Virus record (IMG/VR): IMGVR_UViG_3300033463_000060
DNA length: 29,404 bases
Strand: one strand, 5' to 3'
From: an uncultured virus (IMG/VR IMGVR_UViG_3300033463_000060)
Lineage: Duplodnaviria > Heunggongvirae > Uroviricota > Caudoviricetes
Under the pieces are notes generated by a model. The model had not been told where the DNA came from. It ran no database searches and saw nothing but the letters and a program-made list of their open reading frames with translations. Shown here in pieces: positions 1 to 29,404 of the stretch. Made by a program: the position numbers and the translations under genes. How positions within the stretch are numbered: position 1 is the stretch's first letter; each line of letters starts with the position of its first letter.

Positions 1-1
1 G

Positions 2-1081
2 CGCACGAAGACGGACGACGGCACACGGGTGGAACAGTGCGTACACATGCTGAAAGAGGACCCGAAGGAGGGTTGGCGCCCCGTATGCCTGCCCTACGCC
101 GCCCTGCAGGAGGCGTTCAAGTTGCTGCCTGCCGCCCGTCGCTGCATGGTGACGCTGACGGAGAAGCAGGACGGCACGGTGCGCCAGATGCTCATCGACT
201 ATCAGGACGGCAAGCTGTCGTTGCCCTTCGAGCCCGCCGACGAGTTCCCCGAGCCGCCCGCCGTGGCTCAGGACGGCACGGAGGAGCACCAGTGCCGCTT
301 CCAGATGGCCGCTCAGGAGCTGATACCCGTGATGCGCCGCGCCAAGACCTGCACTGCCGACGATGAGTTGCGCCCCGTGATGAACTCGGTCTGTCTCGAT
401 TGCTTCATCGACAAGATGGTGGTGGTGGCTACGAATGGCCATGTGATGATGAAGTACGTGCTGGAGACCCCAGGCTACATGCAGCAGGTGGGCTTCCCCG
501 TCACCGCGAGCGCTTGTCTGCTCATTCCGAAGCAGGCCATGCCCAGCGTGGTGGCAGCCTTCTCCGGTGCCGACCGTCTGACCGTCAGTGCCGACACGCA
601 GCGCATCCAGCTCTCCACCGACGGCGTGACCTTGGTGACGCGCTGTATCGAGGGCCACTATCCTAACTACGAGAGCGTCATCCCCAAGGACAGCCCCTAC
701 CGTGTGCAGATGAGCCGCGACACGCTGAAGATGGCGCTGCGCCGCATCCAGTTGTCGGCCAGCTCGTCGTCAAACATGGCCACCTTCCGTGCCGATGCCG
801 GAGCCTTCGTCATCTCTGCCGAGGACTACGACTTCAGCCGCGAGGGCTCCGAGCGAGTGCCCGTGCAGCAGACCGACGCTTTCCTGCCCGACGGCTTCAC
901 TATCGGCATGAAGATCCAGAACACGCTCGAACTGCTCGACCTGCTGGACGAGGACAACATCTGCCTCTACTTCTCCGACCCCAGCCGCGCCTTCCTCTTG
1001 AAGAACGAGAGCCCGAAGGCGCAGAACGTCACCTTGCTGCAGATGCCGATGCTGGTGAATGGCGAGGGGGCGACGGAGTAG
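2..1081 (+). CDS. dnaN: DNA polymerase III beta subunit (sliding clamp), phage-encoded; 5' end outside window
   Basis: Beta-clamp motifs TADDELRPVMNSVCLD, VATNGH, EGHYPNYESVIP, IGMK..LLELL and LLQMPML. Frame is open from the window start. Confidence 0.88.
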   Translation, partial: RTKTDDGTRVEQCVHMLKEDPKEGWRPVCLPYAALQEAFKLLPAARRCMVTLTEKQDGTVRQMLIDYQDGKLSLPFEPADEFPEPPAVAQDGTEEHQCRFQMAAQELIPVMRRAKTCTADDELRPVMNSVCLDCFIDKMVVVATNGHVMMKYVLETPGYMQQVGFPVTASACLLIPKQAMPSVVAAFSGADRLTVSADTQRIQLSTDGVTLVTRCIEGHYPNYESVIPKDSPYRVQMSRDTLKMALRRIQLSASSSSNMATFRADAGAFVISAEDYDFSREGSERVPVQQTDAFLPDGFTIGMKIQNTLELLDLLDEDNICLYFSDPSRAFLLKNESPKAQNVTLLQMPMLVNGEGATE

Positions 1082-1152
1082 TGACACACGGGGACTGTCC
1101 CCTGTGTGAGAAGCGAAAGCGGATTGCATGGGGACTGTCCCCTGCGTGTCGC
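1081..1152. repeat. REP-like double palindrome (GGGGACTGTCCCCTG x2)
   Basis: cacacggggactgtcccctgtgtg ... gcatggggactgtcccctgcgtgtcgc begins on the dnaN stop codon. Confidence 0.8.
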
Positions 1153-1178
1153 ATCGGTCGAAAGAGCGAAATAAAGAA

Positions 1179-1209
1179 CGAACACGAATTTCACGAATTA
1201 AACGAATTA
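1179..1209 (+). repeat. Left 31-bp inverted repeat built of 9-mer (CACGAATT-like) units
   Basis: cgaacacgaatttcacgaattaaacgaatta; reverse complement matches 2458-2488 at 29/31. Confidence 0.9.
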
Positions 1210-1240
1210 TGACGATAATGACGAAAAAAGTGACGAATTG

Positions 1241-1272
1241 TTTGGTTGTATGGATAATTATGCTTATCTTTG
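1241..1272 (+). promoter_or_regulatory. Canonical Bacteroidetes primary-sigma promoter (-33 TTTG / -7 TAnnTTTG)
   Basis: TTTG at 1241-1244, 20-bp spacer, TATCTTTG at 1265-1272. Confidence 0.85.
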
Positions 1273-1276
1273 CAGC

Positions 1277-1329
1277 GTCAAATCAAATTAGCGACACGAA
1301 GTCGCTGCTCAACCGAGGCAGCGTTTTTT
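1277..1329 (+). terminator. C4-type target site 1 with overlapping antiterminator and intrinsic terminator
   Basis: Target gtcaaatcaaattagc (1277-1292). Hairpin AGCGAC-acgaa-GTCGCT (1290-1306) is mutually exclusive with CGCTGC...GCAGCG-TTTTTT (1303-1329). Confidence 0.75.
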
Positions 1330-1388
1330 GTGGCCATACATCGTTGGTAGAGAAAAGCGAACCCCTGCAAAGGGCGAACTATATTCTC

Positions 1389-1463
1389 GGCGGCAACCGC
1401 GTTGGGTACTGGAAACAGCCCAAGGTCTCAGCTAATTTGAACCTGACAGCGCGTAGTGCCGCC
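1389..1463 (+). ncRNA. C4/CI-like antisense RNA (cloverleaf)
   Basis: Closing stem ggcggca/tgccgcc; hairpin ttggg-ta-ctg-GAAA-cag-cccaa; hairpin with loop gctaatt; single-stranded tgacag. The segment gctaatttga...tgac is complementary to flanking gtca...aattagc sites. Confidence 0.75.
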
Positions 1464-1500
1464 GTTCTTTTATTGTCAAACGTCAAATCAGATTAGCAAA

Positions 1501-2460
1501 ATGGAACAGGACATTATTTACAACGAGGACTGCTTGCAGGGCTTGAAGCACCTGCCTGACAACAGCGTCGATTGCTGCATCACGTCGCCGCCTTATTACG
1601 CCCTGCGTGACTATGGTGTAGAGGGTCAGATTGGTTTGGAGGAAACTCCGCAGCAGTACATCGACCGACTGACCGAGGTATTCATGGAAGTGCATCGGGT
1701 ATTGAAGCCAGAGGGCACGCTGTGGATAAACATCGGCGATAGTTACAACGGCAACAAGAAGGGCAACACCGAGACGAACAAGAACAAAAAGGTCGCCGAG
1801 ACCAGCCACTTCGAGAAGAAACTTTGGAAGGAGTGTAAGCAGAAAGACCTAATCGGCATACCTTGGATGCTGGCGTTCTCGTTACGCAATGAGGGATGGT
1901 ATCTGCGGCAGGACATCATTTGGAACAAGCCGAATGTGATGCCTGAACCAGCCACCGACCGATGCGTCAAGGCTCACGAGTATATATTCCTGCTATCAAA
2001 GTCGGAGCGTTACTATTTCGACTACGAGCAAATCCAAGAGGAAGCGACAACGCATGAGAACCGCCCCGCTGGTGTCGTTTGCAATCGCAAGTTCGGCTAC
2101 GACAGCAAGCAGAACCAGCACCCCGAAGCCTATCTGATGTCGTCAGCCGACAAGACTGGCGAAGTGACCGAGGCAGATATGCCGACGGGCAAGCGAAACA
2201 AGCGCGACGTGTGGTCGGTCAATACGAAGCCCGACCTTAACGCTCACTTCGCAGTCTATCCCGAAGAACTCATTCGGCCTTGCATCCTCGCTGGTTGTCC
2301 GAAAGACGGCATCGTGCTCGACCCGTTCATGGGAAGCGGTACAACGGCTCGCGCCGCCCGTCGCTGGGGTCGGCATTACGTCGGCTTTGAACTCAATCCC
2401 GATTACGTCAAAATTATCGAGAGAAAAGTGCAAGTCGCCGTTGACCTCTTTGCAGAGTAA
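1501..2460 (+). CDS. Site-specific DNA methyltransferase (N4-cytosine/N6-adenine, beta class)
   Basis: IYNEDCL, ITSPPYY, WYLRQDIIWNKPN, HFAVYPEEL and VLDPFMGSGTT motifs. ATG at 1501. Confidence 0.92.
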   Translation: MEQDIIYNEDCLQGLKHLPDNSVDCCITSPPYYALRDYGVEGQIGLEETPQQYIDRLTEVFMEVHRVLKPEGTLWINIGDSYNGNKKGNTETNKNKKVAETSHFEKKLWKECKQKDLIGIPWMLAFSLRNEGWYLRQDIIWNKPNVMPEPATDRCVKAHEYIFLLSKSERYYFDYEQIQEEATTHENRPAGVVCNRKFGYDSKQNQHPEAYLMSSADKTGEVTEADMPTGKRNKRDVWSVNTKPDLNAHFAVYPEELIRPCILAGCPKDGIVLDPFMGSGTTARAARRWGRHYVGFELNPDYVKIIERKVQVAVDLFAE

Positions 2461-2488
2461 TTCGTTTAATTCGTGTAATTCGTGGTCG
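2458..2488 (-). repeat. Right 31-bp inverted repeat (partner of 1179-1209); supplies the MTase TAA stop
   Basis: taattcgtttaattcgtgtaattcgtggtcg. Confidence 0.9.
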
Positions 2489-2532
2489 AAAACAAATCCC
2501 CTCAATCCGTGTAATCCGTGTTAAGCTATCGC

Positions 2533-2600
2533 TTGACTTTGCTCACGCTCGGCATAACTGATGCAAGCATCGTCCTGCACTCGCTTAATCGCAAAGTTCG
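2533..2600. repeat. Dispersed miniature repeat element (…CTCGCTTAATCGCAAAGT family)
   Basis: Hairpin actttgc...gcaaagt. The core ctcgct(t/c)aatcg recurs near 4987-4999 and in reverse complement near 29349-29360. Confidence 0.6.
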
Positions 2601-2614
2601 ACAAAAACAACGAT

Positions 2615-3098
2615 ATGACAAAAGAACAATTACAAGAAAGGCAGCGTCAACATGCCCGACTTCCGCGAGTGGTGCGCCCTGCTCGAAAAGCACGGCTACC
2701 AGAACTTCCTCGCACCCCAGTTCCCCTACCCCTGGGGCAAGGACAAGCGCGACAAGAAGACCAAGCCTGGCATACTGAACTCGAAGCACTACGGCGTGGC
2801 CCAGAACCGCGAACGGGTCTATATGCTCTCCGTGCGCCGCGACATCCTCGGACCCTCTGAAAGAGTTGCGGGCGAATACTCACCCGCGACCCAGTACGAG
2901 TTCCCCCGACCCTTCGCCCTCGACACCTGCATTGCCGACGTGCTGGAGGACAACGTGGACGAGCGCTTCTTCCTGAAGCCCGACTCGGTCATCAAGTTCC
3001 TCACCGTCAACGAGGCCACCGACGGCAGCGACATTCACTATATGGTAACGGACCACAAACTGACGGATGAGGAAATCAGGGAGGCAAGGAAGGGATGA
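2615..3098 (+). pseudogene. C5-cytosine DNA methyltransferase relic (motif VIII plus start of variable region only)
   Basis: LNSKHYGVAQNRERVY and IADVLEDNVDERFFL are present in 2652..3098. No FxGxG, PC, ENV or motif IX/X. An upstream ATG at 2615 with a good leader is out of frame. Confidence 0.7.
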
Positions 3099-3152
3099 GT
3101 TTTTTACGAACACGAATTACACGAATTTTTCATTAACAAACAATTAGGCGAT

Positions 3153-3461
3153 ATGAACAACGAACAAGAGAAAAGGACTGCGCCGAAGTTCGACGCAAAG
3201 AAGAGTAGTAAGACGGGCGACGTGCTCGCCTCGTTGATAACCGGCACGATTGCGAAGACCCAACCGCAGTCGATAGCCGAGGGCTTGCTGATGATGACGC
3301 TGGCTATTGGCCGGACGTTGCAGGTGCTTGGCACGATTATGGGCTGCGACCCGAAAATCATGTGCAAGGACTTCTGTGCAAGTCTGACCAAGTATTTCGA
3401 GATGGGCGGTGACGGACGCATTGACGATATTGCAGCCGCTATGAAGCAAAAAGGTAGTTAA
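3153..3461 (+). CDS. Hypothetical protein
   Basis: 102-aa ORF with AT-rich leader ending ttaggcgatATG. Confidence 0.75.
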   Translation: MNNEQEKRTAPKFDAKKSSKTGDVLASLITGTIAKTQPQSIAEGLLMMTLAIGRTLQVLGTIMGCDPKIMCKDFCASLTKYFEMGGDGRIDDIAAAMKQKGS

Positions 3462-3482
3462 TCTATTAAACATTTAGGCGAT

Positions 3483-3983
3483 ATGAACAACAACATGAAG
3501 AATTATCCCTCACTCGAAAACTTAGAGGGTAAGACAGTGGACGAGCTGATTGCATTACGTCAGCAACTTCGTGAAGTGCGCGACAATCAGCGCGTGACGA
3601 TAGCCGAGGAGATTACGGCAAAACAAAACGAACTCCGACGCGAGAGTATTAACGAACGCCGCATCTTTGACATTCAACTGAACGAACTGAAACGCCAGTT
3701 GGAAGAGATAGGCGACAAGATGGGCGCACCTGCCATGAGAGTCAAGGCCGCAGAACTCCGCGATAAGATTAGCGAACTGAAGTACCAGTTCAACATCAAG
3801 GTTGCCGAGCGCGACCATCGTGAATGTGTCTATGCCAACGAGCGAGTACGTCGCCAGTCGCAAAGCCAGCTCGACTACGAGAACGCAGAGATTGAGGTCT
3901 GCAAGGCCATCCGCGACAAGGACGGATTCAGCCAGTTAGGTTTCAAACAGCGTAAAGACAATGGCGAAGAAGGTCAACAGTAA
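3483..3983 (+). CDS. Hypothetical coiled-coil protein
   Basis: 166-aa E/R/K/L-rich ORF with the same leader as 3153. Confidence 0.8.
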   Translation: MNNNMKNYPSLENLEGKTVDELIALRQQLREVRDNQRVTIAEEITAKQNELRRESINERRIFDIQLNELKRQLEEIGDKMGAPAMRVKAAELRDKISELKYQFNIKVAERDHRECVYANERVRRQSQSQLDYENAEIEVCKAIRDKDGFSQLGFKQRKDNGEEGQQ

Positions 3984-4200
3984 GGGTGTTCGCATCACCC
4001 GTGAACTACTGGCAAAGGCGCTGACGTGGCACTGCCCTCGCTACACCAAGCAGGGCGGCCACGGCGCACCGCCTCACGCTTGCGACAACTTCGACGGCAC
4101 CTACGACTGCTGCAAAGGTCCGTCGCAACTCTGCTCACAGGTATTCGACATCTTTCACACGATGGCAAAGATTCAGAACGGAGAAATAGACGTGATGTAA
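3961..4200 (+). CDS. Hypothetical Cys-rich protein
   Basis: 79 aa; overlaps the upstream stop as in an operon; several Cys/His residues. Confidence 0.65.
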   Translation: MAKKVNSKGVRITRELLAKALTWHCPRYTKQGGHGAPPHACDNFDGTYDCCKGPSQLCSQVFDIFHTMAKIQNGEIDVM

Positions 4201-4201
4201 T

Positions 4202-4369
4202 ATGGCTGACCTACGAGTGACTATTGCCGAGCGCGACCTCGGCGACTTCTACCGAATGTTGCGGGACTTTAGGCGAAATCGTGGCAACACGTTCGCCTAC
4301 CTGCAAATCGAACTTGAACAGCGATACCCCAAACTGAAAGAGAGATATGGAACTACACCTGAAGATTAA
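4202..4369 (+). CDS. Small hypothetical protein (55 aa, not in ORF track)
   Basis: ATG one base after the previous stop: MADLRVTIAERDLGDFYRMLRDFRRNRGNTFAYLQIELEQRYPKLKERYGTTPED*. It fills the gap between neighbouring genes. Confidence 0.65.
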   Translation: MADLRVTIAERDLGDFYRMLRDFRRNRGNTFAYLQIELEQRYPKLKERYGTTPED

Positions 4370-4715
4370 CGACGTGGTGGGCATGGACGACCAGAAACGC
4401 CACATCCTGCGTGTCGATGACGAAAGCCTGCGCACGGCACTCATGGAGCACCCAGGCTGGCTGTCGCAGAACGTCGTCAAGGAATGGCTCTTGAAGCACA
4501 ACACCCGACTGCTGAACGAAATCATCGAAGACCCGACGCTGCGCAACAACATCTACATGGACGAAAAGGCCAAGCGTGAAGCGAAGTCAGAACGTCGTGA
4601 GCGTCATCGTCAGTTCGAGATAGAGAAGCGTCGCCGTCAGGAACAGCATCAGGCATCCATTGCCACCCGTAAGGCTCTCGACTTCTACCGCGACATTCTC
4701 GGCATAGATGAATAA
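4347..4715 (+). CDS. Hypothetical protein
   Basis: 122-aa ORF with phage-like codon use. Confidence 0.75.
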   Translation: MELHLKINDVVGMDDQKRHILRVDDESLRTALMEHPGWLSQNVVKEWLLKHNTRLLNEIIEDPTLRNNIYMDEKAKREAKSERRERHRQFEIEKRRRQEQHQASIATRKALDFYRDILGIDE

Positions 4716-4763
4716 TCGTGTCGATTTATGCAGATTCGTGTCGATTCGTGTCGATTCGTGTTC
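4713..4763. repeat. 10-bp tandem repeat (GATTCGTGTC) starting at a stop codon
   Basis: taatcgtgtcgatttatgcagattcgtgtcgattcgtgtcgattcgtgttc. Confidence 0.8.
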
Positions 4764-4816
4764 TGTCCCCTGTACCACCCCATCACCCCCGATTTCGTAC
4801 CTTTGCCCCCGACACG

Positions 4817-4852
4817 ATGTCCGACCCTCTCGCGACAAAGTTCGTACCTTTG
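4817..4852 (+). promoter_or_regulatory. Phage-type promoter ATGTCCG-N21-TACCTTTG
   Basis: ATGTCCG at 4817-4823, TACCTTTG at 4845-4852. A second TACCTTTG at 4798 has a degenerate TGTACC at the same spacing. Confidence 0.7.
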
Positions 4853-5024
4853 CGATTGTCATCGCAGACCCTGCTCACGTTGCCTGCGGCGAGTTACGTC
4901 ACGACTCGGGATAGTCGATGCTGAGCATCACTCTCCGCTCGCTGCTCCGTAACTTCGACAATGTTCAAATGCGATTTGACATTGTTCTCGCTCAATCGCA
5001 GCGTTAGCAGTCGGAAAAACAAGA

Positions 5025-5089
5025 GTCACGTGACAATCTCGGAACTGTCACCGTGACAATCTCGGAAAAGTCACGTGACAATATCAGAA
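5025..5089. repeat. Three 22-23-bp tandem repeats with palindromic core GTCACGTGAC
   Basis: gtcacgtgacaatctcggaa / gtcaccgtgacaatctcggaa / gtcacgtgacaatatcagaa. Confidence 0.85.
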
Positions 5090-5154
5090 TAAGCTGGTGC
5101 GGCGCTTACACCGAAGTCCGCGAAAAAACAACAATAAAAAACAATTTTAGCATT

Positions 5155-5661
5155 ATGGCAGAATTGAAACTCAAAATCAAGAAACAGCTGATGAAGCGCA
5201 AGGTGGACGGCGCAACGCTCACGGGCTACATCGGCAAGGTAATTACCAACGGACGCAAGTCGTTCGACGAAATCGCCCGCGCCTCGGCCAAGAACACCAC
5301 GCTGCACCCCAAGGAGGCCTCGCTGGCCGCAGAGCTGCTGCTGGAGGGCGTCGCCGAGCAGTTGCAGCAGGGCTACATCGTGGACATGGGGCCGCTGGGC
5401 GTCATCACCCCCGCCGTGAACACCCCGTGGAAGCAGGATGCCGACGAGCTGCAGCTCAGCGAGATGCGCCCGAAGGTGAACTACAAAGCCTCGGACGGCG
5501 TGATGGCTGCCGTGAAGAGCGCCAGCCTGGCCTGGGCCACGCAGAATGACGAGCAGAACGGCACCGAGGCTCCCGCTGGCGACGACGACGTAACCACGCC
5601 CAACACCGAGAACCCCGGGCAGGGCGGCGACGGCGGCCAGGGCGACGGAGGCATCGAATGA
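5155..5661 (+). CDS. HU-related (histone-like) DNA-binding protein, Bacteroidetes type
   Basis: SFDEIAR..AKNTTLHPKE, QLQQGYIVDMGPLG, and a Gly/acidic tail (PGQGGDGGQGDGGIE). ATG at 5155 follows an A-rich leader. Confidence 0.8.
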   Translation: MAELKLKIKKQLMKRKVDGATLTGYIGKVITNGRKSFDEIARASAKNTTLHPKEASLAAELLLEGVAEQLQQGYIVDMGPLGVITPAVNTPWKQDADELQLSEMRPKVNYKASDGVMAAVKSASLAWATQNDEQNGTEAPAGDDDVTTPNTENPGQGGDGGQGDGGIE

Positions 5662-5693
5662 TGTCTGATGGCTGATGGCTGAAGGCTGAACGA

Positions 5694-5724
5694 GGAAGCC
5701 CCGCCCAGCGGTGGGGTTTCCTTT
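5694..5724 (+). terminator. Hairpin/terminator (REP-like)
   Basis: ggaagcccc-gcccagcggt-ggggtttcc-ttt, preceded by 7-mer repeats tgatgtc tgatggc tgatggc tgaaggc that begin at the HU stop codon. Confidence 0.6.
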
Positions 5725-5762
5725 CAAAAACAATTTTTTAGGCGATATTTTTTAAAGGCGAT

Positions 5763-6287
5763 ATGAAAATAACAAGACAATGGGCGATGCCCTCGATGCA
5801 CACGTTCACGATTGAACCGATACGGCAACTGATATGTCGGTACGTCAAGGACGGCAAGGGATGGATTGACCCCTTTGCTGGCGAGAACAGCCCAGCGGAG
5901 ATTACCAACGACCTCAATCCAGAGAAGCCTGCCAAGTACCACATGCACGCTCTCGACTTCGCAAAGATGCTCGACGGGCAATACGACGGCTGTCTGTTTG
6001 ACCCTCCGTATTCGCTGACACAGGTCAAGGAGTGCTATGCAAGCATCGGCTGTGAGGACTTCATGTCGCAGGACGCAAGCCATTTTCCTTACGACATCAA
6101 GCGCGAGATAGCCAAGCGTATTAAGCCCAACGGCATCGTCATCAGTTGCGGTTGGAATAGCGGCGGTTTCGGCAAGACGCTCGGCTTCGAGATGATAGAG
6201 ATACTGCTCGTTCCTCATGGCCGCACCCACAACGACACCATCGTGACGGTCGAGCGTAAAGTACCAACATTATTCGATAACGTATGA
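5763..6287 (+). CDS. Small adenine-specific DNA methyltransferase
   Basis: WIDPFAG (motif I), LFDPPYS (motif IV) and EILLVPHG..HNDTIVTVE. Confidence 0.85.
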   Translation: MKITRQWAMPSMHTFTIEPIRQLICRYVKDGKGWIDPFAGENSPAEITNDLNPEKPAKYHMHALDFAKMLDGQYDGCLFDPPYSLTQVKECYASIGCEDFMSQDASHFPYDIKREIAKRIKPNGIVISCGWNSGGFGKTLGFEMIEILLVPHGRTHNDTIVTVERKVPTLFDNV

Positions 6288-6493
6288 AAGAAATCGTAAT
6301 CACACTGGCCGACATCATCGGTTGGGCCATGTTCATAGGGCTGTGCGCCATCGTGCTCGCCCTCGTCATAGCCGCCGTTGGCTTCATGCTGTTCATCGCG
6401 TGGCAAATCGTCTGCGAAGTGTTCAGCATCGGCAAAGGCGAGACGTTCATCGTCACACCCAAACTGCCACCGCCACCACCTCCGAAGAAATAA
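6284..6493 (+). CDS. Small membrane protein
   Basis: ATGA overlap region with the upstream gene, long hydrophobic stretch and poly-Pro tail. Confidence 0.65.
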   Translation: MKEIVITLADIIGWAMFIGLCAIVLALVIAAVGFMLFIAWQIVCEVFSIGKGETFIVTPKLPPPPPPKK

Positions 6494-6538
6494 TCCGCTC
6501 AATCCGTGAAATTCGTGTTCAAACAATAAAACAACCCT

Positions 6539-7194
6539 ATGGCAAAAGACTGGAACGGCAACGCCGGCAGCATCTTCAAGACGCTCGGCGCATCGAACCA
6601 CACCGAGAACGAACGCCAGGCCGACGACTTCTACGCCACCGACCCCGTGGCCATCGACCTGCTGCTCGACTATCCCCACATCCACATGCCCCACGGCGTA
6701 TGGGAACCATCCTGCGGCAGCGGCTGTCTCAGCCAGCGACTGCGCCAGCGCGGCCACCACGTCGTATCAACCGACCTTGTGGATCGCGGCTACGGAGTGG
6801 GGGGGTAAACTTTTTCGAGCAACAGACGATGCCCGACCACTGCCAGGCCATCGTCACCAATCCCCCCTACAAGTTCGCCACCGAGTACGTCATCCACGCC
6901 CTCCGACTGCTGCCCACCGACGGACTGCTCGCCCTCTTCCTGAAGACCACCTTCGCCGAGGGCAAGGAACGCTACCAGCGCATCTTCGGAGTGACACCCC
7001 CCGCACTCATCCTGCAATGCTCCGAGCGAGTGCTCTGCGCCAAGAACGCCGAATTTGACAAGATGCGCCAGGCAGGCGGCTCCGCAGTCAGCTACGCATG
7101 GTGGGTGTGGCGCAAGGGCTGGCGTGGCGACACCCACCTCGACTGGATAAACCACCCCTCGGCGCAATATGCGAAACAGTTAGAATTGTTTTAA
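6539..7194 (+). CDS. N6-adenine DNA methyltransferase interrupted at a G7 tract (frameshifted/phase-variable)
   Basis: DFYATDP and WEPSCGSG lie in 6539..6808; IVTNPPY and YAWWVW lie in the -1 frame ending at 7194. G8 instead of G7 at 6799-6805 would fuse them as YGVGGVNFF. Confidence 0.85.
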
Positions 7195-7195
7195 A
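7109..7195 (+). repeat. 87-bp direct repeat, copy 1 (3' end of MTase)
   Basis: Matches 7741-7827 at 86/87. Confidence 0.95.
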
Positions 7196-7208
7196 TGAGC
7201 AGACGAAT

Positions 7209-7613
7209 ATGACTTACGACAATGCAATCATCATCAACGGCGAAGTGTACGTGCTCGACGATGGCTTCGACGAAAGCAACGACTGCGAAGGCTGTGCGCT
7301 GCGTGACAAATGCTGTGGCGGTTTTGATCTGATATGCTCCACGCTGTTCGACGCAGGGCAGGGCAAGCACTTCATCAAGGCCGACATGCCCGAACCCGTC
7401 TTCTGGCACAAGGGCGAGAACCCGCCCAGCGACGACCGCCCCGTGATAGGCTATTGGACCGACTACCCAGAAGAGGGATGGACTGAGCCGTTGTACTACA
7501 GCAACGGCGAGTGGTACAATGCCGACGAGAACGACTGGGCAAGTCAGCGAAAGGGTGGCCCCGACTTTTGGATAGACCGACCGCAGTACGATAAGGATGA
7601 ACACGAGGAGTAG
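7209..7613 (+). CDS. Hypothetical phage protein (CxxC N-terminal part; W-rich DUF551-like C-terminal part)
   Basis: ATG at 7209; DCEGCALRDKCC and WHKGENPPSDDRPV...FWIDRP. Confidence 0.7.
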   Translation: MTYDNAIIINGEVYVLDDGFDESNDCEGCALRDKCCGGFDLICSTLFDAGQGKHFIKADMPEPVFWHKGENPPSDDRPVIGYWTDYPEEGWTEPLYYSNGEWYNADENDWASQRKGGPDFWIDRPQYDKDEHEE

Positions 7614-7616
7614 TAA

Positions 7617-7727
7617 TGCCCCTTGGCGTAAGCCGCTTCCCCGATGGGCGGGGACGCTCGAATGTGAAATCCGTGGTCGTCATATTGCCCCTTGCATTAT
7701 AGCCGTCCCCCGATGGGCGGGGGACTC
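7617..7727. repeat. Two direct copies of a ~40-bp REP-like hairpin
   Basis: gccccttggcgtaagccgcttccccgatgggcgggga and gccccttgcattatagccgtcccccgatgggcggggga. Confidence 0.75.
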
Positions 7728-7740
7728 TAAAGGTGTGATA

Positions 7741-7827
7741 GGCGCAAGGGCTGGCGTGGCGACACCCACCTCGACTGGATTAACCACCCCTCGGCGCAAT
7801 ATGCGAAACAGTTAGAATTGTTTTAAA
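7741..7827 (+). repeat. 87-bp direct repeat, copy 2
   Basis: Duplicate of 7109-7195 with one a>t change. Confidence 0.95.
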
Positions 7828-7846
7828 CCCAAAAATAAAAAAGATT

Positions 7847-8410
7847 ATGGCAAATTTCAGTGGAACAATGAATCTCATGGGCTTCAAAGGAGCCAAAGTG
7901 TTTACCAATCTCGACCAGCAACGGCCCCAAATGGCCTGGGTCTGCATACCCGTGCCCTACAACGACATCCAACTGTCGCAGGACGGCAAGTATGCCAATG
8001 CCCGCGTGTTCATGGCCGAGACCAACGACAAGTTCAAACAGGCGTGCATACAGCGCAAGCAGCAGTCGGGCGACGACATGACCGGCTACATGCCACCCTC
8101 GCACCAGATGGAAGTGTCGTTCTCGCCCGAGTTCCGCCAGCGGGCACTCGAAGCCGCCCGTAAGCGACTGGTCAGCGAGCACCCCGAGTGGACCGGCGCC
8201 GACCTGGAAGACCCCGAGCACAACACCGACCTAAAGAACGCCATGTACGATGCCGTCCGCTGCCGACTGGGAAGCATGTACTGCCACCAGCGCCAGACCG
8301 TCAACGCCTCGCCCGCCAACACGGCGAATATCAGTCAGGCACAAGGAGCGCAGTCGTGGCAGGAGGGCGCACCATTCCCAGAGCAGGAAAGCGACGATTT
8401 GCCGTTTTAA
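7847..8410 (+). CDS. Putative single-stranded DNA-binding-like protein
   Basis: Q/A-rich linker and acidic C-terminus ESDDLPF, typical of SSB tails. Confidence 0.55.
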   Translation: MANFSGTMNLMGFKGAKVFTNLDQQRPQMAWVCIPVPYNDIQLSQDGKYANARVFMAETNDKFKQACIQRKQQSGDDMTGYMPPSHQMEVSFSPEFRQRALEAARKRLVSEHPEWTGADLEDPEHNTDLKNAMYDAVRCRLGSMYCHQRQTVNASPANTANISQAQGAQSWQEGAPFPEQESDDLPF

Positions 8411-8467
8411 GAGAAATTCACGCCGCCAACGAGCGGCATAAGTTTAACCAATAAAAACTGAAAGATT

Positions 8468-8803
8468 ATGGAAGTAACAGTAATCGACCTGCTGAAACAG
8501 ATGGCCGTCGCCATCCCCAGCATCATGGTGGGCACACAAGCCATCACCGCCGCCATTCACGGCGCCTTCAGAATCACCAACCAGAACGCAGTACATGCCC
8601 TGTCGTGGATCATCGCCACGCTCGCCGGACTCGGCTTCGTGGCCTTCAACGGCCTGGACTTCGGACTGCCCGAGGTGTGGAACTACATCATCGGTGGCGT
8701 ATGCGGTCTGATTGTCGGCGGTGCCGCCAACGGCGTGTACGACTGGCCTGCCGTGGCCAAGATTTTCGACGCCATCACCGCCCTGTTCGGATTGAAAAAG
8801 TAA
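8468..8803 (+). CDS. Holin-like membrane protein
   Basis: 111 aa, about 3 hydrophobic helices, GGAANGVYD motif and basic C-terminus. Confidence 0.6.
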   Translation: MEVTVIDLLKQMAVAIPSIMVGTQAITAAIHGAFRITNQNAVHALSWIIATLAGLGFVAFNGLDFGLPEVWNYIIGGVCGLIVGGAANGVYDWPAVAKIFDAITALFGLKK

Positions 8804-8909
8804 CTACTACGCGGGATTGATACCCCCGTCTTGATTACTTTAATCAGGAAACCGACAAGCCAAATCGGGGTTACGCCAAAGGCACCGTAAGGAACTGTCG
8901 GTTTTTCTT

Positions 8910-8945
8910 ATGTCCGTGAGTAAATGACGGAATGTGCTACCTTTG
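8910..8945 (+). promoter_or_regulatory. Phage-type promoter ATGTCCG-N21-TACCTTTG
   Basis: Lies just upstream of ATG 8972. Confidence 0.75.
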
Positions 8946-8971
8946 TCATCGAAACAACGAAATAACGAAAT

Positions 8972-9955
8972 ATGTTTGGAAAGAACGACACCCGCCACAT
9001 CGACCTCCACCTCCCGCAGTCGTGGAACCACTGCACCACCGACGAACTGGAAGCCATCGCCGCCGCCATCATTCAGGAACAGCAGCGCGTGGACCGCTAC
9101 CATCCCTTCGACTGGAGCAGGGTGAAACTGAACGTGGTGCTGGCCATCAACAACCTCACCCCCGACCCCTCTCCAAAGGGCGAGGGGAGTGAGGACCAGG
9201 GATGGTTGGTAAGGCGACCGCAGGACAAGGAGCCGTGGCCCATCTCAACAGGTCAGCTCGTAGCACTCACCGAACGGATTGCGTGGATCGACGACGAGAA
9301 GAGCGACAAGACGGTGTTTATGTTTCCGTACCCGGAACTACGTTTGGTTAATGGTTCATGGTTAAAGGTTAATGGTTCTGACGGCGGTAGCAAACTCTCC
9401 ACTCTACACTCTACACTCTCCACTATAATCGGTCCCGCTCCGCTTTTAGACGGTTACACGTGGCGCGAATACCGCTGGCTCACCGACTGGATGCAGGAGT
9501 ATATGCGGTGCGCCAATGCCTTGGCGCAAAGTAAGACGGAAGACGTAAGAAGGAAGAACCAAGCCGCCCTCGACACCGCCCGCAACGAGTTCTTAGCCGT
9601 GCTGTTTAAGCCTACCACATCAGCCCTCAGCCCTCAGCCATCAGACATCTTTGAGGACTTCTCCCCCGTGAAATGGCAGGTCATCCTCTTCTGGTGGTCC
9701 TCCCTCATGGCCCAGCTCGCCAAGAAGTTCCCCAAGGTCTTCAAGCCCCAGCCCGTCGGCAAGCACCGCCGTCCGCAGAAGGCCGACACGCCGTGGGATT
9801 TTTACAACCGCGTCACCGCCACCATCCAGAAGTACATCGGCGGCCTGTCCTCCTCCGATGTCGATAACCAGCCCTACGGCGTCACCCTGCAGCAGCTGGA
9901 GATGATGGCCGACGAAGCCGCCGAGTTAGAGAGAGCAAAGTCAAGGCATCCTTGA
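8972..9955 (+). CDS. Hypothetical virion/tail-assembly protein carrying several in-frame repeat insertions
   Basis: 327-aa ORF at the start of the tail module. Low-complexity peptides (TPDPSPKGEG, VNGSWLKVNGS, LSTLHSTLST, SALSPQPSDI) map to DNA repeats. Confidence 0.75.
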   Translation: MFGKNDTRHIDLHLPQSWNHCTTDELEAIAAAIIQEQQRVDRYHPFDWSRVKLNVVLAINNLTPDPSPKGEGSEDQGWLVRRPQDKEPWPISTGQLVALTERIAWIDDEKSDKTVFMFPYPELRLVNGSWLKVNGSDGGSKLSTLHSTLSTIIGPAPLLDGYTWREYRWLTDWMQEYMRCANALAQSKTEDVRRKNQAALDTARNEFLAVLFKPTTSALSPQPSDIFEDFSPVKWQVILFWWSSLMAQLAKKFPKVFKPQPVGKHRRPQKADTPWDFYNRVTATIQKYIGGLSSSDVDNQPYGVTLQQLEMMADEAAELERAKSRHP

Positions 9956-10032
9956 ACTTTGCCGAACGAGAGGCGGTTCGACGTTAAAGTCAAACTGCCG
10001 AAATGGAAAAGCTAAAGCACAAGAAACCGTAG

Positions 10033-10177
10033 AATTTGACGATTTGACGATTTCACGATTGGACGATTTCACGATTTGACGATTGGACGATTTGACGATT
10101 TCACGATTGGACGATTGGATGATTTGAAGATTGCCCGTAAATAGTAAAATAGTAAAATAGTAAAATAGTAAAATAAA
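10033..10177. repeat. Two adjacent 8-bp tandem arrays (GATTTGAC-like x12; AAATAGTA x4-5)
   Basis: Directly visible at 10033-10128 and 10138-10177. Confidence 0.9.
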
Positions 10178-10180
10178 ACT

Positions 10181-12973
10181 ATGCACAGCCATTTAGCAAT
10201 CATAGGAAAGAACGGCGAGCTGGCCCTGAAGCCAGACCAGTCTGTCAACATCACCGAGAAGAACCCCATGTTCAACGACGTGGAGATGTTCTCGCAGACG
10301 TTCCAGTTGCCGTTCGACAAGAACCGCCACCTGTTGAAGAATATGGAGGCCCGCGACAGCAACATGCGAGCTGTTGACGTGGAGGGCGAGCGTTTCCGCA
10401 TCGTCATGGACGGCATACCCGCCCGCACCGCTACGCTGAAGGTGCAGGATGATGTGGTGCTCAACGACTCGATAGACGTAAACCTCGATGCCACCAACCG
10501 CACCTTCAAGGATATGATTGCTGACATGAAATGCCGCAATGTGTCGGTAGATGATGACATCCTGATAGGCGAGAAGATAGGCGATGTGAACCTGCATGTG
10601 GAATATCAGACGGTGTGGCGACAGCGCATACAGGTGGATAGACAGTCACCTGGTGATCCTACCGACCCCTCAGAGCAGTGGACACACGAAATCGGAGTGA
10701 CGGAAATTACGGAGAAACCGAAGACTATTGACGGCACTTTCCAACCGCCAGTGCTCGGTTTCAGCTACCCAGCAAAATGTGTCACGCAGCGGGATGGTAT
10801 TCAGGCAGTGGCTAGCCCGAACTCGTTGACGATTGACGGCACGAATATCATTACACCTGTTGTTGATGAACTGTATATCAATACCAAGACACCCTACGGC
10901 TCGACCGACGAGAGCGGCAAGACGTGGCCGTTCTGTAACTCACGCATCTGCTATAGTCACCACGACAAGGAAAACGACGGCAATGGTAATTACGAGACGG
11001 CGGAGGCCTTGGTGCCCAATGGTGCTGCCACGCCCGACGATAAGCATAATTTCGGACCCTATTGGGTACTCGATGCCGATCGGCCTGCAAGCGGAATCTG
11101 CTTCTACGTGGGTTATTTCCTTGAAAGACTGTTCAAAGACCTTGGTATGGCCTATGACATGACAGCACTAAGCAATATAGACGACTTCAATTACCTGTGT
11201 TTCTTCACCACATCGTGCAAGAGCCGTGTGGAGAACACGTCGCTTCAACTGACAAGCGTCGAAGACATCAACAAATGGCTCTCGTCGCGTGGTTGTGGCG
11301 GGCAGTTGAGCATTGACTACAACAATTTAAATCAGGAGGTACTACTTAACACCATCGACCAGTCGAGCGACGACTATCATAAGTATCTCACGCTGTCAGC
11401 TGCCGAGGTGCAGTCGTGCGACAACGCAGTGACGTTGGAAAATGTACCCTTTAAGCCTTCGTATCATATTCAGATGGAAAACGGTGACGGCAGCGTAGGT
11501 CCGCTTGTTACATTAAGTCCATGGCCATGTATTTATGAAGGAATGACATATCATATTGACCGCACGTATAGTGTGTCGAGTGTCAATGCTCAGTCAGTAT
11601 CGGCATACGTTCAGAAGATGTATGCCACGAGCGACAACTTCCCCGATGCCAACGTCACAGAGATTATCGAGAGCCTGGAGAACTCGTTTGGTGTGCGCTT
11701 CTGCTACGATACCGAACAGAACAAGGTGACGGTGCGACTTTTGCGCGATATGTTCTGCGATCAGCAGCCGCCTATTCCTTTTAAGGGAAAGGTGCTGTCG
11801 ATGCGCAAGGTGTCTGAGAAAATCACAGGCATCAAGATGGGTTACGCTGCCGAGAGTGACGCTCAGGAGCAGCGCGACAACATCCGCTATCAAAAGAAGG
11901 ACTATGACACCACCTACGACTATATGGAATATCCGCAAGGCCGTACCATTCTGAAACCATACGCCGACGTGACGAAGCTGGTGGATATTGGCAACATGAA
12001 CTGCTATGTGGATTTGGCTACGGGCGATGCTTTCCGCATCAAGATAGACAGCGATGCCAAGACGGTGGCCGAGATGAAGCCGTCACTCTTCGAGGTGGGT
12101 GGACTGAAAGGTGTAGAGATGGGTGACTGCTCGAAGGAGAACGAAGACTACGTGAAGGAGTTTCGTTCAAGTTTTGAGCCGGTTATCTGTAACATCTTGA
12201 AGCGCGACCAGAGCGGTTCTATTCTGCTGGTGCCATTCATAGACGAGAATATGGAGCACGAACTGCTGCCGATGAAGGTGCAGAATGTGATGACAGTTGG
12301 TCGCAGCGAGTTGTATTTCAACTACGACCTGCAGCTGTTGGAAAACTACGACCCTACTAGCACCGATGACGGCCAGTCGCCGCTGATGTCGCATGAATGG
12401 GGACTGACGGTAGGCATACTGCGCCCTGGCGCAGGAACGGAAGCTCCATACGAATACGACGAAGGCTACGATGGCTTTGGAAATTCGCGCTGGGGTATTA
12501 CGTCGGAGGACTATGCCGTGACTGCAGACTCCTACGACGTGCGTGGACGGTTCATGGGCACGTCGCCAGCAGGTTCGTTCTCCCTGAAGCCATGCGCCTA
12601 CAAGCCGTTCCGATATAAGTACGTCGGCGGTCAGTTAATGATTTCAACCAACCAGAAGCAGTGGGAGTCGGAAGACGGGTGGCTCATTCCCTGTAACGAT
12701 GACGTGCGCAACAGCGACGGCACGATAGCATCGCGGATTCGTTCACGAGGTATGCGCGAAACCTTTATGATAGAGTTCTTCAGCTTCTTGCTCTATCGTC
12801 AGCGTTACGAGGTTAAGACACTCTGCACCGCCGCAGAGCTGATAGACATCCCGAACCACTGGCTGCGTCGCTGGGAGATAGACGGAAAAGTGGGTTTCAT
12901 CAATAAGACTGAGTATTCTGCCAACGTGGAGAAAGGTGTCGGCGAGGTTGTGATAGATTTTTATTCGATGTAG
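10181..12973 (+). CDS. Large minor tail/baseplate protein (putative)
   Basis: 930 aa; N-terminal EKNPMFND..FSQTFQLPF and NFPDANVTEIIESLENSFGVRF, as recalled from Bacteroidetes siphovirus tail proteins; tail-module context. Confidence 0.65.
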   Translation: MHSHLAIIGKNGELALKPDQSVNITEKNPMFNDVEMFSQTFQLPFDKNRHLLKNMEARDSNMRAVDVEGERFRIVMDGIPARTATLKVQDDVVLNDSIDVNLDATNRTFKDMIADMKCRNVSVDDDILIGEKIGDVNLHVEYQTVWRQRIQVDRQSPGDPTDPSEQWTHEIGVTEITEKPKTIDGTFQPPVLGFSYPAKCVTQRDGIQAVASPNSLTIDGTNIITPVVDELYINTKTPYGSTDESGKTWPFCNSRICYSHHDKENDGNGNYETAEALVPNGAATPDDKHNFGPYWVLDADRPASGICFYVGYFLERLFKDLGMAYDMTALSNIDDFNYLCFFTTSCKSRVENTSLQLTSVEDINKWLSSRGCGGQLSIDYNNLNQEVLLNTIDQSSDDYHKYLTLSAAEVQSCDNAVTLENVPFKPSYHIQMENGDGSVGPLVTLSPWPCIYEGMTYHIDRTYSVSSVNAQSVSAYVQKMYATSDNFPDANVTEIIESLENSFGVRFCYDTEQNKVTVRLLRDMFCDQQPPIPFKGKVLSMRKVSEKITGIKMGYAAESDAQEQRDNIRYQKKDYDTTYDYMEYPQGRTILKPYADVTKLVDIGNMNCYVDLATGDAFRIKIDSDAKTVAEMKPSLFEVGGLKGVEMGDCSKENEDYVKEFRSSFEPVICNILKRDQSGSILLVPFIDENMEHELLPMKVQNVMTVGRSELYFNYDLQLLENYDPTSTDDGQSPLMSHEWGLTVGILRPGAGTEAPYEYDEGYDGFGNSRWGITSEDYAVTADSYDVRGRFMGTSPAGSFSLKPCAYKPFRYKYVGGQLMISTNQKQWESEDGWLIPCNDDVRNSDGTIASRIRSRGMRETFMIEFFSFLLYRQRYEVKTLCTAAELIDIPNHWLRRWEIDGKVGFINKTEYSANVEKGVGEVVIDFYSM

Positions 12974-13005
12974 TTTGTTAGTTTGAAGTAAAAATCGTAC
13001 CTTTG
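12974..13005 (+). promoter_or_regulatory. Canonical host-type promoter of the moron
   Basis: TTTG at 12974-12977, N20, TACCTTTG at 12998-13005. Confidence 0.8.
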
Positions 13006-13033
13006 TCCTCGTAAACTTAAAACAATAAGCGAT

Positions 13034-13768
13034 ATGAGGACAAAGGTATTTTTATTTTATGCACTATTGGTTGCCATTATGTCGGTAGGATGTGAAAAGG
13101 ACGAAGACCAGACAGACAAAGAAACTACCGCCACTTTGACAGGCTGGTGGGATGTGGAAAAGGTAAAGGCAGGCGACTTGTGGTACGATCCTCCTACATC
13201 CGACGCAACATATATGCTCTTTACCGATGATAATATTTTCCAGACTGGCAACGAAAGCGGCATGGTGTATTTGAGAAAAGATGATGTAGTAGAGTGCTGT
13301 AACATTAAAAACTATTCTACTGTTCTGTATAGAATCAATATCACAAGTCTTACGTCATCGCAACTTACGGCATCGGTCTATAACGTGAAGAGTGGTACAA
13401 CCAGGGAGTATCTGATGCAAAGAAATGCCGACAAAGCGCTATTTGCCCGTTCGCCGAAAACCTATCTGCAGGGAGAGTGGAAGGCCAGCGATGCAAAATT
13501 CTCAAAGATTGTCTTTGACGACCAGTATGCTACATTCTTCTTTGACGGGGAGGATGCTCACAAGGAAATGTTTTTCTATTACAGAAACAAGTACTCCCCG
13601 CAGACCATCAGTATCAGTCTTTTCCCAGAATCCGAGGATAGGAATGTTATTGGTTATGACTTGTATTATAGAATACTTATAGAAAGTGTTAGTCCAGTCA
13701 ATAGTCCGAACACATTTAGAATTAACGACTACAAGAACTCTAAAACATATACTTGTGTAAAGCAGTAA
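13034..13768 (+). CDS. Lipoprotein moron (lipocalin-like; possible superinfection exclusion)
   Basis: Signal peptide II with lipobox SVG-C followed by acidic EKDED; LTGWW and LQGEW lipocalin-like starts; AT-rich; own promoter. Confidence 0.75.
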   Translation: MRTKVFLFYALLVAIMSVGCEKDEDQTDKETTATLTGWWDVEKVKAGDLWYDPPTSDATYMLFTDDNIFQTGNESGMVYLRKDDVVECCNIKNYSTVLYRINITSLTSSQLTASVYNVKSGTTREYLMQRNADKALFARSPKTYLQGEWKASDAKFSKIVFDDQYATFFFDGEDAHKEMFFYYRNKYSPQTISISLFPESEDRNVIGYDLYYRILIESVSPVNSPNTFRINDYKNSKTYTCVKQ

Positions 13769-13816
13769 GTGTCTCATAACAGATTCGTCAAGCAGGCGGG
13801 CATCAGCGGAAACGCA

Positions 13817-13851
13817 ATGTCCGTCTGTTTTTTTGCTTTGCCGTAATTTTG
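13817..13851 (+). promoter_or_regulatory. Phage-type promoter ATGTCCG-N20-TAATTTTG
   Basis: Upstream of ATG 13877. Confidence 0.75.
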
Positions 13852-13876
13852 CTTGCAGAAACAAACAAGCAGAATT

Positions 13877-15028
13877 ATGGCACAAGCAATAGCACTCATC
13901 AGTGGTTCACCACTCATTGGCAGCCCCATCGTACTGCGGGTGGTGCCCGAGGCTTACAGTTCAAGAAGAACGTTCCACCGCATCATGGTCCGCGTCTATG
14001 CAAAATTGGAGACGGACGAGGACTACACCACGTTTGACTTCTTGACATCCGTAGAGACCAAGCCTAGCGGTGCATCGTATGCCACACAGCCCGCTACGTT
14101 CGACATCTCGTCAGCTCTGCGGGCCGTGGCGGATAAGTACGAGTACGAGGCGACACCGCCCACGCGCTACCCTTATATCAAGTTCCGCGTAGAGGCATGG
14201 GACGAGTGGATGGTGGACGGAAGTATCTCCACCAATCAGGGCGTGGTGAAGTGGCCAACGAACACGAACGCCTCTTATACGTTTTATGCCTATGCCTTCA
14301 TGGGTGCTTGGACCGACCTGGAGCGACTGAAGGCCAGCGTGGATCAGAGTGGGGTAGAGTTTCTGAACACCTCTGTGATGTCGCGCAAGCCGAACAGCAG
14401 TCCCGAGGTGGTGTTCCTCGGCAGTGCCTTCATCTATCCCGACACGTTCAACCGCAGCATTCTCGACACCGACCACATGAGCGACGACGCCACGCCTGTC
14501 TTTGTCAGCGGAGCCCCCAGCAATGGTCCTAAGTCGCTTAGTCATACTCCCAGCACTGCCGGTGCTGCCACTGTTGGTGGCCATAACATCTACGCCATCA
14601 CCGAACCTGCCAATGCTTATCTCCTGCGCTTCATCAACGGGCTGGGCTGCATGGAGTCGCTGCACGTGGAGAGTCTGGTGAAGCGCGAGGTGCCTATCCA
14701 GACCGACAAGCACACCGTGGCCAAGCAAGAGACGCTGAAAAAGTTCTCGCGCTCGGTAGTCCGCAAGACCAACGACCGCGAGACGTGGTACCTGACCTCT
14801 GGCCCGCTGGACCGCGAGTGGGCATCGTGGTACATCCACGAGTTCCTGATGTCCGAGCAGGTGTGGATAGGTCTCAACTCTCAACTCTCAACTCTCAATT
14901 CTCAACTCATCTGGATTCCCTGCCACGTGGTGCCCGAAGAGACCACCGTGCTGGAAGACAGTGTAAATGCACAGCCTATGGAGGTGCAGTTCAAATTAGA
15001 GATGGACATCAACGGCAGTCCCATTTAA
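13877..15028 (+). CDS. Putative tail structural protein
   Basis: FDISSALRA and RFINGLGCMES motifs; tail context. ATG at 13877. Confidence 0.6.
   Translation: MAQAIALISGSPLIGSPIVLRVVPEAYSSRRTFHRIMVRVYAKLETDEDYTTFDFLTSVETKPSGASYATQPATFDISSALRAVADKYEYEATPPTRYPYIKFRVEAWDEWMVDGSISTNQGVVKWPTNTNASYTFYAYAFMGAWTDLERLKASVDQSGVEFLNTSVMSRKPNSSPEVVFLGSAFIYPDTFNRSILDTDHMSDDATPVFVSGAPSNGPKSLSHTPSTAGAATVGGHNIYAITEPANAYLLRFINGLGCMESLHVESLVKREVPIQTDKHTVAKQETLKKFSRSVVRKTNDRETWYLTSGPLDREWASWYIHEFLMSEQVWIGLNSQLSTLNSQLIWIPCHVVPEETTVLEDSVNAQPMEVQFKLEMDINGSPI
14873..14907. repeat. In-frame heptamer array (CTCAACT x5) inside CDS
   Basis: Encodes LNSQLSTLNSQL. Confidence 0.85.
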
Positions 15029-15040
15029 ATACTTATAGAT

Positions 15041-15640
15041 ATGTTTAGGTTAGATAATCTCTTAGAACGCTGGGCGGAAATATATGCACCGCTGAAGCAC
15101 AATAAGGATGGAAAGAAAAGTTTCTTCCGCATCGGCATGATTGATGCCAACTCCTACTTCGTGCGCAACTTCACCACCTGCCCGCCGTCGTGCATGGCCT
15201 ACGCCACCCACGTCGATGCGGAGATCAACAAGCAGAACCCGAAGCAGCTCTCCTACCGCCACGTCATCTACTTCCTGAAGAAGCAGCCCGCCGGCACGCT
15301 GTCGAAGACGCAGATTACCGACGAGGAGGGCGCCACCGAGGCCCGCTTCGCCACGGACGATATGGTGCAGGACCTCATTGCCGTGCTCTCTGCCATGAAG
15401 GGAGTAGTCAATGGCAAATCACTTTCCTCCGATCTACCCGTAGATTCGGAAATCCGTCAGTTCCTCATCGACACTGCCGCCGACCCCGACTACCGCGAGG
15501 GCTTGCGCGGCCTGCACATCGACGAGGCGCACTGGGGCACCCTGCCCGCCATGCTCAACGGCTGGCAAGTCTGCGGCCTGACCATCGAGCAGACTGCCCC
15601 CCGCCTGCTGTGCGTGAACCAGGAGAGGTACCTACCCTAA
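15041..15640 (+). CDS. Hypothetical structural protein (possible tail terminator)
   Basis: 199-aa ORF two genes upstream of the tape measure. Confidence 0.6.
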   Translation: MFRLDNLLERWAEIYAPLKHNKDGKKSFFRIGMIDANSYFVRNFTTCPPSCMAYATHVDAEINKQNPKQLSYRHVIYFLKKQPAGTLSKTQITDEEGATEARFATDDMVQDLIAVLSAMKGVVNGKSLSSDLPVDSEIRQFLIDTAADPDYREGLRGLHIDEAHWGTLPAMLNGWQVCGLTIEQTAPRLLCVNQERYLP

Positions 15641-15705
15641 CATACCCAGTTTTATATTTAAAAGGTTTTTCTATTCATTTGGTTTAAGTTTATTTAGTAA
15701 TTTTC

Positions 15706-15739
15706 GCCGCCTCTGTTGTGAAACACAGGCGGTCTTTTT
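15706..15739 (+). terminator. Intrinsic terminator
   Basis: ccgcct-ctgttgtgaaacac-aggcgg-tctttt. Confidence 0.6.
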
Positions 15740-15781
15740 ATTGTTTATTGGTTATTGTTTAACGGTTATTGGCTAAGTTCA

Positions 15782-15817
15782 ATGTCCGCCTTCCTCTGCC
15801 CCTTCTATATATCTTTG
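15782..15817 (+). promoter_or_regulatory. Phage-type promoter ATGTCCG-N21-TATCTTTG
   Basis: Upstream of ATG 15843. Confidence 0.75.
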
Positions 15818-15842
15818 TAACAAACAAAACAACACAAAAACT

Positions 15843-16385
15843 ATGGCAACAGTTATTGCTGAAGATTATGGCGAAGGCAGAGAGTTGTTCCCGATGCGCT
15901 ATATCGCCGACCTGTTCAAGGAGCAAACCTTGCAACAGATGAAAATCAACATGATGACGCAGAGGATATGGCCTTTCGAGGTCTATCCTGGTTATCGTGT
16001 CCGCAACGAGAAGCGCAAATTGATGGGCGGCTGGGTGTCAACAGGCGAGGGCATCCAGTCGTTTGAGGGTTCTGTCATCGAGGCCGACGAGGAAACGGGC
16101 ATGGTCACGATGTCATTCCGCTTCAACGACTACATGCAGTATGTCGATATCGGTGTCGGTGCGTGGGGCAAGTCTGAAGATATTGACCGTAGTCGTAAGG
16201 TGCGCTACCGCAACCGCTACGCCAACTGGGTACCATCAGGCGGCAAGACCCACCGACCTGCCATTCAGCCTGAGTTGAATCACTTGCTTACCCGACTGGA
16301 AGATTACGTCAGCGACTTCTACGGCAAGAAGTACGAGTTCAAGATGCTCGACACCTTCCAAGACCTCACCATTTTCGTAGGATAA
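15843..16385 (+). CDS. Putative neck/tail-completion protein
   Basis: STGEG..SF and FRFNDYMQYVDIGVG, basic; directly before the tape measure. Confidence 0.6.
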   Translation: MATVIAEDYGEGRELFPMRYIADLFKEQTLQQMKINMMTQRIWPFEVYPGYRVRNEKRKLMGGWVSTGEGIQSFEGSVIEADEETGMVTMSFRFNDYMQYVDIGVGAWGKSEDIDRSRKVRYRNRYANWVPSGGKTHRPAIQPELNHLLTRLEDYVSDFYGKKYEFKMLDTFQDLTIFVG

Positions 16386-16429
16386 TAATTGTAAATTGTA
16401 AATTGTCAAATAGTAAATAGATAAAGGCT

Positions 16430-19400
16430 ATGGCAAAGAAAGAAGTCATCATCACCTGTAATGCCACCAACGTCAAGGCCGTCATCGAGGGTCTGGAGCG
16501 CGGTATGGCAGCACTCGCCAAGGAGGAGGAACACCTGCTGAACACCATCAAGGCTCGTGGCTATGCAGAGAACGACGAGAAGAAGCGCCTAAAGGAACTG
16601 GAGAAGGCGATGGACGCCATGCGTACCAACGTGCAGAAGAACCGCGAGGAGCAGAAGAAGCTGGCCGAGGTTATGAAAGACCTGGCTGGCGCGAAACTGA
16701 AAGACCTCAAAAAGGCTCTGCAGGAAGGCAAGGCTGCGCTGAATAATATGTCAGCACGTGACCCGAAACGTGCTCAGTTGGTAAAAGACCTAAAGAAGAT
16801 ACAGAATCAGATAGAGGCTAATACGGGTGCTATTAAGAAGCAACAATCGGCGTGGGGGTCACTTGGTACTACATTGAAGAACCTTGTGGCTTATGCCGGT
16901 GTGTTTGCTGGTTTTAACAAGTTGAAGAGTCTGACAGTAGATGTTTTTAAAAGTAACTTGAAACTGTCTGATTCCCTTGCCAATATCCGTAAGGTATCAG
17001 GTTTGAGCACAGAATCTATCAATGAACTGTATCGTAACATTGCCAAGATTGACACCCGCAACACCATCGAGACACTGAACCAGTTGGCTTATACAGGTTC
17101 TAAGCTCGGTATTGGTCAGAACTACGGTGTGCAAGGACTGACCGGCTTCGTCAAGGCTGCCGAGCAGGTACAGATGGCTCTCGGCGAGGACATGGGTGAA
17201 AAGGCATTACCAGAATTGGCTAAGATGACTGAGGTGATGGGGCTCATCAAGAAGTATGGCGTGGAGCAGTCTATGCAGAAAGCTGCCAGTGCCATCTTCC
17301 AACTCGGTGCCACATCAACCGCTACGGGCACGAACATCGTTGAGTTCTCTAAGCGTTTGTATGGTCTGGCTAATGTCAGCCGCGTCAGCACGCAGGATTT
17401 GTTGGCACTTGGTTCCGCATCCGATGCCATGGGATTGATGCCAGAGGTCAGCGCCACAGCCTTCAACAAGTTGTTTACTTCTATTCAGCGCCAGCACAAC
17501 CTCATAGAGAAGTCGCTTGGATTGACCAAAGGCACAATTAAGAGCCTTTATGACGAAGGCAAAACGATGGATGCCATTGTGATGATATTCGAGAAGATGA
17601 ATCAGAAGGGCAACCTGAACCTGCTGGGCAGCATCTTCAAGGACTTAGGCTCGGACGGTGCCCGACTGGTGAACGTGATGGCCACGATGGCCGACCGTGC
17701 CGACATACTGCGCAAGCACTTGCAGACCAGCCGCGATGCCTTCAAGGAGGGCGAGGCGGTCATTGGTGAGTACATGATACAGAATCAGACTGCTGCTGCC
17801 ATGGTAGAACGTGCCAGCAACCTCTGGGCTAAGGCGTTCACCAACCCCGAGGGTGTGGATATGGTTAAGGAAATGGCGCAGGAGTGGTATGAGGTCAGCA
17901 AATCAGTGACAGCGAGCAATATGTCAATGTCATCGTTGCGCATCTCTTTGTCTGGAATCGCATTTGTTGTAGAGCTACTTGTAAAGATGTTGCCACTTCT
18001 TGTTCGTAGCATGATGTTCTTTGGTGTAACACAAGTTTTAAAAGGTCTGTATAACGGATATGTTCAACTAAGAACCGTGATAGATGCTACTTACGTGGCG
18101 CAAGGAAGACTGAATACGGTCATGAAGAGCAACTGGGTTTTGGCACTTATTTCTGCTATCGTTGCTGCAACGACAATGCTATATGACTATATTAAGGCAT
18201 CCGATGAAGCTGCAAAGGCAGAGAAAGAGCGACAGGCAAAGTTCACTGCGTCGTTTGAGCAATCTAAAGAGGCTATAAATAATGTAGTGAAGCCTCTAAA
18301 GACATTCAAGAAGGCTCTGGACGATTCTACCTTGTCTGAGAAGCAGCGCATGGCGATGATCAAGCAGTTCAAGACCGACTATCAGGACTATCTTGACTAC
18401 CTTGGTATCGAAATTCAGTCTGCCGTTGACCTGGCCAAGGCCTACGAACAGGTTGTGAAGGTAATGAAGCAGAAGAAAGCCTATGAGGAGCGCGAGAACT
18501 TCCGCACAGAGAAGAACGGTGAAAACCGCATGGACCGCATTGCCGCTCAGGCTCAGGTGGAAGCCGCCGCCCGTTCAGCAGGTGTTGAAGGTATCGACAA
18601 AGACTTCTTGAAGAGAAATCAGCATCTGTCAACTGGTGACCTTTACAAACTCATTGCCAGTCAGAAGTTCGGTGTAGAACCTGGTTCTCGTATTGGTCAG
18701 GATGTGTTCTTTTACCAGAACAATGTTACGAAAGAATGGACTGACCCGAAGAAATATAAGGCAAACGGCGAGCAGGGTGGCTTCACTTCAAAGAAAGCCT
18801 TCAATAGTGTAGAGTTGTGGAATGCACTGGTTGACTATCAGAATGCTTATCGTGCCGAGCGTCAACTTAATAAGGAAATCGACGATATGTTCAATGCCGA
18901 GTACAAAGACATTGACCTCGAACATTTCAACATCGACGAGTTTAACGACCGCGTACAGCGGGCACAATGGAACCGCAAAGGCTCGCTCGACAATGAGAAG
19001 CCAGATAAAGAAGCATTGAAAGCCCTCACCAAAGCACAGCGCGAGGAAAAGAAAGCTCTGAAACTGGAGATGGATCAGGCCGAGAAGGACTCCACTGCCG
19101 TCATCAATGCCATTGAGGAGTTCTACCGCTTGCAGGAGAGCGCCGTGGAGCAGTTGGTGGCCGACGGCAAGATGACACGCGAGGAAGCCGACAAGCTCAT
19201 CGAATATGTGCGCAACCGCAAGGACGAGATGCTGATGAACGCTCGCCGTGCCATTGCCGGCAAGGATAGCGACTTTGAGGAACTGCGCAAGACGATGGGC
19301 AAGGATATGCTGAACCCCAGCGACCAGAACGCTCAGCGTGCTATGAACACGGTGCAGACCATCGACGTGGCGGAAGCCGCCCGTCGCCTGCAGAAGTTTG

Positions 19401-21361
19401 ACGGCTCGAAGGCGGTTTATGACCTCAATGCGGGTTCTTTCACACAGGCCATGCTGAAGAATGCCGCCCAGAACGAGCTGAACATCCAGCGCCGACAGGC
19501 TAAGGTGCAGGAGGAGATTGATAAGATTCTCTTGCAGTACGAGTTTGTGGAGCAGGCACAGAAGACGTTTGGCGACAAGCTGGTGAAGCTGGGTCTTGTG
19601 ACCGATGGCTACGACAAGGTGGTGCAGCAGTTGGCCGACGGCACGGAGATTGTGGCGAACACGAAGGATGTGCAGGCACTGGCTACGAAGGTCGTTGGTA
19701 TGGACTCGCGACGGATGTACGGCGTAGATACCGACGATGCACTGGAGCTGCGCAATATGATTGATGCGCTGATGCACACCGTTGACGAGGACGGCAAGAA
19801 GGTGCGCGAGTCGTTCGCCTCGATGTTCCCCAACCTCGATGAGTGGATGAAGAATCCCGAGCAGTATAAGGAGCAGATGCAGGCGTTCTACAAGACGCTC
19901 ATCGACATGGACTCCGACTACTACAAGGCGCTGAAGCAGAACTACGAGCAGGAGAAGCGCGAGTTCACCGAGCGCTGGCAGTCAATGGGCTGGACGGCTC
20001 AGCAGGAGTCGGAGAATACTGCCTTTGAGACGCAAGACAGTCTGCGCAAAGTTACTGGTCAGGGCGAGAACTTCGGTCAGACGTATGGTTTCACTGACGA
20101 GATAGCCGATGACCCGGAGATAGCCCGCATCAAGAACCGCATGGAGTGGCGTGCCAAGGAACTGGAAGACCTACAAGCCCGCAACGCCAGCGAGGAACTG
20201 ATTATGGCGAAGCAGAATGAGATGCTGAAAGAGGCTGCATCGCTGGCCGAGAAAGTCAGTCAGGAGGTGGCCAACCGCATCTCTAAGGTGCAGACGCTCT
20301 CGGAACCACTCAACTCGTTCGGCGAAGAGATTGGCCAGATGCTCGGCGAGCAGTGGCAGGGCATCAGCCGCGAGGGCAAGCTGTCGTTCGGTCAGATGGC
20401 AAAGAACATGGGCATCGAGTACGCCAAGCTCACCTTAAAGATGGCAAGCGAGAACCTGATGAAGCAGGTGCAGCAAGCACTCTTCTATAAACAAATGGAA
20501 GCACAGGCAATGGCTCACGAGACTACGCTGACCGCCATTCAGACGACGGGCGACACGGCCCGCATCGGTGCCAAGGTGGCCACGGGTACGACGCTGGCTG
20601 GCATTCAGGCCGCACAGAACGCCACGGAGATAGCCGCCGAGGGTGGTAAGGCTACCGTGATGACCGCCTTTGGTATCAGCAGCGGTGCCGCAAAGACCAT
20701 CGCTCAGTTAGGTTGGTGGGGTATTCCGCTCATAGGTGTCATTACCGCCATCCTCATGGGTTTGTTGAACAGTGCCAAGAGTACCGCCTCGCAGGAATCA
20801 TCGTCCGCAGCGTCTTCGTCAACCGCCGCCACCAAGACCAAGCTCGTGTCGGGTATGCTGACCTACGACAAGGGTAACGTGCAGCGGTTCATCGGGCAGG
20901 ACGGCAAGGTATATACCGCCACCGAGGAGCCCGCACCGAAGGATGGACTCGTGACGCACCCCATCGCCACCACCGTGCAGGGACAGCCCGCACTGGTAGC
21001 CGAGAAAGGCCCCGAAATCGTGATAGGCCGCGAGACCACCCGCGCCATTATGATGAATGAGCCGGAACTCATCCGCTACCTGGCCAACTACCAGCAGCAG
21101 GGCGGCAGGCGGCTGTATGATGGCGGCATCATGCCTGCGTCGGAAACGCAGGCCACAGTGGCCGACGGTTCCGCCGTCGGTGCTGAGCGCCAAGCCCTTA
21201 TCAACCGCCTTGACCGCAGCGACGCGCTGATGGAGCAGGTGCTCTACTTCCTCCAGAACCCCGTAGCCCCCGAAATCGCCATGTACGACACGGGCGGCAA
21301 GAAGGGTCTGCACACCAAGATGCAGGAGGCCAACAAGTTTATGGCAAGGTATGGCGGATAG
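16430..21361 (+). CDS. Phage tail tape measure protein
   Basis: 1643 aa, coiled-coil; LSDSLANIRKVSGLS/IDTR core typical of TP901-like tape measures; hydrophobic segments; C-terminal LVAEKGPEIVI. Confidence 0.9.
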   Translation: MAKKEVIITCNATNVKAVIEGLERGMAALAKEEEHLLNTIKARGYAENDEKKRLKELEKAMDAMRTNVQKNREEQKKLAEVMKDLAGAKLKDLKKALQEGKAALNNMSARDPKRAQLVKDLKKIQNQIEANTGAIKKQQSAWGSLGTTLKNLVAYAGVFAGFNKLKSLTVDVFKSNLKLSDSLANIRKVSGLSTESINELYRNIAKIDTRNTIETLNQLAYTGSKLGIGQNYGVQGLTGFVKAAEQVQMALGEDMGEKALPELAKMTEVMGLIKKYGVEQSMQKAASAIFQLGATSTATGTNIVEFSKRLYGLANVSRVSTQDLLALGSASDAMGLMPEVSATAFNKLFTSIQRQHNLIEKSLGLTKGTIKSLYDEGKTMDAIVMIFEKMNQKGNLNLLGSIFKDLGSDGARLVNVMATMADRADILRKHLQTSRDAFKEGEAVIGEYMIQNQTAAAMVERASNLWAKAFTNPEGVDMVKEMAQEWYEVSKSVTASNMSMSSLRISLSGIAFVVELLVKMLPLLVRSMMFFGVTQVLKGLYNGYVQLRTVIDATYVAQGRLNTVMKSNWVLALISAIVAATTMLYDYIKASDEAAKAEKERQAKFTASFEQSKEAINNVVKPLKTFKKALDDSTLSEKQRMAMIKQFKTDYQDYLDYLGIEIQSAVDLAKAYEQVVKVMKQKKAYEERENFRTEKNGENRMDRIAAQAQVEAAARSAGVEGIDKDFLKRNQHLSTGDLYKLIASQKFGVEPGSRIGQDVFFYQNNVTKEWTDPKKYKANGEQGGFTSKKAFNSVELWNALVDYQNAYRAERQLNKEIDDMFNAEYKDIDLEHFNIDEFNDRVQRAQWNRKGSLDNEKPDKEALKALTKAQREEKKALKLEMDQAEKDSTAVINAIEEFYRLQESAVEQLVADGKMTREEADKLIEYVRNRKDEMLMNARRAIAGKDSDFEELRKTMGKDMLNPSDQNAQRAMNTVQTIDVAEAARRLQKFDGSKAVYDLNAGSFTQAMLKNAAQNELNIQRRQAKVQEEIDKILLQYEFVEQAQKTFGDKLVKLGLVTDGYDKVVQQLADGTEIVANTKDVQALATKVVGMDSRRMYGVDTDDALELRNMIDALMHTVDEDGKKVRESFASMFPNLDEWMKNPEQYKEQMQAFYKTLIDMDSDYYKALKQNYEQEKREFTERWQSMGWTAQQESENTAFETQDSLRKVTGQGENFGQTYGFTDEIADDPEIARIKNRMEWRAKELEDLQARNASEELIMAKQNEMLKEAASLAEKVSQEVANRISKVQTLSEPLNSFGEEIGQMLGEQWQGISREGKLSFGQMAKNMGIEYAKLTLKMASENLMKQVQQALFYKQMEAQAMAHETTLTAIQTTGDTARIGAKVATGTTLAGIQAAQNATEIAAEGGKATVMTAFGISSGAAKTIAQLGWWGIPLIGVITAILMGLLNSAKSTASQESSSAASSSTAATKTKLVSGMLTYDKGNVQRFIGQDGKVYTATEEPAPKDGLVTHPIATTVQGQPALVAEKGPEIVIGRETTRAIMMNEPELIRYLANYQQQGGRRLYDGGIMPASETQATVADGSAVGAERQALINRLDRSDALMEQVLYFLQNPVAPEIAMYDTGGKKGLHTKMQEANKFMARYGG

Positions 21362-21367
21362 CAAAAT

Positions 21368-21431
21368 GGGGACGGTTGCGGGGACGGTTCTCTGCGTGAG
21401 CAGCGTAGCGAATTACACGAGAACCGTCCCC
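21368..21431. repeat. REP-like inverted repeat (GGGGACGGTTCTC...GAGAACCGTCCCC)
   Basis: 13-bp perfect arms at 21380-21392 and 21419-21431, plus a partial extra arm at 21368. Confidence 0.85.
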
Positions 21432-21445
21432 CTATATGCCCAACG

Positions 21446-21480
21446 ATGTCCGCCTTGTATTTCTGTTTAGACTATCTTTG
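21446..21480 (+). promoter_or_regulatory. Phage-type promoter ATGTCCG-N20-TATCTTTG
   Basis: Upstream of ATG 21507. Confidence 0.75.
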
Positions 21481-21506
21481 CCTATGTAAACATCTACGGA
21501 ATAAGC

Positions 21507-24500
21507 ATGGACTATATAGCACAACCGAAAGACTACTGGATAGCTCAACAGGCTCTCTCCTTCACCTTGAATGCGCTGGGCGATGCTAATCGCATACAGG
21601 GCTCGGTGGCGAGTGGGACTGCTATTCTTTGCTACATAGAGGGTGTAGAAGGATTGGGCTACGACAACGGTCACAGATTCAGAACGTGGCCGCTGTCTGT
21701 AAGCCCCACTTTCTTCAACTCAAACACCGAGAAGTATGTCTATGTGGCAATTCCACGCAGCGCTACTGTTGGAACGCAGGCGGTTGTTGTATTCCCAAGT
21801 GAGCAGCTCGACATCTACGGAAAGAATGCCAGCGACGAGCAGGTGGGTTCTACCGACTATTACTATATATGGTTGCAGGGCATAATCACCGCTACCGATG
21901 GCACTACGTTGCGAGAGTGGGGACAAGTTATTGACTTTGGCGAGAAAGGTACAGATGAGGACTTGTATGACATGACATCGACGGACTGGTATGTCTATTC
22001 TAAGGTCAATGAGATTGTGACTTTCCTGAAGCCTATCTTCATGAAGGCAGGATCTTACTTCCAGAACTTGATTCTTGGTAACAAGGAACTGACGGATGTG
22101 GCAACTGCTATCAATCAGTGGACCGATAGTGACACTATGGTGGCAACGCCTGGATATGTGGAACGGCATTATCTCTCCAAAACCCACGAGGACGTGGCGG
22201 CAGAGGTGATTGGTTTCGCGAAGGGTCTGTGGGTAAAGGCGAAGGAACTCTTTGGCATCGATGGCGAGGGTAATGCAAAGTTGAACAATATCAGAGGCAA
22301 CAATGTGACGCTATCGGGCATGATCAGTGCGGTGCGTGGCATCATGTCTGCTCTTCAGAGTCCTAACTTCCAGCAGGACGACATGAATGGCTCGGGGTGG
22401 CGTATTACTGACACTGACGAGAACGGACACTCGAAGATGGAGGTTGACAACTTGCTTGTCCGCATGAGGTTTATCGCCAATATCCTGGAGGCTCGTAAGT
22501 ATGTATCGCTGGGCGGCAATTATGTCTATTCGCCTGCATCGAGCGTTATTGAGCAGGTGGACTATTACGATGCTAACGGCGACCTCCTGGGCTATGATAC
22601 TATTAAGGTGCCCTGGCTTGTTCGTACCATACCCATGTTAAGTCGTAAGTTCTACTCGAAGTATCGCACCATCAAGCGTGTGGGCAGCGTGGATATGAAC
22701 GATGTGGTGAAGTTCCGCTGTTGGATTAAGGCTGACGATGGTACTACCAAGACCATCAACACATGGCAGGTGGGTATGCTCGCACGTTGTCAGACGATGG
22801 ACGTGAGCGAAACGGAGGGTGGGACGCACACCGATGCTAACACGGGTGCTACTGGCAACCGCCTGTACTGGCGTGAGTGTGTGGCAAAGGGTCAGGGGTT
22901 ATTGCCTATCACCGATGGTCTGATACACTCCTATGTTGACCTCTCTAACGCCAGCGGTCATTTCCTCGCTGGCAGCGATGCGCCCCTGCCAGGCGACAGC
23001 ATTGTGTGTTATGGTGCTACAGTGGCGGCTTACTCCCATATCATAGAGATTGAGACCGTGGGTAGCGATGCTCCTGCCATCAAGGAGTATCGCGGTGTAG
23101 GACTGCCCGCGTCAGGCAGTTCGCTGCCTACGTTCTCTACCGAGGGCAAGCGCAAAACCATGATTTCGCCCGCCAGCGGCAATGAGTTCCATGCTCCTCG
23201 CTTTGTTATCGAGACCACCAGTGGTGACGAAGAACTGTATAATGGTCACTACCAAGGTCACGCAGTCGGCTTCTACGACCCTGCCACGCCTGCCAATGGC
23301 GACATCAAGTTGAAGACCTTTACAGCATGGTCGTCGAGCGAAGTCACGCACTATGTCTATAACAATGGCTCGTGGGTTTCCGCCACCGATGCGCTGGGCT
23401 CTTACTACATCAGCGATGCCGACAATCACCGCTACCTCTGTACCTCTATGGGATGGAAGGACATTGGTCTTGGCGAGGCCACGAAGGCCTTCAAGCTGGA
23501 GGTGGTAGGCGATGTGGAGACTGCCTATGCTGCCAGCACTGGCATGAACTACACGCAGACGGGTCTGTTCATCCGTTCCTCGGAGCAGAGCATGTCGCGC
23601 ATTCAGCGCATCTTTGGCAAGAATATGATTCTTCACAGCGACACTGGCGAGGGCTGGAGTGGTGTGGTGAACGACCACGTTGTTGATTGCGATGGTGCCG
23701 ATGCTACGCCCCCCTCTATGCACCTGCTGCACGGCATGAAGTATGTATTCTCTGCCAAGCAAGCCGACAACTGCACCGTGCGCATCACGTTTACCGATGG
23801 TTCGACCACAACATGGATTAGCTTCCTTGTGAGTGCCATGTCATACGATTCCACGCTTGGTCGCTACTACTACGTCATAGACTTCATGCTCGACCATTTC
23901 CCCAACGGAGCAGACGCAACCATCACGCTCAACTACTTCGCTGTTGATGGCATTTTCTTCGAGCGTGTTCAGATGGAGGCTGGACAGGAGCCTACGGAGT
24001 ACAGTGTCACCACCGTTGACGAGGACATCTCCTCGTATGTGGAGCAGACGGCAGACCAAGTGCGCATTGGTATCACCAACGGGCTTACCAATACGGGCAT
24101 CAACATCCAGACAGGCGAGGTAGAGATACAAGCTAACAACTTCTCTGTCATTGACTCGCAGGGCAATCCCATGCTGGGTATGAACAACACCACCGACGAG
24201 TTTGCCATTGCCGGTAAGATTCACGCCACCGATGGTCTGTATCGCCGCATGGCTTTCGCCTATTTGGGCGGTAAGTGTCGCAATGCTGATGTCGATCCCT
24301 TCACCGGAGGTCTGAGCAATAATATCTATATCAAGGCTACCTTTACCAATGACTACGACTGGAGTTATGAGTTTATCGACGAGACTACCGCACTTCCTGA
24401 CCACGAATATAGCGATTGGACGGGCGGTGGCCATAGCCCGGGCGATATTGTTACACTGAACACCACGGGCTGGGCTGACTATGTACTTATCAAGTCATAC

Positions 24501-24836
24501 AGCTCTACTGGCTACGAACTCTCTGGCGACCATGGTCTTATCATCCCGCAGGCAAGTCATCCTAAGATGCGTGGCCGTCAGATTGAGATATACAGCAACG
24601 AGCCTATATCCTCCAATCGCCGCTACAAGTTGGAGATTGTGGGCAACAACGGTGCGTCACTTCAGTTTGCCAAGACCTACACCATTCAGTCTAACGGTAC
24701 TATACAGCCCGACGGCACGCCTGCAAGCCTGTGGTTCCCGCTGGCTACGGGGCTGAAGATGGTTTCCGTCTATACTGGCGTCAACGATAACTGGTTCTGG
24801 CTCTGCCTCACGCCTATCTATACCGCACAAGCATAA
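21507..24836 (+). CDS. Tail tip/central fibre (host-specificity) protein
   Basis: 1109 aa after the tape measure; MEVDNLLVRMRF..LE, WQVGMLARCQT, VQMEAGQEPTEYS and TGINIQTGEVEIQANNF segments of Bacteroidetes phage tail proteins. Confidence 0.75.
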   Translation: MDYIAQPKDYWIAQQALSFTLNALGDANRIQGSVASGTAILCYIEGVEGLGYDNGHRFRTWPLSVSPTFFNSNTEKYVYVAIPRSATVGTQAVVVFPSEQLDIYGKNASDEQVGSTDYYYIWLQGIITATDGTTLREWGQVIDFGEKGTDEDLYDMTSTDWYVYSKVNEIVTFLKPIFMKAGSYFQNLILGNKELTDVATAINQWTDSDTMVATPGYVERHYLSKTHEDVAAEVIGFAKGLWVKAKELFGIDGEGNAKLNNIRGNNVTLSGMISAVRGIMSALQSPNFQQDDMNGSGWRITDTDENGHSKMEVDNLLVRMRFIANILEARKYVSLGGNYVYSPASSVIEQVDYYDANGDLLGYDTIKVPWLVRTIPMLSRKFYSKYRTIKRVGSVDMNDVVKFRCWIKADDGTTKTINTWQVGMLARCQTMDVSETEGGTHTDANTGATGNRLYWRECVAKGQGLLPITDGLIHSYVDLSNASGHFLAGSDAPLPGDSIVCYGATVAAYSHIIEIETVGSDAPAIKEYRGVGLPASGSSLPTFSTEGKRKTMISPASGNEFHAPRFVIETTSGDEELYNGHYQGHAVGFYDPATPANGDIKLKTFTAWSSSEVTHYVYNNGSWVSATDALGSYYISDADNHRYLCTSMGWKDIGLGEATKAFKLEVVGDVETAYAASTGMNYTQTGLFIRSSEQSMSRIQRIFGKNMILHSDTGEGWSGVVNDHVVDCDGADATPPSMHLLHGMKYVFSAKQADNCTVRITFTDGSTTTWISFLVSAMSYDSTLGRYYYVIDFMLDHFPNGADATITLNYFAVDGIFFERVQMEAGQEPTEYSVTTVDEDISSYVEQTADQVRIGITNGLTNTGINIQTGEVEIQANNFSVIDSQGNPMLGMNNTTDEFAIAGKIHATDGLYRRMAFAYLGGKCRNADVDPFTGGLSNNIYIKATFTNDYDWSYEFIDETTALPDHEYSDWTGGGHSPGDIVTLNTTGWADYVLIKSYSSTGYELSGDHGLIIPQASHPKMRGRQIEIYSNEPISSNRRYKLEIVGNNGASLQFAKTYTIQSNGTIQPDGTPASLWFPLATGLKMVSVYTGVNDNWFWLCLTPIYTAQA

Positions 24837-24856
24837 CTTTAAAACACCATACGATT

Positions 24857-25177
24857 ATGACAGAACAAGAGAGACAAGAAATAGTTGATATCGTCATCGA
24901 AGTATTGACGACCATGGGTGCATCGGTGGAGAACCAGGAGGAAGTGCCTACCGTCACTACCATTACCGATGCCGACACTACCATGCCGTTCATCAATCGC
25001 TCGGGCGGTGCTGCCGTGGGCTATGTGCAGATCAGCGTGGCTAACCTCGCTACCGTGGTAGCCTCGAATATTGACCCTGCAGAGGCATTCCCAACGAAAA
25101 TGGATGCGTTGACAGAAGAAGAGTTTAATGCCATTTTCTATCCCAGTGACGACAGTTCCGATGATAGCAGCGAATAA
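24857..25177 (+). CDS. Small acidic tail-associated protein
   Basis: 106 aa; C-terminal LTEEEFNAIF motif. Confidence 0.7.
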   Translation: MTEQERQEIVDIVIEVLTTMGASVENQEEVPTVTTITDADTTMPFINRSGGAAVGYVQISVANLATVVASNIDPAEAFPTKMDALTEEEFNAIFYPSDDSSDDSSE

Positions 25178-25196
25178 TTAAAACAACACAAAAAAT

Positions 25197-25757
25197 ATGG
25201 CAACAACAAAGAAATTGATTCCTTGGGTGGCAGGCAACACACTTCCGTTGTCCGTGCCACTACAGACAAAGACAGCAGTCAACGGTGAGTGGGTGACGGA
25301 AGACTACTTTCCTCCACAAGGCAGCGAGATCCATGTAGCTCTCATCAACTGGATGGGACAACGTAAGGAGTACGAATATACGCTCGACGGCAACGTGGTC
25401 AGTTTCACCGACCCAGGCACGCTGCGAGTAGGTGTCTATGGTGTAGAGGTCACGGTGCAGGAGCCGTCAGCGGTGCGCCGACGCACGTTCAAGTGCTCCG
25501 ACATACAGATCGTGGCTTGCACCAACGAGGTGGGCATCCTGCCAGATGGGAGCGTCATCCTCGATGCTGCTATCTTCGTGCAAGGTCCTGCTGGTCCTGC
25601 TGGTCAGGATGGTAAGGACGGCAAGGACGGAAAGGATGGTAAGGACGGAAAGGACGGCTCGGATGCCGATGTAACCGCCGAGAACATCGAACGGGCACTC
25701 GACGGTACGCCGCTGCTTTCTATCACCGAGGCACAATTCAACGAAATCTTTAACTAA
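25197..25757 (+). CDS. Baseplate/fibre adaptor protein with collagen-like (GKD)n repeat
   Basis: GTLRVGVYGVEV Ig-like segment; GPAGPAGQDGKDGKDGKDGKDGKDG; C-terminal ITEAQFNEIF. Confidence 0.75.
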   Translation: MATTKKLIPWVAGNTLPLSVPLQTKTAVNGEWVTEDYFPPQGSEIHVALINWMGQRKEYEYTLDGNVVSFTDPGTLRVGVYGVEVTVQEPSAVRRRTFKCSDIQIVACTNEVGILPDGSVILDAAIFVQGPAGPAGQDGKDGKDGKDGKDGKDGSDADVTAENIERALDGTPLLSITEAQFNEIFN

Positions 25758-25773
25758 TTAAATACTTACGATT

Positions 25774-26811
25774 ATGCCACTAATGACAACAATTCAAATG
25801 TTTACTGGAGTTAAGAACTGGGTCTTGGAAAAACTCTCCCTGATTCAGTCTCTTATTCCCGCCCAGGCTTCCAGCAGCAATCAGCTGGCAGACAAAGCCT
25901 TTGTGAACTCATCTGTCGCTACGGCAACGGCAACGTTTCGTGGCACGTACAACGTAGTGAGCGATTTGTTGCTTGCTTACAATGCCACACACGCACAGAT
26001 TGAGGCGGCGCTGGCTACGAAGATGGCGGCACTCAGTATCATCCCCGACACCAACGACTACGCCTTCGTGCAGATTCCTGCTGCCGACGCCACGCCGACG
26101 GTCATCGCCCGTGTGGACCGCTACAAGTTCAACGGCTCGGCGTGGGCCTATGAGTACAGCCTGAACAACTCAGGCTTCACGGCGGCGCAGTGGGCGGCTA
26201 TCAACAGCGGCATCACGGCTGAGACGTGGGCAGACACGCCCGAGGCGGTGGTGGATAGCGAGAGCCAGCAGGAGTTCATCGACGTGTATCAGTCGGCGCT
26301 GCAGCAGCTCTATCAGGGCATCACCGACGCTCAGAACGCGAAGGCCGACTATGTGGGCGACGACAACTATGTGTATCGCTGGAACGCCACGGCGGGCCAG
26401 TATCAGCGCACCAACCTCTACGTGAAGGGCGACCCTGGCGTGACGGACTATACGCAGCTGCAGAACAAGCCCACCAAGCTCTCCGACTTCACGGATGATT
26501 TGGGTACAAGCCCTGCGCACTCTCACAGCCAGTATGCCGTTGACGCTGACCTGAAAGCCGTGGCAAAGTCTGGCTCTTATAACGACCTGACCAATAAGCC
26601 CGACCTAAAGACCGTGGCCACCTCTGGCTCGTACAACGACCTTACGAACAAACCCACCATCCCAGACGAGTTGAAAGACTTGACCGAGGATGCTTCTCAT
26701 CGCACAGTTACAGACACCGAGAAATCGACATGGAACGGCAAGGCTGATGTCTCTGACCTCTCGAACGTAGAAACCGTCGTTGTCGGCAGCGGCGGCACAT
26801 GGCCGTTCTAA
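25774..26811 (+). CDS. Tail fibre protein with SGSYNDLTNKP repeats
   Basis: Two 54-bp repeats (about 26548-26655) encoding VAxSGSYNDLTNKP; HRTVTDTEKSTWNGK. Confidence 0.75.
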   Translation: MPLMTTIQMFTGVKNWVLEKLSLIQSLIPAQASSSNQLADKAFVNSSVATATATFRGTYNVVSDLLLAYNATHAQIEAALATKMAALSIIPDTNDYAFVQIPAADATPTVIARVDRYKFNGSAWAYEYSLNNSGFTAAQWAAINSGITAETWADTPEAVVDSESQQEFIDVYQSALQQLYQGITDAQNAKADYVGDDNYVYRWNATAGQYQRTNLYVKGDPGVTDYTQLQNKPTKLSDFTDDLGTSPAHSHSQYAVDADLKAVAKSGSYNDLTNKPDLKTVATSGSYNDLTNKPTIPDELKDLTEDASHRTVTDTEKSTWNGKADVSDLSNVETVVVGSGGTWPF

Positions 26812-26867
26812 GTGAATGGAGAATTGGTAATTGAAAATTGATAATTAACATTTAATATTTTACGATT

Positions 26868-29129
26868 ATGGCAGACAACAATGTAACAATCGAAGAGGTT
26901 TATCTGAAAAACCGAAGCAACAACAATCCGCAAGCGCCTCGCACGTTTGCCAAACTGGTGGTAGATAGCGCTAAGAGCCGCACGCTCGACCAGTCGTTAG
27001 CCAAGCTCGTTGAGAGCCCGTCGCTGGGCTTCCCTGAGTTCAGTACCGTTGTAAACTACAGCGAGGGCGACCCTTGCTTCTATGACCGCCGACTGTGGAA
27101 GGCGAAGGAGGGTGGCCACACGGCTGGCGCATGGAACGCGGCGCACTTCGAGGAGTTCTCCGTCAAGGACTACGTGGATGCGATTGCCACGGTGATTGAT
27201 GCACAGCTGGCGGAGATATTCGAGAACTTCGCTCGCAACAACGGGCTGTACGTGGATTTCACAGCTGGCAACGCCCTGAACATCCTGTCGGAGGATGTGG
27301 TGACGGAGCAAACCACTTTGGGTGTTACTGCCCCGGACTCGGAGATTGGCAACGGGTCGGCGAGGATGCAGACCATCGAGGGTGACGGCATTTCGTGGAG
27401 CCAGTTGTACGACAAGATGGCGGGGGGCTCGAGCGTGGCTTCGGAGCAGGGGCAGCTGGAGTTCCTGTTCGGCAAGGTGGTGGAGAGATTCTCCGACACG
27501 GCTGGTACTACGCCGATGCCGAGCCTGTTCCTGAGGGAGTTCCTGACGGGGGCGGACCTGACGGGCAGGGTGGCCGTGACGGGCGAAGGATTCGTGCCTG
27601 CCGTGACGGAGGAGAACGTGAGCAACTATACGGGTCTTCATTATAAGGTGAGGGCGACGCATGCCGAGGCGGTACAGCGCAGCGGCGACGTGGGCAGCTA
27701 CACGTACTCGTCGGCGTTCTTCGTCGGTGGGGCGAACTTCAGCGCATCGGCCAAGAGGAACGTCATCGACATGGCGCTTGCGTTCGGGATTGATGACCTC
27801 GGCGGCTATCCGACATACGAGCCTTACGACCTCCCCACCTCGGCTCCTTCGACGCTGGCTCAGATGTATGGCTGGCTGGGCCAGAAGGTGGGTCTGCGCG
27901 ACGATTACGACTACAATGGCGGTGAGCTCATCGGCGTGAAGGTGCTCCAGCTGCGGTCTATTCCGGGGGTGAACCTGCTCGACCCGACGAGCGGCGTGGC
28001 GCTTTGCCCGTACTACGAGTGGGAGAATGCCGACGGCCTGTATCGCATCGCGGCCAAGAACGGTGCGGTCATCAGCGGTGTGGCGGCTACGGCTCTGGGC
28101 GGTCAGCCCGTGGCGGTGGTCGAGGTGACGGCTGGAAGCGTTTACGAGGTCAGCGTGCCGGAAGGTGACGCGGTGGTGATGCAGGTGACGCTGTCGAGCG
28201 GTAGCCTGGCGGACTGCGCCTGCTGGCAGGTGTGGGACGACAGCACGCCAAGCGATGAGGTTGGCGGGTACACGCGGAGTGTGCTGAGCCTGGAGGTCGG
28301 CAGGGTGTATGGTAAGCTGAACGGAGAAGGGGAGTATGTGCCCATTGAGAGTGACGGGACGATGAAGGGGGCAAGAAAGGCCGCTTCTATCCTTAACATC
28401 GATGGTGATTCTTATACCAAAAAGGTCAACAACATAAATCTTGGTTCTCCTACTTATACAAGAAGCCAAGGTGGAAATAATCCATATTGGTATGTATTTA
28501 GTTCCAGCAATATTGCAGGCATGAAAGGTTATGGTGTCAATGATATTGGCAACATGTTATGTGGAATATTCACGAGCATGTCTCACAATGCTGTGAAATG
28601 GTTTTCAAACATTGATAAGAGTATAGGAATACCTGGCAGCACTATAACGATTCGTTGTGACGAATACACATCAGCCTCTGCTTTCAAGACAGCAATGTCT
28701 GGTGTAATGCTTTGGTACGAACTCGCCACCCCTCTCACCTATTCCGACTTAATGTACGACACCCGCCCCGACCTCACCGTCGGCGAGCCCGTCCTCGTCC
28801 CCCTCTCCACCTACTTCCCCGGCACATACCAGGTCGGCAACACCGGCGTCACCATGCAGACCGCCAACTGGGACGACCAGACCCAGCGCTTCGCCGCCAC
28901 GCCCCAGAGCGTCAGTGCCCAGACCAGCAGCGTGATGCCCGGAAATTATGTCGAAATGCTCCGAAGCCTCCAGCAGATGTCGATCCTCGACGGCTGGGTC
29001 AGCCCCGACCAGTTCCACGCCCACCAGTCCGCCACGGTGCAGGCCCTGAACGCGATGGCCACAGCGAACCAGCTCAGCGGCCAGTTCACCCTCACCGACC
29101 AGGACGACGTGGCATACTCTAATGAGTAA
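26868..29129 (+). CDS. Putative receptor-binding/tail fibre protein, mosaic
   Basis: 753 aa; carbohydrate-binding-like FSTVVNYSEGD..FYDRRLWKA; YELATP motif; three compositional blocks. Confidence 0.7.
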   Translation: MADNNVTIEEVYLKNRSNNNPQAPRTFAKLVVDSAKSRTLDQSLAKLVESPSLGFPEFSTVVNYSEGDPCFYDRRLWKAKEGGHTAGAWNAAHFEEFSVKDYVDAIATVIDAQLAEIFENFARNNGLYVDFTAGNALNILSEDVVTEQTTLGVTAPDSEIGNGSARMQTIEGDGISWSQLYDKMAGGSSVASEQGQLEFLFGKVVERFSDTAGTTPMPSLFLREFLTGADLTGRVAVTGEGFVPAVTEENVSNYTGLHYKVRATHAEAVQRSGDVGSYTYSSAFFVGGANFSASAKRNVIDMALAFGIDDLGGYPTYEPYDLPTSAPSTLAQMYGWLGQKVGLRDDYDYNGGELIGVKVLQLRSIPGVNLLDPTSGVALCPYYEWENADGLYRIAAKNGAVISGVAATALGGQPVAVVEVTAGSVYEVSVPEGDAVVMQVTLSSGSLADCACWQVWDDSTPSDEVGGYTRSVLSLEVGRVYGKLNGEGEYVPIESDGTMKGARKAASILNIDGDSYTKKVNNINLGSPTYTRSQGGNNPYWYVFSSSNIAGMKGYGVNDIGNMLCGIFTSMSHNAVKWFSNIDKSIGIPGSTITIRCDEYTSASAFKTAMSGVMLWYELATPLTYSDLMYDTRPDLTVGEPVLVPLSTYFPGTYQVGNTGVTMQTANWDDQTQRFAATPQSVSAQTSSVMPGNYVEMLRSLQQMSILDGWVSPDQFHAHQSATVQALNAMATANQLSGQFTLTDQDDVAYSNE

Positions 29130-29137
29130 CGGTTCAT

Positions 29138-29329
29138 GGCTCACGGTTCTTTGCCAGCCGCTCGGCGACGATAGGAGACGCTTGCCTAAGCAAGAAAGCG
29201 AACAAGTTCTTCGACAAGCGAAGCGACAAAGTCGATTACTTCGACAAGCGAAGCGACAAAAGTCGATTACTTCGACGAGCGAAGCGACAAAGTCGATTAC
29301 GAGCGCATGGTTAGCCCAGAGCCGTGAGC
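29138..29329. repeat. Inverted-repeat-bounded element containing 3 x 30-bp tandem hairpins
   Basis: ggctcacggttct (29138-29150) pairs with agagccgtgagcc (29317-29329). Inside, cttcgacaagcgaagcgacaaagtcgatta x3 (29209-29300). Confidence 0.85.
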
Positions 29330-29404
29330 CAATTATCAAGAAAGTCCCGATTAAGCGAGAGCAGAACGAAACGACGGAGCAGCGAGAGCCGAAGGGATGC
29401 TCGC

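Follow-up and report, generated by a model that had tools for sequence, protein, structure and literature searches.

Tandem ACGAATT repeat arms as candidate boundaries of exchangeable gene modules in an uncultured phage and its relatives

The window analysed here is the whole 29,404-nucleotide stretch of the uncultured Caudoviricetes virus IMGVR_UViG_3300033463_000060 (IMG/VR). Close to its beginning lies the gene of an N6/N4 DNA methyltransferase of 319 aa (1501–2460, + strand; PF01555, 9e-55; phrog_67, 1.5e-80), which is the cargo of a unit bounded by two repeat arms. A repeat search of the window reproduced the arms described in the original prediction: positions 1179–1209 and 2458–2488 form an inverted repeat of 31 nt that is complementary at 29/31 positions (94%), with 1248 nt between the two copies. 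The arms are made of ACGAATTNN 9-mers, in which the unit ACGAATT recurs with a period of 9 nt. ACGAATT is found 10 times in the window against an expectation of 3.37, a count reached by none of 100 shuffles, and ACGRATTNNACGRATT occurs eight times at no more than one mismatch, where 0.01 occurrences are expected. The left arm (1175–1239, +) contains GAAC and three exact ACGAATTNN units (1184–1208), while the rest of it comprises the degenerate units ACGATAA and ACGAAAA and a further ACGAATT at 1233–1239. The right arm has an inner part (2458–2488, −), which consists of three reversed ACGAATT units and GGTCG, and an outer part (2495–2522, −) of reversed ACGGATT units. Together these form a double arm, composed of the outer ACGGATT array, a T-rich linker, GACC, and the inner ACGAATT array, a layout that 2458–2522 shares with other phages and with hairpin elements of Bacteroidaceae. 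The right arm also supplies the TAA stop codon of the methyltransferase (2458–2460), as predicted, since these are its first three bases. No Rfam family covers the arms in the window.

Between the arms, the methyltransferase gene is preceded by a promoter-like site of the Bacteroidetes type (1241–1272, +; TTTG-N20-TAtcTTTG), a leader and a c4-2 RNA. The pattern TTTG-N20-TAnnTTTG, which we take to be the Bacteroidetes promoter consensus, has only two full matches in the window (0.26 expected; two are reached by 5 of 100 shuffles), and both fall outside the arms. The leader (1283–1329, +) includes a site complementary to the c4-2 loop (1283–1292) and a terminator-like hairpin with a T-run (1303–1329). 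The c4-2 RNA itself (RF02944; 1388–1466, +) passes the Rfam gathering score of 41 by a small margin (41.7 bits; E 6.7e-06). A second loop-complementary site (1487–1496, +; duplex −16.8 kcal/mol) is located 4 nt 5′ of the methyltransferase ATG. The idea that the c4-2 loop pairs with the arms was rejected, as the match amounts by eye to only 6 bp including a wobble; the loop matches 1283–1292 and 1487–1496 instead. The enclosure of a promoter, a C4-like RNA and the methyltransferase between the arms was thus borne out, as was the lack of an internal transposase or recombinase, none of which was detected inside the unit by Pfam, PHROGs or NCBIfam.

Related arms had been predicted at other gene boundaries, and repeat and pattern searches recovered those at 2495–2522, 3106–3127 and 6492–6520. 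Just beyond the right arm lies a dispersed intergenic module of a second kind (2526–2598, +), which can also be found, in either orientation, in other array-bearing phage contigs. It is followed by a fragment of a C5 cytosine methyltransferase (2652–3098, +; only profile positions 138–231 of 324), placed between the reversed arm and the next forward arm. This forward arm (3100–3127, +) has two units and is located 25 nt 5′ of the ATG of gene 3153–3461. The reversed arm at 6492–6520 (−) overlaps the stop codon of ORF 6284–6493 and lies 5′ of a frameshifted phrog_799 methyltransferase. The arm predicted at 4713–4763 stands at a gene boundary, as all the others do, beginning right after the stop codon of gene 4347–4715, and proved to be a reversed variant (4716–4763, −) with the unit ACGAATC and a 10-nt period.

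IMG/VR contains 119 stretches with the exact triple unit, and at least 122 stretches of bacterial genomes carry it too; the chance expectation in IMG/VR of this 21-base pattern is estimated to be well below 1. The phages that carry the arrays are a large cattle-gut group, with Prevotellaceae or other Bacteroidales as probable hosts. In BLAST searches of INPHARED genomes with the low-complexity filter on, window positions 1–8000 had only distant methyltransferase matches and positions 2440–2530 had no match, and our literature search found no description of ACGAATT arms. We collected 137 distinct phage arrays, of which 27 were dropped (inside an open frame, or in a locus with GC ≤0.38) and 110 were kept. 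The strand of the downstream gene was assigned by a codon-usage model, which called the correct frame in 315 of 343 check windows. Co-orientation with the downstream gene was observed for 93 of the 110 kept arrays (~85%), and a looser 6-mer core gave 89 co-oriented and 18 reversed copies. The ATG lies within 2 nt of the array in 28 of the 93 co-oriented cases and at 3–30 nt in a further 40. Reversed arms, counted from the viral locus maps, overlap or abut a stop codon in 9 of 12 instances. Most phage arrays are single rather than paired ends, and within them exact 7-mers alternate with 2-nt spacers that vary freely.

Different genes are found between like arms, as the original prediction had anticipated. 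Arm–gene–reversed-arm units in the relative G001 carry a phrog_11619 methyltransferase and a radical-SAM gene, and those in L032 a radical-SAM gene and a 63-aa ORF. The arm-bounded cargo of L039 is a three-gene block whose first member, of 224 aa, is homologous to the phrog_799 methyltransferase gene of the window, and that of L287 is two tandem methyltransferases. L287 also holds the closest relative of the cargo methyltransferase gene (88% nucleotide identity), with the right arm kept and abutting the stop codon; its arms enclose a second methyltransferase and no match to the promoter or to the c4-2 RNA. As the content of L287 differs and the right arm is absent in five other relatives of the cargo gene, the promoter, RNA and methyltransferase are not a fixed cassette. 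The same gene families are found with and without arms. Loci L002–L006 (IMG/VR), retrieved via the methyltransferase (50–73% amino acid identity), have no arrays and are too distant to serve as empty sites. A short sequence directly 3′ of the left arm, ATGACGATA (1209–1217, +), is identical at 8/9 bases to the first three radical-SAM codons after a like arm in G001 (L007 8315–8323), and window 1180–1217 shares 94.7% identity with L007 8286–8323. It can be read equally well as a remnant of an earlier radical-SAM cargo or as a degenerate repeat unit.

Synteny was compared between the window and one close relative, G001, whose clamp is 91% identical. Window 1082–7824 and G001 1340–14010 constitute a variable region with synteny on both sides, and their common content is limited to one methyltransferase, the arrays and a short repeat. 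All of the window's arrays, and all of the matches in G001, fall inside this region. Mosaic junctions coincide with the arrays: 12 of 17 upstream-context clusters join at least two different downstream contexts, and 7 of 14 downstream-context clusters join at least two different upstream contexts at the array. Mosaic junctions of phages tend to fall at gene boundaries in any case, which is also where the arms stand, and this weighs against a part of the arms in exchange. A 54-nt segment 3′ of the right arm is also present 3′ of the radical-SAM unit of G001. The argument that both units occupy the same slot is nevertheless weak, because this segment is a dispersed repeat found in several contigs and in both orientations.

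We propose, with moderate confidence, that the arms may be portable boundaries of modules, where accessory genes are exchanged by recombination in the manner of the PeSLs of T4-type phages. The two 31-nt arms are oppositely oriented copies of an intergenic block that we regard as portable, comprising a T-rich linker, GAMC and two to five tandem ACGAATTNN 9-mers, sometimes with an outer ACGGATT array first. Such blocks punctuate the variable early region of this group of cattle-gut phages with the same repeat that forms bacterial chromosomal hairpins. Forward copies stand mostly at the next start codon and reversed copies mostly on the preceding stop, related phages differ in the content between blocks, and the blocks would act as module boundaries. 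The promoter, c4-2 RNA and methyltransferase may then be one module assembled by exchanges ending at the arms. By analogy with PeSLs, these exchanges would arise when short conserved arms recombine with one another in co-infected cells or with copies in the host; the unit itself contributes no enzyme. Because the arms are a widespread gene-boundary repeat block, the unit looks like one of many swappable modules rather than a self-contained jumping cassette. We infer arm-mediated exchange from mosaic junctions in contigs rather than from a recombination event observed directly. Two features fit exchange less well. Exact 7-mers with free spacers look more like recognition by a factor than mere homology, and recombination between inverted arms gives inversion and not exchange, so that reversed arms at stop codons are not explained by exchange alone.

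The PeSLs (promoter-early stem-loops) of T4-type phages have been described as mobile regulatory cassettes (Arbiol et al. 2010, PMC2839356; Comeau et al. 2014, PMC4122927). As far as these accounts extend, PeSLs are short conserved intergenic motifs in hyperplastic regions, flanking non-essential genes that vary among close relatives, and recombination between copies has been proposed to shuffle the flanked genes (PMC2839356). The arms are likewise intergenic motifs in a hyperplastic region and flank variable genes. PeSLs are depicted there as elements of ~100 bp with a sigma-70-like promoter and a terminator stem-loop, present as direct repeats and with mini-circles as a possibility. In contrast, the arms are tandem 9-mers that lack a recognisable promoter and the combination of promoter and terminator stem-loop, a minority of them are reversed on stop codons, and the same repeat is also present on the chromosomes of bacteria from many phyla.

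In bacteria of distant phyla, like arms form hundreds of gene-less hairpins, and gene-less forms with both arms adjacent are known from bacteria and from one phage contig. The two-unit pattern is present 19, 49, 442, 52 and 94 times in five bacterial genomes, with a reversed-pattern control of 0 in all five. Neighbouring arrays in bacterial loci are convergent in 35 cases and divergent in one, with loops mostly of 5–30 nt, and the two arms of a bacterial hairpin match each other at 55% of spacer positions against 40% for shuffled partners (0 of 1000 shuffles reach the observed value). An Rfam search of 11 bacterial hairpin loci found no family that covers the arms, only chance miRNA-level matches. 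ACGAATT arms also bracket GxxExxY genes in L207 (TIGR04256, 1.8e-37), L148, L260, L261 and L317. Across 10 genomes, a 7-mer is repeated upstream and inverted downstream of GxxExxY genes in 20 of 36 cases, compared with 4 of 36 in a direct-orientation control. The phage unit resembles these cassettes in its convergent tandem-unit arms, and both systems have inverted arrays of a 7-mer with 2-nt spacers, gene-less hairpin copies, and the identical ACGAATT unit with the double-arm layout. In the bacterial cassettes (L261, L207), the ATG adjoins the forward array, and the reversed one comes after the stop codon; in the phage unit, the reversed arm lies at the cargo's stop codon, and between the left arm and the promoter there is an ATG-like sequence, possibly a remnant. 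The phage cargo differs in being a PF01555 methyltransferase with its own promoter and c4-2 RNA, and phage copies differ in being mostly single, co-oriented arms.

These bacterial elements raise the alternative that the unit is a selfish cassette mobilised in trans, with the arms as ends that are recognised or cut by a sequence- or structure-specific host nuclease, for which GxxExxY proteins of the PD-(D/E)XK fold are candidates. Arm–cargo–arm units would be mobilised or copied whole, as would the hairpins that lack a gene, and phages would acquire cargo by this route. The convergence and abundance of the bacterial arrays, their matching spacers and the inverted 7-mers around GxxExxY genes all speak for such a mechanism, yet we consider it unlikely for the phage unit. 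GxxExxY genes (TIGR04256) were found neither among the 27 called proteins of the window nor in phage records G001 and G002, and an HMM built here detected none when applied to 8868 ORF pieces, which were taken from the window, from viral loci L001–L131 and from L286. In phage arm pairs, 8 of 20 spacer bases are complementary (40%, against 45% for shuffled partners), and phage arrays are not usually paired at all. No target-site duplication is present at the unit, as the flanks, ending in GAACGAAC before ACGAATT and beginning with GGTCGAAAAC after AATTCGT, belong to the inverted repeat. The unit sequences of GxxExxY cassettes also differ widely, even within one genome, and in five Prevotella-type genomes ACGRATT arrays stand on both sides of only 1 of 20 GxxExxY cassettes. 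To our knowledge, GxxExxY proteins have no known activity, and none of the listed papers that contain the word concerns the family, as judged by titles and the start of abstracts. A broader version, to which we would give similarly little credence, is that bacteria and their phages have in common an undescribed cassette system whose functional ends are the ACGAATT arms. A small host nuclease, possibly GxxExxY, would recognise or cut arrays and hairpins so that the genes between arms are copied or exchanged, and phages would capture and swap anti-restriction genes (DNA methyltransferases, radical-SAM enzymes). The nuclease link, if true, would represent a new kind of mobile-DNA mechanism. A described parallel is REPIN/RAYT (Bertels and Rainey 2011, PMC3116915), which, in that account, likewise pairs dispersed, hairpin-forming inverted doublets with a flanked "master" gene in bacteria. 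Here, the flanked bacterial gene is of the PD-(D/E)XK fold rather than a Y1 transposase, and the arms are tandem arrays of putative mobility.

The non-autonomous cassette shuffling of the original prediction stood in part. The repeat family brackets varied cargo, the unit has no enzyme inside, the arms lie at mosaic junctions, and gene-less adjacent-arm forms exist. What found no support is the notion of the arms as paired ends, given the mostly single arrays. Spacer matching in phage pairs is at a random level, and a target-site duplication is lacking. Empty-site alleles with unique flanks were likewise not found in the viral locus maps and assembled contigs. Joints from 1208 to 2458/2459 in contig sets X3, X5 and X6 were dismissed as evidence of excision: their matching side is at most 26 nt, with 12–25 other letters between, so that they match the array alone and represent free hairpins present elsewhere in those communities rather than empty sites of this phage. 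Where the contig sets leave the stretch uncovered, no evidence was drawn from them.

A further alternative, which we also find doubtful, is that the array is a cis-regulatory expression signal for the next gene, acting as an unstructured A/U-rich leader or as a site bound by a DNA- or RNA-binding protein. If one transcript held copies in both orientations, these would pair into a long stem around the cistron, which would occlude the start codon or be cut by RNase III. The prevailing co-orientation of arrays with the next gene, near its ATG, and the exact 7-mers with free spacers are consistent with this reading, as is a predicted arm-to-arm RNA duplex of −38.6 kcal/mol. The overlap of the reversed arm with the stop codon means that a single cistron would lie exactly within the stem. 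In an RNA library, too, contig depth is raised at the arrays (bins 1069–1335 and 2404–2670), with DNA carry-over or other organisms as possible sources. Against regulation, gene families are the same with and without the array, phage arm pairs show no spacer covariation, and no match to the Bacteroidetes promoter pattern lies in the arms. The methyltransferase's own transcript would begin 3′ of the left arm, where the promoter is located, and would therefore not include that arm. An intrinsic terminator before every forward arm was rejected, since a T-run occurs within 20 nt 5′ of the array in only 31 of 93 cases and upstream folding (−7.17 kcal/mol) shows no excess over the control (−7.51 kcal/mol). 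The hundreds of gene-less hairpins in distant bacterial phyla also argue against a regulatory role. A long stem around a cistron has a precedent in the ORF-bearing 23S rRNA intervening sequences, e.g., of Coxiella (PMC4990558), which, so far as described there, hold a small gene within inverted repeats that can pair in the transcript. The phage unit differs in that it is not in rRNA and its left arm is 5′ of the unit's own promoter.

Site-specific inversion of the 1.3-kb unit between its arms, which the original prediction had also entertained and which would amount to phase variation, is very improbable: inverted repeats do surround a promoter-bearing stretch, but no invertase or site-specific recombinase is among the window's 27 called proteins, no inverted allele was found in the viral locus maps or in assembled contigs, which cannot show a minority orientation, the cargo is parallel to its neighbours in 7/7 viral arm pairs (antisense in 0/7; contigs only), and the methyltransferase, whose promoter would be flipped together with it, could not be switched in this way.

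If the arms are indeed module boundaries, they would bear on how phage variable regions are organised. These regions are sites of turnover of anti-defence genes, e.g., methyltransferases, and what guides it is known for very few groups. Here, an easily recognised 9-mer array would mark module boundaries in more than 100 uncultured cattle-gut phage sequences, and searches for it could help to map how rumen phages exchange genes. Hairpin elements in bacteria of many phyla have arms identical to the phage array, which may link phage mosaicism to a bacterial repeat and to a nuclease-fold gene family.

Two other groups of repeats share features with the arrays. SAS, reportedly 13 bp in length, is a single site and not a tandem array. 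In Cluster K mycobacteriophages, SAS and ESAS resemble the arms in placing a motif directly 5′ of some start codons; as presented in that report, nearly all are in one orientation, with no function assigned, and ESAS has inverted repeats of 17 bp in addition (Pope et al. 2011, PMC3203893). Their presence is described as tracking gene families across genomes, whereas families with and without arms are found here. The GGGNATC heptamer repeats of Xanthomonas and Nostoc are, in the account of Rehm et al. (2015, PMC4692102), similarly abundant intergenic tandem repeats near the starts and stops of ORFs. They are G-rich, quadruplex-forming and 7 nt long, whereas the phage unit is ACGAATT with a 9-nt period and no G tracts.

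The arms at 1179-1209 and 2458-2488 form, as the original prediction had proposed, an inverted repeat of 31 nt (29/31 positions complementary, spacing 1248 nt), and both are composed of ACGAATT units repeating every 9 nt. The window contains 10 copies of ACGAATT compared with 3.37 expected, and eight of the two-unit pattern ACGRATTNNACGRATT compared with 0.01 expected. Scanning with the two-unit pattern located forward arrays (+ strand) at 1184-1208 and 3112-3127 and reversed arrays (- strand) at 2459-2483, 2504-2519 and 6492-6516; a looser 6-mer core scan added a reversed variant array with a 10-nt period at 4734-4759 (- strand). The right arm is double, comprising an inner ACGAATT array, an A-rich linker and an outer ACGGATT array. 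Double arms that precede genes in other phages show this layout in mirror image, as do the arms of Bacteroidaceae elements. A GC-rich palindrome around GGGGACTGTCCCC is present twice (1085-1108 and about 1126-1146) in the interval from the clamp gene to the left arm. Directly 3' of the right arm is a second dispersed intergenic module (2526-2598), which coincides with the bin of maximum contig depth; it recurs at 84-85% identity, in both orientations, in phage record G001 and loci L087 and L036, and is partly present in L038, L049 and L075.

The predicted contents, namely a promoter-like site, a c4-2 RNA and a methyltransferase, were all found between the arms. A TTTG-N20-TAnnTTTG match at 1241-1272, which we take to be the Bacteroidetes promoter consensus, is followed by a terminator-like hairpin (1303-1329), the c4-2 RNA (1388-1466, scoring barely over the Rfam threshold) and an N6/N4 DNA methyltransferase gene (1501-2460, assigned by profile matches). 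The right arm does begin with the TAA stop of this gene, and no recombinase was detected in the unit or among the 27 called proteins of the window, in agreement with the expectation that no recombination enzyme lies inside. The c4-2 RNA has a large loop (GCUAAUUUGA, 1431-1440) whose sequence complements TCAAATTAGC at 1283-1292 and, with one G.U pair, TCAGATTAGC at 1487-1496, a site ending 4 nt 5' of the methyltransferase ATG. The predicted duplexes (-22.1 and -16.8 kcal/mol, respectively) are consistent with c4-like antisense control of methyltransferase translation.

All called genes in the window are on the + strand, and the arms are situated in a 6.7-kb stretch extending from the sliding-clamp gene (29-1081) to the structural genes. 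The same stretch carries four methyltransferase genes or fragments, all on the + strand: the cargo gene (1501-2460), a C5 enzyme fragment (2652-3098), a gene at 5763-6287 and a frameshifted phrog_799 gene (6539-7194). The sole close relative is G001 (locus L007), with 91% identity in the clamp. Synteny holds on the left (window 1-1061, G001 279-1339) and on the right (window from 7825, G001 from 14011); the intervening 12.7 kb of G001 is nearly all unlike the window. What the two variable regions have in common is limited to the arrays, a short repeat, one methyltransferase and a weak match to a C5 methyltransferase; every array of both genomes falls within these regions.

Related phages carry different cargo between like arms, as the original prediction anticipated. 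The order forward arm, gene, reversed arm recurs with a phrog_11619 methyltransferase (G001), a radical-SAM gene (phrog_9298, 1e-99; G001 and L032), a 63-aa ORF (L032), two tandem methyltransferases (L287) and a three-gene block (L039), which begins with a homologue (224 aa) of the phrog_799 methyltransferase gene in the window, assigned by its start rather than by a PHROGs scan. L287 contains the gene most similar to the window's cargo gene (88% nucleotide identity); its stop codon likewise carries this right arm, but the unit has neither a promoter nor a c4-2 match. In L292 a forward arm precedes the same two methyltransferases but no right arm follows, and L288 to L291 also lack an arm on that side. 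The promoter-RNA-methyltransferase content between the arms is therefore not a fixed unit.

The exact triple unit was found in 119 IMG/VR stretches, representing 118 distinct contexts. Coding strands were called by a model of codon usage, built from 138 long ORFs in the array loci, that chose the correct frame in 315/343 self-check windows; 27 of the 137 distinct arrays with enough flank were excluded, either for lying within an open frame or because GC at the locus was <=0.38. Arrays point in the same direction as the downstream gene in 93/110 cases and in the opposite direction in 17/110 (89 versus 18 with the looser 6-mer core). The next ORF-opening ATG lies <=2 nt from the array in 28 of the 93 co-oriented cases and 3-30 nt away in 40, and 9/12 reversed arrays overlap or abut the preceding gene's stop codon, as counted from locus maps. 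This strong co-orientation and contact with the ATG, together with exact 7-mers separated by free spacers, would suit a cis-regulatory role for the array. Such a role is less likely, being weakened by two observations: the same gene families have arms in some cases and none in others, and distant bacteria carry hairpins that enclose no gene. One phage contig (L092, 3538-3600) also has a gene-less hairpin form, in which a forward ACGAATT array is followed at once by degenerate reversed units. In six IMG/VR loci (L020, L038, L049, L069, L107 and L119), each with a different downstream gene, a tandem TAAGATG array, a GC hairpin and a T-run lie directly 5' of the ACGAATT array.

The best-supported reading, to which we give even odds, sees the arms as portable boundaries between modules, where accessory genes are exchanged by recombination; recombination between arms would be the step that swaps these genes. 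When the 60 nt on either side of 115 triple arrays were clustered, 12/17 upstream clusters (>=2 members; one is probably an artefact of neighbouring arrays) were joined at the array to at least two different downstream sequences, and 7/14 downstream clusters to at least two different upstream sequences, a test that cannot tell an array junction from a gene-boundary junction since arrays abut gene starts. As gene-exchange boundaries, the arms would be functionally similar to the PeSLs of T4-type phages (PMC2839356).

The original prediction of a non-autonomous shuffling or inversion cassette fared less well in other respects. Paired phage arms do not have the matched ends expected of a cassette, with 8/20 spacer bases complementary compared with 0.45 for shuffled partners, and inspection of the sequence flanking the unit revealed no target-site duplication. 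Cargo runs parallel to its neighbours in 7/7 phage arm pairs. The window is represented in bovine-gut runs of 10 studies. Arm-to-arm joints in contigs of four runs match in the arrays alone (<=26 nt a side), with other letters between, and represent other hairpin copies rather than empty sites, although contigs cannot reveal rare forms.

The triple unit is also found in at least 122 bacterial genome stretches. Among the 80 titled matches listed, 48 are Bacteroidota by our own count (22 of them Prevotella or Prevotellaceae), and the other 32 include Chloroflexota, Acidobacteriota, Planctomycetota, Nitrospinota and others. Two-unit copies number 19 to 442 in five genomes (0 for a reversed-pattern control). 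Of the pairs of adjacent bacterial arrays, 35 converge and one diverges, with gaps mostly of 5-30 nt; the convergent pairs are hairpins, and in bacterial hairpins 55/100 spacer bases are complementary compared with 0.40 when shuffled (0/1000 shuffles reach the observed value). In the Bacteroidaceae genome G004 (L275-L284), many ACGAATT arm pairs, with further arrays nested outside them, surround a conserved core of ~60 nt (gggagagccttggcggctcttgggaaaccatccggacggggctttcgcc...) that may face either way; the layout is reminiscent of a miniature element or of a small RNA carrying a processing stem. Some array pairs enclose a gene of the PD-(D/E)XK nuclease-fold family GxxExxY (TIGR04256; L207, 1.8e-37; L148, L260, L261 and L317), and a 7-mer is repeated upstream and inverted downstream of the GxxExxY gene in 20/36 cases (10 genomes; 4 in a direct-orientation control). 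Their arm unit varies from copy to copy, ACGAATT being just one class. A nuclease-driven element mobilised in trans is a further, rather doubtful, explanation; the window, the viral loci and the phage records G001 and G002 (56% and 42% complete, respectively, as estimated by CheckV) yielded no GxxExxY gene. Module boundaries, trans-mobilisation and cis-regulation are not mutually exclusive.

A literature search, supplements aside, found no published description of ACGAATT arms. We believe it to be new that these same arms are interspersed along the variable region in a large group of phages, that the majority of phage copies are single arrays near a start codon, and that phage arms bracket methyltransferase and radical-SAM genes and coincide with mosaic junctions.

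Several other features were observed in the window. A frameshift at a G7 run (6799-6805) splits the phrog_799 methyltransferase gene and may reflect either misassembly or a tract prone to slippage; one extra G at 6798, which would restore the frame, is present in contigs of two other runs, and both L287 and L292 have G8 runs in their first methyltransferase gene. A 96-nt direct repeat (7100-7195 and 7732-7827, 95% identical) duplicates the 3' end of the phrog_799 gene, flanks a gene at 7098-7613 and looks like a scar of insertion or replacement. Three tandem 22-24-nt repeats (5021-5089), each with the palindrome GTCACGTGAC, look like operators 5' of an HU-HIG gene (5155-5661). A second start-associated leader, TTAGGCGATATG, occurs at 3138-3155, 3468-3485, 5734-5748 and 5750-5764 and precedes genes in L007, L292 and L066 too; many related loci have (t)ataaggaactATG in its place.

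Follow-up and report, generated by a model that had tools for sequence, protein, structure and literature searches.

RNAs of the c4 type are textbook immunity elements that restrain antirepressors. In phages P1 and P7, the c4 antisense RNA shares a single transcript with targets upstream of it and with further targets downstream, where translation of the next gene begins, and the order within immI, as worked out by Citron & Schuster 1990 and Biere et al. 1992, is reportedly a1 b1 - c4 - a2 b2 - icd - ant. The Rfam c4-2 RNA motif (RF02944) comes from Weinberg et al. 2017 (PMC5737381), and in the searchable text of the literature we find no description of c4-2 leaders or of a methyltransferase as the target of a c4 RNA. 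In the accessible part of a paper on the Gifsy-1 IsrK - STnc1160 - orf45/anrP locus of Salmonella (PMC4825925), a Rho-independent terminator sets the end of short IsrK; the read-through mRNA, which carries a processed small RNA, is inactive in translation, and it is activated in trans by short IsrK; the authors also raise the idea of a small RNA that modulates the leader terminator. The P4 CI RNA, as outlined in the same part of that text, is cut from a leader and pairs with seqA/seqC copies up- and downstream, which leads to premature termination (PMC4825925).

The locus studied here lies in a 29.4-kb stretch of DNA, referred to throughout as the window, whose source is a temperate phage of rumen-type Prevotellaceae; the temperate lifestyle is drawn from the 40.9-kb phage contig G001, which encodes an integrase-type protein (PF13102, 1.2e-9) adjoining an HTH_3 protein. 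On balance, we favor the explanation that region 1241-1500 is a self-contained c4-2-family RNA control module ahead of a phage DNA methyltransferase gene, a judgement that we hold somewhat better than even and that covers the explanation as a whole, the proposed feedback on c4 and methyltransferase included. The RNA family and the switch design are already known; their re-use for DNA methyltransferases is the unusual part, and a methyltransferase under a c4-type switch suggests RNA-timed control of a phage enzyme that protects DNA.

A c4-2 RNA lies between two copies of its target

An earlier sequence-only reading of this region had proposed a promoter, two target sites, a hairpin competing with a terminator, a c4-type RNA and a methyltransferase gene; read directly in the sequence, all of these elements are present where it placed them. 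The features of the locus and its borders are as follows.

1179-1209, no strand: left arm of an inverted repeat, 31 nt, with ACGAATT units at a 9-bp period; left edge of the cassette, 94% complementary to 2458-2488
1241-1272, plus strand: putative Bacteroidetes-type promoter, with TTTG at 1241-1244, a 20-nt spacer and TATCTTTG at 1265-1272
1277-1292, plus strand: target site 1, GTCAAATCAAATTAGC
1289-1307, plus strand: leader hairpin 1 (UAGCGAC / GUCGCUG), a predicted fold of 7 pairs, 1289-1295 with 1301-1307
1303-1329, plus strand: intrinsic-terminator-like hairpin (CGCTGCT / GGCAGCG), stem 1303-1323 followed by T6 at 1324-1329
1363-1374, plus strand: small hairpin with a GCAA loop in the interval from terminator to c4, as read in the sequence
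1388-1466, plus strand: c4-2 family antisense RNA (Rfam RF02944, 41.7 bits)
1482-1497, plus strand: target site 2, GTCAAATCAGATTAGC, three bases ahead of the ATG at 1501
1501-2460, plus strand: N4/N6 DNA methyltransferase (PF01555, 9e-55; phrog_67, 1.5e-80), the gene under proposed control
2458-2488, no strand: right arm of the inverted repeat and right edge of the cassette, 94% complementary to 1179-1209

We find that the antisense RNA matches Rfam c4-2 with a margin of only 0.7 bits over the gathering score of 41 (E 6.7e-6), and that c4-2 is the one model to match among the three that had been named for this check, C4, c4-2 and c4-a1b1. A scan of positions 1000-1700 with all 4227 Rfam families at E <= 10 returns c4-2 plus a chance-level match to PinT (20.4 bits against a threshold of 60), and no match to C4 (RF01695), c4-a1b1 or isrK (RF01394). 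ARAGORN finds no tRNA in the c4 region, and a tRNA-like reading of it was set aside. The subclade to which the window's c4 belongs scores at the edge of the family, at 38-45 bits versus 61-71 bits for members with short leaders. In the c4 layout, two stems, an outer one of 8 bp and another of 4 bp, surround a GAAA-capped hairpin and a second hairpin, together forming a three-way junction, and the RNA folds at -34.4 kcal/mol (z -3.26), with 1 of 200 shuffles as stable.

The bases of c4 predicted to pair with its targets are the loop of the second hairpin, 1431-1440, and then the junction, 1444-1447. The loop is a perfect 10-nt complement of 1283-1292, and within site 1 the predicted pairing joins GTCA to the junction UGAC and TCAAATTAGC to the loop. 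Sites 1 and 2 form a 17-nt direct repeat with one mismatch; the one change in site 2 (A to G, 1491) retains pairing as G-U, and in the relative L271 site 2 has changed at another position and is again paired through G-U. Counted from the start codon of the methyltransferase, site 2 spans -19 to -4, and translation starts in Bacteroidota depend little on Shine-Dalgarno pairing. At up to three mismatches, the site pattern has no copy beyond the two sites in the 29.4-kb window, and no further copy of the target was found in G001; shuffled controls give two or more matches in 7 of 100 cases. Duplex energies with c4 (-19.9 kcal/mol for site 1, -16.8 kcal/mol for site 2) fail to single out the sites, with ten other 30-nt windows reaching -19.4 to -21.4 kcal/mol, and we dropped this measure as non-discriminating in a GC-rich window.

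Bacteroidetes promoters follow the consensus TTTG / TAnnTTTG. Among the matches listed, 38 of 39 distinct relatives have a -7 box of this form no more than 25 nt 5' of site 1, and site 1 is probably the extreme 5' end of the leader RNA. A sigma-70 promoter scan was set aside as irrelevant to Bacteroidota promoters. Contigs from RNA libraries extend over the module (X1, 1261-1506; X4, 1379-1509; X5, 1261-1481); they show neither ends, strand nor level, and libraries of this kind may also contain DNA. The RNA runs, all of them contigs, leave the body of the methyltransferase uncovered (shares 0.05-0.06). Past 1506, one X1 contig continues after the module into different sequence that by eye resembles the N-terminus of another methyltransferase, over twelve residues, too few to count.

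Structure, layout and pairing code are conserved in relatives

Relatives gathered by pattern scans comprise at least 118 stretches, with the DNA of 80, and yield at least 39 distinct c4-2 RNAs, each from phage contigs or from genome records labelled Prevotellaceae. An exact 18-mer of the c4 hairpin, searched among viral contigs, matches only the window's own contig. Of 20 relative loci compared with Rfam, 19 match c4-2 at E <= 0.01, and in 16 the score equals or exceeds the gathering value of 41 bits; L265 is the locus among these 20 for which Rfam gives no c4-2 match.

The relatives have a common layout, in which a Bacteroidetes-type promoter is followed by site 1, a hairpin and terminator, c4, and then site 2 at the start codon. 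Among the matches listed, a long leader with a T-run is present in 32 of 39 distinct relatives, a loop complement of 8 nt or more lies upstream of c4, at the same place, in 39 of 39 and downstream of c4 in 33 of 39, and an ATG overlaps the downstream site or follows it within 8 nt in 31 of 39. Over 25 distinct rows, 95.3% of cells in the c4 structure are paired, against 31-50% in slid controls. The c4-type fold put forward in the earlier reading is upheld by its base pairs, 15 of 23 of which have changed on both sides across these rows, and the covariation score of the alignment is reached by 0 of 500 shuffles, with the alignment fitted to our own model, R1, and leaning towards the structure.

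The claim that this RNA has two targets, one upstream and one at the start codon, agrees with what we find, as the loop and both sites covary across the 39 distinct relatives among the matches listed. An exact word of at least 7 nt that recurs in both flanks and in the complement of the loop is present in 11 of 17 cognate sets versus 3 of 272 non-cognate sets, which is the outcome predicted for loop against target in homologues. We adopted this exact three-way word test because the distributions of maximum-run complementarity with G-U overlap between cognate and non-cognate comparisons (own mean 10.8 versus 7.6, upstream), and the maximum-run measure was rejected.

A predicted leader hairpin shares bases with site 1 and with the terminator arm

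The leader hairpin AGCGAC/GTCGCT is confirmed, and the predicted fold lengthens its stem to 7 pairs. Its 5' arm has 4 nt in common with site 1, and its 3' arm has 5 nt (5 of 7) in common with the 5' arm of the terminator. The Prevotellaceae record L217 has the same hairpin 1 stem with an altered loop, and there the small hairpin at 1363-1374 keeps its pairing via changes on both sides (two sequences compared). The fold of the nascent leader goes from -9.5 kcal/mol (z -2.02) to -5.2 kcal/mol when site 1 is blocked. By itself, the leader fold is weak (z -1.81, with 10 of 200 shuffles equally good), and a terminator scan around the module finds 4 against 2.1 +/- 1.5 expected, which alone is not above chance; as these two measures and the duplex energy are each weak alone, significance rests on the comparative data.

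Among the matches listed, hairpin 1 sequesters 3 nt or more of the terminator 5' arm in 21 of 28 long leaders, with an overlap of 2 nt or less in 7 of 28, and a hairpin overlapping both site 1 and the terminator arm occurs in 29 of 33 leaders versus 577 of 990 shuffles, an excess that is moderate only. When site 1 is blocked, nascent leaders lose a mean of 6.5 kcal/mol of structure, compared with 3.1 in shuffles, and in most cases site 1 exceeds site 2 in length and reaches into the 5' arm of hairpin 1 (...GCGG or ...GGGG ends). The competition between hairpin and terminator proposed in the earlier reading is borne out at the level of architecture only: the overlap is seen in most long leaders, but the terminator stays in the minimum-energy fold regardless of c4. 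In all 12 leaders folded at full length, this fold keeps the terminator whether site 1 is blocked or free, and antitermination would therefore need to be kinetic. The predicted overlap of one hairpin with site 1 and the terminator arm fits c4-triggered termination, without proving it. Short leaders that have no terminator are found in 7 of 39 relatives (among the matches listed), and attenuation is thus not essential to the family. A T-rich run 3' of the closing stem of c4 may itself limit read-through into the methyltransferase.

Cargo genes and cassette borders

That the gene downstream encodes a DNA methyltransferase, as had been supposed, is borne out by PF01555 (9e-55), and relatives of the enzyme start at the same methionine. 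None of the 25 window ORFs scanned matches ANT, Bro-N, KilA-N or Rha. Across the other loci, the 35 first downstream genes (matches listed) include zero methyltransferases and 7 genes of antirepressor types, and most are without a known family; the expectation of RNAs that normally repress icd/ant or kil holds for these relatives in part only. The cargo of L271 (at least 520 aa) and L265 (250 aa), two loci with the same c4 loop as the window, belongs to no Pfam or PHROG family, and Atlas is uninformative for it.

L217 carries a c4 that is 100% identical to that of the window and an 86%-identical leader, and its module is joined, precisely at the start codon, to a methyltransferase unrelated to that of the window (phrog_11619, 3.9e-38), with a third perfect target site 3 nt ahead of the ATG of the next ORF. 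The methyltransferase ATG marks the end of the module in the window as it does in L217, and the two enzymes are of different families. The two-unit ACGAATT pattern of the cassette's inverted repeat gives 11 matches versus 1.98 expected; the same repeat arms flank different cargo in L007 and L217, and the region as a whole is pieced together from cassettes that have shared repeats at their borders.

Proposed mechanism and alternative explanations

In the explanation that we favor, the host-type promoter would start transcription at about site 1, and polymerase that passes the leader terminator would transcribe the c4 RNA, site 2 and the methyltransferase in turn, mature c4 presumably being excised from the same transcript. 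The loop of the second c4 hairpin and the adjoining junction would pair with site 2, covering the region where ribosomes land and blocking translation, while c4 bound to site 1 of new transcripts would open hairpin 1, free the 5' arm of the terminator and cause more termination ahead of c4. The expected outcome would be negative feedback on both c4 and the methyltransferase, with a brief pulse of enzyme in a naive cell on infection and little methyltransferase in a lysogen or in a cell holding a phage with the same c4 code. The comparison establishes the RNA family, its conserved structure and three-part layout, the covariation of loop and targets, and which genes are regulated, whereas the processing of the RNA, the block of translation, c4-dependent termination, the timing and the biological purpose are inferred; the "timed anti-restriction burst" that the sequence-only reading assigned to the methyltransferase is plausible.

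The leader might instead supply a decoy of the IsrK type, an account that we consider rather unlikely but take seriously. The terminator would then be constitutive, and the ~50-nt RNA bearing site 1 would titrate c4 or open the read-through mRNA, allowing the methyltransferase to be translated; site 1 would activate instead of sensing for attenuation, which is partly compatible with the best explanation. The window leader is built like a small RNA, with a single-stranded 5' seed, a hairpin and a thermodynamically favored terminator, and in Gifsy-1, the only related system that has been tested, it is the terminated leader, short IsrK, that in trans activates an otherwise inactive read-through mRNA (accessible part of PMC4825925), an analogy that would count against repression by attenuation. 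A decoy, however, could work without hairpin 1 overlapping the terminator arm, and this overlap is 3 nt or more in 21 of 28 leaders (matches listed); site 1 also reaches systematically into the 5' arm of that hairpin. No Rfam isrK or c4-a1b1 match at E <= 10 links the window to these RNAs, and short-leader relatives have site 1 without a terminator, where it is therefore not part of a separate short RNA.

It seems improbable to us that the module is an accidental neighbor, brought in by cassette shuffling to serve another purpose (immunity against another phage, or a gene outside the window), with the methyltransferase under no selected control. This would sit well with a region made of repeat-bounded cassettes, with a module that precedes many unrelated genes, and with the finding of no c4 in 20 sources (14 metagenome loci and L002-L007), of which 18 hold methyltransferase relatives, up to 96% identical, and two are other loci; five other viral loci with methyltransferase relatives also gave no c4. 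It sits poorly with the exact junction at the ATG of methyltransferases of different families in the window and L217, the additional site before the next ORF of L217, the preserved pairing where site 2 differs from site 1, and a target without other copies in the window or G001. We give very little credence to a protein-coding region, in which an ORF at 1128-1496 (122 aa) over the leader and c4, ending 5 nt short of the methyltransferase ATG, would make the conservation that of a protein. This frame stays open in L217 (123 aa) as well as in the window, and a precedent is found in Gifsy-1, where orf45 overlaps the processed small RNA (accessible part of PMC4825925), but the identity between the two is 64% for protein against 86% for DNA, and changes are not biased to silent positions, on which grounds we rejected it as a coding region. 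Moreover, its start is upstream of the module promoter with no in-frame ATG after 1277 (by eye), 17 of 39 relatives (matches listed) lack any open frame through c4, and covariation of the RNA type accounts for the conservation.

Discussion

An identical c4 RNA is fused to two unrelated DNA methyltransferases, and the module is therefore re-used as a general gate for timing-sensitive genes; for a temperate phage, this offers a concrete possible route to confine a DNA-modifying enzyme to entry. A bolder reading, which we regard as speculative and doubtful, is that phages of rumen and gut Prevotellaceae have in the c4-2 module a portable RNA lock, which recombination would set exactly at the start codons of many different DNA-acting cargo genes. 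The cargo in such a reading would comprise methyltransferases, antirepressors and possibly small ORFs that precede genes of the homing-endonuclease type. If it were true, a lock on a methyltransferase would give an infecting phage a self-limiting pulse of DNA protection, and a resident prophage with the same code would silence the methyltransferase of a related incomer and leave the incomer's DNA open to restriction, an RNA-based exclusion that acts by blocking anti-restriction.

To our knowledge, there are few orthogonal regulators of such a type in Bacteroidota. The natural combinations of loop and target "code", of which there are at least 39, could serve both for tests of RNA-RNA specificity and as orthogonal regulators in these bacteria. 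The IsrK paper (PMC4825925) raises the question of a small RNA that controls its own leader terminator, and the predicted hairpin between site 1 and the terminator bears on this point.

Comparison with known systems

Termination in P4 is largely Rho-dependent and translation-coupled, and is not known to be a hairpin-versus-terminator switch. Like P4 CI as described in the accessible text (PMC4825925), the window has one target copy on each side of the antisense RNA, where processing and termination are presumed to follow; P4, in contrast, controls a replication operon, and the two have no sequence relation. The window shares with the Gifsy-1 IsrK locus, as far as the same text describes it (PMC4825925), the order of promoter, leader with a terminator at its end (a predicted one in the window), read-through small RNA (presumably processed in the window) and regulated gene, and in both the leader and the small RNA carry complementary sequences. 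The two belong to different sequence families, and the tested effect in Gifsy-1 is activation of an antirepressor-type gene, whereas the effect in the window is a prediction.

With Rfam c4-2, the window has in common the covariance-model match, the three-way junction with a GAAA-capped hairpin and the phage context; it differs in scoring at the edge of the family and in having a long leader with a hairpin and terminator. The likeness to P1/P7 immI extends to targets on both sides of the antisense RNA, to pairing in two blocks, loop and junction, and to different c4 "codes" among relatives. The window differs from P1/P7 in that a methyltransferase is regulated and not icd/ant, in the intrinsic terminator between site 1 and c4, and in its Bacteroidota host. 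The P1/P7 type of switch also involves excision of c4 from its precursor by RNase P and repression that leads to premature termination, steps that may have counterparts in the window. In plasmids pT181 and pIP501, a small RNA bound to the nascent leader keeps an upstream hairpin from forming and thereby allows a terminator to fold, and the antisense RNA is encoded on the strand opposite to its target. The attenuation proposed for the window would resemble this, in that RNA binding to the leader would favor the terminator, whereas the regulator in the window lies downstream on the same strand and would act by short loop complementarity. Mu mom/com is a case of a DNA-modifying anti-restriction function under strict post-transcriptional control, presumably as untimely expression harms, and there the control consists of the protein translational activator Com together with Dam/OxyR. 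In the window, an antisense RNA stands in the place of Com and Dam/OxyR.

An antisense RNA module ahead of a methyltransferase gene

We find that the sequence-only reading of this region, a C4/CI-like antisense RNA attenuator ahead of a DNA methyltransferase, is confirmed as an observation, with every element lying where it had been placed:

1241-1244 and 1265-1272, promoter: TTTG, 20-nt spacer, TATCTTTG (sequence reading)
1277-1292, site 1, GTCAAATCAAATTAGC, upstream target of c4 (sequence reading)
1289-1307, leader hairpin UAGCGAC/GUCGCUG (predicted fold, extended beyond the stem first noted)
1303-1323, terminator-like stem, then T6 (terminator scan)
1388-1466, c4 antisense RNA (Rfam c4-2)
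1482-1497, site 2, GTCAAATCAGATTAGC, downstream target, ending 3 bases 5' of the ATG at 1501

The promoter fits the Bacteroidetes consensus TTTG/TAnnTTTG. Sites 1 and 2 form a direct repeat of 17 nt that differs at a single position, 1283-1292 is perfectly complementary to the c4 loop at 1431-1440, and no further copy of the site pattern is found anywhere in the window with up to 3 mismatches allowed; duplex energy, tried as site evidence, fails to single out the two sites. The proposed C4-like RNA is borne out by c4-2 (RF02944), the sole Rfam match to reach its gathering threshold across the window (41.7 bits versus 41), but of the three models that reading had named only this one is matched, as a permissive Rfam search of 1000-1700 finds no C4, c4-a1b1 or isrK and adds only a chance-level PinT. 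The c4 fold has an energy of -34.4 kcal/mol (z -3.26), and a tRNA reading of the region was rejected, ARAGORN finding none. A GCAA-loop hairpin lies between leader terminator and c4 (1363-1374); its pairing is kept in L217, a Prevotellaceae record, despite two-sided changes.

An ORF at 1128-1496, open in the window and L217, was considered and rejected as protein-coding: the protein is less conserved (64% identity) than the DNA (86%), there is no in-frame ATG past the likely transcription start, and every frame is closed across c4 in 17 of 39 relatives among the matches listed. Contigs from metatranscriptome-labelled runs span 1261-1506, 1379-1509 and 1261-1481, recording presence but no ends, strand or level, from libraries that may also contain DNA.

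Loop and target sites covary among relatives

A covariance model combining the window c4 with the Rfam structure was searched on loci collected by three degenerate patterns. Viral contigs gave at least 22 strong matches among the matches listed (first pattern, at least 80 loci) and 28 in 27 loci (second pattern, 30 stretches); 11 stretches of genome contigs gave 4, all labelled Prevotellaceae, Prevotella or Alloprevotella. Rfam re-search of 20 relative loci recovers c4-2 at E <= 0.01 in 19 and at gathering score in 16, the window subclade scoring 38-45 bits versus 61-71 for short-leader members. In an alignment fitted to the model built from the window RNA, 95.3% of cells are paired (31-50% in slid controls), with two-sided changes at 15 of 23 pairs; the c4 structure is well supported among relatives. 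One locus, L273, carries tandem complete c4-2 modules (1544-1623 and 1985-2064, at a spacing of 441 nt), and in both the sites match the module's own loop.

Among the matches listed, all 39 distinct c4 sequences have an upstream complement of at least 8 nt to the second-hairpin loop or junction, and 33 have the same within 45 nt downstream of c4; a -7 box no more than 25 nt upstream of site 1 (38/39), an ATG that lies at the downstream site or no more than 8 nt from it (31/39) and a long leader with a T-run (32/39) complete the layout. Loop sequences are highly diverse and both sites track them: an exact word of at least 7 nt is common to the loop complement and both flanks in 11 of 17 cognate versus 3 of 272 non-cognate sets, so the anticipated loop/target covariation is present. 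A looser, G-U-tolerant test does not cleanly separate cognate from non-cognate groups. Where sites 1 and 2 differ in the window, a G-U pair maintains pairing; the same holds for L271, a relative with the same c4 loop, where a different position is affected. Judged by these comparisons, the three-part layout is a family trait with a covarying code.

A predicted leader hairpin spanning site 1 and the terminator arm

All of the first 12 long leaders are predicted to form a nascent hairpin whose 5' arm holds the end of site 1 and whose 3' arm overlaps the terminator 5' arm; blocking site 1 destabilises it, from between -7.5 and -11 kcal/mol to between 0 and -5, and retains the terminator. Both overlaps occur in 29 of 33 leaders versus 577 of 990 shuffles, and the mean loss upon blocking is 6.5 versus 3.1 kcal/mol in shuffles. 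Site 1 typically exceeds site 2 in length, extending into the hairpin 5' arm, and the terminator arm is sequestered by at least 3 nt in 21 of 28 leaders and by 2 nt or less in 7. This overlap architecture is consistent with the earlier claim that the hairpin competes with the terminator, yet the minimum-energy fold contains the terminator even without c4. Seven of 39 relatives among the matches listed have no leader terminator. The hairpin data fit c4-triggered termination, a step that we give roughly an even chance.

Methyltransferases as probable regulated genes

Directly after the module lies an N4/N6 DNA methyltransferase gene (PF01555, 9e-55). The decisive case is L217: its c4 is 100% and its leader 86% identical (window 1161-1503), and the module is joined exactly at the ATG of a different methyltransferase (phrog_11619, 3.9e-38), which is homologous to window 5763-6287. 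The ORF that comes next there (240 aa, no known family) has a third perfect site 3 nt upstream of its own ATG. Two independent fusions to unrelated methyltransferases, with an added site, argue that control by c4 is selected rather than accidental. The same loop precedes proteins without known family in L271 and L265.

First downstream ORFs in relatives comprise, in one set (n=16, among the matches listed), seven antirepressor types (ANT with Bro-N or KilA-N, or Rha), one GIY-YIG protein and eight without family, and in another (n=19) one GIY-YIG protein and 18 without family. The 43 further-downstream ORFs scanned (54 found) include HNH/NUMOD endonucleases (6 loci), DUF723, a PAPS-reductase domain, one Ant and TnpB-like proteins, and no methyltransferase. 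The HNH/NUMOD homing-endonuclease-type gene follows a presumably c4-controlled small ORF in L247, L264, L259, L260, L263 and L274; in other relatives GIY-YIG or DUF723 proteins follow. No c4 was found in 20 sources searched, 18 of which hold relatives of the window methyltransferase (up to 96% identical).

Phage setting and cassette boundaries

The window carries phage genes: a sliding-clamp gene ends at 1081, and structural genes, including a tape-measure protein, lie further downstream. The phage looks temperate, because on L001 (G001), a 40.9-kb IMG/VR phage contig with the same sequence, a PF13102 integrase-type gene adjoins an HTH_3 protein upstream of the window start. Further methyltransferase genes or fragments are:

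2652-3098, C5-cytosine type; a fragment, because it covers PF00145 profile positions 138-231 only
5763-6287, the L217 homolog
6539-7194, third methyltransferase (phrog_799), in two frames split at a seven-G run near 6793-6799, which marks a frameshift or else a phase-variable tract

A direct repeat of ~85 nt (~7110-7196 and ~7742-7826) equals the 3' end of the third gene, and the ORF between the copies (7209-7613) is placed as if inserted with duplication. Just past the clamp gene, the palindrome GGGGACTGTCCCC forms part of a 22-nt element that occurs twice, 40 bp apart (1087-1108 and 1127-1148); the two copies may serve as paired operators or fold into hairpins. The start context TTAGGCGATATG recurs before several small genes (3140-3156, 3470-3486, 5745-5765), and positions 4717-4760 hold an array of the TCGTGTCGAT type.

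Inverted arms of 31 nt with ACGAATT units at 9-bp period (1179-1209 and 2458-2488) enclose the c4-methyltransferase cassette, with more such sequences at 3112-3127 and 6492-6516. The same arms flank different cargo in two compared loci (L007:2863-2896 and 3400-3439; L217:~1270-1300 and 2886-2950), and contigs of sequencing runs X1, X5 and X8 join left to right arm across only 7-16 other letters, giving an "empty" form; the arms look like shared boundaries where gene cassettes exchange. At another locus (L002:5392-5496), a tRNA match (46.2 bits) whose anticodon-arm region holds a 40-nt insert adjoins a methyltransferase relative.

Comparison with known systems

Both the RNA family and the three-part switch design were already known, the latter from P1 c4, P4 CI and IsrK. 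New are DNA methyltransferases as cargo and, at family level, the leader hairpin bridging site 1 and terminator; neither was found in the searchable literature; the supplement of PMC5737381 may bear on both. The biology proposed here, a methyltransferase pulse upon entry with silencing once c4 is resident, would be reasonable for a temperate phage.

PMC4825925 describes a Salmonella prophage Gifsy-1 leader ended by a Rho-independent terminator, giving a short RNA (IsrK) that activates translation of the read-through mRNA, and a small RNA, STnc1160, processed out of the read-through transcript; there, modulation of the leader terminator by STnc1160, like P4 CI RNA, is an idea floated by the authors, not demonstrated. 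On this precedent, the window leader could act as decoy, as sensor, or in both roles. The short IsrK leader activates, opposite in sign to attenuation.
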